Shown here: one piece after another, positions 1 to 64,000 of the stretch | Layout: every line of letters begins with the position of its first letter | Position numbering within the stretch: the first letter of the stretch is position 1 | DNA from: Nemertoderma westbladi | Taxonomy: Eukaryota; Animalia; Xenacoelomorpha | Direction of reading: 5' to 3' | Assembly (NCBI GenBank): GCA_032718475.1 | Contig: JAUCBJ010007860.1 | Location: 70,901-134,900 of the forward strand | Length of the DNA stretch: 64,000 bases | Translations under genes and position numbers: made by a program | Notes under the pieces: model-generated | Databases searched by the model: none | The model's input: the letters and a program-made list of their open reading frames with translations, nothing else | What the model was told of the DNA's origin: nothing

Positions 1-2308
1 AACACAGATGGAACTATAAGAACAAAATGTAGCCACGGATGGAACTATAAGAACAAAATGTAGCCACGGATGGAACTATAGGAACAAAATGTAGATACGG
101 GCGGAACTATAATAACAGAATGTAGACACGGATGGAACTATAAGAACAAAATGTAAACACGGATGGAACTATAAGAACAAAATGTAGACACAGGTGGAAC
201 TATAAGAACAAAATGTAGCCACGGATGGAACTATAAGAACAAAATGTAGCCACGGGTGGAACTATAGGAACAAAATGTAGCCACGGATGGAACTATAAGA
301 ACAAAATGTAGCCACGGATGGAACTATAGGAACAAAATGTAGATACGGGCGGAACTATAAGGACAAAATGTAGACACGGGTGGAACTATAGGAACAAAAT
401 GTAGATACGGGCGGAACTATAATAACAGAATGTAGACACGGGTGGAACTATAAGAACAAAATGTAGCCACGGATGGAACTATAAGAACAAAATGTAGCAA
501 CGGATGGAACTATAGGAACAAAATGTAGATACGGGCGGAACTATAATAACAGAATGTAGATACGGATGGAACTATAAGAACAAAATGTAGACACGGGTGG
601 AACTATAAGAACAAAATGTAGCCACGGATGGAACTATAAGAACAAAATGTAGACACGGGTGGAACTATAAGAACAAAATGTAGCCACGGGTGGAACTATA
701 GGAACAAAATGTAGACACGGGTGGAACTATAAGAACAAAATGTAGACACGGGTGGAACTATAAGAACAAAATGTAGACACGGGTGGAACTATAAGAACAA
801 AATGTAGACACGGTTGGAACTATAAGAACAAAATGTAGCCACGGATGGAACTATAAGAACAAAATGCAGCCACGGGTGGAACTATAGGAACAAAATGTAG
901 ACACGGGTGGAACTATAAGAACAAAATGTAGATACGGGCGGAACTATAAGAACAAAATGTAGCCACGGGTGGAACTATAGGAACAAAATGTAGAGACAGG
1001 TGGAACTATAAGAACAAAATGTAGCCACGGGTGGAACTATAGGAACAAAATGTAGAGACAGGTGGAACTATAAGAACAAAATGTAGCCACGGGTGGAACT
1101 ATAGGAACAAAATGTAGCCACGGATGGAACTATAAGAACAAAATGTAGACACGGGTGGAACTATAAGAACAAAATGTAGCCACGGGTGGAACTATAGGAA
1201 CAAAATGTAGAGACAGGTGGAACTATAAGAACAAAATGTAGCCACGGATGGAACTATAAGAATAAAATGTAGCCACGGATGGAACTATAAGAACAAAATG
1301 TAGACACGGGTGGAACTATAAGAACAAAATGTAGACACGGGTGGAACTATAGGAACAAAATGTAGACACGGGTGGAACTATAAGAACAAAATGTAGCCAC
1401 GGATGGAACTATAAGAACAAAATGTAGACACGGGTGGAACTATAAGAACAAAATGTAGCCATGGGTGGAACTATAGGAACAAAATGTAGAGACAGGTGGA
1501 ACTATAAGAACAAAATGTAGCCACGTATGGAACTATAAGAACAAAATGTAGCCACGGATGGAACTATAAGAACAAAATGTAGACACGGGTGGAACTATAA
1601 GAACAAAATGTAGCCACGGATGGAACTATAAGAACAAAATGTAGACACGGTTGGAACTATAAGAACAAAATGTAGACACGGGTGGAACTATAGGAACAAA
1701 ATGTAGACACGGGTGGAACTATAAGAACAAAATGTAGCCACGGATGGAACTATAAGAACAAAATGTAGACACGGGTGGAACTATAAGAACAAAATGTAGA
1801 CACGGGTGGAACTATAGGAACAAAATGTAGACACGGGTGGAACTATAAGAACAAAATGTAGCCACGGATGGAACTATAAGAACAAAATGTAGACACGGGT
1901 GGAACTATAAGAACAAAATGTAGCCACGGGTGGAACTATAGGAACAAAATGTAGAGACAGGTGGAACTATAAGAACAAAATGTAGCCACGTATGGAACTA
2001 TAAGAACAAAATGTAGCCACGGATGGAACTATAAGAACAAAATGTAGACACGGGTGGAACTATAAGAACAAAATGTAGCCACGGGTGGAACTATAGGAAC
2101 AAAATGTAGACACGGGTGGAACTATAAGAACAAAATGTAGCCACGGATGGAACTATAAGAACAAAATGTAGACACGGTTGGAACTATAAGAACAAAATGT
2201 AGCCACGGATGGAACTATAAGAACAAAATGTAGACACGGGTGGAAATATAGGAACAAAATGTAGACACGGGTGGAACTATAGGAACAAAATGTAGATACG
2301 GGCGGAAC
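1..2308. repeat. 31-bp tandem satellite, ~74 copies, runs off the window start
   Basis: Unit GGAACTATA(A/G)GAACAAAATGTAG plus a variable 8-mer (ccacggat/acacgggt/atacgggc/agacaggt etc.); period 31 (starts at 10, 41, 72). Confidence 0.97.
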
Positions 2309-2454
2309 TCCAACCTTAAATGTATCCCTAATCTCCCACTTAGCTTCCCCAACGCACATTTGTAATAAAACTGAGTAATTCTGAAACAATTTGCTCCAAA
2401 TTATTGATTAATTTTATTCAAAATATAAAATAATATATTAATTTCAAAGAAAAT

Positions 2455-3873
2455 ATGGAATCTCAAGGAGATATTAACCTTTCTCCCGAAGTCTTTCAGG
2501 ACAACGTACACGGACTCATCGAGCTCCATCCACTCCTGATCCGCTTCATCGACACGCCACAGTTCCAACGACTTCGGGACATCAAGCAGCTCGGTGCTAG
2601 CTACTATGTCTTCCCAACAGCCTCACACAACCGATTCGAACATTCTCTCGGAGTCGCGCATCTCGCTAATATCGCACTCCTACAGTTACGTCAGGCACAG
2701 CCTGGACTTTCCATCTCCGACACTGACATACTCTGCGTCCAATTAGCCGGCCTCTGTCACGACCTAGGTCACGGCCCCTTCAGTCACACCTTCGAGGTGG
2801 TCGTATCAAAACTTGCCAAAGCGAACTTTCTACCGAAAGAGTTTGCAACATGGAGACACGAAGACTTCTCTTTGCTAATGTTCGACCATCTCATAGAATC
2901 CAATAACTTATCCACTGAATTAGTAAAGTATGGGATAGGAGAAAAGGATCTAATCTTTGTTAAAGACTGTATTCTGGGTGTCCCCAGTCCTGGTTCAGAC
3001 CGAATGAATGAAAAGTACTTCCTGTACCAGATAATCTCCAATAAAGCCACTGGAATAGATATGGATCGTTGCGATTACTTAGCTCGCAACTGCTTTCATT
3101 TAGGGATACAGAACAGTTTCGAGCATAATCGTTTGATAAAGTTTACTCTAGTAATAAGAAACAGCGCAAAACAGCAGGTCTTAGCTTATCGTGATAAAGA
3201 ATGGGACAACGTGAATGAGTTCTACAAAATGATTGTTAGGCTGCATCGACGATGCTGTCCCTGTCAACATCCTGTTATAAAGAGCATTGAGTATATGATC
3301 GCCGATATATTAATGTCCGCTAATCCGTATATAAAGTTACCCTCAGAAGGAGGTCAACCAATGATGACTATTGCACAGACTATGGCCAATAAAAATATGA
3401 CCATCTTTACTCATATAACAGATTCGATTTTGCGGCAAATTGAACTAAGTCAGGATTCTCTTTTGGTAAATTCAAAAAATCTAATAAAAGACATTCGAAG
3501 TAGAAAATTATATTATTTCGTCGGAAAACATCTGCTAAACCTCGAAGATGTCAAAAAAATATCGGATACAAAGAATAATGTTAAGCAATATTTGTGTGAC
3601 GTCACAGGAGTAGACGAAAGTTTCTTCCTCGTTGATATGTACAAAGTGGACTACGGCATAGATTCACCCTTAGAAAGACTGCTTATGTACAACAAGACAA
3701 ATGCAAACCTACTACAACCAATGAAATTTCTCAATTTCCTTGAAAAATCGTGGTCTAACATGTTTCCTACTAAAGATCTTGACACTTATATGAGAGTGTA
3801 TTTGGTTAAAGACTATAACAAAGGCTATGATGCCAAAAAGGCTTTTGATAATTGGAGTCAACAGCACTCGTAA
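2455..3873 (+). CDS. SAMHD1: SAMHD1-like HD-domain dNTP triphosphohydrolase, intronless, no SAM domain
   Basis: Motifs IDTPQFQRLRDIKQLG, SHNRFEHSLGV, LCHDLGHGPFSH, WRHE, IDMDRCDY and AYRDKE match the SAMHD1 HD domain. Confidence 0.9.
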   Translation: MESQGDINLSPEVFQDNVHGLIELHPLLIRFIDTPQFQRLRDIKQLGASYYVFPTASHNRFEHSLGVAHLANIALLQLRQAQPGLSISDTDILCVQLAGLCHDLGHGPFSHTFEVVVSKLAKANFLPKEFATWRHEDFSLLMFDHLIESNNLSTELVKYGIGEKDLIFVKDCILGVPSPGSDRMNEKYFLYQIISNKATGIDMDRCDYLARNCFHLGIQNSFEHNRLIKFTLVIRNSAKQQVLAYRDKEWDNVNEFYKMIVRLHRRCCPCQHPVIKSIEYMIADILMSANPYIKLPSEGGQPMMTIAQTMANKNMTIFTHITDSILRQIELSQDSLLVNSKNLIKDIRSRKLYYFVGKHLLNLEDVKKISDTKNNVKQYLCDVTGVDESFFLVDMYKVDYGIDSPLERLLMYNKTNANLLQPMKFLNFLEKSWSNMFPTKDLDTYMRVYLVKDYNKGYDAKKAFDNWSQQHS

Positions 3874-4094
3874 GACTTGTAAATTTTTTGGTATAATTGT
3901 TACATAATTATTTAATAATATTTGATTATTTTATAATAATAATTTTAATTGCAACATTATATATACTTAGTGCCGTTTCTATGCGGCGAGTTGTTATATA
4001 TCACAGTATATCTCTAGCAAGATATCAAACATTACGGATGATGTAGTTAGCCAAGTAATTTAGACTTTACATCCCCAGACGAGTTACTTTGAAA

Positions 4095-4118
4095 CATGAC
4101 CTACTATAGTAGGTCATG
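4095..4118. repeat. Perfect 24-bp palindrome CATGACCTACTATAGTAGGTCATG
   Basis: Directly visible self-complementary sequence. Confidence 0.85.
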
Positions 4119-6348
4119 ACTAAAACATTAAATTATTTACAGTTGTCATAGCAACCTAATCAAACAAATAAAATATTAGCCAACACCATCACTAACTAAT
4201 TTGAGAGATTCCATCAACAGTTTACACATAATTTTTAATTACACAAATTTTTCGTGCGGTTTGTTTACGCTAAGTATTTTAGAGTGTTATGACCCTCGTA
4301 TCTTCACTCACTACGTCCGTTCGTGTAACAAACCATTCGAATCAGCGCACAGTAGATTTACGCTTTATACCTAACAATTATTATATTTAATTTAATTTAA
4401 TATTTAATTTAATTATTATATATTAACAATTATTATATTTTTCACTGTATAAGTGTTCATGACAACTTTTAAGATAGTAATAATTATACATATCTACAGT
4501 AGCACAATATCTTTAAATTGTACCCAATCGCGTTGTGTGTAACCGTCTCATTAATTGATATATTATTTTTATTCGAAATGTAAATATTATGTAACTACGA
4601 AGGTAGACGTAGAAAAGGATGTACAAAATGTAATTACCATAGTAAAACGGCGGGCGGGTGGGATACCAAAATAGTAGTAGCGTCCACAGGACCCAACATG
4701 TAGGCAGGGTCCGTTGCCGATACTTCCGCTACAGGCCAACCACTAATTACTTTCATTTTACTGATTATCTGCATACTGTACCGGTTACCGGTCCGATACA
4801 ACAGTTGACCTACCTCACATGTCGTAGCTAAAATAATAAGCGTCAGACGTCAGTACCGGTATGTCAAAACAGCATTTTAACGTTATATATAATTTGTACC
4901 GGTACGAGTACTGTAGCTGTAGGCACAAGCGACGCTATCTGTTTCTGTATACTGTCGCTAGAATTAACACGCAACACGTACAGTAGGACCTAATTCAATT
5001 TAATGTTAAATTTAACATTAGCGGCGTTTGTTTGATAAAATAAATATTAAAATTTTTCAATAAAATTAGTCTCCAAGTCTAATCTGGCACCCAGTTCTCG
5101 ACTCTATCACAAGCCTTGAAGAAATAAAATAGTTAAATTATTGATGATCAACTTCTGGCAACCCTAAAGTAATAATGCTTCCAATTACCTCACGAAGTCA
5201 AGAATAGTCGCATTCGTACCCAAGTTATTAAGTGGGAGTTACTTCATCAAAACAACATTTGTATGTATAGTTTTATATTTTTTGCAAAAATATAATAAAT
5301 AGGCCTACTGTAGGATAGATAGCCTGCCAATTCAACATTGGCAGTAGTGATGAGTGCGACGAGGTTTGGCAGGTAATGGGATTTGGACTTGCGGGCACTT
5401 CATGAATTTGGACAATTTTTTTTCTACAACTTATAGTAGTATAACTAAAATTGGTTTACTTCCGCGCGATTGAAAGATATGAGAGTGAGAACCTCTAGCA
5501 GTTATGTAAGTTTTGTAAGTTTGTATCCACTTAAAAACCAAAGTAAAAAAGGTAAGATTTTATGATGTTAGAATTACAATTTTGGAATAATAATGAATTA
5601 TAATTAATGTATTTGTTTATGGATAGTCTAGGCAACTCACACTATGGTAACTAAATCAGCAAGCGCTATACAGTATAGTAGTAGCAATATAGTTAAGCAG
5701 ACTGCTAGCTATCATTATAATTAAGATTAGGGTTCAATGTTAGTGAACCAAACATCATTCGCAGATAATTTTATTGTTACAAAATTTTTGTATGTGTAAT
5801 TTATAAAAAAAATTGTTGGGCTAGAAACAATGAATTAGGGTTAACAAGGTGTCCTGAATCGAGTTGCGGTGTGTGTTGTTGTAAAAAAGTTGTTGGAACT
5901 GGTTGAAATTGCGGGATTGTAAGCGCAGGAAGCAAATTTTGAAAATCGACTGTGATTGGATGCTACATATTTGACATCAGTACAAAATGCTCTGATCTTT
6001 CTGATATTTTTCATCGTGGTTTCTATGGAGGGTGATTTTGGATCCATTCAATTACACATTAAATCTCAATCATTTCACACATAGCTAATATCAATTGAAA
6101 GTGGAGAGTCTTGCGCGTCTTTTGACACTACAATTAATTAAATTCATGATGGGGAATATTGATTCGAGAATCAGCAACCCAGAATACCTAAAAAGGTGAA
6201 AATTTTCTAGTATGGTATAAGTACAATAAATTAAATAGTTAATAATATGTTAAATAAATGAGGATGGCTGCAGGCCAAGTAGCAAGTAAATACAACTCTA
6301 TAATAATACCGTAATTAATTTGCTAAACATACAGTAGATGTACATAAA

Positions 6349-6773
6349 ATGAAACATATTATTATTGTGACATTTTTAATCAGAAACTACTTAGAGATTT
6401 CAGGATTAGATATAGCGATAGAAACCCATGGAGGGGATAGAGCAGCTAGAATGATAGCACAAAGCCATGGCTTGCAGTATGTTCGAAAGATTGGTACACT
6501 GCCGCACAAGTACTTGTTACGGACTAATAGTCAGGGCAGGAATATGTTTAAAAAAGAAGTTGATTATAAGGATTTGGGGGAAGACGACAGGGTCGTTTGG
6601 CATGAAGAACAAACTCATCATCAACGAATTAAACGAGGTTCATTGAAAGACATAAAGAGAGAATCTTTAGTAAATGTTAAAAATTATATTCAGGGTCATA
6701 TCAATGATGAGCCAGAAGGATCTCGAGACCATCCCTTAATTGAATTTAATGACCCATTCTACCCTTTGCAGTG
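6349..6773 (+). CDS. Proprotein convertase (subtilisin/kexin, furin/PC-like), coding exon 1: prodomain
   Basis: Prodomain ending in RIKR, then FNDPFYPLQW; donor GTGAGT at 6774 (phase 2). Start codon uncertain; an upstream exon is possible. Confidence 0.8.
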
Positions 6774-7712
6774 GTGAGTCAGGATTTTTTCTACCCTTTG
6801 CAATGGTGAGTAATGAATCTTTTTTACGTTTTGCAGTGATGAGTCATGACCGTGGATTTGTAACTGTATGTGTAGATTACTTTATTGTGTCCATTTATTC
6901 CATTTCAGTTACCGGTGGTTTTCGTACATCGTCTTCACTGTAGATGAGGTCTGTTTATTGGTTATACATTATCCTCAATGTAGTTGAGATGATATGTCCA
7001 TTAGATTAAACAATATACGAATCTGAACCATCAATCTTTATTTCTCACCGTGTCCACCCCTGACACAGGACTGGTGGATCGACAGACACCACGGTGATGC
7101 ATCACACTTTAATTGGACTGAGATGCGTTCCAACATCGGTGACGTCGGTACTTAAATATATGTTTGGGGGGGGGGGGGGGGGCTCCAGTTTTCACAACGA
7201 ATTCTGCGGGGGGTTGTCATGATTGGTAACATAACAACAAAAATCCGTCCGTTAAAAGACCACAATGATTGCACACCACCAAAGGGAGCCAATACACGTC
7301 CCATTAGGCTCTCCAGTATGGATATCCCTCTTTTTTTTAAGGACCCAGCGATGAAGTAACTGGAATTGACATAAATGTTGGGATTGATTGTTGAAGTTAG
7401 CAGCTACTGTATCTCTTTAAAGGGTAGAACATGCATACATAGTCAACCGCGTATGAAGTATATTATTCGGGCACATTATTTTGACAGAAAGAATCGTTAT
7501 ATTATTATGATGTTACAATAGAAAAAATTATAACATACCTTCTGAAAATTTATTTACAGTGTACTCACAATCGCGACTTTTCTTGCTCCAACTCACTAGT
7601 GTCACTATGTCCGCCTAGAAAAACAAAGCTCTGATCATTACAATGTAAATAGTTACTTTAAAACAACTGTAAGCTTACATACAAAATATAATCCACCATT
7701 ATTTAATTAAAG

Positions 7713-7942
7713 GTACTTAGATAACTACGGGCAAGACCCACTAATACCTCGTGGAATCGATATGAATGTTGGTGAGGCTTGGAAAGCCGGAGTGTCTGGC
7801 CAAAATATTGTAGTTACGATAGTTGATGATGGCATAGATTATACCCACCCCGATCTCAAAGCAAATTATGACCAATATGCTTCCACTGATCTTAACACTG
7901 AGAAAGATGAGTCCAGAGATCCTCGGCCACGTGTAAATTCAG
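7713..7942 (+). CDS. Proprotein convertase exon 2 (catalytic Asp)
   Basis: AG at 7711-12 restores QW-YL; VTIVDDGIDYTHPDL; donor GTTGGT at 7943 (phase 1). Confidence 0.92.
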
Positions 7943-8259
7943 GTTGGTGTTTGAATGTTGTAAAACAACCACAATGTGGGGGGGGGGGGGGGGGGGTTTG
8001 CCACTGAATATGATTATATAGGAAGGAGCCTTGGTCGTATGGGGGCTACAGTAGGTTGGGGGCGGAGCCATTTATGCAGTAATGGAGACAATGTGTGTTC
8101 AATTAAGGTTAAAATTATAATTTTTGTTAGTGTAATCTGAGAAATAAATTCTCAGGGAGTATAAACTATTATCATTGTGTGAAAAGTAGCACTTTTTTCG
8201 CGTCATGATCGCAGTGTACTATGTACCGAGCTAAAGCAACGATCGATGTTTACATAAGT

Positions 8260-8906
8260 AACTAAAACTACTACTACCACTACTAGGTCGAGCGAACTCG
8301 GACTGTGGAAATGAGTTCCATGGCTGTCGTAACTTAGTTTCTGTCAAATCCAGCAGTATCCCTTTCAAGTTGGTCTCTATGTATGTCATAGCCGGTGGTT
8401 CACGGGAACGCCTACTTGTGCTGGCGGCCAGAAAAGTAGATCAGGTATGACTTCGTCTGAATGAATAATAGTCTGCGTTGACGTAAAGTAGTTGATTCGG
8501 GTGATATTGAACCATAAAGCTCGGGGTTTCTCTTGTTTTGTCTCCGGATAATGTTTAGTGCTGCCTTTAGTACTCTTGTGTAGCGGAGTACAAACAGCTA
8601 GAATTGAGAAGAAATCTGTTTCACCCTCTGGGAGTACCTGAGCCTCTGTGTCAAAATATAACAATCCAATACCAGCGACAATTACTTCTGGTATTCCATA
8701 AGCTCTTAGGATTTCCAGTATTTTACCTCTACGGATGGAGTCAAAGGCTTTCTTGAAGTCGCAAGAAGATCAGAACTGCAGGAAGGTTTTTGACTTAATA
8801 TATTCAACCAGCCTCCGTAGCGCTAGTATCTGAGCTATTATTGATCTATTTGGTTGAAATCTATTTTGGCTTTTAAGCAAGAGTTTCTCTATTTGAGGTC
8901 GAATTC
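8260..8906 (-). mobile_element. Old RTE-like LINE, RT/3' fragment with (TAG)n-like tail; continues at 20305-20370 and 25095-26030
   Basis: Minus strand reads RIRPQIEKLL..QILALRRLVE..DFKKAFDSIRRGK across the LTR insertion; tactac tail at ~8265-8285. Confidence 0.75.
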
Positions 8907-9447
8907 TGTGACCGTAGCCCAGCCATCCCGGCCATAAGAACCATTATATGGGTAGGGGCTTCAATTTCCAATATTCCCTCATCTCTCTTTCCCCATTTAA
9001 CTACCCACAATACCAATAGTTCTACCATTTCGGCCGCTTCACATATTACAGCATTGCCACCGGCCCTTACAGTAGGTGTAGCGTAGCCATGGTATTACTG
9101 TGTCATGATTGGGTGCTATTTATAGGTGTATATCATACCGCGCTCTGTGAGTGGCTGTTGTCTCCCATTCGCTAACGGTTCTACCGCCAAAACCTATAAG
9201 GCAGGGCGTTTCTCAACCTCTGCATTATTCCTTCTGCAGTGTACCTGACAGCGTGCCATTGCTTCTACCGGAGTTTCTGCCTTTTCAGACATTCAACATC
9301 AGTCACTCACAGACCGGCCCATAAAACTCACTTATGCATAACAACATCATTCTAAGATCTATTCAACTTTATTATCATGGGTTCGGGAAGGGCGGGAGCT
9401 ATGCGTTATTAGCGGCTCACAGGTTCATCAGCCAGCAGTGGGGAATA
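8907..9447 (+). repeat. 5' LTR of element 1 (TGTGACC...GGGGAATA)
   Basis: About 3 differences from 19764-20304 seen by eye. Confidence 0.95.
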
Positions 9448-9761
9448 AAAGTAGAAGCATTGTCCGGATAGGGCTGCTAAAAACTGCTTCTTCAACATCT
9501 CTAGGCACCCAGCTAGGTAAAAGTAAAAGGAGCAATCAACGACAGAACTATAAGTGCGTACCGGTCCGGTCACCGGTACTTACGGTAAAAAAAACGTTGT
9601 CGTTGTAGTAGGGTAGGCCTACAAACTGTTGCCTAGCCCTACGGCAGTACGCGGTCAGCAATTACAACAGCTTACAGCCAGCATGCCGGTCACCGGTGCG
9701 GTACCCTGCCCAACGCCTCCGCGCTAAGTACCTACGCTAGCTACGCTGTCCCGCAGCGATA

Positions 9762-12700
9762 ATGAGTACCGGTATCCCAGGAGAAACCCGGCGGGGCACA
9801 GCCAGTACGGTAGGCCCCGAACATTCATCCCACTTAGACGGGACTCCAACCGGCTCAGCAGACAGCCAGTTCGAGGGATGGTCAGACTCATCCCACGCGG
9901 ATCAACCCGGCTCCCAGGGGGCCATTGGAGGAGACCCGCAACCCGAGGTATGTTCTGACTCGGCGGTTTTACCGGAGTCAGTCAATGTACCTGATACCAA
10001 CCAAACATCCACGGTTCCAGGGCGCGTCGGTTCAGCGGTGAACTCGCGCACTGGACCGGTACTGCCAACTACAACAGGGCAACACCCAGTTCGGCCGAGG
10101 ACACCGAGCCCTGATGGGGGGAGCCCGCAGCATTCCGATTCAGACGACAGACGTGCTCCTGCGGGTGCCACCGCGGGGGCAGCGACGGTCGAGGACGCGG
10201 TCGTTCGATTGCAGCCGCGGGGAGCACGGAGCGATACACGAACTGGATCACCCGTTAAACCCGCCCGCGCCCGACGCCTAACGCGATCTACTATCGAGAA
10301 GGGGACCCTTCCTTCTAGGGATACAGGTGAGGTCGAGAAACTGGCGCAGAAATACAGACGCGCTAGGGACCGTATGGAGGATGGGGTCAAGACGGGTACG
10401 TTAAACTTCAACATTGACGAGGCCGTCGAGCAGGTAAACTTGTACATAGAGCACCTCAATAAATATCAGCAGGAGGTGGCAAGTGACCAAATAACGGACC
10501 ATATAACCAACTTTCTTACTGTACTGTATATTACGCATAAACTGGTAGGTATATACAGGGTTGGTAAGGTTGTAGTAGGTGAAGCCGCGACAGCTGTCGC
10601 CAAAAATTGGGATAGTGTACCACTGGGGGGAGAGATGAGGGAGGCGGAAGCAGAGCTCCTACCCAGTGATTCAGTTTCCCAGGTTGAGTCCAATCGGGGG
10701 ACTTTTATTTCGAGCCAAGTTCGCTCAAACTACATGTCGGTAGCTTCATCTAGGGGGGTAAGGGAGGAAGAACTACATGCCCAGTTCCTTATAGAACAAC
10801 GGGAACTGGAGGGTGAACTCCTAGAACAGGAGTTAGAGAAGGCTAGAAGGGTTAGGGCCCACAGGTTAGCGAAAAATAGGAAACAACAATTAGAGGCCCG
10901 ACAGCAAAAACGGTTAGTTAGTCTACGAGCAGCCTCTGAGAATGGTAGTTCAGTGTCCCGCCCTACCCAGGTTAGTCAAAGTGTCTCAGTGCCGTGCGGT
11001 CTGGCGCAGGTTGCCACAGCCCGCAAGCAAACAAATAATCGGGTTGAATTAAATAAACCCATAGAATTTAATAATTTAAATCTATTAAATAAACAAACCC
11101 AACTGGTTGACATAGACCAGACAGCAGGCCGTCGGCCGACATACCTTGTACAGCAGCAAGCCGTTCAGACATCGGCCAGGTTACCCGCAACACAGGGGTT
11201 AGTACAGGGAGTCTCTGAAGGAGACAGTATAAGGCTGATGAGCCGAGATACTGATAATTGTATTAATTTAAATGGAAATTTAAATAACAATTTAACACCA
11301 AATATTGATTTATTGCAATATAATGCAAATTCTAATAAAAACGCAAATATAATTGCACCAATAATAATACAAAGTAATGTGGAGGCACCAGTCCTGTCTA
11401 ATAACATAGACAGTGACTCACACCAACCCACACATAACACAGACGACATTGCAGTGCCGCCAAGCGGCAGTAGGTTGTACTGTGGTAATCAAATCGCTTC
11501 ACGCGAAGAGTCGGATCGGGAGGAGCGATTGCGAGACTCGGGAGATCGCACGTCGGTTCGAGTCAGTAGCAAAGTGGAGGAAGTCTACTACGAAGGATGT
11601 CCGGGGGCAAGAACTGGCCAACTTACGCAATCTGGCGAGTCTGAGCGGGCGACGAGGGCTCAGGAGGATCGATCTTCGGATGAACTCGTCGATCCGTTAT
11701 GTAGGCTAGGCCAGCCAGCTACTGTAGGCTATCAGTCAGTAGACCAGCAAGAACAAGCTACAGTAGTGCCGGACATAGATAAACAAACAACCCTAAACCC
11801 CAATGCGAGTGATTATAGACCGCCGAGAGTTCCAGAAGGGGGTCGACTTAATTTATCGGACGTTCGACATGCAGACTCCACTGCGAATGTACCGGTACCG
11901 CGAGTACCCCTATGGAGGCCTAGGGATGATAATGTGTATTACAATAGTAATATAAGAGAATATTTACCAGTAACAGCAAGCCCTTCATACAACCCAACTT
12001 CATCAGGGACATACACCCAAAGGGGGTCTAATGAAACTATTCATAGCCCCGTAGGTCTACATTATGATACTTTACCTAGGCTATCTTACCCCAGTAGGGA
12101 AACTGATAAACCTGCATATAATAATGTTGGGGGGGGGGGGGGGTAAGGACATGGCAAGGGGCCCAGGGGGCCTAGGAATGTATAGACCAAATATTGGTGA
12201 AGGGTCTTCCCATAGGGATGGTGTCACATCAGGACCTGCCAGTGGCTCTATTGGACAGACTACTTCACCACCAACAATACCAGAACATGTCAGCAGCACA
12301 GACCCTACAGGGGGAATGAGTGCAGTGGTGGATGCACTCAGGGTGCGTTTAGAATTGCCTCCCATCAAACCCTTTACATTTGATGGGACAAAGCCTGAAG
12401 AGTATGTACAATTCAGGAGCATGTTCAACGAGGAAGTCATGTCTAGGGGTCTAACTACAACTCGATGTCTAACTCATCTTCAGTCCTATGTAGAGGGAGA
12501 AGCTAGCGACATTGTTAGGCCATTTCTGGGCATGGAAGGAGGCTTCGCAGAGGCGTGGGCAGCCCTAGATAGTGAATATGGGCATCCTGCACGTATTATT
12601 CGAAACACCATACGTACCTTAACTGCAAATACATCCTTGCAAAAGCCTAAAGAATTAAAGGCCTTTGCTGCAAAGGTCAAAAAGGCTCTTATTGTGCTGC

Positions 12701-15700
12701 GCACATTGGGGCGACCAGCCGAGCTTAGCTCCACATCCAATATGACATCCATAGTGGAAACCTTACCAGTATGGATGCGCAGCCTATGGCGCAAGAAGGC
12801 ATATGTCCTACGCGAGGAAAAGGACAGGGAACCAGATTTTGCAGACCTGTCCACCTTCCTTACCTTCCAGGCAGAGATTATGATAGACCCCATATATGGG
12901 GAAGATAACTTCAACATTCCTAAAACTGGAGGAAAATCTAAAGAACTTCCCGCAACCACAAATAGAGACAAAATGAATAGCCCTGCTTATCCGCTGCCAC
13001 GCAAAAATGCCACAGGTGTTTTTCATCTGGCAGAAAATGAAAGGTCCAGTAGGGATCCCGTGTCAAGATCGAAGTCACCCTCGGTGCCAGCAAAAAGGCA
13101 CCAACCACCAGTGGCACCTCCGGAGGGCACTTCTCGAAATTCGACATATAAACAATCGGAGCGGTTTACTCCATTTACACCTTACTGGGACATAGGAACC
13201 TTAGGTTACAGCGACGAGGTGGACTGCCAGATCCATTTCAGAAACAAAGGTCACCCTACTAGAACTTGCAGGGTGTGGCAAGCACAAAGCCAACAGGACA
13301 AGTGGAATTACCACAAGCATCATGGTACATGCAAGCATTGTGTGACCACAGGCCACTTTTCAACGAACTGTCCCTATGCGCCTGCAAAGTCTGGGAAATC
13401 TGCTGAATCCGGGGCTACAGGCGTGATAAACACTTTATCTCTCCAGGATCGATATTATGGAGAGACAACGTATCTTAAGATACTTCCTGTTAGAGTGACA
13501 GGATCGAGGAAACGGTCACTGACAACCCTAGCACTAGTCGATAACAGTGCTGGAATCGACATCCAAGGTGAAGTCGTTCGGAAACAGTTGCATATTGCAA
13601 CACAGCCAGAGACCATGCATATAAGCACTATTGCATTAAAGAACCAGGAGATAAACATGCCGGTTGGGGAATGTACAGTTAGTTCTATTATGCCAGGGCC
13701 TGAGTTCTCAATTAAGTGCCCAGCAGTACGTGTGATAGACGAGGTAAACGTTCCCGCCGAAAGAGCAACAACGGAGGAGATAGCCCAGTACTCATACCTG
13801 GACGGCATCGACTTCTCTCTTCCGCCATTGGATCTTCCATATGTCACCATGGCGCTGGGGATGTGCTGTCTCCCGGTACATGCAGAGCTGGAGATAGTTC
13901 AGGGTCCGGGTAGAAATCAGCCCCAGGCTGTACGAACACCCCTGGGTTGGGTATTACTTGGCAAGGTGGCTAAGGTACCGTCTATATCAAACCCGACACG
14001 GGCTGTTACTGCTAACCACATCATTAAATCAGTAAAACCGGGCCCAGCTAGACCAATCACATCCCATGAACTCACTTATACCCCAACTGACACAGCTGGG
14101 ATCTCAAGTGGCACTACGGTGGCACAAGACCTAGCAACCCTCTTCAACCTGGATAGCGAAGGGTTGTATGAACCGACGCTTGGCCAATCCCAGGAGGACG
14201 TTAGAGCAACCAAGGCACTAACAAATTCAACCATCTTTCGAGATGGCCACTACACAGCAAGAATGCTGTGGAAAGACCCGAATGGGCAGTTACCTAACAA
14301 TGAATCCATGGCAGTAGAGCGCCTACGCAAATTCAAGGTAACGCTCAACCGAGATGAGCGAAAGAAACAGTTTGTTCATCGAACCATTCAGAAGTATCTA
14401 GATCGAGGGTGGGCAGTCCAGCTAGCGAACCAGGAACCCAATACCACTCGAACCTATTACTTACCCCTTCATGTCGCCGTAGATGTGAAGAAGAACAATA
14501 AACTCCGGTTGGTTAACGACGCTGCAGCCAAATACCATGGGAAGTCGCTGAACGACTATCTCCATGAGGGGCCCAACATTTATAATACAGGAGCAGATGT
14601 GCTCATGAGGTTCAGAGAGGGAACCAAGGCCTTCACATGCGATGTGGAGGCCATGTTCCACCAAGTTCGGGTCTATCAGGAGGACAGCGATAGCCTCCGA
14701 TTCCTCTGGCACGACAGCGATAACCCGAACGAGGTGCCAAAGAAATTCAAGATGTTGGTCCACATCTTTGGCGCCAAGTGTTCGCCGTTCATCGCCACCG
14801 ATAAACTACGGCAAACCACCTTTGACAAGAATGTTCTCATCGAATTCTCACAAGAGGTAATCCGCATGATTAGGGAGAACTTCTATGTAGACGATGGTCT
14901 GCAATCAGCCAACTCGACTGAACAAATCCTCAGCCTAGCGAAGGAAGCGGTAGAGATTCTACGGCGGGGAGGATTCTGGCTGAGGCAGTTCAAGTCGAAT
15001 TGTCACGAATTTGACGCCGAGATGGCCCCAGAGGATAAATCCACAGGCCTTCTCAAACAAAGTGAGAACATGGCTCCTATAAGCCTACAACCTCTAGCGG
15101 AGGGTAGGAGCCAGCCAGACGCAGCCTCAGGGGAAGTCAACCGGATATTGACCGAGGCTTCGGCAGAGCCTGAGGCCAGAGTGCTTGGGATTTCATGGGA
15201 TAGGATCAACGATAATCTCGTGTATATCTTCAACGAGACAGCTATGACAAAGCATACATTACGGAATTACCTATCATACATCGCGAGGATGTATGACCCC
15301 ATAGGGTTAGCATCACCTAACCTGGTGGTGGGAAGGCATATCCTTCGCGAAGCATATCTGGGGAAGTTCAGATGGGATGAGGAACTCCCAGAACAGCTCA
15401 AAATCAAGTGGATAGCTTGGCTCGAAGTTCTCAAGGACACTAGAAGGATAAGTATACCGCGACCGTACTTCTCGGATGGGAATATGTCCGAAGTGGTCCT
15501 GCATGCCTTCTCAGACGCATCGACTAAGGGATATGGGGCCGTGATATACGTGGTTCAAGGAGGAGAGAACAACCTGCAACCACGTCTGATCTTCAGTAAG
15601 GCCAGAACTGCTCCACTAAAACTAGTGACAATCCCGCGATTAGAGCTGATGGCTGCACTTCTGGCCACACGCGCAGCTCAACAAGTACGAAAAGCTCTTA

Positions 15701-17538
15701 AGAATGAGCGAGAAGTAGAGTATTGGACGGATTCCACTGTTGTGCTTCGCTACATTCAAAATGAATCACGAAGATTCAAAGTTTTCGTTGCTCATAGAGT
15801 GGACGAGATACGTGCCACGACCAACCTTAATAAGTGGCACTTCTGCCCGACAGACCAGAACCCAGCCGACCTAGTGTCCCGGGGAACCCTCAAAGTCCCA
15901 TCTAAGGAGTTGGAGACGCTCTGGCAGCATGGACCCTCTTTTCTCCGTGATGAGGGGAAGTGGCCAGAATTCCCGGACAAAGGTCAATCTCCCAAGTTAG
16001 ACCCAGAAGATCCAGAGGTCAAGATGGAGACCGTGTGCTTCGCTACTACTAGTACACTGATGACACCAACAGATAAACTCTTGAGTCATAGCTCTTCATG
16101 GTATAAGACTGTGAAGCTGGCAGCCTACTTCAGGGCCTGGTTCGTCTATATCAGACAAGGGCGTACTGGAGACAAGCCCATTATAGACTGGAAGGGAGCC
16201 AAGGTGGCTGTCATTAAGTATGTCCAGCGACTGGCATACACACAGGAGATAGGACGGTTAGCATCTGGGAAACCCATTCCGATGGATAGCCTAATCAAAT
16301 CGTTGTCACCAACACTAAACCAGGAAGGAGTCCTGGTCATGGACTCACGAGTACGACGGGCAGGATGTCAGATAATTCCAAGCAAGCCCGTAATACTACC
16401 GCGGCAGAGCCCAGTGACGCAGCAGATCATCAACGATAGTCACCAGCGGGTGATGCATGGGGGTACGGACGCAACTCTCGCTTACGTGAGACGCACGTAC
16501 TGGATTCCAGCGGTGCGCCGATCAATCAAACAGACTATAAACTCTTGTTCTACCTGCCGTTTAGTGCGGAAAGAACGAGTAACCCAAGTGATGGCGCCGC
16601 TTCCACCCGAACGAACAATAGAGTATGAACCACCAGTTGCCTATACAGGAACTGATATGTTCGGGCCGATAGTGGTAAAGGTTTATCGACAGCAGCGGAA
16701 ATCGTACGGCATCATTTTCGTTTGCTACAAAACCCGAGCCATCGCCTTGGAACTTGCAGTCGACGCCTTGGCCAGCGCTTTCATCAACGCCCTTCGACGC
16801 TTCATCAATCGATGTGGAAAGATCAAGCGCATGGCTTCCGATAATGGGGGAAATTTCATTGGTGCAGAGGCGGAGCTCAAAGAAGCCAGGTGTACCTTCA
16901 ATGCCAAGGAAGTGGCTCTCGCAATGCGCCGCGAAGGTGTGGACTGGGTACACACTACGCCCTATGCACCACACACCGCCGGAGTTTGGGAACGTCTCAT
17001 TGGAAGTTTCAAACGCCTGATGCTGGCACTACTCAGAGGGCACATCGTCACGGAGGACGTGCTCCGCACTGTCTTTGCAGAGGGCGAACAAATTATGAAC
17101 AGTAGACCACTCTGCGCGCTCAATGACGATCCAATGTCACTCGAGGTTCTCACTCCCAACCATCTACTGTTGCGACGACCAGCTCAGATGATGCGACGGG
17201 GGGAGTGGGACCCTAATGAACTCTATTCACGCAAGTCCTGGCGGGTGGTACAAGCGCTCGCGGACGAGTATCAACGTCGGTGGGTACAAGAATACATACC
17301 CACTCTCCACAAGCGACGAAAGTGGAGGACGGAGCAGAGGGACCTCAAACCGGGCGACCTCATACTGGTTACCGATGATACCCTACTCAAGAAAGACTGG
17401 TGCATGGCCAGGATCGTGCGCTGCTACCCAGGCGCAGACGGCTGAGTGCGTTCCGTCGAGGTCAGCCTAGGCAGCGGAGCTAAGCGCACCTACAAGCGAC
17501 CAATAGGCAACTGCTGCCTATTGGAATGCGCGCCCTAA
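9762..17538 (+). pseudogene. BEL/Pao gag-PR-RT-RNaseH-IN polyprotein, disrupted by a +1 shift in a G15 run (12129-12143) and an in-frame TGA at 17443
   Basis: Knuckle CKHCVTTGHFSTNC, protease LVDNSA, RT FYVDD, RNase H HAFSDAS/TIPRLEL/NPADLVSRG, integrase HHCC and SDNGGNF; frame continues past the TGA as VRSVEV..KRPIGNCCLLE. Confidence 0.92.
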
Positions 17539-17642
17539 TTAAAGACGGGGCAAGCCGTCTGGGGGGAGGATGGGTGGCAAAAACCAAAATCCTCTCAACT
17601 TCGCATCGACAGCAGATATCGACAACTGGTGCGAAGGATGAT

Positions 17643-18066
17643 ATCCACCAGTGGATTATCATAAACTCAATGTCTACTCCGTAGACTTTAACAAACTCTC
17701 CTTTATGTCTATTCAATAGACTTAATAAACTCAACTTTATGTCCTCTCTATGGACAGCTTAATGTGCCTATTTAAAGGACAACATAGGTCTACTCCGTAG
17801 ATTGTGTACTTAGGTCCACTCCATGGACAGCTTTAGCTTTAGATCTATTCCATAGATCGCTTACTTACATCCACTCCGTGGATAGCTTTAGGTCTATTCT
17901 GTAGACCACTTACTTATGTCCACTTAATGGACAACCTTATGTCTACTCCGTAGACGATGTAGCTAGGTCTGCTTTATAGGCTGCTAGTACTATAATGTCC
18001 ACTCCGGGACAGCTCAACTATGTCTATTCCATAGACAGCTAATGTTACTAGGATTACTCCGTAGTC
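17643..18066 (+). repeat. Array of ~15 short stem-loops (consensus GTCTAC-TCC-GTAGAC) in the 3' region of element 1
   Basis: Repeated 15-17 nt hairpins with compensatory changes and variable linkers. Confidence 0.85.
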
Positions 18067-19763
18067 TTCAGTAACTAAAAACTGACTGGGTCTCTAGGAC
18101 GCGTGGTAAACCCTGTAAAGGGCAAACCCACCACTGGAGGCACGGCTGTCAGTGTGCACTTGAATATTCCACCGCAGGGATATGCCTATCCGATTGTGCC
18201 GCAATCGGTGAGCGAGGCTACCCCTAAAAGCTATGTTTGTAGAGGGCTCCGCGCTCTACGGCATAGCGCCACCCTAATTAACAATGTCAGTTGTTAATTA
18301 GCCCTAACTCTTCTATTTCTAATTAATTATGTACCTAGCACTATGTATAATTATAGCAAACTACTATAGTGTAATATAGGTCTGTGCCTCTTACTTATAG
18401 GCACATTACGCGCAACGTATGTAGGCTATTACTAGGATAGCATTCTTCTTAGGCTAAGTGAAACCTATATTAGCACCACCAACCACCATTATTATTCATT
18501 GTGACAAGGAATTGGATTAATATTGCGCCACGCTATTTAGCATCTGAGTCTCATCAAGACACTGCCTTGTCACATACAAACCATAGCTAGCACAATCTGA
18601 GTTATCGCGAGTTAAGCCTTGTTGGCTTAGATTATAGCTATGGTTCCCAATGCCAATCAACTAAAGGATATGACACGCGGGTTCTACTTTCTACGCGTAT
18701 CTGGTTGAAGATTATCCCACCGCAATGTCCAAAATGTATGTTATAAAGTGTGAAACCGTGTTTACGTGACAACTTATGTAATTACCGTTCTAGAACGTGA
18801 AGGGTCGGCTATCAGTGTTATATAGCTTAGAGCGCTCGACCTAAAGAGAAAGATATGCCCTATTAAATTCAAAATTGGTGCATAGTTAAATTTAGTCATA
18901 CCATCCACCAATAGTTTATTGTAAATTAATAAAGTGCTCCATGTTCTTAAAATTTTCTTACTTTATTAAACCTAATACGGTAGGGGCGAATTTGATGGAC
19001 ATGAGACCACTGACAACCCATTTTAACAACGGGATCATTCTAAGGCGGCAAACCACCATGTTGGCTCCGTCAACATGGGTCATAGTTAGCGACTTAGCAG
19101 TTCCGCTGCTTGGCGCTAATACTGGGGATGTACATACAGTGAAGTATGTACATTTCTCTGTGTGGGCTAAAAAGCGCATTTAGTTCTCACAGGCAGTCTG
19201 GGGTACATGAATTCACGCCTGTTCATGTACCAAGGAGCGACGATCCGTCGTTTAGCTCTCAGACACGCTAGTGCTTGCCAAAGAGCGGTAAGTTGCTTGA
19301 TGTGTCTCCTCTGGCGAAGATCAAGAGACACTGACTCAGCAAGGTAAGGTCATAGGTATCGGCTCCGTCGTAGTACCTGTTCTTGCCTGCTCCACAGCTG
19401 GCAAAAATGGTTAGTGTAACCTAGGGTGTACTGCTCCGCAGTTACACCCGCGCGCCCAGCTGCAGTTTCGTTACCTGGCAATCGAGGTAAAGTTAGCGCC
19501 TCTAGCACCACAGGTAAGGAAACAAGAATGTAATCGCCTAGTCCCCGACGAAGCGAGAACATGTACCCATCTGCCCCTTGGGACTACAGTAGGGATTCTC
19601 CCAAAGTCTAGTCAGTGTTAACCAAGGGTAAGTACTATCAGCAGTATGTCCAAGGGAGGGAATAGTCCATTCAACTGCAAATGTCAACCAGCAGGCTAAG
19701 TCTTTTGGGTATAAGGAAATTTGCGAGGTTGTTCCGCAACCTCTCAAATTCCTTAGGGGGGAG

Positions 19764-20304
19764 TGTGACCGTAGCCCAGCCATCCCGGCCATAAGAACCA
19801 TTATATGGGTAGGGGCTTCAATTTCCAATATTCCCTCATCTCTCTTTCCCCATTTAACTACCCACAATACCAATAGTTCTACCATTTCGGCCGCTTCACC
19901 TATTACAGCATTGCCACCGGCCCTTACAGTAGGTGTAGCGTAGCCATGGTATTACTGTGTCATGATTGGGTGCTATTTATAGGTGTATATCATACCGCGC
20001 TCTGTGAGTGGCTGTTGTCTCCCATTCGCTAACGGTTCTACCGCCAAAACCTATAAGGCAGGGCGTTTCTCAACCTCTGCATTATTCCTTCTGCAGTGTA
20101 CCTGACAGCGTGCCATTGCTTCTACCGGAGTTTCTGCCTTTTCAGACATTCAACATCAGTCATTCACAGACCGGCCCATAAAACTCACTTATGCATAACA
20201 ACATCATTCTAAGATCTATTCAACTTTATTATCATGGGTTCGGGAAGGGCGGGAGCTACGCGTTATTAGCGGCTCACAGGTTCATCAGCCAGCAGTGGGG
20301 AATA
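19764..20304 (+). repeat. 3' LTR of element 1
   Basis: Direct repeat of 8907-9447, preceded by the PPT. Confidence 0.95.
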
Positions 20305-22856
20305 AATTCTATATAGAATCATTTTGTTGCATTTTATTGCAGCTACCACAAGCAGACTGATCCCCACGCTAGTTTGTTGGTTCAACGAGGTCTCTCTTCT
20401 TGTGGAGAGGTTTTAGTTAACTATAACTTTTCCCTTTCTGCAAAAAAGCACTCCCAACCCCCACTATGGATTACAATTGTAATGCGGAGGTCCGGCCACT
20501 ACAGGCCAGTGGAATTACTGGACACAAATCGGCCTCACAGGCGTCAGTTATTTCCTGACCGTCTCACCCCCGGCTGGTGGAGAGGGATTCTGGAGTTGGA
20601 GGCTACTCTCATGTTCCACCCCGACCAACCAAACCTTTATTGAAACTGTGGCAAGTTACTAGAATAGCCACAGTTAATACTCTAACACTCGGGTCCCTAA
20701 TGCGACAAGGCGAGCTGACTGCCCTGGCAGATAAGGTGTCCCTTAGCGCAGTGTGTATTCAATAGCACCGAAAACGGTCTGGACCGACTGATTAGATTCT
20801 GATTAAGGACATGAGGGGCGGTTGGCGACTCGCCCTCGCATCAGAAGATGAAAGTGAAAATGGTGGAATTGGTCTATTGATGAATCCAACTGCACATGCA
20901 GCATTGGACAAAGTAGACAAAATTTCCAACCGCACCATCCGCCGCCATTTCTTATGTTCTGGAAAACTTGTTAAGAAGTTTCCTAAGGTGGTTCTGATCG
21001 TGTGCTACTCTGCAACTAGTGTTGCCCCTGTAGAGGAGGTGGAAAATTTCTACCAGAATCTACAAGCAGCTACTGATGGAATGGATCAGCATTCATTCTT
21101 AACTTTCCTGGGCGACTTTAATGCAAGTCTACATCAATCATCCACATCGCCCTGGGTCTATACCGATAGTGAAAACCGAAATTCCGTCCATAGTCAGGAT
21201 TTCATCTCTGGAAATGGACTGCTTTCTGCTGGAACTCAGTTCAAGAAGCCTACTGGAAAGCTTTGGACTCACACTGGACCCAGTGTCCACAAGTCCCAGA
21301 TAGACCACATTCTGTTTCGTAGGAAATACAGGAGCTCTGTACAAGACTGTAGTGCATTTACACTTCGACCCTACTCCAGTGATCACCGCCTTATTGTGAT
21401 CAAGGAAAGATGTGGTCTCCGCGCTAGCATAATTACGAAATCTGACATCCCACGGCATGACTGGTCCTCTCTGTTCCAACAGCCCAGAATGAGATCCAGC
21501 TTCACACTAACGCTGAGCAACAGCTACGAGGTTCTCACCTCTGAGGCAACAGATCACTGCGAGTGCTATACTGCCTTCACAGAAGCAGTTAAGTTAGCAG
21601 TTGCAGAAACAGTTTCTGTATACCCTCGAAACAGGAAAAAAGGCCTCCTGGACTGACCACAGAATTCGAAAGTGCCGAAATGACCTCTCTAAGGCGCAGA
21701 ATGTCTCCCGCTAGCTCCGGCACACGAGGACAGACAAGGATGCAGTTAAGATTGCATGTAGGACCCTTAATAGACACAGACAGTACTCTGATAATCTGAA
21801 AGAGCTTATTACAAAGTAGGTTGATGCCATTAACAATACTCATAATAACAGGCAATCAGCCCAGGCATGGCAATCAATAAACCTGCTCACTGGGAGGAAA
21901 ATTCAACCAACCACCAAGGTTAACTGCTGAATCTCCAGCTGAAAGCCTCAAACAACCTAACAACTCATGGATTTTTTCCTGGAATCTCGTTAATCTCGAT
22001 TGCTGCAACGCTATACAACATAATTCTATAATCATATTCCATAATTATTCATTAATTCCATAATTAAATCGCATCAGGGATCCTGTTGAGAGACTGCTAC
22101 GTGGAAATCAGAATGGGTTCCGATAAGGTCGTGGGACCATGGAGCCCATTTTGGCACTTAGAATGATAATTGAAGAGTTATCAATAAAGAAGGACAGACA
22201 ACGGGCTATTATCTTTGTTGACTTCTTTAAAGCCTTCGACTCTGTCTCCTGACCACGGATGTTGAGCATACTGGCAGCATATGGGTTCCTGAGGAAATTA
22301 TTGTAGCTATCCGATCACTGTATGATGGATCCACCACGTTTGTATCTACTCCTGATGGTGATACAGATCCATTCTAATGGGGAGTCCTTCAGAGTGACAC
22401 ACTTGCATCATTCTCATTCGTAATTGTGGTTGATTATGTTAGTACGCATGTCCTTAGACCATGTTAATAATGATGGGGTGATTGTAACATCCCCTACTGG
22501 TACAAAAAGTAGAGGAAATCCAGCAAAGTACCTTACTGATCTAGACTTTGCTGATGACTTAGGGGTACAGTCAGAATCACTAGCGGGAGCCCAAAGGCTT
22601 ATCTGCTCATTGGAGCAGGATGCTTCTAGTGTTGCTCTTTTTGTAAACTCCAAGAAGACCAAACTCATGACAGTGAACATAGACAGCCCTCAAGAAATGT
22701 CTTCACCTTGCTTGAGCACGTGGACAACTACTGCTACTTGGGATCATGGATCCGAATGTCAGGTGAAGACCTTCGGATAAGCAAGGGGAAGGCATGGGCA
22801 GGGTTAAATAATCTGTCCAGGATTTGGAAGTCCAATCGAATAATACGGAACCTTAA

Positions 22857-24280
22857 CCCTATTAGTACCGGGCTATAAAATGTTGTACAAATACCGGGGG
22901 AAGGTCATATTGACCCCCCCCCCCCCCCCGAACAGGTCCGAACAGATCCGACCGAACAAAAATAACTTCGAAAAAATGTACTGGGGTGGTTATATTGCAG
23001 CACCAAAATTACAAGTAGTGCACAATTTTCACAAAATTTGAAAGTTACATTTTTCGGCTAATTGTTTTTCAATATAGGTTTTCTGGGGCGCAAAATACAT
23101 TGGATAATATTTAAAAATGATATGATTACTATAAATGGCTGTCCAGTCCTCTCTGCGTAGGAAAAAAATGAAAAAAACATGTAACCAGCACTTTTCAGTT
23201 AGAACACGAAATTTTTAATTCACTTATGCGATGCTATAAATTCCCATTTTCAGGTTTTCTAGCGCGCTGATTCTAATGGAATACATTTCTAATATGCCAG
23301 ATCATTGCTACTTGTATTTTTCGGCATAATTTGGCAAATATTTTGTGCTAGCACCAAATTTCGTACCCATCAACAAAAAGTACAAGTTTGCGATGTCCAC
23401 TGCTGTTTTTATTGATTCCATCGGATTCAGGACCCTCATAAACCCGTATAACGCAAGAAACAAGATAATACTATCTACTGATCAATTTGCTTATCTGACA
23501 AACCCGTATAACGCAAGAAACAAGGTGACACAATCAATTGATATATTTGATGATTTTCAAAAGTTGGTGCTAGCACCACATTTTGCACCCACTTCCGAAA
23601 AATACAAGTTTGAGATGTCTAGTTCGATAATTATATATTCCATTGAATTCAGAACAGCCATAAACCTCTAAAACGCAAGAAATAAATTGTCACAAGCAAT
23701 TTTATCTATTGAATGGATTTTCAAAATTTCGTGCTAGCACCAAAATTTGCACACAGCACCGAAAAATACAAGTTTTATACGCTTGGTGCAACTCGTATAT
23801 ATTTCATCGAAACCAGAACCCCAAAATACCCCAATTGCGTAAAAAACAAGTTTGTAACAATCAATTTACAAAATTGACATATTTCAAAATTTGGTGCTGG
23901 CACCAAAATTTGGCACCCGCCGAAAAAAAACAAGTTTGAAATTTCTAAATCAATTTAAATGAATTCCATCCAATTGCTATCACCAAAAAACCGGTGTAAA
24001 TCAAAAATAGAGATGTTACAATTCATATTTATTTAATGAAATGTAATTTTCAAAAAACGTCTAAAAAAAGTGCCAAAAGTAGGGTTAAAAAATGTAGCTA
24101 TAACTCGAAAACTATCCAATATTTTTGAAAACGGTTTTCACTACTAGGAAGACAATAGATTTTAAGGAAAAGTCATAAATTTTCATATTCCCAACTGCGT
24201 TTGTTTCAGAATTATAATAAAAAAACCACGGGGGGGGGCGTCATATTGACCCCCCCCCCCCCCCCCCGGATTTAATAGGG
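22857..24280. mobile_element. Non-autonomous piggyBac-type DNA transposon (MITE)
   Basis: TTAA|CCCTATTAGTACCGGG ... CCCGGATTTAATAGGG|TTAA; GTCATATTGAC flanked by G/C runs near both ends; removing it restores LINE frame NLKVRLF; internal degenerate GTGCTAGCACCA repeats. Confidence 0.85.
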
Positions 24281-24299
24281 TTAAGGTTCGATTATTTAT

Positions 24300-24600
24300 T
24301 AAATAAATGAATTGTAGTTGAGCTGTTAATGCAACTTTAATGAATGATATTGTAATAAGTTGTTCAGAAATTGAAAAAAATGAGAGAGTCAGCGGGGGTT
24401 GAACCAGCGCTATACGTACGTTTCGGCCTATAAGGCCTCTTCAGTAGTGCTAATAGTTTCAGCCACTCTCCCCTGACATTCACCTTTCTATTTATTCCAC
24501 TTATACTGAACAGGCAATCTTTAGTTGCATATCCTATCTCTAACAGCCCCCAGTTACTCGCTTTCTCATTTTTTCCATTTCTGAACAACTTATTACAATA
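24300..24600 (-). mobile_element. ~300-bp retroposed insertion (Penelope pLTR/retrozyme-like) with 12-bp TSD and internal inverted arms
   Basis: TCGATTATTTAT (24288-99) and TCGATTAATTAT (24601-12); absent from the homologous LINE at ~30135; arms 24347-24386 and 24563-24602. Confidence 0.75.
24406..24451 (-). ncRNA. Minimal type I hammerhead ribozyme
   Basis: Minus strand: AGCACUA-CUGAAGA-GGCC uuaua GGCC-GAAA-CGUACG-UA^UAGCGCU; all core nucleotides present, GUA cleavage triplet. Confidence 0.85.
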
Positions 24601-25094
24601 TCGATTAATTATGGCAGTAGTATTACCGGTACACTTATATATGGGAGTCCCTGTTGGGTTCTAATTGCAGAGGATACCAAATCTCTGGATGGCACTTTCA
24701 TAAGAATGCTGCGCCGGGTTTATTGTGTCAACTACAATGAACACATCTCCATTGACATTGAAGGTGTTCAATTAGTCTTCTCCCCTAGCTTGACACTTGA
24801 ATGGAACCGCCTCCGTTTGCAGGACATTGCTTTCGCCGTGAGGACCAGCCAGTGCATAATCTTGTACTTTGGCAGCCTCATGGAGTGAATAAGCATGGTG
24901 GACAGCCCATGACTTTCTTGAGACGCATCTTAAAGGACACTGGCCTTGAAGATGCGGATGATCTAGCAAATGTCATGGGTGATCGGGAGTTGTGGCGGCG
25001 CAATTTTGTCGACAAGCCGGCACAGCATTCTTATATATGTAATACATACATAATGCAGCTGCAATGCAGCATGCCGATCGTAGTAGTAGTAGTC

Positions 25095-26030
25095 ATCTAA
25101 CCCACTCGAATTTTTATTGGACACGTTTTTAATGCTTCTCTGGAGTTCGGGAGGTGTAAGTAAATGACAAGTGGTCTTGGCATATATATTTTTCTTGTAG
25201 GACTGGGCTCAATGTTTGGTGGTTGCCCATGCCATGCACAATGCACATGTCCATGCAAGAAGTGATGTTTTAATTTCAGGTATGCAGGGATTAACATACC
25301 TTTTATTCAGCAGGGATTATTCAGGTCTATCAGCTTGTTTGCGCCCTTTCGCATAACTTTTTAATCCAAATATCTCATTTACTGTTTGCCATGTAAGTCT
25401 TGACTGTTGATTTGTTTGAGCAGTTGCAATTGATTCAATTTTGTCGTGTATGTTCTTCGTCCGGCTGCTTTTGAAAACGACTTTGACATTTTTTTTAGCT
25501 TTCCTAACCATGTTTAAGTTTTCGGTGTACAAAGGGTCATAATTGTCACATATTTGTGATTGGCTGATTACAAGTAGTCTTTTTCAATATTCCGGAAGAA
25601 AGTATAGATGGATTGGTCTTTATTCATTGACTGGAGTACGTTAAAGAGGTTTTTAACTTCTTCTGTATTTGCATTATAAAATATCAGCTTCATATGCCGC
25701 GAATTATCAGAACTAAGTTTTTCCCAGTCATAGTTGATTCGCTTGCTTGTCCTGGGTTTGCTGGCTCTCAAACCTCATTAGGCCTCTGCACTCATGATTC
25801 TGTGGTCTGAACTGAACCAATTAGGTTTAACGGCCTGTATGCCTCACATTTTTTGTTCATAAGGATGTAATCCAGCTGTGCTTTGATTCCATTAGGGTAT
25901 TCATTATGGTTCCATTTAGGTCCACATGTGGTGTTTGTTGGTATCCATACACACACATCCTTCCGTTAAGTCTAAGAGTAAGCGTCCATTTCTGTTCACA
26001 TTTTGAGATTCGTTGTTGAACTGCCGGAAC
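25095..26030 (-). mobile_element. Degenerate LINE fragment (endonuclease end/linker), probably the 5' part of the element at 8260-8906
   Basis: Frameshifted remnants SDHRIM, SRLTWQTVNEIFG and KNSSGLD on the minus strand. Confidence 0.6.
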
Positions 26031-26032
26031 CA

Positions 26033-26283
26033 TGTTATTATTAATATGAAACAAGCATATGTAAAAGCAATGGGCTTCCGATACAGTAGCAGAAGAGGGA
26101 GAAAAATCGAAAAGTTGCTATAAGTGACGAATAAGTTGCTATAAGTGTACACCTGTAAGTATCCAGACAATGTGGAATTCGGATTGGAACGTCTAGTTGC
26201 TGATTGATCGATCACAGCTCGCCTCGCCAGTAGTGATTGGTCGGAGTTAATGGTTGGCCAACCAGATACGTTTTCATCATACA
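26033..26283 (-). repeat. Possible solo-LTR-like fragment
   Basis: TG...CA boundaries and several CCAAT-like boxes; no TSD found. Confidence 0.3.
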
Positions 26284-26608
26284 GGCCCGTAGCCAGTGGT
26301 GTTCGTTGGTTCGAACGATCCGCCCGGACCCGGAGCTGACTAATCATAAATAAGCAAGGTTCTATATCACTAATAGATACCCCTTTCTTACAATAATGAT
26401 GTACATCGCTGTGTTACAATATGTAAAATTATCGGCGTTCTGAAGTTTTAATTATTCACTTTATACTACTACTACTACTACTAGATCGAGCGAGCCCGGA
26501 CAATAAATCCTCTTTAATCGTTTATATAATCTTAATCAAATTCATAATCGGTGTTATTCTTCACCATGTCTAAATCTCATCTCCTTTTTATCAAAATGTT
26601 TGGCTCAG

Positions 26609-26889
26609 GTGACAACAGCCATGGAACAAAATGCGCAGGTGAGATCGCCATGGTAGCGAACAATGGAATGTGTGGGGTCGGCGTCGCCTATAATTGTAAA
26701 GTCGGTGGAATCCGAATGTTAGATGGACCGGTAACAGATGAGATAGAGGCTACCGCTCTCCACTTCAACTACTCACATATTGACATATATTCGGCTTGTT
26801 GGGGTCCAAGTGATGATGGAAAGACGATGGCGAAACCAAAGTTATTGGCAGCTCAAGCCCTGGAATATGGCACTAAAAATGGAAGAAAC
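26609..26889 (+). CDS. Proprotein convertase exon 3 (catalytic His)
   Basis: CAG acceptor at 26606-08 in matching phase; [27 protein letters not shown]; donor GTTAGT at 26890. Confidence 0.93.
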
Positions 26890-27510
26890 GTTAGTGATAA
26901 ATGATAAACATCGTATTGATTGATACAATGCAAAAGTGATGTATGTTTGTAAAAGGGAACTATTCGGCGGTTATGATCCAACTTGTATATTTTTGTAAAC
27001 CTACCTCGCTGCGCTCGCTCTGTACATAAATACACTCAGGTCATAACGCTGAAAAGTGAAGTAAATAGTTATTGTTTGTACAGTGATTTTTAATTCAGGA
27101 AATGAATTGAAAATTAAATTAAATTAAATTATTAAATATCAATAACTTTTTGAACAATGTTGTGATTTTGCACATTTAAATAGCCACTTTTAAGCAATAT
27201 AATACTTTGATAAAATGCATTACCAGAATTAATACAAAACTAATGATTTTACATTACATGTATAACAGTGGCAACCCCTCTGGAATATATGTATACAGTA
27301 GGAAACGCGTTAAATACTCAAAACATCGCCCCTCTTTATGCCTCTCATTAGTCTCATTTCACCCCCTAGAATCTTGCCGGGTGGGTGGGGACAATTTTCC
27401 CCTGCCCACCGCTCTGCTTCTCATCCGCCTATGCATATTCTATAACATATTGATAATGTAAGAATAGCTAGGTACTAGTAGCTATCCTTGTAGATTTCTA
27501 GTATACAGTT

Positions 27511-27620
27511 CAGGTGGTCCAGGTGGTTAGAGCGTCAGTCAAGTCGTGATTTCGAATCCAAAACAGCCCAGTTTTCCTTAACTTGAATCTAAGGAACTAC
27601 AGTCGCTTTAGCCCAACCAG
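27511..27620 (+). mobile_element. Possible tRNA-derived SINE head
   Basis: A-box-like TGGTCCAGGTGG-TTAGAGCG and B-box-like TTCGAATCC; no full cloverleaf. Confidence 0.45.
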
Positions 27621-27668
27621 ATGTAATGTATTTTCTGATGACACGGACCCCCCCCCCCCCCCCCCAAA

Positions 27669-28432
27669 TTTTTCTACAAATCTTTATAATATTGCTTGAA
27701 ATTTGAAACACAACTAGTTCCACCCACCGTGGTTGACCCCATGAAGCTGTAATTTTCGATTTTGCCTTTAAATTCTTTTTATAAGCGTTTTAAAATAAGT
27801 GTCTTTTGCGAAATCGCAATACCGTATCGTGGGCATTCTTCACATTAGTCGTAATTGTTTTATATCATTAAAAAGCTTGTGTTGCAAGGATTCCAAATAT
27901 GTAACAATACCTGAATTTCGTTGAGAAACAGCTGAGATATAGGCGTTCAAAGATTGTAAGAAGTATTGTTCGCTGAAAGCCATTTACTCTATTTAATAAA
28001 TACACGATGTTCTGGAACATTTTGTTTAAGTATGAATAGCTACGCAATAGATATATTGAATAGGAATTGCGCGGTTGCCAACCAACTCATAAAATAAATA
28101 AGACATTCTAGAATTTCGTGTATTTATCAAATAGAATGAATAGCCTACCCCGAATGATTGTTCTTGCAATCTTTAAACGCCTATTATTCAGCTGTTTCTC
28201 AATGAAATTCAGATATTTTTACATATTTCGAATCCTTGCAACGCAAGCTTTCCAATATTATGAAAAATTACGACTAATGTGAAGAATGGCCACGATGCGC
28301 AGTGTGGGCGCTTATAAAAAAAATTTTAAAGTAAAAATCGAAAAAATTCCGACTTCATGGGGTCATCGATGGTGAGTGGAACTAGTTGTGTTTCAAATTT
28401 CAAGCAATATGATAATGATTTGTAGAAAAATC
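27669..28432. mobile_element. Foldback/MITE with ~370-bp imperfect inverted arms
   Basis: TTTTTCTACAAATC..ATTGCTTGAAATTTGAAACACAACTAGTTCCAC mirrored at 28377-28431; arms pair inward to about 28050/28090. Confidence 0.8.
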
Positions 28433-28809
28433 TGGACTCATGAACATCGTGAACATGTACATACAAGCAAGTTTCGAGCGCCCGTATCTCAAAATTTAAC
28501 TTTTCCTCAACGAAATCCAGATATTGTTACAGATTAGGAATCCTTGCAGCGTTACTTATTCAAATATACCAATAAACCACTACAAGGTTGAAAAATAATC
28601 GACTGGAGACACCTTGATAGTTGAGACCATTGCTCTTACGCAACGAGGACCATCCAATCATGATATTGTGCTTTGGCTGCCGCGTGGTGAGAGTAAGCAT
28701 GGAGGGCAGAGAAACCATGACATGCTTGTTTAGTTACGAATATTAAAGTACACTGACCTTGATAATCTCGCGACATAGGGAATCCTTAGCATATCAGCAT
28801 CTAACTTGA

Positions 28810-30617
28810 TGCCATCAATGATGCTGATGACAGCAGCAATCATCCCAGGCATGGAAATCGATCAACTTGCTTACTGGGCGGAAAAGCCAACCAACCACCA
28901 AGTTTAAGGCTGAATCACCAGCCGCTCGCCTCAATGGTTGGAAGGCCCACTTTGAAAAGCTCCTCAATAATGACAGGGTATTGCCTGATAACATTATAGA
29001 AGTAAAAGTCCCAGATATTCCCATTGTTGATATCTTCTTTGCAGAAGTGAAGGCTGCTTCAAAGAGCATTAAGAGCAATCGTGCCAGTGGAGTAGATGGT
29101 GTTCCCCCTGAGGTCTTTAAAATACCTGAGTGTTTAAAGCTCATCTATCCCATCATAGTAGACATGTACCGAACAACAAGAGTCCCACAAGAAATGAAAA
29201 CAAATAAGTTGGTGCCAGTTCCCAAGAAGGGCAACCTAACACTCTATGGTTCTTTCCGGGGAATCTCATTGATCTCGATTGCTGCAAAGCTATACAATAG
29301 AATTATATTAAATCGCATCAGGGATCCCATTGAGAGACTGCTCCGTGGAAATCAGAATGGGTTCCGTAAAGGTCGTGGGACCATGGAGCCCATTTTGGCA
29401 CTTAGAAGGATAATTGAAGAGTTATCAAAAAAGAAAGACAGGCATCTGGCTGTTATCTTTGTTGACTTCTTCAAGGTCTTTGATTCAGTCTCTCGCTCAC
29501 GTATGTTCAGCATACTTTCATTATATGGGATTCCTGATGAAATTATTGCAGCAATCAGATCAGTATACGATGGTTCAACAACATTTGTGTCTACTGTTGA
29601 CGGTGACACAGAACCATTTGAAGTGTTATGGGGCGTCCTCCAGGGAGACATATTTGCGCCATTCTTGTTCATAATTGTGGTTGACTATGTTCTACGCATG
29701 TCCTTAGATCATCATAATGATGATGGGGTGATCATATCTCCACCTACTGGCTCCAGAAGTCGAGGAAATCCTGCCAAATACCTATCTGATCTAGACTTTG
29801 CTGATGACTTAGGAGTACTCTCTAAATCACTAGAGGGAGCCCAACGGCTCCTCAGCTCATTAGAACATGCTTCTTCTAGTGTTGGTCTTTTTATTAACTC
29901 CAGAAAGACCAAAATTTTGACAGTTAACTTTGAAAGTCCTCAGCAAGTCTCTGATCGGATGAGCATAAGCTCAAAGATGGTATGCTTGAGCATGTGGACG
30001 ACTTCTGTTACCTGGGATGATGGCTCCGGAAGTTAGGTGAGGACCTTCGAATGCGTAAGGGAAAGGCATGGGCAGCCTTGAATAGGCTTTCCAGGATTTG
30101 GAAGTCACCGATAATTAATCGGAAACTTAAGGTCCGATTATTTAGGGCAGCAGTAGTTCCAGTACTCCTCTAGGGGAGTCCATGCTGGGCTCTAACTGCT
30201 GAGGACACCAAATCTCTGGATGGCACATTCACAAGAATGCTACACCGGGTTCATTGTGTCAAGTACAATGCACACATCTCCAACCAGACACTATATAACA
30301 TTGGAGGTGTCTCATTGGTTCCCCCAAGCTTGACACTAGAACAAAATCGCCTCATTGCAGTACATTGCTTTCGCCGTGAGGACCAGCCAGTGCATAATCT
30401 GGTACTTTGGCAGCCTCATGGAGTGAATAGAATAAGCATGGTGGACAGACCATGACTTTCTTGAGACGCATCTTAAAGGACACTTGCCTTGAAGATGCGG
30501 ATGATCTAGCAAATGTCATGGGTGATAGGGAGTTGTGGCGGCGCAATTTTGTCGACAAGCCGGAACAGCATTCTTAAAAATGCAGCTGCAATGCAGCATG
30601 CCGATCCTAATAGTAGT
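28810..30617 (+). mobile_element. 5'-truncated RTE-like LINE (RT), TSD ATCTAACTTGA
   Basis: RT ORF 28867-30036 (FRGISL, VDFFKVFDSV, GVLQGD, LDFADD) with downstream frameshifts; TSD at 28799-28809 and 30618-30628; TAG-repeat tail. Confidence 0.9.
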
Positions 30618-30974
30618 ATCTAACTTGAACATTTAAAAATGATGAGAAAATTTAATTTGATAATTGTAGATAATTTCGGCCAGATAGGGCTTCCAAAAGT
30701 ATAATCAAAGTTTTTAAACTTTAACTCACAATGTCCATCCAATTAACCGGTATTAAAATTGCATGGTAAGGTTTAATGACTGTAAAAAACCTTACCGGTA
30801 GGTGTGTTAGTACCAAAGTATGTATAAAACTAAAAATCAACAAAACCTAGACGTTGCATACAATCTGTGATCAGCTGACGGCAGCCAGCTGATCGGCAGG
30901 TTTCGCCCCGCAGTTGAAGGCATTCTCAGGAGGCCAAGTCAGGAAACGTAGAGAGAAATTCACAAAGTGATACG

Positions 30975-31242
30975 GATACCACATTTTTTGAAACCAGCAT
31001 GTTCATTTTCATAATATTTTTCGACCACTTTTTGTATTTTCATTTTCTATTTCTGATAATTGGAAAATATATAAAAAATATTAAAAAAGTGGGGAAATAT
31101 ATAAAAAATAATAAAAAAGTGGGGAAATATTATGAAATCATAAAACTGGTCGAAATTTATGAAGCTTATGAAATTACCTTTCATATAAATCAAAAATTGC
31201 AAAAAACGGTTGAGAAATGGCGGAGGAGTAGTATTTTTCGAT
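30975..31242 (+). repeat. AT-rich dispersed repeat, inverted copy of 33722-33737 + 52559-52815
   Basis: Near-identical reverse complement; both copies give the same spurious ORF in the track. Confidence 0.85.
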
Positions 31243-31584
31243 GAAGTTAAAATGAAGAGAATAAGTTGAAATGAAGAGAGAAGTCTGTAACCACTGCCAC
31301 TGCCACTGCCACTGGTAAGCAGCACCAATCACGTTTTTGGTTGCTGATAACGGGCTTGCATGTTTGAATGTAATACATTTCCAGCTATTACAAGTTATTC
31401 CAGCTTATCTGGATTGTGCAATTGCTTTGAAATGTTTAAACAATTCACGCCAGTCAGTCAGCCAACGTGTATTGGGCACGCCGCGGTGCGTCATGATGTG
31501 GTTGTGCACAGTCTTACCCTGTTAGCTCCAATTTTTTTCATTGGTCTGAAACATAATATCTGTGAATACATTTTTCTGCTGTAG

Positions 31585-31762
31585 GGTAAGGGATCCATTT
31601 ACGTTTGGGCCAGCGGTAATGGCGGTATCTCTGATGACGACTGCAACGCAGACGGTTACGTATCCAGCCCATACACGGTTTCTGTTGGGTCAGTGACATG
31701 GACTGGTGAAGCTGCCTACTACGATGAACGGTGTGCCTCCACCATGGCTGTCGCTTATACTG
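31585..31762 (+). CDS. Proprotein convertase exon 4 (oxyanion Asn), not in the ORF track
   Basis: TAG acceptor at 31582-84; GKGSIYVWASGNGG..DDCNADGY..YYDERCASTMAVAYT; donor GTTGGT at 31763. Confidence 0.93.
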
Positions 31763-31932
31763 GTTGGTAGTATTTTACGGTCGATAATTGATTGTTTTAA
31801 TGTCTTAATTCTTGCACTTAGAAATTAGAAATTAGAAATAGACAGGCCTTATAAATTTGAATTTAAAATTATGTTCTAAAATTTTAAAATTTTTAATTAT
31901 TTTTTAAATTTTTAAAATTATTATCCCGTTAG

Positions 31933-33188
31933 GCAGTGAACACGAAAAGGAAGATTTTGAAGGTAAACTGACGCCAGATCATAAACTAGTTACCACTGAT
32001 CTCAACCATAGATGTGTGAAACATTTCCGAGGAACGAGTTCTGCGGCCCCATTGGCCGCCGGAATATTCGCCTTGGTTTTGGAGGCCAATCCCGAACTGA
32101 CATGGCGCGACCTTCAGCATATAATTGCCAGGGGCAGCCACATCCCCAACCCGCAGGAGGACGGCTGGTATGTAAATGGCGGTGGGCGCCATCTTAACCG
32201 CGGATTTGGATTTGGGGTACTCAATGCCGGGAAGATGGTTGAACTGGCCTTGTCATGGAAACCAGTAGGCCGTCGACATGTCTGTAAGATAAGGTACAGC
32301 GGAGGTGCGATTAAGTTTGGTCCGGGTTCACAATCGATCAACCTCATTACGACCGGATGTCGGAAGCTACCCAGTCGGATCTCCAACCTGGAGCACGTGC
32401 AGACTGTAGTCTCGTTCCAACACCAGCGCAGAGGTTCTGTATCCATCACACTCACCTCCCCCCAAGGAACCACATCCCAGATGTTATCGAGGCGGAGGCT
32501 GGATGACTCTGCCGAACGAGTCGATAGTTTCCCCTTCATGACGATCCATCACTGGGACGAGAATCCCGTGGGTGTGTGGAAGTTGTTGCTCTCAGGCGGG
32601 AAGGGGGGCGGAACCCTGTACAACTACACCCTAGTGCTATCCGGAACATCGTCGGATCCGGAGAGCGAATCCCGGGACACTCCCGAATCGATTTACCAGA
32701 TGTACGAGGACGAGATTGGCGAACCGAAGAACGTCGAGTTCAAGGGGGTCGTGGTCGATCCCGGCACTTTGGCTGACCCCGTTGAGATGCAGAGTAAGGC
32801 TGTCAACAGAAAGGTTGAAGGTTCGTTTAAATCTCAGAAAGAGTCAGAGTTAAAGTCTCGGAAAGAGAAGGAATCTCGTAAAGACGCTGAGTTGAAATCT
32901 TTGGGTAATCTGGATTATCAGAAACAGAGAGAGGCGGAGTTGGATTCTAGTAAAGTGGTTGTAGAATTGGAATCTAAAAAAGAGGCAGAGATGAAATCTC
33001 GGATAGCGTTGGAATCCAAAAAGGAGACGGATTTGGAATCCCAGGAAAAGGGCAAAGGATATCGGCAACGACGATTATTTCGAGATACAAATAAATTATC
33101 GAATGTTAAATTGCGTCATTTAAAAGCCAATAGGTGGGCATTAACTCCACGACAAGTGATGGATATACAAAGATTATTGAATAAATAA
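31933..33188 (+). CDS. Proprotein convertase exon 5 (catalytic Ser, P domain, charged tail)
   Basis: AG at 31931-32; GTSSAAP, LEANPELTWRDLQH, LEHVQ, RRGS, FMTIHHWDENPVGVW; stop at 33186-88. Confidence 0.93.
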
Positions 33189-33737
33189 TATTAAAAATTT
33201 TAATTATTGTATTCTTCCTGATTCAACAACTTTCTCGATATTGGTTCAGTTTGGCCGTAATCACAGGAAATACAAACCAACTGAACCATACATGTACGTT
33301 TCCGGACCGTATGAAAACAGAATAAATCTGAACTTTCTGAACAATTAAGGAAAAAAGAAATTAAATTCCCCTCCCTCGGAAGAAATTTCATATAAACTAT
33401 TAAATGTCAAAATTTCAAATCTGAAAACCGCTTAGAGAGATCTCTTTTAGTTCTCTAGTTATCGTGGAATATGTCTGTCAAAATGTAAGACAGACAAACA
33501 ACCGACCGACGTAGGCCTACAGACTAGATTCCACTAAATGTTAAAACTGACATCGGAAAAGAAATCAGCGACCCCGAAAACCCATTAAATATAATTTTAG
33601 CTCGGTGGTGTGCTTTCTTCCTGTCAGACAAATTAACCAACCAGACCCCATGCGTTAGTTTTGACTTTGAGCGAGCAGGATTGAACATTTAAGGCAATTA
33701 TCTCTGTATGACATTCTTTCAATCGAAAAATACTACT

Positions 33738-34995
33738 TGTTCGCGCTTTTGAAGACCTTTAGCAGTTTAACCTGCCAAAATTTATATGTCTTTTAGTTAA
33801 TTAAAACCACTTTAGCATATGACAATATTTTATGCTAATACGCAAAACATTAGCCGAAGGCAGCCCATGCGCGATCATTCACCCGATGGATCTACACCCG
33901 GGAGGCTGAATTCGGATGCTTAAATTGTATTATTGCAGTGTAAGGTTGCAGTGTATACCTACTGTATTATTCGATAGATCGTTAATAATTAATCTCTGAC
34001 ATATATTATTGGCTTTCGGGAAATATTAACAGTTCCTTTAGGACGTGGCGCTTTATCTATTTAAACAGAACTAAGACTTATACTAAAACGCAACGATACT
34101 GCTTATGATTAAAGTATAAAGCGTATTCTTTAGGAAATACTTTGTTACCAATCACAATCATACACACTATTCTGCCGACCGTCAGTATATTTGATCATAC
34201 ATAAAGAGAGCAGCAATTGACTCACGTAGGGTCTGCTAAATAACATTGGATTCAATACACACCACATTAATATAAATCGCAATTGTTATGTATAGCCGGT
34301 CTCTCTAACCTGTAGTGTTATCAAGAAAATTGGGAATTTGGGTGATTTATCCGTATTATCCAAAGAGCAATATTTCCATCAACAAATAGGTACAATTAAT
34401 AACTGACAGTAAATAACAGTACAAACAATATGATTAATGCAGTTAAATTAAGTAAGTATGTTAAGATGCGTTAAAATTCGATTGATTAATTAGATTCGAT
34501 TCGGTAACAGTTTATACTTTCGATAATTTAAGCAGTTTTACTAGAGTTCTTCCCAAAAGGCCGGTGTTTCTGGCTTAGACAGCAATAACAACAAAGTATC
34601 AAGTAAAAACAGTAAGACTGAACACTCTCCTTATGATCGGCTGAAAAGCTACACGTCGACAGGAAAAATCGCTCTGATTGGCTCAAGCCAAACAAAGAAC
34701 CATGCGTCCAATGGCTGTTTCCATGTCAGCAACCAGCTGTTAGATGTCGTAATATGAATCATCACGGCTAAGCTGTGAAAGGTAGTTGGTGCATTACAGG
34801 TTTTTTGCCTTACCATGTCCGCCAAAACACGTATATAGCAGAATGATTTTTATGTCCGTTAAAACACCTGTAAAGGTACCTTGCGGGCGAGGGGAATATA
34901 TATACAGTTAGAGAACCCTTTTAGAGTATTCCAGCGCCTGGGGGGAACTGGCCAGCAAAGGCAAACGTATCAGTTATCCCACAAAAGCTTTTACA
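33738..34995 (-). repeat. 3' LTR of element 2
   Basis: About 2 differences from 51301-52558 seen by eye. Confidence 0.96.
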
Positions 34996-35073
34996 CCGCT
35001 CCCAGAAAATGGGATTTAAGTCTATAAAATATACAAAATCACAGTTTCTAAAATATAAAAATACTCTAAACAG

Positions 35074-38000
35074 TTAGTCTTTCTTGCGCGGACGGCGTTT
35101 ACGCAGTTTTTTAAAGCTAGCAAGAGTCCTTTTCTCTTTGGGGCGAGCCACTTTACGAGGAGGGCTATAACTCCTGGGTGAAGGGTGCAATATGATTGCA
35201 TCAGAAGGTATGGGATTGCGATCGGTATATCCGCCGGTCGAAGTACCGGGTTGATTGACCTCAACGTCCGGGGAGAGGGGTCTAACGGCTTTGAGAGCTC
35301 GTTTCAAGACAGCCGCTCTTACGGGTCCTGTACGAGTGGTCTGCACGAGGGCCGTGGGTGGACCATAGGTAGTTAGAAACTTCCTTGGTTTAATGGTTCT
35401 TTCCAACTCGCGTTCGCGGGCTCGGTACTCGTAAGGCCGTCGATATACTTCTTGTAACTCAGGGTGTGAGTTGACGAATAAGTCTCCATAGGCAGGGTCT
35501 TGACGGATAAAGTTTATTAAGTTGTAAGAATGGATGTCACTCGGATTAATGCTCCTGAGGAATTTGCGTACATATTTGGTTGAAATACATTCTCCAACGC
35601 GCTTCAATAGTTCATAACTTGATAGGCGCGATTTTTGCTCGACGGAGGCAAACAAATATGGATGGAACGCATAAACTCCTTCGTAGGCGCGTCCAGGATA
35701 ATAGCGATGGCGTGAATCACAATGTAAATCAGCGTTCGCTTCCCAAGCTCTGATATAACGTAGTACAATCATCTCATCTACGCTCTCTAAATCATGGTTG
35801 AAGGGACAATCAAAGCTGGCGTGTCCTTTTAATTGACAATGATGGCATTGAGTCATAAATTTGGGGCAGACCCCAAAAATGTGCAAATTATTAAGCCGAC
35901 AATATGCACAATAGATTTCCATCGACGGTTGCTTGTGGAAATAGGAACAAAGATCGTTGGTGTCCATAGACGTAATATGGTCTCTCGATGCGCACAGCCG
36001 ACAACGTTGTCTAGAAACATAATTGGCATGGCGATAATCATACGCAGTAAGACACTGGGGACCTTGATACCATTCCAATATGTAGTCGCTATCGCTACTC
36101 CGAGACGTGGGGGGTTGAATCTCTTCAGATTCTAAACATATGGGTTCGTCTTCCCCTTGTATAGTTGAGGTAGGCATGGCCGTCTCCTCAAGTGGACCTA
36201 CCGTCTGAATTTCCACGACAGAATAACCGGTGGGGATCCGAGGTCTTTGAATAACCGAGGAGTGCAGGTTTATTATACAAATGTCTCTGAAAATAGCGAA
36301 TCCAGCGCTATCTAACTTCTCCGCAGCCGAGTCTCTTAAGCTGAGCTTGGTCAAAGCGCGGTCTTTGAATTGGCTATCCACGTTGCGAAACGGGGTTAAA
36401 AACCGTCGGAAACATTCAAAGCGGATGAATTTATTATGTTCATCTAGCTTAGCGAGTTTGGTCCCAAGGATTAATGGATGGGCGCGTATAGTACGACTGC
36501 ACACATCGGCTAGCCAACCGGAAAGTGCGGTGTTTTCGAAGATCGTGTAGATAGCTAAGGAGGGACGGAGTGGAACACTCATGAAGCTATACACGGCGCC
36601 AGGTGCGGTCAACGGTCCGTCAAAGTATAATCGAGAATAATGGTCTCCATATACTTGTTGATAATTGATGGGATTTCCGACCTTGAAATTCCACCCGTAT
36701 TCCTGAAAGGCGAGATGTCCGATGGAAGTTCGTTGCACCTTTGTAATGTTGCTAGACACATTAGCATACATGGTGCGAAAGACCTCGGCCTTCGGCCCAA
36801 GGAGCTATCAGCTGAGTATCCACGAAAGGATAGGGGATATTCTCCATATTCCGAAAGTCGTTTTGGAGATCTCCGTAAACAGCTGAGCCGATTTTAACGA
36901 TTCTTTCGTTGAATAACATCTCGAGAACGGGCTGGGGTAACATCGATCCATCGATACCCATGGCCGGTTTGCGTTCGGTGTCAATGACGTAACGCTGCGC
37001 GAGTTCGAATTGTCTATGTCGGAGATTCTTTTGCGTTTCGGTGAGAGTTTCGAAGGAATAATCGATCACGTCGGAACACGCTCGCGTAAACACGTGAGTG
37101 GAGCCAGCTAATCCGCGTATGTGTATCATGCGCGTAGTTCCTAATTCTCCGATTGGAACGCTACCTTCGTTATCATAAGTAACAACGCCATACATCTCAA
37201 TGATATTAAGAGTTTCATTCCACTCTTTGGTGGCGTTCTCGAGGGTCATCCCTACTGGATGCCACAAGGTGGCGCATTGATTAGCGTCAGGGAGATCACT
37301 ATACTTCATATATCGAGTGGTATACGTCTCCACATTTCCATATCTTTGGATTTTCTCCTCCTCGAATAATACGTCTAGATTTCAATGGACTAATCGAGTT
37401 TTAATAAATCCATCGAGGTTATAAGGAGGTTCTGTATCCTTCTCTATTCGAGAAACGTTGTATGGTTTTCGAAATGAGTTTGCCTTTACTAATTGATCCA
37501 GATGTTTTTGCAATTGTTCGAGTTCGACAATGTCTAGAGGATTTATTAGTGGTAGAAACTTTAAATCATGCGTCGGATCTTCTGGTTTTACCATATAATA
37601 TTGAGTCAGATTAACGTAATAAGGGTGATCTTTAATTCCATAAAAAGAGTTCTGTAAAGGTCTAGCGCGTATGTTGACATCGTGTACCATACGACGGACA
37701 AGATCCGCTCGATTGTCCGGAGGTTCAACGAGTATACCGTCAACTCGAGCGGCCTCGATTGGCGGACGCTGTAACATAGGAGCGTCAGCGATAAGATTTT
37801 GCGATCTTATGCTGATATCAACCGGTTGGGGTTGTATCTTTGCGAAAAGTTTGTCTCCGAAATGCGGAACCATCGAGGGATGACGGACGGTTTTAGAGTA
37901 GAGATCGGTTATGAGTATCTGAGTTTCGGGTTGGGCTAAAGCGGCTTCTTCTCTCTCATCCATTTCCGTATGTCTCTCCTCCATTTGATTCTCCTCCGCC

Positions 38001-39325
38001 TGTTTCTGTAAGCGTTCTTCCAGAAACTCCTGTAGAGAATACGTACGTCCAAGCTCGATGTCCTCTTCGAGGTTTTGGATTTCTCTATCAAACTGCGGCA
38101 AGGCTAGCTCTTTCACCGATTGGACCTGCTGCTGTAATTTACGTTTCTCTAGAAAATCCTGGGTTCCCTTTCCGATTTTCTGTCGGATGGCGTCAAGAGC
38201 GTTTCTGATGACACTCTCCTCGACTTCCGTGGCAGGTTGTATCGGAGTTAATCCTGGCCGGTTGTAAGGATTAAATGGCGATGTTAGATGTCCGCGTCCC
38301 AATCCGGTCAAATAGGATGGTCGAATATCCAACGAACCTACCTCAGGAACACCACCGATTAACTGCTCGGGCAACACCAAATCCTTGAACAGTGAGTATA
38401 ACTCGGGAGGATCAGTGAGACTGTTAGGATCAAGAGTTTGAGGTCTCACGGGGAAATGGGGAGGTCTGACCGAGTATTCCGGAACTCTGATCATGGGTTT
38501 ATTTAGCGATCGTTTTAGACGGGCGATCGTAGGTGATACATCGAACAGGTTTCGCTCGAAACTCCCGTAAGTATAACGCGTGAAACTGTGTTTAGCACAA
38601 CGTCTCCGCGGATGTTTATGTCTTTCCGTTTGCTGGTTAGGTCTAGGACATGAGTCACAATAATACCAAAGACGTACGTCCTGCAGAGGAAACGCGGGTG
38701 ATCGTTCACCAGTTTTGCAATACTCTTCCATTTGTTCAAAACTGTCCGGGACAACAGGCAGTGGACGATCTGCGGTAAGATACATCATGGTGAAATAGAG
38801 TCGTTTGAGTTCTACCATGGGATCGTGATGTATACCTTGAGGATATCGAGTCTCTAGGTTCTGTTGACTGGCAATATTGAGATAGGTTTCCCGCAAAAAT
38901 TCCACGTAGTCGTTGAAGTTGATACGCTTATCGGGTTCTTCAACGTTTTCTCTGTCGAGTAGGTGGCGAATAGAGTTCTCGTGTTCTATTCTCGGTTTAT
39001 CATTACGATTCCGCTGAGAATGATATTTAAATAAAACCATTTCCCTTTCAGTGTCTACATCATCGGTATCATGTAAATCGGTGGGATGGCCGGTAGTTAA
39101 GAAGTCCATATACGTACCATTGCGATTCGTATAGCGAGCGGTGAATTTTCTATAGTCCGCTTCACGCGTAAGTTGTTCCTGGGACATCGGCGGTTTGATG
39201 TAACGACCGTCGTCCTCCGTAATAGTCGGATCGGCTTCACCGCGTATCAAGCTATCCACAAACGCTTGTAAAGGTAGAGTATATCGCTCTCTAATACCAA
39301 GGTCATCTTCTATCAATTCCGTCAT
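35074..39325 (-). pseudogene. Accessory ORF of element 2 (~1414 aa reconstructed): unknown N-terminus, DEDDy-like 3'-5' exonuclease, three Cys/His knuckles, basic tail
   Basis: Track ORFs 37382-39325 and 36761-37333 are in frame across a single TGA; a 7-bp duplication at 36784-36797 explains the shift to 35074-36771; motifs VVTYDNEG, LPQPVLEMLFNERIVKIGSAVYGDL, FVDTQ, CHHCQLKGHASFDC. Confidence 0.75.
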
Positions 39326-40944
39326 ATCTGCTATCTGAGTTTGTTAATATCAATATAAATTAGTATTTTAGGCAAGCGGGCGTCGCTGCCTATTAGGCTT
39401 TTTGCCCCCGGACAGTGGGTTTCTCAGCGCCGATGTACCGTTGTCGCAGTGTTTACGCCAACATGTAGCAACAGCACGACAACGATAACCGGCACAAGTC
39501 CCACCACTGTCCGTCCCAAAGGCTTGAATCCACTTGAGGTTATCTCGGTAGAGTTAGGGCTATTTTACAATTGCGATTAGCTACTGTAAACACACTTTAG
39601 TAGTAACATTCACCTATAAACGCACAAGTTCCATACAATCATTACTTACTGCACACATGCATGCCATTTGTCCGTTAGTCAGTGTCTTCCAGAATGTCAC
39701 GTTATTACTATGTATCCTTGGATACTAATAGTGCGCTATGTATACTCTTATGCTACGCAATGGGACAAGCTTTTATTGTTCCTTTAACTTGCTTCTAATT
39801 CTAGCGTGGGTGTTGCCATGGTGACATTATGGAAAACTAGCGGTAGAATTAGGGCAATTCTCATGTATACAGATCTGGGATGTTATTTAATAGTAATTCT
39901 TTAATTGTCAATATCCTCTTTATGCATGATTTTATAAATTTTATCGGCTATTGACTATATGTTGGAGATTCTCGCACTCTAATACACTCAATTTGAATCT
40001 CCGCTCCCATGATCTATTAATTACTGGAATTTTGGGAATGTTATAAATTGTACAAAATGACAATTTATGAAATTCATTTGAATATGAATTTAAATTTATT
40101 CCCGTGAATTTTATTATTTGATATTAAATTGACATAAATTTTATTCCAGAGCATATCTGGGGACTCAGGATCCTTAATTCTGTAAAATAGTCCTTCTAAG
40201 AATATCGGTAAATACTGCGATATCTTAATTGACTAGAAATTTTAAAGGATCGGGATTTTACAGATTTTAACAAATATTAAATTAATATTTAGGATGGGCA
40301 CCAATTTATTCCAGAACTTGTCTGGGGACGTTAACCACTGATTCTAGAATTTGTCTTTCAAGTATATCGGTGGGTGCCACGATATCTTAATCGACTAGAA
40401 TTACAGATGGTCAAAAGTTTAACAGATTTATTTGCGATTGACGCTACTGTTAGAGGGACATCACGCTACTATATGTATTATTTGTTATAAGGTAGAAGAG
40501 CAATATCGCACGAAGCAATGTCAGTGTGAAGAGGCAAGTCGTTTCCAAGGTCTACCCAGAGCCTGGTTTAGCCGAGACACGAGGATCTGAACTTTGCATT
40601 CCTAATACTCTGCCTACCAATAATACTTAAATATAGTAGTGGCTTTATTGTACTTTAAGAAGTACGGACATGTCATCTTACTATAGTCTCGTATTTATAA
40701 TATAATACGGACAGTAAGGAAAGAGAAAATAATTACTTCTTGCCGTCGCACTAAATATATATTATAAGTAATTATGTACGTAATAAACACTAATATATTG
40801 CACTAATCTACTAAACATTCTAAAATAACATTTTACTAAATAAAATCAAATAAAAACGATTATAATAAAGTACATAATAGAGTTCGCATATAAAATGTAA
40901 TAAAATCGATAAATTAATATAGTCATACACCCACTCCAGACGTA

Positions 40945-43900
40945 TCACGTTTGGGAGTCCCTAGATGTTTGAGGTATTAGGGAGGTGGTCGTGGGAAGAG
41001 TGTCTTGTCTTCCATAGTTTCCGGAGAGTTCTCTGTCTCTTTCCAGCAAACATAAACGACCAACTGGGCGATTGAGTTGTTGCGTCTCAAAGATTATTCC
41101 GGGTTTCTTGAAGTTACGCCTCATTACGACGAGTTCTACTGAGCGCACTAGACCATCCTCCGAGATGTGCGTCTCGATGATACGACCGATCTGCCACCGT
41201 CTACGTGGGAGGTCCGGATCTACAATAAGGACCATGTCTCCGGCGCTGACATTTTCCTGCTGCGCAAACCACTTAGTTCGAAGTTGTAGCGTGGGCAGAT
41301 AATGTTTCTCAAAATGGTCAGCGAAACGACGGGATAGCAACTGCATAAGCTGCCAAGTTCGACGACAGTATTCATCTCCATCGGCAATCTCGGATTGTGG
41401 GAGCATGGCTACAGGTTTCTTAAGTAGGAAATGCGCGGGTGTTAGCGCTTCCAGGGAGTCGACACTCGATGAGACTGGCATAAGCGGTCTCTCGTTAAGA
41501 TAGGCAGCGATTTCTTCCATTAACGTCCGTAGAAGTTCGTCGGTGAGATATGCGCGGCACGGCACTATAAAGTGAAATGCGGTCTTGACACTTCGAATTA
41601 ATCTCTCCCAACTTCCTCCCCACCAAGGGGCGTCGGCGGCGTTAAAGGTCCAGCTAGACGCCGTTATCCGTAGCTGGTCATCCACCTGTCTTTGATTCCA
41701 GTCCTTTACGTAAGCCTGGATTTCGTTGTTGGCACCAATGAAGTTCGTTCCCTTGTCGGATCTCATCGTATTGCTAGTGCCGAAACGAGCGATCTGTCGT
41801 CGTAGACATAAGACGAAGCTGTTAGTAGATAGATCGTTCACCATATCGAGATGGATAGCTCTACAAGTCATGCAGACAAAGATTACACACCATCTCTTGA
41901 TTATAGTTCTAGCACGATATACTTCAATAGGGCCAAATAAATCCACACCAGTATTAGTAAAGGGTGGTTCATAAAAGCTTACTCGTTCCCTAGGTAATTC
42001 TGCCTCTCGCTGTGTTAAAGGCCTACTGAATACTTTCCTACAAGGTATGCAGTTCCTAAGAACTTGATTCAGAGCTCTACGTGGTTTATGAAAATAATAG
42101 CGGGTTCGAATCTCGCTAAGAACTCGTTCTCTACCAGCATGATACAGTTTACTGTGAACATCTACAATCATCTTGATTTGTACTTCAAGATTACTAATGA
42201 GTATAGGGAATTTAGTATCAAAAGATAATGGAGCGTTGGTAAGTCTTCCTCCAACGCGTATTAACCCATCTATCATTGTGCTAGAGAAGCGATCCCTTAA
42301 GCGCATCTGCGGATTTCTTAATAGCAGAAAATACCTATCGGAATCTTCATAGCATTGCAATAGTCTCAGTAGCTGCTTATTAGTTTCTTCATGCTCCTGG
42401 TAGCTGATCTTCTCCTTTAGAAACCGGTCTGATATCTTGTACTTAGGTAGATCTTTAATAACATGAACTTGCGCAGATGTTACCGGAGCAGGATCACTAG
42501 TGGTCTTCTTCCTGGAGTAATGATGGTGAAAACATCTCTTTAAGTATGTGACAGCTTTACAGAGACGATTCCAGGAACTGTAATGATGCAGTGCTCTCTG
42601 CAGCAGGGGTGAGATTCCTTGCGAGACGTCTGGTATCTCAGATTTCCAATTTCTATCTCTAATTTCCACAACAGATTTGTTTGTGGCGAGGGATTGTGGA
42701 TCCGAAGTATCGTTCTTGGCAGTATGTAATACAGATAGATCGATTGTCGGTTTAAATAACTTCGATTTACTTGTCCGAATTTTGGGTTTGACTTTCTCCG
42801 CTCCCTTGGCTTGTCTAATCTCAGCCGTAGTAAGGTGAGGAGGCCATTCATCCTCTTCCTTGCTTAAGAAGTCGGGTCCACCCAACCAGTCAGGGGTATC
42901 TATCAGTTCCTGTGGAGTTGCTCCTCTGGAGGCGATGTCAGCTGGGTTAATCGTACCAGGGCAATGTCTCCATTGATCTATCGTTGTGCGACTAAGAATA
43001 ATGGCCACTCTGTTAGTAACAAAGACGCTGAACTGACAGACTTCATTCGTTATATATTCCAATACAAGTAAAGCGTCGGTCCAATAAACGGTTTTCTCCA
43101 GTGGATAATCGATCTGTTCTGTTACATTCCGTCCGATAGCGGTAGCGTATAATGCTGCCTTTAACTCCGCTCGAGGAACCTTAAGCTTGTTGTTAATCAA
43201 TGCCTTAGAGGTAACCAAGGTAACTTTGATTCCATCCGGAGTTTCGACTCGCAGATATGCTATGATACCGATCCCCATATCGCTGGCATCTCCAAATACA
43301 TGGAGTTGATAGGAATACGTAGGGAGAACATGACCAAAATATGAACGGGAAATTATAAAGTTCTCGATGGCAGGTAGCGAATCCTCCCATTTCATCCATT
43401 TCTTTAATAGTTCTCCCTTGAGTGGATCGTCCCACGAGTGGTTTTCTAGCCACATTTGTTGTACTAAACTCCGAGCAATCAATATAACTGGGCTAATAAA
43501 TCCCAAGGGATCGAAATAAGTGCTCAGAATACTTAAACAAATCCGTTTGGTCCGAACTGGATTATCTCGCTGTTTTAACTGAAAAAACAGGATGTCCCGT
43601 TCTGTGTCCCATTTCAAGCCAAGCGTCTTGGTTTCCGGAAGATCATCATGTATTAAGTCGAGATCTTTTGATCCCCGGTCTTCTACAGATATTGCTTCCA
43701 GAAACTCACGGGAGTTGCTGGTGAACTTCGTCAACCGAAATCCACCTCTTTTCAAACACTCAACCGTTCCTTTCGCGACATCAATGGCTTCCTTTACTGA
43801 TGGAAGGGACTTTAAATTGTCGTCCATGTATATGTCTCGTTTGATGTTATCTATCACCTCTTTGGAGAAGGCATCCCGGTTGTCATCCGCAGTGGTACGG

Positions 43901-46900
43901 ACCACTGAACAGGCGTTTGAAGGGCTTGATATAATCCCAAAAGCCTGGATGGTCATCCAGTACTCTACCGGTGTCTGGTTGAGATCTCCTTCAGGCCACC
44001 ACAGGAATCTTAGGCTGTCTCTATCACGATCCAACGCCTTGACTTGTAGGAACATTCCTTCTATATCGGAGGCGAACGCGATGGAATATTGTCTTAATCT
44101 CAACAGTATCCCCAACAAAGATTGGAGCAAGTTGGGTCCTGGTAACAACTCGGAATTAAGGGATTGGCCCATATATAGAGCGGAGCCATCAAATACAACC
44201 CGTACTTCATGGGGTTTACCGGGTTTGGGAACATAATGATGTGTTAGATAATAAGTCCTTTCAGTTATTGGAGTTCCTTCCGGTACTCGCTCCGCATATC
44301 CCTTTGTGATAAATTTCTTCAACTGAGTCTGGTACATTTCCTTAGCTGAAGCGTTCGCCGTCAGACGTCGATGTAATTGATTGATTCTTTTCTCAGCCAA
44401 GGGTCTGTTATTTATAAATCTGGGTTCACGTTTTCGGAAGGGTAGTCCGATTTCATATCTACCTTGATCTTTTAAAAAACGTGTGGTTGTTTCCTGGATT
44501 TGCTTGGCTCTTTCTTCTTCTATCGACAGGGCTTTGTCGTATGAATTGGGTTCTACCAATTCTTGGGTAAAGAATCGTACGGCGAGTTCGTCCCGAGTTC
44601 TAGCGTTGTAGCGCTCTACCTCGTCATTAAGTTCGTCATTATAAATAGTGGATTCCGTTGGGCGAATCAATTGACATAGGTTCGTTTGGTTTTTCCAAGT
44701 TTGGTTTTCAGTAAGTAGGTCAATTGTGTTCTCTTCTTCGAAGAGTTGGTAGATGTCGTCATTATCTGAGGAGTATGGGGTTCCCTCAGTTGGTTCGTCC
44801 ACTTCGCTGTTTTCCTCTTCCCAATCACTTACCTGATCTATTTGTTCGTGTGGCATTCTCTCTTCTAAAGTTCTACGGGAAGGGCCAGTAAAGTACCAAC
44901 CTACTCTAGTTCTTACCGCATAAGTTTGCAGTGGCTGTGGTTGAGCAGGCCGTTTCTCTAATGTTTCTAGCGCCTCGTGCGCGTTTTGGCCGATAAGTAT
45001 TTGCACTCCAGGATAATCTGTCTGGAATCGAGGTATCTTAAGGTGTTGGACGCTCTCATCTTCGTCCCAATCATAAAGGTCTGCTTGAGTAGTAGCAAAG
45101 TTCTTTATAGCCACCATTTTTACTGACCTTACACCTTGTGTTCCTAACTTATCCTGGGGGGTGGACAACACACCTACATAGTAATCTGCCGTCAGGGTAG
45201 ATTTCCAAACCTGCATAATTCCTGACATATTCAATTTAGTCCGGAACTTGGGTTGTCCAGCAAAGATATCTTCGGCTAGCTCTTGATCGATGAATGTTCC
45301 TGTGCTGCCTGAGTCAAGTAGGGCGTTCACTATGTAGCTTTTGTTAATACCATGAACTCTTACCTGAACTACAGGAAATTCTCTGATTCCTACATTGGAA
45401 GTTGGAGCTTTCCAAGATGATTGTTTGGTAAAAGTAGTAGGGGGAAACTCCTCGTTGATGTCCTTTTCGTAAGTAAGTGCTCGATACACTGTGGTGTTTA
45501 TTAAATAACAGGATTCGTTGACGTCGGAGAATTCGTCAGTATAAAATCCTTCCATCTCAGACTCCTGATCAGTGTCGTTTACATCACTGAATTGGACATG
45601 TAGTTCGGACTCACTTACCTGACTCGGCTTGTCTCGTTCGAACTCACTATGTAACAAGATGTGATGTTTCGCACCACACTTTTCACACTTTATGTCGGAG
45701 TAACAGGTTCGCCGTTGGTGTCCTGGTCTGAGGCAATTATAGCATAACCGCTTGTCCCACACAACTGTACGTCTGTCTACAAGGGATTTCTTTAGAAATT
45801 CCGCACACGCACTCAAACGGTGGGTCCCGTCGCACAGCGCACAGTTAGGTTTTATGTTACTTACTTTACCTTGGGTAGTCTGATGCACTCTCGTTCTTTC
45901 TTCGGGCTTTCTTCCGCGCATTCTGCTAGGAGACTGAGGAGGGGTCTTAGTAACCTGTTCTCTCCTATTGTTGGTTCGAGCTTTGTATTTACTTACGTCC
46001 TTAGAGGTCTTGTCAATATAATAAGATCGTTCGGTGTCTTTCCCGCTGTCTTCGTCTTGGGAAGCTTGGCTTTCGCCGTCGTCAGTGTAACACACCGGTG
46101 TTACTCTCCTCCTAGAAGTAGGTTTCTCACTTACCTTATTTTCCGATGTTTTCTCTCTGGACTGCTTGATGAGTTGTAATTTGACTTCACCATCTAAGAA
46201 AGACATGAGATCAGCCATGGTAGGACTTCGTCGTTGTTGTTCATTCATGTACAACACTTTCTTGTCCCAGCGTGTACATACTCCACCCTTTGGTAAAGTA
46301 GAGACTACGGCTCCAATAACCATGGAACTCTGGTATTCGTGCGACTTACCTAACCAGTCCAGTTGTCTACAGATCTCTTGAATTTCATCGGAAAACTCTA
46401 TAATCCCACTGCTAAGGAAGTGTCGGGGGGCTACTAATTTTGCATACAAATACTTAGCTATGTTATCCTTGTTACCATACCTGATGTTTAATGTATCCCA
46501 AACTTGTCTTAATCCATCTGGATGTCCAATAAACTTTAACGCCATTAACTTGGGAGGTCCTTCCAAACACTTGATGAGGAATCTAAGTTTCTCTCCGTTA
46601 GATAGTACAGAGTTCTGTATACTATCTTTGTAATATTCGTTGAAAGGTAACCATTTCATCTCATCTCCATTGAATTTGACGATCTCTCCCACTTTGACCG
46701 CTTGGCGGGCTTCTGTTCTAGCCATCTGACGCGTAAAGCTTTCTTGGGCCATCGCGTTATTTAATATCGAATTATCGGTATACAAATTTCTCGGATCATT
46801 ATCAGGTCTATAGGGAATATCATTAATAACAGGTCTATAATCACCCTTAATAGGGTTTGCTATAGGAGTTTCAACTTCACTAGCAGTATAGATGCGTGTA

Positions 46901-49122
46901 GGCTCCACACCTTGCGCATGTAATACTTCAGACCTAACGGGTTGACACAGTGTTACAGGGGGCATTGGTATGCCTTTTTGTATATTGACTAATTTGTCGC
47001 GTTCTAGCGCGATGCTTTGCTGCACTTCTTGCAACTCTGCTCTACCTTCCCTCACTGTTCCCTTAAGTTGGTGGACAGTCTCCTGCATCTGTCCCAGCAG
47101 GAGATTCATCCCCCGCCGTCCCTCTTCCACCCACTCAACCGCCGAAGCGGGAGTCGCCAACATAGTAGCGGGCTGACGCGGGACGACGGGAGACAAATTA
47201 TTGATTTCTCTCTCCGCTATCTGGACAGGGGTATTTGCAGGGACTGTTCCACCGGGTACAGGCAGTGTAGTGCTATGTAAAGGGAATTTAGAGTTAAGCT
47301 CTGGAAGTGTAGGGGTCTCTAGCACAGAAGTGACTTTGGGAACTACAGGCCTAATTATTTCAGGTTCATCGACTATAGTAGGGAGTCTTTTGACCTGGAT
47401 AAATTGTTCCATGGGTTCTGCACTACCTAAATCTGTGCTAGTTAGCTGTCTTTTAACAGCTGGGGGCAAATCAGGCAATTTGCGACGGTAATATGTTTTT
47501 CTTCGTCTACTTAGATGGGATCTATTTCCTCCGCCTTCAGGGTCGGTAGTATCGCCTTCCTCCGAGGATGTGTACCCCTGGCGCTTGGGAGTAGATTTTC
47601 TCATCATCTGCATTTGATTAGCAGTAAACTGTTTATTTATACTGTCTTGTGTCTCTTGCAGATTCTCCAACTCCAGTTGAGCAGTCTGCTCAAATGCTCT
47701 CCTTTCTGCTTCTGCGACTGCCTTTGCCACCGCCTTTGCTGCTTTTCTTTCTGCTTCTGCATCTGCCTTTGCCACCGCCTTTGCTGCTTTTCTTTCTGCT
47801 TCTGCATCTGCAGCCGCTGCCTTTCTTTCTGCTTCTGCATCTGCCTTTGCCACCGCCTTTGCTGCTTTACTTTCTGCTTCTGCATCTGCTATAGCCGCCG
47901 CCATAGCCGCCGTTTTTTGTTCATCTATCCTTCTTTTCTTTATTTGTTCTTCTCGGACTCTAGTGAGGCGGAGTTTTTCATCACATTCAGCTTGGTTTGC
48001 AGCTAACATTTCGGCATCGATTGAGTCCAACACAAGCTTGGTTCCTTCACTATTAGGGGAAAGTCCAGACAGCCGTCTCCTCAACTCTTCGTCTCCTAGG
48101 AATCGCTGATAGTCGGACAAATAAATGTCGATAGCGTCTCTAGTTCGCGGTTTCTCGGCGGCCTCTTCGCTTTCCGCTTGAGCAAGGGTGACATCAGTTG
48201 GTTCGGTGACATCAGTTGGTTCGGTGACATCAGTTGGTTCTTCATAGGTTGATCTCTCAGCCAGCTGGGATTTCCACTGGGCTGTTTCCTGTACTTTGAG
48301 ATCTACCCGATGTAGCCAAGTTTTGACAGCAACCTGCAGCGACGTGTCCTGTCTTCTTTTGGAAGTTTCCTCAAAGGCTGAGAGGATTAGTCGAATGCGT
48401 AGGGTTCTTTCGCGTACTTGGTATAGCAGCTCTTCCTACTCTTGAGGTCCGTGAGGTTGTCGAAACAGTTGTTCTTCCAATCGCTCCAAGGATCCGAAGA
48501 ATCCCTGCACATATCCTGCTGCCGACCTCTTCCAAACAGCTGGATCCATTGTATCTTTAGCCACTCCCATCCTGTGTATATCTTCCCAAGTAGCCTCGGA
48601 CATATCCAACGGAAGTCCGAGTCCGGGAATGTTCCATTGTGATTCAACAATAGATATCAATTCTTCCCTGGCGTATCCCGCGTAATTATCTTGGGTCGCT
48701 CACTTATTCTTCGCCCAGTCGGCTTGATGTTCCTCCACCGCAATGAATATAGTAGTTAGCACTGCAGCAGGAAGAGTAAGAAGGGGGTCCGAGTAGACTG
48801 TATCAGACATCTGCACTCCATGTTCGGGAGTCAGCTCTACAGTATCCGAACTGCTGGAGCTATCGGGTCGCTGTGAAGTAGGTTCTTGACCAAGATGTTG
48901 CTGCGATAGGACAACTGCCTCCTGGTCCCGTTTTACCTGTGCCCGAGTGCCTATGATGGACCTATGGTGGACTAGCCTAGGGTCTGATACTACTGGAGGG
49001 ATGACCTTTTTTACAGTAGGAGGTGAGCCGAACTCCTTTCTTATTCGCTCCACACTCCTATCTGAATCACAAATAGTTGTATCGATCAGACTGTCTGACA
49101 GGTTTTGCTGAGTGTCAGACAT
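40945..49122 (-). pseudogene. BEL/Pao gag-pol of element 2 (~2725 codons from ATG 49122; in-frame stops at 48700 and 48436, open from 48435 to 40945)
   Basis: Triple gag knuckles, ALLDSGS, YMDD, HVFGDAS, NPADIASRG, integrase HHCC and SDKGTNF; the start MSDTQQNLSDSL is shared with element 3. Confidence 0.93.
47695..47900 (-). repeat. In-frame 42-bp coding repeat (AEAERKAAKAVAKAD) in gag
   Basis: Visible tandem repeat; the array differs in element 3 (61250-61410). Confidence 0.85.
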
Positions 49123-51300
49123 GTTTAGTTATACAGTTGAATGTCTACTACTATAGTTTCAGTTAAAGCAAGTCTGGTAATTCAGTATGACCGCAAGCCT
49201 AGCGATTTATTACCGGTACCGTTACTCGGTGTAACGTGATATATACACAATATATTAGAATACCGGTATGCTTATAATATATAAGTATTATTACAGACTA
49301 GATTTGTCACAGAGTACCGGTATATAATTTTAGCACAAATATATATATATATAGTAGGCCTATAATGAATACCGGTATACAGCTTACACTTACAGCATGT
49401 AAGTATAATTATGAACTAGAATTAATTACAGAGTACCGGTATGATTTCAGCTCAAATTTATAGAGATAAATATAATAAGCCTATAGTGAGTACCGGTATG
49501 TCAATTATTTTAGAATAATTGAATCTCTGAATATTTTAGGGCTACTTGGTTACTTTAACTTACTTTGTTACCGTTATTTAAGCAGTAGTCCAACTGATAG
49601 TGAGACCTAGTTGTTGTATGGCAGGCCTACTATTTATAAATCGTTTGAGTTGATTTATAATATTTATATACCCGTTATATGGGTTTTTGTCAATATTTGA
49701 AATAAATGTTATTATTTCTGGGGGAGTCACTACACAGAAGCTGAACGCCTCTCAGTGAAGTACTATTTATTTGACACTAAAACTGATAATTCTAATTTAC
49801 CTAAGTTACTTAATACTACAAATTACTTACGATACGGGTGAGATCAATTCTCTAATTAAACACAACAAAATATTACGTACGAAATTTTTAGGGTAATTTT
49901 ACAGGAAGTCTACAAACCAGTCCAACAAAGGGTTAGATTTCTGGTTATTACAAAGGACAGGGTACTACGGTATTTAAATAATAAGTAGTAGTAAATATAT
50001 TGTACTGTCCAGATAGGAAAATACCACCGCCTGACGACCTATAACCGTATCGCTATAGGTACTACGTTATGTATCCCGGATTGTTCCTACCCAGAAGCTA
50101 ATAGAGCTAACGAATGTGCCTATCAACCACTTTACAACACAAATATACTGCCTACACTAATTACTTCGGAAAGCACTGTACACTAAACCCTAAATTAGGT
50201 ACAAGTACCGGTATAACAAATAATCAGTAGTTAAATATACTTGAACAGTTAAAAGAACCACGGCATCTGCTGGAGTGACCGAAGCACAAAGTCGTCAGTC
50301 TTTACCTACGCCAAGCAGCCCTGATGTAGTACCGGGGTTAGTTTAACTATAACGGTATGTGTAACAAACACAATTACTGTAGGAATAAACTTGGGGACAT
50401 GAATGTTGCGAATAATCGCATAAACTCTGAATAATAAATATTACGCTACCCGTACAGAATACTCAAACAAATACAAACCAAAACGCTGGCAGACTACTAT
50501 CAAGCCTAAACAAACTACAGTATGTGCAGATTCTGAAACTGTTAGTTAGTATGCGTTCTAACACGGTAGTACGACTTACTCTTTAAGAGGGGATTGACCT
50601 TACCGCTTATGGCTGCCCCAACTTACTAACGGCACTTTATCAGACCAACTCTACACACGCAGCAATCCCTTCAGGCCTAAGAATAGCTAGACAACAATCC
50701 AGCCTACCAATATTTGAGTAATAACTATTACGGTACCTGAACAGACCACACAAACAAGCACAGGCTAAAACACTGGCAGACTACGATCAAGCCTAGATAA
50801 ACTACAGTATATGCAGACTCTGAAACTGTTAGTTAGTATGCGTTCTAACACGGTAGTACGACTTATTCTTTAAGAGGGGATTGACCTTACCGCATATGGC
50901 TGCCCCAACTTACTAACGGCACTTTATCAGACAAACTCTACACACGCCGTAATCTCTCCAAACTCAACAACAGTCAGACAGCAGCTCAGCCTACAATTAT
51001 CTGAACAATCTGAGCAGGGTCACACGCCTTCTGCTCAATATTAGCCTACTAGTAAATAAAACCGACAGAAATAAGTAGGATCTCAAATAAAAATCAGGGC
51101 GGCCGTTCCCCGATTAAGTACCAAGACCTACCGGTATACAACAATCAAAATCGAATAATACTAATGTACTTGTACAGCAGTACCGGTACCGGTGATGACA
51201 GTTAGGCCTACTGACCTACAGAAGCACCGGTTCAGTTTTACCAGTCACTACGGTATTTTGCAACCTTATTGCTTACTGCAATAAGATTATAAACTGTTAC

Positions 51301-52558
51301 TGTTCGCGCTTTTGAAGACCTTTAGCAGTTTAACCTGCCAAAATTTATATGTCTTTTAGTTAATTAAAACCACTTTAGCATATGACAATATTTTATGCTA
51401 ATACGCAAAACATTAGCCGAAGGCAGCCCATGCGCGATCATTCACCCGATGGATCTACACCCGGGAGGCTGAATTCGGATGCTTAAATTGTATTATTGCA
51501 GTGTAAGGTTGCAGTGTATACCTACTGTATTATTCGATAGATCGTTAATAATTAATCTCTGACAGATATTATTGGCTTTCGGGAAATATTAACAGTTCCT
51601 TTAGGACGTGGCGCTTTATCTATTTAAACAGAACTAAGACTTATACTAAAACGCAACGATACTGCTTATGATTAAAGTATAAAGCATATTCTTTAGGAAA
51701 TACTTTGTTACCAATCACAATCATACACACTATTCTGCCGACCGTCAGTATATTTGATCATACATAAAGAGAGCAGCAATTGACTCACGTAGGGTCTGCT
51801 AAATAACATTGGATTCAATACACACCACATTAATATAAATCGCAATTGTTATGTATAGCCGGTCTCTCTAACCTGTAGTGTTATCAAGAAAATTGGGAAT
51901 TTGGGTGATTTATCCGTATTATCCAAAGAGCAATATTTCCATCAACAAATAGGTACAATTAATAACTGACAGTAAATAACAGTACAAACAATATGATTAA
52001 TGCAGTTAAATTAAGTAAGTATGTTAAGATGCGTTAAAATTCGATTGATTAATTAGATTCGATTCGGTAACAGTTTATACTTTCGATAATTTAAGCAGTT
52101 TTACTAGAGTTCTTCCCAAAAGGCCGGTGTTTCTGGCTTAGACAGCAATAACAACAAAGTATCAAGTAAAAACAGTAAGACTGAACACTCTCCTTATGAT
52201 CGGCTGAAAAGCTACACGTCGACAGGAAAAATCGCTCTGATTGGCTCAAGCCAAACAAAGAACCATGCGTCCAATGGCTGTTTCCATGTCAGCAACCAGC
52301 TGTTAGATGTCGTAATATGAATCATCACGGCTAAGCTGTGAAAGGTAGTTGGTGCATTACAGGTTTTTTGCCTTACCATGTCCGCCAAAACACGTATATA
52401 GCAGAATGATTTTTATGTCCGTTAAAACACCTGTAAAGGTACCTTGCGGGCGAGGGGAATATATATACAGTTAGAGAACCCTTTTAGAGTATTCCAGCGC
52501 CTGGGGGGAACTGGCCAGCAAAGGCAAACGTATCAGTTATCCCACAAAAGCTTTTACA
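51301..52558 (-). repeat. 5' LTR of element 2
   Basis: Direct repeat of 33738-34995. Confidence 0.96.
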
Positions 52559-55532
52559 CTACTCCTCCGCCATTTCTCAACCGTTTTTTGCAATTTTTGA
52601 TTTATATGAAAGGTAATTTCATAAGCTTCATAAATTTCGACCAGTTTTATGATTTCATAATATTTCCCCACTTTTTTATTATTTTTTATATATTTCCCCA
52701 CTTTTTTAATATTTTTTATATATTTTCCAATTATCAGAAATAGAAAATGAAAATACAAAAAGTGGTCGAAAAATATTATGAAAATGAACATGCTGGTTTC
52801 AAAAAATGTGGTATCAAAAAGAAAATAACGGAGGAGTAGGGTCTAGTCTTTTAAGCGAAATTTTTCAAATCTCAAGCCAGCCGCTAGGTGGCGTCAAAAA
52901 TGTTTTTTCACACTTTTATTTACTTTTTAGTTCATTATCTTTTCGATGGTATATCGTTTTGTGCGCATTTTTCAACCACATTGGAGATATAAGAAGGGGG
53001 GGGGGGGGGGTACCTGATGACGAATAAAGTTCCTGACGTATGATAGCGGATTGTAGTTCCCCTGTACTACAGTACAATGATGGACCTTATGCTTATATGA
53101 TCCCCGATTGTACAGAATGTTCCCGGTCCGTATAATAACAGATTGTATGTCCCCCTATTCCTATTGTATAAGGGGTTACATTATTTTTTAGTTTTTTATT
53201 ATATTTCTATTATTTTAGTTCCAATTAGGTCTAGAGTTCAAGGTCTCGTCGGTTGCAGAACATGTTTCGTAATGGTGGACTGCCGGTAATTTTGAAATAA
53301 GGGGCTTACTGTGGCTTTGGATTGTGAGCTTGTATTTCATTCACACAGTATAGTTCAAAATGGAGACTTAAATTACCTTCAGATATTTCGACATCTAGTG
53401 TGAAATGGATAGAATGGCAAACTCAGATGGATCAGTGTCAACATAGATACGCAGCTTTTGGTCTAGTAAATATCTGCCCAAGTTTCAGCATAAACGAATT
53501 TAAACCAATGAAATAGGAGACGGTTTTCTCTTTTAAACATTTCACGTCTAGCGCTAGACTGGAGAATTGCAGAAAGTTCAGTGTCTTCGCGAAGAAGCAG
53601 TCTGTGGCGATCTGCAAATTTTAAAATGTTTTCACTTTAACACGTTGCTCCATCTAGCGGTAGAAATAAAAACTGCACATAGATAATATAAGCTTACAGT
53701 ACACAGAAAGACCAAAAACTGGTTTGCAAATTTTTCTCGAAACTTTTAACATAATACAGATCACGTGTTCCACGTTGGTTACATTTAATCGAGGATTGAA
53801 GTTGAAAAGGACTATTATTTGATTAAAAAAAAAAGTACGCAGAAAACACCGTTTTGTTCACTAATTGTCAATTTATCGAAATTCACTTGCCGAGTGTTGA
53901 GTTTTACACAAGTTTTTAGAATGTCAACGAGTAGAAAACTCAACGCACGTACAGTTAATAAGGTATTATTGAACTGTTTTGTGGTATTTTGGTGTATTCT
54001 GTGTGATATTTTGGGTAATTCGAAGGACCCGAAGATTCGAATAAATGTAGCATCATCATTCTCATTAAATTTTGCAGATCGTCAAGAATGATGATACTAC
54101 TGTATTAGGCCTATGGTTTACCAAGTCCGGTACTTCTCGTTTTCATTCTGCTCGATGGGCCGGGTGGGGCTATACATGTACCGTTATTATAATTCAGTGA
54201 TTGTACAGTACTATTTGGGGCGAGCCACGCAGTCAGGGCGAGCCTTAGCGCACAATTATAATAAGTAAACAGGGCAACTTTCATGTCCGTCTGTCTGTTT
54301 GTCTGTCCGTCTGTAATGAAAAATTCATTCGTAAATAACTTTTGAAGAATTTAACCATTTTCAACCATATTCTGTATGGGAATACTAGAGAAAAATTTCC
54401 AATATTTTTGAAAGTTACGGGAAAATACCTCTCGAACTTTTGACTCCAGATCAAAAGGAACTTGTTCAAGTTCGCGTGCCGCGTACTTTTTACAAACGGA
54501 GTACAAAGCAGGCGGGTTATTGACATACAGTATATCTAACTACTGCTAACTCAACCCATCAATGTGTGAGAGGTATGCTGAATAATTACAGTAGTTTTAA
54601 AAAAAGTAAAAAATTAGCAAATAATTGAAATTTCCATAGATTAGTATTTATTTATAATTAATTAGTCCACTTTAGATTTGTCATGGTACCGGTCGGTAGC
54701 CTACAGTAGACAGCTGCGCGTAGCGTATGCATTACCTTTCGACGCTTATTCACTCCCAATTATCTGCCGCTACTTCGTTAGTGACTGCCTCAATCCGATA
54801 ATTATAATTACTTGCGTAATTTTATTGTGAATAAAAGAGAATTCAATCAAATGTTAAATTGAAAAGTGAAGAAAAGTCTTTATTCTTAAATTGTAACTTT
54901 TTCGCTCGAATATACTCCAAAATCGGGAGAAAAATGAGTACTTTTTCCCTAGGGAAAAAAGTAACCCATAGGATTGCATGGATTTTATTTTTTATCCCTG
55001 TGAAAAAAGTAAAATAAAACATTTTTCGTGGAATTTCTTAAATTATAATGAATGGGAGATTCTTTTAGGCTCATTATTAGTCATTAAGCCAAGGGAGTGC
55101 CTGTTCACCACCATGGGTGATCTTCCACAGTAAACCCTTCCACTCTGTTTACCAAGTTGCTTAAATGGGAAACAGATTTGGGAATTAAATTAATATTACA
55201 TGCGTTGAAATAGTATCGAAACAGAAAAGGGTTGCAAGTATTTTGAGCAAAAACCATGCACACATTCAAAAGTAATGGAAATTTAGTGTCTGCGCGGCGT
55301 ACTCCAAAACGGAACTCAATATCCAATATTGGTTTATGTTGTTAAGTGGCTCTCTAGTTACGTAGTAAATATTCTAGAACACTAAATTAATTTAACATTG
55401 AGTAAAGGCAGCATCAGGAGTTGATTAGTACAATAATTTGAATCGCATTAACTATGGAAGCAATATAGTAAAATATTAGAGTTCAATTTATTTTGTAACA
55501 CTATTTCGTTCTATCTTTTATTAAAGAGTTAA

Positions 55533-56442
55533 GGATAGTTATTTTTACAGAACACAATCGAACACACAAGAACACCCCCCGAACACACTCCAGAAAACTG
55601 CCGAACACAATCGAACACAGTCGAAAATAGAAAGCGCACAAAAAAATAACACCGGGTACCAACTTTTAGATAAAATTAGCCTCGCGTTGCTTTTCTATAA
55701 GGAAATTCCCGACATTTTTGAATAAAATTGTCGCGAAATTAAATATTCATTTCTTATCAGGTAGGCCTATCATTTGTTGTGTACTGCGGTACTGTATAAC
55801 AACTATGTAGGGAGGCCTACCGGGTACTGCAGTACTGTCTGTACCTGTCACATATATAGTAATAGCGGCAGCGGGTTAGCTAATAGGCCTGTTTGCCTAT
55901 GTACTGGAATAGCTTGGTCTGGGACTAATTGCTGAGGATATGAATTAGAAGTTTAGGCCCGTTACCGTACCCGTACGTACTGTACATGACGTACTGTAAA
56001 ACATAGGTACCGGTACCTACCAGCCTACTGCTGCACTGGAATATAGCCTAAAGAACTGGGTCCCGGTTAGGTACCTACCAGCCTACCCTGGCAGATACCG
56101 GTAGGGATCTCTGACCCGGTGCTAATCACACTTAACTTAGGCTTACTAAAGTCTGACAGTACTGACAGTACTACTATTTTAAAATATTAGTTGTTGCCTT
56201 AGGCTAGGCCTGATCTAATAATAAAAATGAATATTTAATTTCGCGACAATTCTATTCAATAGTTTCGGTAATTTTCTTATAGAAAAGCAACGCGTGGCTA
56301 ATTTTATCTAAAAGTTGGTAACCTGTGTTATTTTTTTGTGCTCTTTCTTTTTTCGACTGTGTTCGATTGTGTTCGGCAGTTTTTGGAGTGTGTTCGGGTA
56401 TGGTCTACTGTGTTCGCTTGTGTTCTGTAAAAAGATCTATCC
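55533..56442. mobile_element. Foldback/MULE-like MITE with ~220-bp terminal inverted repeats
   Basis: GGATAG..TTTTTACAGAACACAA.. mirrored by ..TTGTGTTCTGTAAAAAGATCTATCC; arms ~55533-55750 and ~56225-56442; TSD only partial (gagtt). Confidence 0.75.
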
Positions 56443-57282
56443 GAGTTGGTTAAAAACTAAGTGGTTAAAAAGTTACAATTTAAGAATAACAATTTTTGTT
56501 CATTATTCTCTCGACCATTTATTAACCTCGCTGGCGCTCGGTAAATAGAATGCCTCGAGAATAGTGAACAAAAGTTCTAATTTTTCCCATGTAAAAAAAT
56601 ATTAATTTTTAACTATTTTTTTACTTTTTTTTTAACTAAAGCAAATTAGTGTAAAAAGGTTAGATTAATTCACTCACGTTTAAAAATATTGGTGAGAAAA
56701 AGGGGATTTTTCAAATAAAACAAAGTTTTCTTCGGGAATAATTATATTACGCACAAAATCTGACGACTAATTTCCAGTGCGGATCCCCTGAAACATTATT
56801 CCCCTGGGGAAATTGGTAGGTCGTTTACCGACCATAAGGATACATTTGAAAATAAATTCGTTTTTTCTCGCTCCGCCGAATTTTTTTTGTACGCCGATCA
56901 TCATTATCATCGAGCCACAATGGAAAGCGTAACACTTCAACACTTCGAAAGTCTACGTTAACATTTCGAAAAGTAAAACATTGAAGGTGAGTATGGTAAG
57001 ACAGTGCTGAGTAAGTCAACGGCCTATCAAAGGGTATCCTAGCAATTACAGTATAACGTGAATTGTATAGCGAATTATATCCTAGATAGTGGCTCATGTT
57101 GAAGCGCTGTTGGCTTTCATTTTATCCGAAATACAAAATAAATTAAATGGTAACAAAATTGTATAAAAAAATAAGTTTTCGTTTTTATTACTTTCAGTAT
57201 TATTTAGAAGTGTTGCCATGGGCACTAAATTCATTTCGAAGAGTTGTCCACTTCGAAGAGTTCACCTTTGTTGACACGGTGA

Positions 57283-57498
57283 CGCAATCCATTCATACGG
57301 GGGCGAGATCTGGTACCTGACTGGCGCAATCCATTCATACGGGGGCGAGATCTGGTAACTGACTGACGCAATCCATTCATACGGGGGCGAGATCTGGTAC
57401 CTGACTGGCGCAATCCATTCATACGGGGGCGAGATCTGGTACCTGACTGGCGCAATCCATTCATACGGGGGCGAGATCTGGTACCTGACTGGCGCAAT
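57283..57498. repeat. 42-bp minisatellite, 5 copies
   Basis: CGCAATCCATTCATACGGGGGCGAGATCTGGTACCTGACTGG repeated head to tail. Confidence 0.95.
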
Positions 57499-57548
57499 CA
57501 CTTGAGTAACGAATTTATGGTTGGTTACAGAAGACTAGTAATAGCAGC

Positions 57549-60500
57549 TGTAAAAGCTTTTGTGGGATAACTGATTCGTTTGCCTTGTTGGCCAGTTCCC
57601 CCCCAGTCGCTAAGAATACTCTCAAAGTGATCTACAGCTAAAAATAGTGCAAGTTACCAGCTTATTGGCTGATTTGCTGTACGCAGGCATCTGGGCTCTG
57701 TTTAATCGGCCAACAAGCCTAGGGAGGTTGCGTCATAGCCTTGTTTTTGTATCTCCCAATAGAATTTTGAGTTAGCCTTGATTTTGACCAATCACAGAGT
57801 ACTGAACTGAAAATTTCCTATCTCACTGCTCTTTCTCTGTGTTGAACGGGAGCTTCGTGGAATAAGAGTGGTTGGTATACTCGTATAGAGCAGTAGTCAC
57901 GAGTTTTTCAAAGCCACGAAAGAACGGCTTTTTAGTGTTTTGTGCTTTCTGCTTTTTAGCTCAACACTAGTAGGTTTAATTACAAGGACATATATCCTTT
58001 AACTGACGAAACAAACACTCTGCAATTTCGTAATCACTGCATACTGCAGTACTGCATACTGTGTAACACTGTGCATACTTTTATACTGCATACTGCTATT
58101 TGTTGTCGGTTATTCATTATATTTGTTGATGAATTATTATATTGGAATAACGAGAAATAACCCCGACACCCAATATTCTTGATATACCGAAGGTAAGAGA
58201 GAAAGGTTACAGATAAACGATTGTGACTTATGTTAAAGTGGTTTGAAGTGAATCTAATGTTATTTGATAGACCCTACATGAGTCAGTCTGTGTTCCTTTT
58301 ATATGTGACTAAAATCAGTGAAGATCGGCAGATTAGTGTGCAGTATTGTGCAGCATTGTGTATGAGTGAGTCTGTTAAAGAAGCATTCCTAAAGAATGCG
58401 CCATATATGTGAATTATAATTAAGCCATATCGTTGTGAGTAGTTTAAGTCATAACTCTGTTTATGTAGATAAAGCGCCACGTCCTAAAGGAACTGTTAAT
58501 ATTACCGAAGGTGAATAATATTGTCAGAGATTATATAATACTGTCAGTCGAATAATACATTAGGCTTACATAGCAACAAAATTAAACCGTCGAACCCAAT
58601 CTCCCGGGAATATCCAGCGGGTGAATGGTCGCGCACGGATTGGTTTCGACTAGTGTAGTGAATCAAATACTTGTCATAGGCTAAAAAGCGATTTAATATC
58701 TGGAAGACATCTTGATTTGGCGGGTTAAACTGCCAAAGGTCTGAAAGCGCGAACATTAAAGGATATAGCTTCTTTGTTGCAGTAAGCAATAAAGTTGAAA
58801 GTACCGGTCAACCGGTAAACCTGAACCGGTACATTCTGTAGGTCAGTAGGCCTAACTGTTCTAACCGGTACTTCCGTATAAGTACACTAGTATTATTCGA
58901 TTTGATTGTTGTATACCGGTAGGCTGTTTAAGGGATTAGGGATTGATCACCCCTTATTCCTTTATATGGTTTACTTATTTCTGTCAAGTTTTATTTATTT
59001 GTAGGCCAGTATTGAACAGAAGGCGTGTAAGCCTGATCAGATAGTACAGACGATTTGTAGGCTGAGCTGTTGTCTGATTGCTGTTAAGTCCGAACGAATT
59101 GCAGTGTGTGTAGATCATCTGTCCGATTAAGTACGATTAGGCAGTAGGGGCAGCGAACGCTGTAAGGTAATCCCCCAACTAAAGAATAAGTCGCACTACT
59201 GGGTTAGAGCGCATACTCCCTAATCATTTCGGAGTCTGCATGTCCTGTGGTTTATTTAGGCTTGAGAGTGGTCTGCCATCGTTTAGTCTGTACTTTGTTT
59301 GTGTAAGTCTGTACGGGTAGCGTATAATTTTATTTAGATAATTTGTAGGCTGGATAGTTGTCTGGCTGTTATTAGGTCTGAACGGATTGCCGCGTGTGTA
59401 GATCATCTGTCCGATTAAGTACGATTAGGCAGTAGGGGCAGCGAACGCTGTAAGGTAATCCCCCAACTAAAGAATAAGTCGCACTACTGGGTTAGAGCGC
59501 ATACTCCCTAATCATTTCGGAGTCTGCATATACCGTAGTTTGTTTAGGCTTGATAGTAGTCTGTCAGTGTTCGGTCTGTATTTTGTTTGAGTGGTTTGTA
59601 CGCGTAGCGTAATATTTATTATTCAGAGTTTATGCGATTATTCGCAACATTCATTCCCCAAGTTTGTTCCTACAGTAATTGTGTTTGTTATACATACCGC
59701 TATAGTTAAATTAACCCCGGTACTACACGGGCTGCTCGGCGTAGGTAAAGACTGGTGATTTTGTGCATCGGTCACTCCAGCAGATGCCGTGGTTCTTTTA
59801 GCTGTTCAAGTATATTTAACTACTGATTGTCTGTTATATAAGTACTCGTACCTAATTTAGGGTTTAGTGTACAGTACTTTCCGAAGTAATTATTGTAGAC
59901 ATTATATTTGTGTTGTAAAGTGGTTGATAGGCACATTCGATTAGCTCTATTAACTTCTAGGTAGGAACACTCCGTGATACATAACGTAGAACCTATAGCG
60001 ATACGGCTATAGGTCGTCAGGCGGTGGTATTTTCCTATCTAGACAACGCAGTGTATTTACTACTACTTATTATTTCAAAACACCGTAGTACCCTGTCCGT
60101 TGTAATAACCGGTATTCTAACCCTTTGTTAGGCTGGTTTGTAGACTTCTTGTAAAATTACCCTAAAAATTCGTATTTGTGTTTTGTAAATTTTTGTGTTT
60201 ATTTAGAGATTGTAATCTCAACCCGAATTGTACGTAATTTGTAGTATTAAGTAACTTAGGTAAATTAGAATTATTTGTTTTAGTGTCCTATACGTAACAC
60301 TTCACTGAAAGCGCACCGCTTTGTGTAGTGATTACTCCCCAGAAATAATAACATTTATTTCAAACATTGACTAAACCCATTAAAACGGGTATAAATACAT
60401 TATAAATCAAATCTAACGATTTATAAATAGTAGGCCTACCATAAAACCATTAGGTCTCAATATCAGTTGGACTGCTGCTCAAATAACGGTAATAAAGTAA

Positions 60501-63500
60501 GTAAAGTAACAAAGTAACTCTAAAGTAACAGAAATTCAATTATTTGAAATAATTGATATACCGGTATTTACGATAGGCCTATTATCTTTATTTCTATAAA
60601 TCTAGGCTGAAATTATACCGGTACTTGTAATTAATTCTATTTCAGAATTATATATTCTACAAACTGTAAGCTGTATACCGGTATTCCGATAGGCCTATTG
60701 TATATTTATATATATTTGTGCTAAAATTATACCGGTATTCTGTGATAAACCTAGTCTGTAATAATACTTATATAGTTATATATACTATAAGTATACCGAT
60801 ATTCTAATATATTATATATATATCACGCTACACTGAGTAGCAGTACCGGTAATTAATTACTAGGCTAGCAGTTAATACTGAGTTACTAGACTTGCTCAGA
60901 CTGTAATACAGCAGTAGACATTCAACTGTACACATAAGCATGTCTGACGCAAAGCAGAACCTGTCAGACAGTCTACTAGATACAACCGAGAGCGAAGCGA
61001 CGGCAGAGAAGCCGCATAAGAGGGATGCCATTGATATCTATTTGTCAGACTATCAACGCTTTGTCGGAGATGAAGAGTTGAGGAGAAGGCTGGAGGGGCT
61101 TAGCCCTAATAGTGAAGGAACCAAGCTTGTGTTGGATGCCATCGATGCGGAAATGTTAGCTGCGAACCAGGCTAAATTTGATGAACAACTCCGCATCACA
61201 CGAGTCCAAGAAGAGCAAGTAAAGAAAAAACTTATAGAACACAGAAAGAAAGCGGCAGTGGCAGCGGCAGAGGCAAAAGCGGCCGAAGCTGGAAGAAAAG
61301 CGGCAGCGGCAGCGGCAAAGGCAGCGGCAGCGGCCGAAGCTGAAAGAAAGGTGGCCGAGGCTGAAAGAAAGGCCGCAGAGGCAGTGGCAGAAGCCGAACG
61401 GAGAGCGACTGAAGAAACCACCCAACTAGAATTGGAATACATTCAGGAGAATCAAGACTGCATAAATAAACAGTTAACAGCTAGTAATATGCAGATGATG
61501 AATCGATCTACTCCCAAAAGACAGGGATATACATCATCTGAGGAAGGCGATACCACCGATACTGAAGGCAAAGGAAATAGATCTCGTCTAAGCAGACATA
61601 AAAGAACATTCCACCGTCAGAAATTGCCTGATTTGCCTCCAGCTGTTAGAAGGCAACTAAATAACACCAACTTAGGTAGTACAGAGCCCACAGACCAAAT
61701 AATTACAATAGAAAGACTCCCTACTATAGTAGATGAGCCTGAAATAAGTAGGCCTGTTCTTGAAATTACCCCTTCGGTAATAGATACACCTGTGCTCCCT
61801 GAAGCTACCTATAAATTCCCTCTGCATAGCACTAAGCTACCTGTGCCCCGTAGAACTGCCCAGGAGACAGTTCAGGTCCTGGACCCCGAGCGAAATATTC
61901 CAAATTTGTCGCCCGTTGTCCCTCGTCTGCCCGCTACGACGTTGGCGGATCCCGTTTCGGCGGTTGATTGGGTAGACGAGAGACGGCGGGGGATGGATAT
62001 TCTCCTAGGAGAGATGAATGAGAATCGGATACGCTCTTCCCAACAGGTCCGAGAGTTGGAAGGGACTGTCCAACATTTAAAGGGAACAGTGAGGGAAAGT
62101 AAGTTAGAGTTGCAAGAAGTGCAGCAAAGTATCGCGTTAGAACGCGATAAATTAGTAAATACTCAAAGAGGTATACCACCACCCTCTGTAACAATGTGTC
62201 AACCTGTTAGGTCTGAAGTATCTCATGCGCAAGGTGTGGAGCCTACACGCATCTATACTGCTAGCGAAGTAGAAACTCCTATAGTGAACCCTATTAAGGG
62301 TAATTATAAACTTGTTGATAATGATATTCCATATAGACCTGATCATAATCCGAGAAATTTAGATACCAATAATTCTATATTCAATAATACGATGGCTCAA
62401 GAAAGTTTTACGCGTCAAATGGCTAGAACCGAAGCCCGTCAAGCGGTAAAGGTTGGAGAGATTGTCAAGTTCAATGGAGATGAGATGAAATGGTTACCTT
62501 TTAATGAATATTACAAAGATAACATACAGAACTCTGTACTATCTAACGGAGAGAAACTTAGATTCCTCATCGAATGTTTGGAAGGACCTCCCAAGTCAAT
62601 GGCGTTAAAATTTATTGGACATCCAGATGGATTAAGACAAGTTTGGGATACACTAAACATCAGGTATGGTAATAGGAATGACATAGCTGGGTATTTGTAT
62701 GCAAAATTAATGGCGCCCCGAAAGTTTCTTAGCAGCGGGATTATAGAGTTTTCCGATGAGATTCAGGAGATCTGTAGACAATTAGATTGGCTAGGTAAGT
62801 CTCATGAATACCAGAATTCTATGGTTGTAAGAGCCTTAGCATCTGCTTTGCCCAAGGGTGGAGTAGGTACACGCTGGGATAAGAAGGTGTTATATATGAT
62901 GGAACAACAACGACGAGACCCTACCATGACTGATCTCATGTCATTCTTAGATAGAGAAGTGAAATTACAGCTCCTAAGGCAGTCCAGAGAGAAGACATTG
63001 GAAAACAAGGTAAGTGAGAAACCCGTTTCTAGGAGAAGGGTAACACCAGTATGTTATACCGACGACGGTGAAAGCCAAACCTCTCAAGGAGAGGACAGCG
63101 GGAAAGACACTGACAGGCCTTATTATGTCAATAAAATGCCTAAAGAACAGGTAAGTAAATCCAAGTCTCGACCCAATGACAGAAGGGAACCGGTACAAAA
63201 AACCCCTCCTACGTCTCCTAAAGGAATTCAGGTGAGAAAGCCCGAGGAAAGAACAAGTGTGCACCACATAGCACAGGTTAAAGTAAGTAACATCAAGCCG
63301 AAATGTGTGCTGTGCGACGGGCCCCACCGTTTAAATGCGTGTGATAAATTCCTGAGGAAATCACTCGAGGATAGACGTGAAGTCATGTGGGATAAGCGGT
63401 TGTGTTATAATTGCCTCAGACGAGGACACCAACGGCGAACCTGTAACTCCGACGCAAGGTGTGCAAAGTGCGGCGCAAATCATCATATCTTGTTGCACAC

Positions 63501-64000
63501 GGAATTCGAACGAAACAGCCCGAGTCAGGTAAGTGAGTCCGAACTACATGTCCAATTTAGTGATGTGAACGACACTGATCAATCTGAGATGGAAGGATTC
63601 TATACGGACGAGTTCTCCGACCAAAACGAATCCTGTTACCTAATAAACACCACCGCAGTGTATCGAGTACTCGTGCATGAGAAAGACACAGACAGCGACC
63701 TTACCTTAACTACTTCCGATCAACAACCATCTTGGAAAGCGCCAACTTCCAATATAGGAATCCGAGAATTTCCTGTAGTCCAGTTACGGGTCCACGGACC
63801 TCAGAAGAGCTATATAGTGAACGCCCTCCTGGACTCCGGCAGCACAGGAACATTCATCGATAAAGAGTTAGCCGAAGATATATTTGCTGGACAACCCAAG
63901 TTCCAAACTAAGCTCAATATGTCGGGCATTATGCAAGTTTGGAAATCTACAATAACAGCTGATTATTATGTCGGAGCGTTGTCCACCCCCCAGGACGAAT
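57549..64000 (+). mobile_element. BEL/Pao element 3, diverged relative of element 2 in the opposite orientation, truncated by the window end
   Basis: LTR 57549-58755 (TGTAAAAGCTTTTGTGGG...GCGCGAACA) has the same termini as element 2; homologous 2.2-kb leader and gag. Confidence 0.93.
60940..64000 (+). CDS. gag-protease part of the element 3 polyprotein (open to the window end, missing from the ORF track)
   Basis: MSDAKQNLSDSLLDTTESE..YLSDYQRF..; CVLCDGPH, CYNCLRRGHQRRTC, NALLDSGSTG. Confidence 0.9.
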   Translation, partial: MSDAKQNLSDSLLDTTESEATAEKPHKRDAIDIYLSDYQRFVGDEELRRRLEGLSPNSEGTKLVLDAIDAEMLAANQAKFDEQLRITRVQEEQVKKKLIEHRKKAAVAAAEAKAAEAGRKAAAAAAKAAAAAEAERKVAEAERKAAEAVAEAERRATEETTQLELEYIQENQDCINKQLTASNMQMMNRSTPKRQGYTSSEEGDTTDTEGKGNRSRLSRHKRTFHRQKLPDLPPAVRRQLNNTNLGSTEPTDQIITIERLPTIVDEPEISRPVLEITPSVIDTPVLPEATYKFPLHSTKLPVPRRTAQETVQVLDPERNIPNLSPVVPRLPATTLADPVSAVDWVDERRRGMDILLGEMNENRIRSSQQVRELEGTVQHLKGTVRESKLELQEVQQSIALERDKLVNTQRGIPPPSVTMCQPVRSEVSHAQGVEPTRIYTASEVETPIVNPIKGNYKLVDNDIPYRPDHNPRNLDTNNSIFNNTMAQESFTRQMARTEARQAVKVGEIVKFNGDEMKWLPFNEYYKDNIQNSVLSNGEKLRFLIECLEGPPKSMALKFIGHPDGLRQVWDTLNIRYGNRNDIAGYLYAKLMAPRKFLSSGIIEFSDEIQEICRQLDWLGKSHEYQNSMVVRALASALPKGGVGTRWDKKVLYMMEQQRRDPTMTDLMSFLDREVKLQLLRQSREKTLENKVSEKPVSRRRVTPVCYTDDGESQTSQGEDSGKDTDRPYYVNKMPKEQVSKSKSRPNDRREPVQKTPPTSPKGIQVRKPEERTSVHHIAQVKVSNIKPKCVLCDGPHRLNACDKFLRKSLEDRREVMWDKRLCYNCLRRGHQRRTCNSDARCAKCGANHHILLHTEFERNSPSQVSESELHVQFSDVNDTDQSEMEGFYTDEFSDQNESCYLINTTAVYRVLVHEKDTDSDLTLTTSDQQPSWKAPTSNIGIREFPVVQLRVHGPQKSYIVNALLDSGSTGTFIDKELAEDIFAGQPKFQTKLNMSGIMQVWKSTITADYYVGALSTPQDE

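What the first reader, a model, noticed from the sequence alone, without database searches (positions are those of the whole stretch)
17643..18066. Array of ~15 co-varying stem-loops directly downstream of pol
Seen: GTCTAC-TCC-GTAGAC (17672, 17941), GTCTAT-TCA-ATAGAC (17707), GATCTAT-TCC-ATAGATC (17842), ATCCAC-TCC-GTGGAT (17869), GGTCTAT-TCT-GTAGACC (17891), TGTCTAT-TCC-ATAGACA (18021), GATTAC-TCC-GTAGTC (18052) and others, spaced about 22-35 nt apart with divergent linkers. Stem changes are often paired (TA/TA to CA/TG, G-C to A-T) or G:U-compatible on the sense strand, while the 3-nt pyrimidine-rich loop is kept. A neutral minisatellite would not be expected to do this. Inference: a multivalent RNA element for protein binding (Gag packaging, export or localisation).
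Basis: partly seen in the sequence, partly recalled or inferred. Interest (0 to 1): 0.8.

Follow-up and report, generated by a model that had tools for sequence, protein, structure and literature searches.

The report
Same-loop RNA hairpins in retrotransposon tail
A recently inserted jumping gene of an animal carries over twenty small predicted RNA hairpins in its non-coding tail, fifteen in a row on related stems and eight scattered on unrelated stems with nearly the same short loop, which likely form a repeated docking site for a protein, perhaps the element's own capsid protein.

Summary
The array is real: 15 hairpin units at 17,666-18,076, 22-35 nt apart, just behind pol of a young BEL/Pao LTR retrotransposon (LTRs differ at 3 of 541 bases). 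Stems stay paired beyond a neutral duplication model (simulation P at most 0.004), but this rests on only 3 distinct double changes in the core, and the array alone cannot exclude DNA palindrome repair. In the rest of the 2.2-kb 3' UTR, 6 of 6 YUCCG sites cap predicted hairpins with unrelated stems (shuffles: mean 0.017). Widened to YNCCG, 8 of 11 do, against 0 of 46 in the reading frames; one more sits just before the first AUG. So the loop is probably what is kept, on sense-strand RNA. Best reading: a multi-site protein dock (about 0.75), most likely for the element's Gag (0.4). The loop triplets UCC, GCC and CCC are the glycine anticodons, so mimicry that recruits glycyl-tRNA synthetase is a rival (0.15), but the published definition of that element is not met. 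No related array was found in 24 distant BEL/Pao loci; no RNA data; partner untested.

The parts
8907..9447 (+). 5' LTR (541 bp, begins TGT, ends ATA rather than the usual CA); target-site duplication AATTC at 8902-8906
9744..9758 (+). Predicted leader hairpin with a UCCCG cap on a 5-bp stem, a few bases before the first AUG at 9762
   Evidence: closing probability 1.0
9741..12146 (+). First open frame (801 aa stop to stop), N-terminal Gag part by position; no Pfam match
12055..17539 (+). Gag-Pol frame: DUF1759, two Cys-His boxes, YVDD, Peptidase_A17, integrase zinc domain, DUF5641; overlaps the first frame in another phase and has an in-frame stop at 17443-17445 in this copy
17560..17570 (+). 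Purine tract right behind the pol stop, like a second polypurine tract
   Evidence: sequence; role inferred
17643..17656 (+). Odd first hairpin of the array (5-bp stem, CCAG loop)
17666..18076 (+). Tandem array of 15 hairpin units, 5-7 bp stems, Y-UYH-R cap, YUCCR in 9
18190..18208 (+). Dispersed hairpin, UGCCG cap
18239..18259 (+). Dispersed hairpin, CUCCG cap
19056..19078 (+). Dispersed hairpin, CUCCG cap, 9-bp stem
19096..19110 (+). Dispersed hairpin, UUCCG cap, on a longer helix
19355..19377 (+). Dispersed hairpin, CUCCG cap, on a longer helix
19424..19449 (+). Dispersed hairpin, CUCCG cap
19535..19557 (+). Dispersed hairpin, CCCCG cap (weakest of the set)
19725..19743 (+). Dispersed hairpin, UUCCG cap, directly before the polypurine tract
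19753..19763 (+). Polypurine tract abutting the 3' LTR
   Evidence: sequence
19764..20304 (+). 3' LTR (3 differences from the 5' LTR); target-site duplication AATTC at 20305-20309

Best explanation
The 2.2-kb stretch between pol and the 3' LTR of this BEL/Pao retrotransposon holds 15 tandem and 8 scattered predicted hairpins with a similar loop, which likely act on the element's full-length RNA as a multi-site dock for one protein, most likely the element's own Gag. Shown: the element's anatomy, the array, pairing kept beyond neutral substitution, and the recurrence of the YNCCG cap on unrelated stems in non-coding parts only. Predicted: the folds. Inferred: that the sense RNA is the form that matters, that stems serve only to present the loop, that the array arose by tandem duplication of one such hairpin and gives a dense cluster of weaker sites beside stronger single sites, and that many Gag molecules would bind these sites together to pick the element's own RNA and start particle assembly. 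The leader hairpin before the first AUG could couple this to shutting down translation. Odds: selected RNA structure about 0.85, protein dock about 0.75, Gag as the partner 0.4.
For: 6 of 6 YUCCG outside the array cap hairpins (P at least 0.94) against 0 of 10 in the reading frames and 0 of 26 in the second BEL element; 300 shuffles give a mean of 0.017, at most 1; against all other positions of the same structured UTR Fisher p 3.5e-11. Their 5' arms match the array arm at only 1-3 of 6 letters, so duplication does not explain them. YNCCG: 8 of 11 in 18081-19749, 1 of 6 in the leader, 0 of 46 in the frames, 1 of 62 and 0 of 20 in other DNA. Neutral evolution on the unit tree reaches the observed pairing in at most 0.4% of runs. 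Distal UTR folds at z -8.44 sense against -5.05 antisense; 6 of 8 scattered hairpins are more stable on the sense strand. The region is intact in one contig in 3 of 4 runs laid, from 2 studies. A shared loop motif on varying stems in many dispersed copies is the described mark of packaging-signal-mediated assembly (PMC6281560, passages). Unchecked earlier notes report same-loop arrays with other loops in other retroelements, which would fit element-specific partners; this is a lead, not support.
Against: No binding, probing or expression data. Retroviral zinc knuckles mostly grip unpaired G (recalled), while these loops are pyrimidine-rich and their G is predicted to pair. Retroviral packaging signals usually lie at the 5' end (recalled); here 23 of 24 sites are at the 3' end. 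6 of 15 array units have lost UCC. No array or loop enrichment in 24 distant BEL/Pao loci (3 of 151 YNCCG capped) or in the second BEL element of the window. The strand test inside the array is not significant. The widening from YUCCR to YNCCG was made after seeing the data.
Confidence: 0.4

Rival explanations
1. The same hairpins bind a host RNA-binding protein other than glycyl-tRNA synthetase and serve export, germline localisation, stability or translation of the unspliced element RNA.
For: All structural evidence fits equally. A 3' UTR position is the usual place for such signals (established knowledge). Pyrimidine-rich loops suit KH- or RRM-type host proteins better than zinc knuckles (recalled).
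Against: No known protein with this specificity turned up (4 papers listed, none on this motif by title and abstract; Rfam: one match at E 0.66, below its threshold). A host partner might be expected to be used by other elements of the same host; the second BEL element of the window shows none (0 of 112 YNCCG).
Confidence: 0.22
2. The hairpins mimic the anticodon arm of tRNA-Gly and recruit host glycyl-tRNA synthetase (GARS), as picornavirus RNAs do, to boost translation or bridge the 5' and 3' ends.
For: The triplet sits in the middle of the loop like an anticodon. Capped hairpins outside the array carry UCC (6), CCC (2, one in the leader) and GCC (1), never ACC (0 of 3 in the UTR); GCC, CCC and UCC are the three eukaryotic glycine anticodons (PMC6720975, passages). 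Sites at both ends parallel Mengovirus (PMC12781879). Stem sequence is free in known GARS elements too.
Against: The published element needs CCA in a 6-7 nt loop on a stem of -10 kcal/mol or better; 0 of 3 pattern matches in the UTR pass. The letter after CC is G in 9 of 9 scattered sites, and YNCCA caps 0 of 19. Poliovirus uses ACC and any first letter is allowed (PMC3384309, passages), so the lack of ACC is not predicted. Only 3 sites carry a letter other than U. The stretch behind the 5' LTR is not a tRNA-Gly primer site (it lacks the CCA complement; compared by eye).
Confidence: 0.15
3. The array is a functionless palindromic minisatellite whose arms are kept matched by hairpin-templated DNA repair or template switching during reverse transcription.
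For: Tandem repeats are common between pol and the 3' LTR of plant elements, function unknown (PMC11963269, PMC3305785, passages); several distant BEL/Pao loci have ordinary tandem repeats downstream of pol. Double changes outnumber what independent substitution gives, as one-step palindrome correction would also produce; the array folds equally on both strands.
Against: It does not explain the same loop on 6-8 unrelated stems. Under this model the loop, not the stem, should drift. U.G closings in 4 of 9 scattered sites and the sense bias of the distal UTR point to one strand.
Confidence: 0.1
4. The UCC(G) loops pair with GGA-bearing loops of the same RNA (kissing) to join its ends or to dimerise it.
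For: A predicted hairpin right behind the 5' LTR has a GGAUA loop (9466-9470, P 0.92), and the element lacks a standard tRNA primer site there.
Against: Only 2 of 31 predicted loops at the 5' end and 1 of 79 in the UTR hold CGG or GGA; pairing would be 3-4 bp; the GCC and CCC variants would not match; over twenty donors for one acceptor is odd.
Confidence: 0.06
5. The hairpins act on single-stranded minus-strand DNA during reverse transcription, where they read as C-GGA-G caps, a very stable DNA mini-hairpin type (recalled).
For: The 3' UTR is copied early and lies between two purine tracts; 5 of 12 CGGAR sites are predicted as caps on the other strand.
Against: DNA energies do not favour the minus strand (means -3.4 against -3.5 in the array, -6.2 against -7.0 outside); U.G closings become C.A mismatches there.
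Confidence: 0.05

Closest known systems
Multiple dispersed packaging signals of RNA viruses (MS2 TR-like stem-loops; HBV RGAG loops)
   Same: Many stem-loops with a shared loop motif and varying stems (PMC6281560, passages; HBV from a search listing); in MS2 the strongest site is also a translational repressor site.
   Different: Those lie largely within coding RNA of small viruses and are defined by tested capsid binding. Here the sites are confined to non-coding parts of an LTR retrotransposon, 15 are a tandem array, and binding is untested.
GARS-binding elements of picornaviruses (poliovirus domain V, Mengovirus 5' and 3' UTR)
   Same: Hairpin with free stem and an NCC triplet in the loop, present in both UTRs (PMC12781879, PMC3384309).
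   Different: Those have CCA in a 6-7 nt loop and one or two copies; here the cap is YNCCG, predicted as a 3- or 5-nt loop, in over twenty copies.
[quoted passage not shown]
   Same: Position right behind pol, family-specific units; origin and function called unknown (PMC11963269, PMC3305785, passages).
   Different: The words hairpin and secondary structure do not occur in either main text; different superfamily and kingdom; here units co-vary as hairpins and the loop recurs outside the array.
BEL/Pao LTR retrotransposons (host element)
   Same: Domain set and order, YVDD, DAS, 5-bp target duplication, LTRs starting TGT (Sinbad features from PMC554778, passages).
   Different: Closest proteins are only 40% identical; two rather than three Cys-His boxes found; LTR ends ATA; no TGG-type primer site; long structured 3' UTR.

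Membership tests
BEL/Pao LTR retrotransposon | Gag (DUF1759), protease, RT, RNase H (Peptidase_A17), integrase, DUF5641 in this order | tested here: met
   Pfam; YVDD 944, DAS 1154, SDNG 1595 in the second frame
BEL/Pao LTR retrotransposon | Two LTRs, target-site duplication, polypurine tract | tested here: met
   541-bp LTRs with 3 differences, AATTC duplication; tract 19753-19763
BEL/Pao LTR retrotransposon | Triple Cys-His box in Gag | tested here: inconclusive
   Two boxes found by pattern (residues 391, 426 of the second frame); Tas also lacks the triple box (PMC554778)
BEL/Pao LTR retrotransposon | LTR ends TG...CA and tRNA primer site behind the 5' LTR | tested here: not met
   Ends TG...TA; no TGG start behind the LTR. 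An oddity of this family, not a reason to move it out of the superfamily, which rests on the proteins
Packaging-signal-mediated assembly | Many dispersed stem-loops with a shared loop motif on varying stems | tested here: met
   By prediction only:
Packaging-signal-mediated assembly | Loop-dependent binding of the cognate capsid protein and effect on assembly | not testable with these tools
   needs binding and assembly assays
GARS-binding element | NCC triplet presented in a hairpin loop, stem sequence free | tested here: met
   9 scattered sites and 9 of 15 array units
GARS-binding element | A directly after CC; 6-7 nt loop; 5-bp stem; -10 kcal/mol or lower | tested here: not met
   0 of 3 pattern matches pass; definition from PMC12781879
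GARS-binding element | Binding of GARS and stimulation of translation | not testable with these tools
   needs bench work
Known Rfam RNA families | Match above a family's gathering score | tested here: not met
   17400-20400: one match, 24.4 bits against a threshold of 41, E 0.66
Neutral tandem minisatellite | Independent substitution, no link between arms, motif confined to the array | tested here: not met
   simulation; loop on unrelated stems

The most novel reading that the evidence does not exclude
A retrotransposon has evolved over twenty tRNA-glycine anticodon mimics, as an array and as single copies at both ends of its RNA, to recruit the host's glycyl-tRNA synthetase: a trick so far shown for picornaviruses, here with a different closed loop and at far higher copy number.
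Probability: 0.15. Interest if true: 0.85.

Novelty: new variant of a known kind. Interest (0 to 1): 0.62.

Why it matters
How BEL/Pao elements recognise their own RNA is, to my knowledge, not described, and repeat arrays behind pol in LTR elements are still listed as of unknown function (PMC11963269). Here one element gives a sharply defined, testable motif (a YNCCG cap on any stem) with built-in controls. If Gag binds it, dispersed loop-motif packaging signals extend to retrotransposons and such signals could be read from single sequences. If GARS binds it, tRNA anticodon mimicry extends from viruses to transposons.

Tried and rejected
No whole genome is held, so other copies could not be aligned. 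Sequencing runs: 3 of 6 listed hold the stretch, all DNA contigs; no RNA holder listed, which says nothing on expression. Run X5 gave no contig on the UTR. The contigs are about 99.5% alike, too close for a covariation test: 5 differences fall in the array (1 linker, 1 loop centre U/C, 2 G.U against G-C, 1 C.A against C-G at the closing position). Two-unit DNA patterns: viral contigs 0 hits and 2 hits with a looser pattern, each with a single full unit; metagenome contigs 1 hit, three near-identical 18-nt repeats behind a bacterial-looking gene; all rejected as unrelated. Protein scan of viral contigs: 23 candidates, none confirmed. 28 BEL/Pao loci came from prokaryote assemblies (presumably host DNA); 24 had enough DNA behind pol and showed no array (L011, L019, L022, L029 left out as too short); 7 of the 24 have a purine tract within 260 nt of the match, so much of what was scanned may be LTR or flank. 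A covariance model of the 15 units found nothing outside the array at E below 0.06 in the window and 29 loci and missed the scattered hairpins, as expected for unrelated stems. No ORF over 103 aa on the sense strand overlaps the UTR. Self-priming or an element-encoded primer: best complements to the stretch behind the 5' LTR are 9 nt (9260, 18682), not above chance. Smaug, Roquin, IRE, histone stem-loop, UNCG tetraloop and nucleolin motifs (all recalled) do not fit the loop. A paper on the alphavirus packaging signal was not held and is not used. Earlier-findings look-ups by place and by sequence returned nothing.

Full report
1. Setting. The finding lies in an LTR retrotransposon at 8907-20304 (+). 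Its LTRs are 541 bp and differ at 3 places, with a 5-bp target duplication, so the insertion is recent. The long frame holds DUF1759, Peptidase_A17, an integrase zinc domain and DUF5641 with YVDD, DAS and SDNG: a BEL/Pao element. In this copy the coding region is split into two overlapping frames near 12,100 and has a stop at 17,443-17,445. The closest proteins are 40% identical or less; named ones come from coral, echinoderms, amphioxus, bivalves, a barnacle, a fish and a sponge, so the host is probably a marine animal (inference). Between the pol stop (17,539) and the polypurine tract (19,753-19,763) lie 2.2 kb with no long frame. As this stretch lies between the LTRs, it was part of the RNA that was reverse-transcribed (established knowledge).

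2. The array. I count 15 units, 22-35 nt apart. The cap is Y-UYH-R in all 15 and YUCCR in 9. On the unit alignment 89.4% of 104 cells pair, 17 cells and 5 of 7 pairs show a change on both sides, 0 of 500 shuffles reach the paired share, and slid registers give 21-48%. Units are related by duplication, so I simulated independent substitution along a tree of the 14 ungapped units, matched to the observed amount of change: 67 of 70 paired cells were reached in at most 0.4% of 4,000 runs per setting, 3 compensatory types in 0.9-3.9%. Core stems are better kept (majority share 0.84) than loops (0.71) and flanks (0.56-0.62). Limits: only 3 distinct double changes in the core; folding is about equal on both strands; G.U against A.C cells are 6 to 2, p 0.14. 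One-step palindrome correction in DNA is therefore not excluded by the array alone.

3. The loop recurs outside the array. Taking YUCCR from the array as a fixed motif, I tested 18,081-19,749. Six of 9 sites cap a predicted hairpin: 6 of 6 YUCCG (P 0.94-1.0) and 0 of 3 YUCCA. In 300 dinucleotide shuffles the mean was 0.017 and the maximum 1; against the 11 other capped pentamers among about 1,650 positions of the same UTR, Fisher p was 3.5e-11 (positions are not fully independent). Controls: 0 of 10 YUCCG in the frames, 0 of 26 in the second BEL element, 1 of 16 in other DNA. The stems are unrelated to the array arm (1-3 of 6 letters) and, by eye, to each other. After seeing this I widened the motif to YNCCG: 8 of 11 in the rest of the UTR (UCC 6, GCC 1, CCC 1; ACC 0 of 3), 1 of 6 in the leader (a UCCCG cap just before the first AUG), 0 of 5 in the LTR, 0 of 46 in the frames, 0 of 69 on the element's other strand, 0 of 112 in the second element; YNCCA 0 of 19. 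The last 865 nt fold at z -8.44 on the sense strand and -5.05 on the other (20 shuffles each); the middle part at z -3.58, with no energy advantage for the sense strand. Six of the 8 scattered UTR hairpins are more stable as sense RNA, 1 ties, 1 is not. A loop kept on stems that have nothing else in common is hard to get from duplication or DNA repair and points to selection on a loop-presenting RNA structure (inference).

4. Relatives. No genome is held. Three DNA runs from 2 studies hold the whole UTR in one contig at about 99.5% identity; the five differences in the array do not break a core pair but are too few to test anything. Of 28 distant BEL/Pao loci (28-40% identity), the 24 with DNA behind pol showed 3 of 151 YNCCG capped and no triplet more than 3 times; a covariance model found no second array. 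The motif is thus not a general BEL/Pao feature as far as this small, distant sample shows; close families are unsampled.

5. Mechanism. The anatomy is that of a multi-site recognition element: one loop, free stems, many copies, only in non-coding parts of the genomic RNA. I put about 0.75 on a protein dock. I commit to the element's Gag as the partner (0.4), because the pattern matches the described dispersed packaging signals of RNA viruses (PMC6281560, passages), the second element in the same host lacks it, and unchecked earlier notes describe same-loop arrays with other loops in other retroelements (not tested here). Against it stand the G-poor loops and the 3' position. Another host protein for export, localisation or translation has 0.22. 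Glycyl-tRNA synthetase has 0.15: the triplets seen are the three eukaryotic glycine anticodons (PMC6720975, passages) and 5' plus 3' sites recall Mengovirus (PMC12781879: abstract, passages and Discussion; PMC3384309, passages), but the published definition needs CCA in a 6-7 nt loop and no site passes it. Kissing with the leader's GGAUA loop (0.06), a minus-strand DNA role (0.05) and a functionless self-correcting palindrome array (0.10) remain.

6. Comparison and novelty. Repeat arrays behind pol are known in plant Retand and Ogre elements, with function unknown and no mention of hairpins in the two texts searched (PMC11963269, PMC3305785, passages). Searches of the held library for such an element in BEL/Pao or other LTR elements, and for a protein binding this loop, gave no fitting title or abstract (listings only); the BEL/Pao survey PMC3118150 (3 passages) and the Sinbad paper PMC554778 (passages) show nothing on it in the passages seen; PMC13455556 (passages) does not contain the word retrotransposon; PMC13524379 (passages and the glycine rows of one supplement) served for tRNA ends. 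Subscription journals and Repbase are not covered. Rfam has no match above threshold. It works like a dispersed loop-motif signal; it is not a member of any RNA family I could test. I rate it a new variant of a known kind.

7. Verdict. Observation confirmed and extended from 0.4 kb to the whole 3' UTR and the leader; structure under selection is well supported from one sequence, partner and function are untested. Interest 0.62.

Noticed in passing
window 33734-52559 (-): A second, 18.8-kb BEL/Pao element (LTRs about 1,263 bp, 99.8% identical; one 2,496-aa frame) carries three extra same-strand frames of 653, 206 and 576 aa behind pol (39343-35074) with no Pfam match apart from a weak zinc knuckle (E 0.07) in the last. 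Possible extra or envelope-like genes.
   Followed up: partly
window 40400-40323 and 40238-40161 (-): Two diverged copies of a predicted long hairpin in the non-coding stretch behind pol of the second element.
   Followed up: partly
window 9448-9480: No TGG-type primer site behind the 5' LTR, and LTRs that end in ATA; the stretch folds into a hairpin with a GGAUA loop. Priming mode unexplained.
   Followed up: partly
window 9560-9773: Four ACCGG(T/C) motifs in the leader and start of Gag, two pairs of which form predicted hairpins with self-complementary CCGG; possible dimerisation sites.
   Followed up: no
window 17560-17570: A second purine tract right behind pol, where 7 of 24 relatives have theirs; the 2.2-kb UTR may have been gained between an old and a new tract.
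   Followed up: partly
window 8800-8906 and 20305-20400: The element sits inside a high-copy repeat; contigs in the laid runs join the two flanks without it.
   Followed up: no
window 58091-64000: Part of a third element, about 80% identical to the second, on the + strand.
   Followed up: no
window 2-2309: Satellite of 74 copies of a 31-bp unit, 91% matched.
   Followed up: no
L027:7314-11600, L024:7308-7731: Ordinary tandem repeats (65-nt and 52-nt units) downstream of pol in two distant BEL/Pao loci, without visible paired changes.
   Followed up: partly

Follow-up and report, generated by a model that had tools for sequence, protein, structure and literature searches.

The core of a type I hammerhead is complete on the minus strand of a 301-bp insert at 24300–24600 of the window, by which we mean the whole analysed stretch of 64,000 nucleotides, and the insert very probably represents a Penelope-like element (PLE)-type insertion of a real hammerhead element. 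We consider it moderately likely that the insert is a decayed copy of a separate, non-autonomous family, related in kind to retrozymes and to the Sm-alpha elements, which was moved by PLE enzymes. Retrozymes, PLE hammerheads and Pol III-linked Sm-alpha elements are already known, and the class of the insert is ordinary. The unusual part, as read from the letters, is that the hammerhead is enclosed by the A and B boxes of a promoter motif of the tRNA type. No description of such a layout was found in literature listings, which gave for most entries the opening lines of abstracts, and it may therefore have been published already.

Insertion footprint of the element

The insert sits within a broken LINE, which is matched by a second LINE copy at 28806–30618 (76–83% identity). 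Contigs from four public runs were aligned on 24150–24800 at 80% likeness. Three of the runs (X1–X3) come from the window's organism by label, X2 and X3 being one sample, and the fourth (X4) comes from another, related organism. The features of the insert and its surroundings are as follows.

24288–24299, unstranded: left target-site duplication (TSD), 12 bp, AT-rich; 11/12 with the right copy, 10/12 with the empty site
24300–24344, minus strand: 45-nt 3' tail, at this end alone (PLE-type), with a small hairpin and an A/C-rich end; contigs of other loci diverge at 24301–24306
24345–24401, minus strand: 3' portion of the unit, which recurs as the inverted arm and contains the T7 run 24380–24374; loose contig ends at 24388 (X1, X2, X3)
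24395–24405, minus strand: Pol III type 2 B box, 11/11 with GGTTCRAnYCY (consensus of PMC7279448)
24403–24454, minus strand: type I hammerhead ribozyme, with helix I 24451–24445/24412–24406 (extendable by G-U pairs), core 24444–24413 and predicted cut 24413/24412
24454–24465, minus strand: Pol III type 2 A box, decayed here (TGGCTGAAACTA) and TGGCTGAGCTGG in other copies, from the X3 loose-end consensus and variant row 24457
24466–24545, minus strand: upstream part of the unit common to other copies, with 5' truncation near 24545, from contig pieces
24545–24600, plus strand: second copy of the 3' portion in inverted orientation, truncated at its 5' end and tailless, with a head-to-head joint to the main unit
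24601–24612, unstranded: right TSD, 12 bp, matching the left copy
30134–30145, plus strand: empty site in the paralogous LINE (reference, outside the element), with a single copy of the site

Both the near-perfect 12-bp TSD and the empty site in the paralogous LINE, which a preliminary description of this DNA had reported, were recovered; the TSD has a GC content of 17%, and a further contig passes from 24299 directly into LINE sequence. In X1, X2 and X3 contigs of other loci, the likeness to the insert ends at 24301–24306 and is followed by unlike sequence, in agreement with the 3' end defined by the TSD. The inverted arms were also confirmed, but at a length of about 55 bp (47 matches, 5 mismatches and 5 gap columns) instead of the ~40 bp first given. 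They are asymmetric, since the right arm adjoins the right TSD and 45 nt separate the left arm from the left TSD. Read along the ribozyme strand, the insert consists of the inverted copy of the 3' part (24600–24545), the main unit (24545–24345) and the tail (24344–24300). Contig pieces ending at the truncation point span 24394–24545 (X1, X2), 24400–24545 (X3) and 24388–24543 (X1). Differences of about 10% in the arms, the TSD and the family mark the copy, which is partly decayed, as old. Pairing of the tail with 24547–24523 as an end-closing stem was considered and rejected, its likeness being no better than that of shuffled sequences (1119/2000).

Head-to-head joints were found elsewhere at other positions, including 24371|24531 (X2) and 24335|24559 (X3) among the 15 listed of 59 joints, and, with 36 letters between the two parts, 24419|24559 (X1) and 24340|24569 (X1, X2, X3) among the 12 listed of 41. 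Several of these joints are single contigs, mostly one per run, aligned at 80% likeness, and joints at 24388–24399|24547–24558 were excluded as expected from the arms alone. It is very improbable that the insert is a MITE with 55-bp terminal inverted repeats which happens to hold a hammerhead. The long inverted arms indeed dominate the fold and account for the folding z of −5.8 of the whole insert, but the left arm is set back from the TSD by 45 nt, the joints vary between copies and the TSD is 12 bp long and AT-rich. The asymmetric ends largely refute this origin, fixed terminal repeats abutting both TSDs having not been found at the insert, and it can be practically excluded because the arms are variable between copies.

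The anatomy matches that of published PLE insertions, in line with the preliminary assignment of the insert to the circle that comprises PLEs as well as non-LTR retrozymes. PLE insertions are described as having at their 5' end an inverted copy that is truncated on its 5' side, inverted repeats on both sides of the unit and, at one end alone, a tail of 30–40 bp (PMC8557442). A PLE protein has been shown to cleave AT-rich DNA on both strands and to extend each of them, and reverse transcription begins at two internal sites, by which the tail is defined (PMC11167929). The insert likewise has an inverted 5'-truncated copy beside its 5' end, a one-sided tail and an AT-rich target, and it shares with EN+ Penelope-like insertions a hammerhead in the end repeat (PMC8557442, PMC11167929, PMC4209133). 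It differs from them, as far as they are described there, in its tail of 45 nt (30–40 in theirs), in its canonical ribozyme and in the lack of an RT/GIY-YIG frame in the window: none of the 118 frames scanned there was a GIY-YIG, and no RT/GIY-YIG frame joined to the end repeat was seen within it. The PLE insertion footprint of this copy, on an element with a canonical hammerhead, gives direct structural support to the idea that animal retrozymes ride on PLE enzymes.

The hammerhead and its family

On the minus strand, CUGAAGA at 24444–24438 supplies C3 to A9. It is followed by helix II at 24437–24425, which consists of GGCC/GGCC and one U-A pair, by GAAA at 24424–24421, by helix III at 24421–24414 (ACGUACGU), in which an A-U and a C-G pair close GUAC, and by A at 24413 as N17, with cleavage predicted between 24413 and 24412. 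Helix I joins 24451–24445 with 24412–24406 over seven positions, with a single A-C mismatch at 24448/24409. Every letter of the invariant core (C3 U4 G5 A6 N7 G8 A9 / G12 A13 A14 A15.1 / U16.1 H17) is present, and the type I descriptor gave one match in the window as compared with none in 200 dinucleotide shuffles. The complete minus-strand core, the 7-bp stem I with one mismatch and the tiny palindromic stem III of the preliminary description are thus borne out. A search with Rfam, in which overlapping clan matches were suppressed, returned the type III hammerhead model RF00008 at 24.8 bits, below its gathering score of 48.5 (E = 0.021 for 2 kb and 0.67 for the whole window).

Folding predictions gave the three-helix type I layout with helix I open. 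The predicted pair probabilities were 0.81–1.0 for helix II, 0.52–0.99 for helix I and 0.05 for helix III in the monomer, and in the predicted dimer helix III becomes an 8-bp duplex (−37.4 versus 2 × −12.0 kcal/mol). The ribozyme fold was absent from the lowest-energy fold of the whole insert. The sense unit alone, with a folding z of about −1, is not unusually structured.

The ribozyme had been called a minimal one, and here the preliminary description does not hold. Minimal PLE hammerheads have a helix II of 7–8 bp, a helix I of 4–5 bp and an additional nucleotide that separates position 9 from 10.1, whereas canonical metazoan type I motifs have a helix I of 6 bp, a helix II of 4 bp and a helix III of 1–2 bp with a palindromic loop (PMC4209133). 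The insert has a helix II of 4–5 bp, a helix I of at least 7 bp, no extra nucleotide and a helix III of 2 bp with a tetraloop, and by these letters its ribozyme is of the canonical invertebrate type I. Motifs of the canonical type from coral and mussel cleaved as monomers, at 0.8 and 0.1 per min, and axolotl motifs were cleaved better as dimers (PMC7229834). By analogy, the ribozyme of the insert may cut as a monomer; dependence on dimers is possible, but it need not be required because the coral and mussel motifs cut as monomers.

By definition, the unit of a non-LTR retrozyme is non-coding, measures 170–400 nt, has a GC content below 50% and a TSD longer than 4 bp, and contains a hammerhead of the canonical type I (PMC7229834); each of these features is found in the insert. 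Like the metazoan members of this group, it has a canonical type I hammerhead with a short palindromic helix III (PMC7229834; bioRxiv 10.64898/2026.07.22.740005), is non-coding with a GC content of 37%, has a TSD above 4 bp, falls in the 170–400 nt range and belongs to a high-copy set. Unlike them, it is single at its locus, where it forms a monomer with no tandem arrangement, and the tandem form was not seen in the organism of X1–X3. Dispersed monomers and cnidarian examples of metazoan retrozymes are both described (PMC7229834; bioRxiv 10.64898/2026.07.22.740005). It further differs from published retrozyme circles in that its unit is not strongly self-paired, and from retrozymes in general, which are said to seem promoterless (PMC7761336), in that its family has A and B boxes.

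To the insert region aligned 3286, 3771 and 4444 contig records of X1–X3, respectively, and the ribozyme region reached a summed depth of 10^4–10^5 as compared with ~10–100 for single-locus contigs, a measure that shows a high copy level and is not used as a copy number. Judged by these alignments, the insert belongs to a high-copy non-coding family. At 24448, most of the depth (87, 92 and 94% in X1, X2 and X3) has a letter with which the helix I pair is re-formed, and no variant at the invariant core letters was present among the 40 listed of 67 variant rows in the X1–X3 contigs. Because of these two observations, the mismatch appears to be private to this copy and the family ribozyme to be intact. 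Hammerhead position 7 is U in 86, 86 and 88% of depth (X1, X2, X3), and loop II is variable, at 24432 in 98–99% and at 24431 in 41–56% of depth (X1–X3). C11.1 (24425) is U in 25–32% of depth, a one-sided change from G-C to G-U at a conserved pair. Two-sided compensatory changes were not found among the same 40 listed rows of 67, which do not amount to an alignment of whole copies. In the family, each strand of helix I and each strand of helix II is a self-complementary word, as is helix III.

In the ribozyme 3' half, the summed depth was 4–5 times that of the tail and 9–10 times that of the 5' half. At 24388–24427, four X1 contigs jump back from 24427 or 24417 to ~24389–24397 and form tandem units of ~40 bp, which hold just the ribozyme 3' half and the B box; they are possibly a minisatellite of half-hammerheads.

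The summed depth drops steeply 5' of the ribozyme, as would result from 5' truncation. This is also what one would expect if the insert were a heavily 5'-truncated 3' stub (pseudo-LTR) of a protein-coding PLE, with the hammerhead and the boxes in its end repeat and no separate family. We regard such an origin as possible but unlikely. It would leave an identical insertion anatomy, and animal retrozymes are reported to derive from pLTRs (bioRxiv 10.64898/2026.07.22.740005). However, the hammerhead is canonical, and canonical type I motifs are mostly assigned to retrozymes (PMC4209133, PMC7761336); moreover, the 100 nt upstream are without coding signal. Also against a stub is a repeat unit of 341 nt in the related organism X4. 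There, a contig of 371 nt (depth 5.5, RNA by guess) carries 24453–24388 at its end with 5 differences and 24416–24388 again at its start. Its period of 341 nt suggests a tandem or circular unit, as seen in a single contig of another organism with 66 nt aligned.

The family-specific pattern had no match in metagenomes, and the general hammerhead core pattern none in viral contigs. In metagenomes, the general pattern had 9 matches, 8 of which (L001–L008) share short core words alone, whereas the ninth, L009, has a 34-nt match. At 196–227 (minus strand), L009 holds a type I hammerhead with helix II and III words as in the insert and 7/8 pairs in helix I. About 160 nt upstream of this ribozyme lies a GIY-YIG frame, which is broken and gave a weak match (387–821, minus strand; E = 0.023). 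The Atlas neighbours of L009 were eukaryotic, with GIY-YIG as third match on 12% of members, and its flanks resembled the 3' part of the element no better than shuffled sequences did (437–1556/2000 in four scorings). It is likely that L009 is the 3' end of a eukaryotic PLE. It shows that the ribozyme design of the insert is also used downstream of an endonuclease of PLE-like kind and that coding PLEs can have a ribozyme of this type. Both the PLE link and the stub origin gain support from this. The core matches in L001–L008 contain the helix III word of the insert; L003 and L007 have a helix I of 4–5 bp by the core, and the others misfit type I.

For the separate retrozyme/Sm-alpha-like family that we favor, we propose that PLE enzymes copied the non-coding hammerhead unit into an AT-rich site of the old LINE. 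Since the long cDNA spans the cut site, it would have been copied either from a precursor that had not been cleaved or from a circle closed again by ligation. Against a separate family speak the monomeric state of the insert locus, the lack of a tandem array, a full-length unit or a partner PLE among the sequences seen from this organism, the weak structure of the sense unit, the lowest-energy fold of the insert without the ribozyme and the one-sided change at C11.1.

Promoter motif around the ribozyme

The consensus sequences of the Pol III type 2 boxes were taken from PMC10886601 and PMC7279448. The B-box-like sequence that had been noted just 3' of the ribozyme agrees with the consensus at all 11 positions (24405–24395) and is the sole match in the window, where 0.85 matches are expected by chance. 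In this copy, the first half of the A box alone is present at 24465–24454. The box of other copies is TGGCTGAGCTGG, as derived from the X3 contigs whose ends come loose at 24453 (19 records with an agreement of 0.79); it fits TRGYnnARB(n)GG, and row 24457 supports it in 91, 95 and 98% of depth (X1, X2, X3). The A-box pattern occurs 18 times on the two strands of the window, or ~0.006 per 40-nt slot. The A and B boxes of the family are 48 nt apart, as compared with a typical 30–40, and the whole ribozyme lies between them. By inspection, UGAGC of box A is pairable with GUUCA of box B (5/5) past a 4-nt bulge, which would lengthen helix I. With its broken A box, its helix I mismatch and its antisense position in a host intron, the copy at 24300–24600 is probably inert.

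A T6–7 run terminates Pol III transcription. Such a run (24380–24374), which is T7 here and T6 in the family, starts 14 nt past the B box; like the family's A box and the PLE-type nature of the arms and tail, it had escaped the preliminary description. For this reason Pol III, if active, would yield just a ~95-nt RNA, from the predicted start at about 24472 to the T run, without the tail needed for copying. This RNA, if made, would be cut in two by the ribozyme. The mobile RNA is probably not made by Pol III, and read-through is its more likely source. The word TATAAG, which precedes the predicted start by 30 nt, was considered and rejected, since it is altered in most other copies (rows 24503 and 24506).

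The boxes, the 12-bp TSD and an (ATTT)-like 3' end would also suit a tRNA-derived SINE that was transcribed by Pol III, moved by an APE-type LINE and inverted at its 5' end by twin priming, and a few contigs lose the match at 24467–24474, close to the predicted start. Nevertheless, we find this origin improbable. Other copies share the 73 nt that precede the predicted start, the T6–7 run is internal to the unit, the tail is unlike the (GTA)n end of the window's LINE, and no tRNA was found by ARAGORN or Rfam. In addition, the inverted arm repeats 3' sequence, and twin priming on one monomer is not known to duplicate 3' sequence.

Closer to the insert are the Schistosoma Sm-alpha and Sj-alpha elements, in which, too, a single short unit of high copy number holds both a tRNA-type Pol III promoter and a type I hammerhead, and cleavage parts promoter sequence from the start of the unit (PMC6765202, PMC2770079), as is predicted here. 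The family of the insert has A and B boxes with the spacing of type 2 promoters, as SINEs and Sm-alpha do. On the other hand, its unit does not begin at the predicted Pol III start and has a predicted internal terminator, and its promoter does not lie wholly upstream of the ribozyme. In the scheme of Sm-alpha given in a review (PMC6765202), the promoter precedes the ribozyme; in the insert, by contrast, the ribozyme is flanked by the two boxes, with a T6–7 run after box B.

Within the retrozyme/Sm-alpha-like reading, a family with a working Pol III promoter would be one in which the hammerhead replaces a tRNA-like anticodon arm and the paired boxes form an outer helix I. The cut would fall between the boxes, and only circles or tandems would keep the whole promoter. 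We put this forward as a distinctly tentative idea. If it applied, short products of Pol III, together with the tandem runs of ~40 bp found in other copies, could serve as partners in trans through the three palindromic helix strands. A family with boxes A and B around its ribozyme would provide a simple system for testing the role of Pol III in the transcription of retrozymes, which are described as apparently promoterless (PMC7761336).

Host intron and neighboring elements

The window consists of animal DNA, with an HD-domain gene, a long-intron proprotein convertase, BEL/Pao retrotransposons and remains of an APE-RT LINE. The host gene is the convertase, on the plus strand, and its closest named relatives were PC3-like proteins of the cnidarians Actinia, Sanderia and Thelohanellus, at an identity of just 43–50%; such relatives would point to a cnidarian as the likely host, though not firmly. 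Its exons at 7687–7929 and 26614–26889 lie on either side of the insert, whose ribozyme is on the minus strand; the antisense position in a host intron that had been described before is therefore correct. Since the host pre-mRNA contains the antisense strand of the ribozyme, it would escape cutting.

The same LINE holds another insertion of 1.4 kb at 22857–24280, a piggyBac-like non-autonomous element with a TTAA duplication and ends CCCT...AGGG, 3 bp off the TSD of the hammerhead element and with very high contig depth. The convertase intron of the insert also contains a young BEL/Pao element at 8907–20306, with 543-bp LTRs that are 99.4% identical, and in the next convertase intron an imperfect palindrome of ~770 bp (27664–28435) represents a fold-back element. 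Direct repeats of 1265 bp each, 99.7% identical, lie at 33738–35002 and 51301–52565. Between them, downstream of a BEL/Pao polyprotein at 40945–48435, long frames of 576, 206 and 653 aa without Pfam match were found at 35074–39343 (minus strand); the repeats, the polyprotein and the extra frames together look like one young 18.8-kb LTR element with additional genes. An intronless HD-domain frame of 479 aa at 2434–3873, which we take to be SAMHD1-like, is directly preceded by a tandem array of 74.5 copies of a 31-bp unit at 2–2309. Finally, a segment of 258 bp at 30975–31232 recurs in opposite orientation and with 100% identity at 52558–52815, where it adjoins the end of the LTR-like repeat.

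Follow-up and report, generated by a model that had tools for sequence, protein, structure and literature searches.

A putative exonuclease and zinc-knuckle gene, with a nuclease domain under purifying selection, in the env position of a BEL/Pao retrotransposon of Nemertoderma westbladi

A BEL/Pao retrotransposon of Nemertoderma westbladi carries, between gag-pol and its 3' LTR, what is almost certainly a real, selected gene with exonuclease and zinc domains. Judging from its motifs, we lean toward active RNA trimming as the work of the accessory protein. The RNAs trimmed may be silencing RNAs, a reading by analogy to which we assign a probability of about one in three overall.

The window, i.e., the whole stretch of DNA that was analyzed, comprises 64,000 nt of N. 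westbladi assembly GCA_032718475.1 (contig JAUCBJ010007860.1, positions 70,901-134,900, forward strand); all positions are in window numbering. The element is laid out as follows:

33738..52558, minus strand: complete BEL/Pao (Belpaoviridae-type) LTR element, 18,821 bp, TG...CA ends
52559-52563 and 33733-33737: 5-bp target-site duplication flanking the element
51301..52558, minus strand: 5' LTR, 1,258 bp, two mismatches versus the 3' LTR
33738..34995, minus strand: 3' LTR, 1,258 bp
35003-34996, minus strand: short purine-rich tract directly before the 3' LTR
40945..49122, minus strand: gag-pol frame, ATG at 49122, stop at 40945
39326..40944, minus strand: non-coding spacer, 1.6 kb, between gag-pol and the accessory gene
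35074..39325, minus strand: accessory gene of ~1,400 codons occupying the env position, interrupted in this copy

The gag-pol frame contains two in-frame stops (48702 and 48438), both in a ~0.9-kb stretch that is absent from element 3, followed by 2,496 open codons. Pfam matches to DUF1759, Asp_protease_2 (weak), Peptidase_A17 (E = 8e-36), Integrase_H2C2, and DUF5641 agree with the assignment to BEL/Pao made in an initial annotation of this DNA; the Gag and Pol domains are of BEL/Pao type in PR-RT-RH-IN order, with membership taken from domain matches rather than an RT tree. The domain set and order, the LTRs, and an optional third gene all fit the ICTV profile of Belpaoviridae (PMC8742986). 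The element departs from that description in size (18.8 kb, outside the 4.2–10 kb range), in having a third gene that is not env-like, and in its primer site, since the 18-nt site complementary to tRNA-Arg or tRNA-Gly was not found, as scored by the presence of TGG. By its proteins, then, this is a BEL/Pao element, apparently atypical in priming.

The accessory gene is in the sense orientation and lies downstream of the gag-pol stop (40945) and upstream of the 3' LTR (34995-33738). In this copy, it is divided as follows:

37382-39343, minus strand: first frame, 653 codons, first ATG at 39325
36761-37381, minus strand: second frame, 206 codons
35074-36804, minus strand: third frame, 576 codons
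37382..37384, minus strand: in-frame stop, absent from every contig covering the position in four runs
36761..36804, minus strand: frameshift zone, within the nuclease domain; a length difference in other copies lies at ~36781

Frames one and two are the same reading frame with a single stop between them, and frame three overlaps frame two in another frame. The initial annotation joined all three into one gene, and two lines of evidence uphold this. First, an HMM built solely from three intact database proteins was run against the window's 1,121 stop-to-stop segments and matches only pieces two and three (E = 2.8e-8 and 2.6e-7), whose order is collinear, indicating that the motifs exceed chance. 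Second, other family copies, which are short contigs from four public studies whose depth is not equated with copy number, lack the stop: it is contradicted by 46, 30, 7, and 5 contigs, or 100% of depth in each of the four runs. The in-frame TGA is thus a lesion, as had been proposed. The only length difference listed between 36450 and 37450 across the four runs is that at ~36781 (6, 1, 2, and 2 contigs; 59, 42, 100, and 100% of depth), which adjoins a 7-bp near-repeat. This near-repeat (GGCCGAA/GGCCGAG) had been taken for a duplication that caused the frameshift. The near-repeat is present, but the contigs' length difference is not a 7-letter loss; hence, neither the exact length of ~1414 aa nor the junction peptide PWAEVFRTMY given by the 7-bp repair is reliable. 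Both the stop and the frameshift are private to this copy.

Across family copies, the nuclease domain is under purifying selection. From the best-supported 40 of 228 variant rows, 39 were used, with the stop row left out, and 31 of these 39 are synonymous versus 32% expected (p = 2e-9), in place of the near-neutral ratio that the initial annotation had offered as grounds for rejection. Among the contig pieces listed, 24/26 in the gene have no gaps, versus 0/6 in the spacer, and the length differences of other copies in the public runs cluster in the 1.6-kb spacer. In the N-terminal part, 6/8 listed mixed-frequency variants are non-synonymous, so the evidence for purifying selection is confined to the nuclease domain.

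A captured host gene fragment, a nested insertion, or motifs that arose by chance, none of them of use to the element, would fit a copy that is broken twice in the accessory gene and twice in gag, whose own lineage looks near-neutral (8/18 near-fixed differences synonymous, p = 0.2) and whose third-position composition differs slightly between the accessory gene and gag-pol, but such a passenger would not be expected to keep an open frame family-wide with an excess of synonymous changes. The gene also needs no introns. Nested insertion is ruled out by continuous contig coverage (30/30 bins across the spacer and gene in four runs) and by the lack of terminal repeats in both the spacer and the N-terminal part. 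We regard passenger or artifact status as largely refuted and very improbable. An env-like third gene is ruled out as well, since there is no signal peptide or TM segment (maximum 19-residue hydropathy of 1.34 over the three pieces), just as the initial annotation had it.

The predicted protein has the following parts:

37385..39325, minus strand: N-terminal ~650 aa, with a Cys/His cluster at aa 223-246 and a stretch that is charged and looks helical
36490..37200, minus strand: DEDDy-type 3'-5' exonuclease domain, assigned from profile matches and motifs
37177, minus strand: ExoI motif YDNE (Asp 37174, Glu 37168)
36880, minus strand: ExoII motif VYGD (Asp 36871)
36549, minus strand: ExoIII motif YTIFE (Tyr 36549, Glu 36537)
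35656..36003, minus strand: three Cys/His zinc motifs (Cys clusters at 36003, 35910, and 35847) and a conserved ~50-aa segment after them
35077..35157, minus strand: basic C-terminal tail, predicted to be nuclear-localization-like or RNA-binding

All motifs quoted in the initial annotation were located in these frames, and its assignment to the WRN/EXD/RNase D pattern is borne out by profile comparison. A profile of the relatives and the middle piece, compared with the PDB, matched Egalitarian (E = 1.2e-5), EXD2 (third match, E = 2.8e-3), and RNase D (E = 1.1), with DEDDy proteins making up 4/6 matches at E up to 10; alignment to E. coli RNase D with hhalign reached only 19%. At ~25% identity, 4/4 sequences (the window protein and three relatives) keep the D-x-E of ExoI and the D of ExoII unchanged, and both motifs align to those of Egalitarian. 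ExoIII, which had been tentative, aligns to Egalitarian motif III; it reads Y-x3-E in the window protein and P0009 and Y-x3-D in P0008 and P0014, so the fourth acid is Glu, not Asp, in the former two, and the motif is D-E-D-E/D plus Tyr. Together, the profiles support a DnaQ/DEDDy-type domain of the WRN/EXD branch, with a probable ExoIII. Two single-sequence AlphaFold models were unusable (pLDDT 31 and 33), and the putative DnaQ/RNase H-like fold accordingly rests on sequence profiles. After a linker of ~160 aa come the zinc motifs, of which the third (CX2CX4HX4C) is the only canonical knuckle; in agreement with the earlier reading, the knuckles match HIV-1 nucleocapsid in the profile comparison with the PDB (E = 4e-5 to 2e-4). 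Pfam gave no match on the three pieces and only weak knuckle matches, none for the exonuclease domain, on a read-through translation in which X marks the frameshift. PHROGs returned nothing useful, and a single-sequence PDB search found no relevant match for the middle piece or for the N-terminal piece, which had been described as unrecognizable.

The initial annotation did not recognize this large fused architecture. For the exonuclease and knuckle core, that view must be revised: by sequence, the core belongs to a small family of 575–650-aa proteins and is not unique. Three intact relatives (P0008, P0009, and P0014) consist of the exonuclease and three zinc motifs, and P0014 cluster members are 99–100% identical. 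The N-terminal ~650 aa is not present in the three relatives. In the Atlas, the top match of P0009, at 0.86 no more than a lead, is a Euglenozoa cluster with exonuclease and CCHC, followed by an EXD1-like cluster; the best match of the C-terminal piece (0.77) is noise. Longer relatives of the C-terminal piece numbered 0/3,544 candidates in a 5.8-billion search. A large-database profile search returned only P0009 and missed P0008, which means that such searches are insensitive. Scans for loci with the gene or its relatives gave no context in viral contigs, metagenomes, prokaryote genomes, or plasmids, and the literature searched contained no report of an exonuclease and three-zinc-motif architecture in BEL/Pao. 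The first ORF of element 1, considered as a possible relative of the accessory gene, was rejected.

DEDDy cargo itself is already known from rotifer elements, as the initial annotation stated. The bdelloid LTR retrotransposons Juno and Vesta are Ty3/gypsy-type. Like the Athena/Terminon elements, they carry a DEDDy ORF3 with a DEED motif (PMC5408684). The likeness lies in an exonuclease gene in the env position with no TM segment and an altered acidic motif; compared by description, not sequence, the N. westbladi gene differs in its BEL/Pao host, its D-E-D-E motif, its three zinc motifs, and its ~650-aa N-terminus. The rotifer ORF3s that were sequenced (env-like and GDSL) showed no departure from neutrality (PMC5408684), in contrast to the purifying selection on the nuclease domain here. 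Why RNA nucleases are repeatedly placed in the env slot of retroelements has been an open question since the rotifer report, in which neither activity nor selection was shown. The N. westbladi family supplies evidence of selection, and its architecture has a functional analogue that has been solved, namely Trypanosoma brucei RNase D (TbRND). There, the CCHC fingers at the C-terminus bind RNA and stimulate the trimming of guide RNAs at their 3' end (PMC7797062). In TbRND, too, tandem CCHC zinc motifs come after a DEDDy exonuclease. The likeness is one of architecture only, with no TbRND chain among the profile matches at E up to 10 that would indicate orthology by sequence; TbRND is a mitochondrial enzyme of the host in which a short linker precedes four canonical fingers, whereas here the linker is ~160 aa and one knuckle is canonical. 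By analogy, TbRND is probably the best model for how the accessory protein works, and the three naturally intact relatives can be assayed as they stand.

Sequence signals suggest how the gene might be expressed. A branch-point-like CTAAT (39363) and candidate AG acceptors (39335, 39331, and 39328) lie just upstream of the accessory ATG, and the long leader and LTR carry several donor-like sites, from which we infer a separate, probably spliced accessory message that would arise from the LTR promoter. Its product would act in trans, with the zinc knuckles gripping single-stranded RNA and the exonuclease domain trimming the RNA 3' end as a two-metal 3'-5' exoribonuclease, as in trypanosome RNase D. 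If the substrates were host silencing small RNAs or their precursors, silencing of the element would be blunted, and the protein would be a counter-defense enzyme of an animal retrotransposon. Two observations speak for this target, though only indirectly: the nearest profile relatives are in the Egalitarian/EXD branch, where the inactive Exd1 acts in the piRNA pathway, and the number of contigs placed in one run (37,445) shows that the family is highly abundant. A derivative without the nuclease part in run X5 is expected of a product acting in trans; on the other hand, strong copy-level selection is more easily explained by a function in cis.

Egalitarian, the best profile match, keeps all of its DEDDy residues and yet acts without catalysis, which counts against trimming. 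Egalitarian, EXD1, and EXD2, the best matches across ExoI-III, are genes of the host, and in none of them do zinc knuckles follow the domain. Like Egalitarian or the Cer1 CERV, the accessory protein could be an RNA adaptor that binds genomic RNA and aids its nuclear export, transport, or protection independently of catalysis, with the N-terminus as a scaffold. The altered fourth acid, the basic tail, and the splice-like signals are consistent with such an adaptor, as is the CERV precedent, a likeness of proposed role; however, the acidic residues are invariant among relatives at 25% identity, and those relatives do without the N-terminal part. We consider an adaptor rather unlikely. The initial annotation also allowed for cDNA processing. 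A WRN/EXD2-like nuclease acting on cDNA, either to trim its ends or to clear aberrant molecules, would accord with the EXD2 match and with a superfamily that includes ssDNA exonucleases, but CCHC knuckles and Egalitarian/RNase D neighbors favor RNA, and integrase and RNase H are already present in pol, making a DNA substrate improbable.

A third candidate role beside anti-silencing and cDNA processing follows from the lack of a tRNA primer site. Two positions are relevant:

51288..51300, minus strand: primer-binding position, directly after the 5' LTR
52067..52079, minus strand: 13-nt candidate self-primer site in the LTR, fully complementary to nt 1-13 of the leader

There is no TGG, as in a tRNA-type primer site, in the first 8 nt after the 5' LTR, i.e., 0–5 nt of the LTR end, a feature overlooked in the initial annotation; tRNA and Rfam searches gave no match. 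The 13-nt match arose in 2/3,000 shuffles and at 0/2,011 other leader positions. At the corresponding position, element 3 carries a 12-nt pair of its own that differs from this one (1/3,000 shuffles; 0/2,055 other leader positions), and cross-pairings between the two elements reach only 8 and 6 nt, marking the changes as compensatory. For most of the LTR:leader duplex, pair probability is at least 0.9 across ~780 nt. The published criterion for self-priming is a complement of at least 10 bp, 0–5 nt after the 5' LTR, and the two elements show 13 and 12 bp. As in Tf1/sushi elements, an LTR site is complementary to the leader immediately downstream of the 5' LTR (PMC4600332, PMC6317226, bioRxiv 10.1101/2022.12.06.519325); those are chromoviruses rather than BEL/Pao, and here the 13-nt site is a candidate primer, no conserved TATA or poly(A) signal having been found that would place it at the transcript's 5' end. 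Priming from the element's own LTR, as in Tf1, is therefore a candidate mechanism by analogy, to which half-tRNA priming may be an alternative.

A primer cut from a longer RNA requires a new 3' end, and the accessory nuclease might make it by trimming element RNA to the 12–13-bp LTR:leader duplex, leaving a 3'-OH, while knuckles resembling HIV nucleocapsid help annealing. Yet Tf1 reportedly uses its RNase H domain for primer release, there is no evident route for the nuclease into the particle, and element 1, in the same window, lacks such a nuclease gene and has a weaker self-match (9 nt perfect, 47/3,000; 11/12 with one mismatch). Primer maturation therefore seems doubtful to us; if true, reverse transcription would be primed in a novel manner. 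An unlikely extension is that giant BEL/Pao elements independent of tRNA form a lineage with a primer-making enzyme of their own. This zinc-knuckle 3'-5' exoribonuclease would start reverse transcription by the trimming described, with the 575–650-aa relatives forming a wider, as yet undescribed family of retroelement nucleases. A second copy of the 13-nt site lies in the 3' LTR, and a 9-bp hairpin after the primer-binding position is kept in element 3.

Element 2, a BEL/Pao LTR element (33738-52558, minus strand), is 18,821 bp long, compared with genome sizes of 4.2-10 kb in the ICTV profile of the Belpaoviridae (PMC8742986). Its main features are as follows.

51301-52558, minus strand: 5' LTR, 1,258 bp, by self-comparison
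40945-48435, minus strand: long gag-pol frame, by Pfam domains
33738-34995, minus strand: 3' LTR, 1,258 bp, by self-comparison

The LTRs differ at two positions, have TG...CA ends, and are flanked on both outer sides by the same five bases. Pfam places DUF1759, a weak aspartyl-protease match, Peptidase_A17, Integrase_H2C2 and DUF5641 in the long frame, which is the BEL/Pao set of domains. The gag frame, starting at 49122, has two in-frame stops inside a stretch that is absent from the related element 3 (57549-64000); these stops probably leave this young copy non-autonomous. The 2.2-kb leader includes a 290-bp tandem duplication (50428-51004) that is also present in element 3. Immediately beyond the 5' LTR, 258 bp of flank (52558-52815) recur identically in inverted orientation at 30975-31232; candidate readings are a segmental duplication or another repeat.

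The accessory gene of element 2 (35074-39325, minus strand) is real, family-wide and selected. It lies downstream of pol, beyond a 1.6-kb spacer that has a two-copy repeat of ~163 bp (40140-40400), and spans three open frames. The first, of 653 codons, is separated by a stop from a second of 206 codons that continues it in phase; the third, of 576 codons, is in a different phase and overlaps the second. All of the motifs quoted in the initial annotation can be located in these frames. A read-through query with X at the frameshift matched two of 1.84 billion representative proteins: P0008 (E 8e-6), whose match covers the zinc region, and P0009 (E 1e-5), whose match crosses the frameshift. A third relative, P0014, was reached via P0008. 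All three come from ENA assemblies and are unbroken, unnamed proteins 575-650 aa long; searches of viral contigs, metagenomes and prokaryote genomes found no genomic locus for them. The alignment of P0009 runs collinearly over the last part of the middle piece and then the first part of the final one, and an HMM built from the three relatives alone picks just these two pieces among the 1,121 segments of the window. Therefore, the middle and last frames are one gene rather than fragments, as first proposed, a conclusion that does not depend on read data.

We compared the gene with other copies using contigs from four of six listed sequencing runs (four studies, two organism labels), each with coverage in every one of the 30 bins between the 3' LTR edge and pol. 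The in-frame stop is absent from every covering contig (46, 30, 7 and 5 contigs across the four runs). The frameshift had been attributed to a 7-bp duplication. In all four runs, one length difference is listed within 36450-37450, at about 36781, and it is not a loss of seven letters, so the duplication account is not supported. Among the 12 of 57 indels listed for 35000-41000, 11 fall outside the accessory gene. Within the gene, 24 of 26 listed contig pieces are gap-free, including some 12-15% diverged; none of the six listed in the spacer is. For the nuclease region, we considered the best 40 of 228 variants by support, less the stop. Synonymous changes make up 31 of these 39, a share that the mutation spectrum would put at 32% (p = 2e-9), and none of the 39 alters a catalytic codon. 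In the N-terminal part, 6 of 8 listed mixed-frequency variants are non-synonymous, so support for this part comes from its open frame, not from sequence selection.

The near-fixed differences of the copy itself are close to neutral (8/18 synonymous). At least 18 such differences from the contigs lie in 35074-39325, where the LTR clock expects ~3 (upper bound 12, p = 0.07). One possibility is that the copy was made in trans from a template that was defective beforehand; alternatively, the compared runs may come from another population. An internally deleted derivative lacking the nuclease domain (36156-38966) occurs in run X5, with matching loose ends in run X1.

Sequence profiles support the assignment of the protein as a nuclease with zinc knuckles. 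For a profile of the nuclease parts of the relatives and the middle piece, the best structure matches were Egalitarian (E 1.2e-5 and 2.9e-4) and EXD2 (2.8e-3); RNase D followed at 1.1, behind two photosystem chains that we regard as noise (E 0.5-0.7). With P0008 and P0009 only, the same proteins ranked highest at non-significant values (E 0.16 and 0.33). The ExoI D-x-E and the ExoII D are invariant in all four sequences; motif III, aligned to that of Egalitarian, reads Y-x3-D in P0008 and P0014, and Y-x3-E in P0009 and the window protein. The zinc region matches HIV-1 nucleocapsid in profile searches and is followed by a conserved segment. The nearest Atlas neighbors of P0009 are a Euglenozoa exonuclease+CCHC cluster (0.86; the tool's line is 0.9), which may be TbRND, and then an EXD1-like cluster. 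Pfam did not recognize the exonuclease domain in the window protein, and neither of two structure predictions gave a usable fold. The N-terminal ~650 aa, described initially as unrecognizable, indeed matched nothing in Pfam, PDB or PHROGs, and are missing from all three relatives; the protein also lacks a transmembrane segment, as originally stated. The protein ends in a basic tail, and acceptor-like signals precede the ATG; together these hint at a spliced and perhaps nuclear product.

In trypanosome RNase D (TbRND), a DEDDy domain is joined to CCHC fingers at the C-terminus, which bind single-stranded RNA and stimulate 3' trimming (PMC7797062, accessible text). The accessory protein has the same domain pairing and keeps the acids; by analogy, it would most likely trim the 3' ends of RNA (probability about 0.6). 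Viral DEDD nucleases can serve immune evasion. Host silencing RNAs are our first, tentative choice of target, for four reasons: (i) a piRNA factor is among the closest relatives by profile (bioRxiv 10.1101/2025.08.03.668247, accessible text); (ii) the element family is abundant; (iii) nuclease-less derivatives exist; and (iv) similar cargo recurs across other retroelement lineages. An adaptor role like that of Egalitarian or CERV, as described in the accessible parts of the same preprint and PMC10309623, is a close rival of lower probability. Function could be assayed in the intact relatives.

The nuclease might instead mature a self-primer, another close rival, as probable as the adaptor role. 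No TGG follows the 5' LTR of element 2. The first 13 nt of its leader (51288-51300) exactly complement LTR positions 480-492 (52067-52079), in an orientation that sets the LTR site's 3' end at the LTR boundary. In element 3, the leader and LTR site differ in sequence and form their own exact 12-nt complement (57991-58002 with 58756-58767); cross-pairings between the two elements reach only 8 and 6 nt. A 9-bp hairpin after the paired leader site is kept in both, with one compensatory pair. Other leader positions gave 0/2,011 (element 2) and 0/2,055 (element 3) such matches, and shuffles 2/3,000 and 1/3,000. The LTR:leader duplex forms in the predicted fold of the RNA. This complementarity is what the self-priming criterion in the accessible text of PMC6317226 describes, and the pairing shares the geometry of Tf1 (PMC4600332; bioRxiv 10.1101/2022.12.06.519325, both in part). 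Elements 2 and 3 carry a candidate self-priming signature. Element 1, a BEL/Pao element without a nuclease gene, has a weaker self-match (11/12; 9257-9268 with 9451-9462) and no TGG primer site.

DEDDy ORF3s are published for the rotifer elements Juno, Vesta and Athena/Terminon (PMC5408684 and PMC6431247, accessible text). Across a literature of mainly open-access articles and preprints, which took in neither supplements nor Repbase reports, no DEDDy gene, exonuclease-knuckle fusion or self-priming turned up for BEL/Pao. None of the three is mentioned in PMC8742986 or reported in the accessible part of PMC3601003, and "nuclease", "PBS" and "primer" do not occur in that of PMC3118150. Supplements of the rotifer and BEL/Pao survey papers could bear on novelty.

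Element 3 (plus strand) exits the window before its accessory region. It shares 78-80% nucleotide identity with element 2, and 73% protein identity in gag, where it lacks a ~0.9-kb stretch. Element 1 (8907-20304, plus strand) is a second young BEL/Pao element, with 541-bp LTRs 99.4% alike and a 5-bp duplication; its first ORF (801 codons) has no Pfam match, and no long ORF lies downstream of pol. An intron-less SAMHD1-like gene (2434-3873, plus strand; E 1e-97 to SAMHD1 chains), with no SAM domain in this frame, adjoins a 31-bp satellite (1-2400). A furin/proprotein-convertase-like frame with an S8 end and P-domain (31908-33188, plus strand) lies 550 bp from the element 2 insertion site, with LINE fragments upstream (20796-25091 and 28806-30618).
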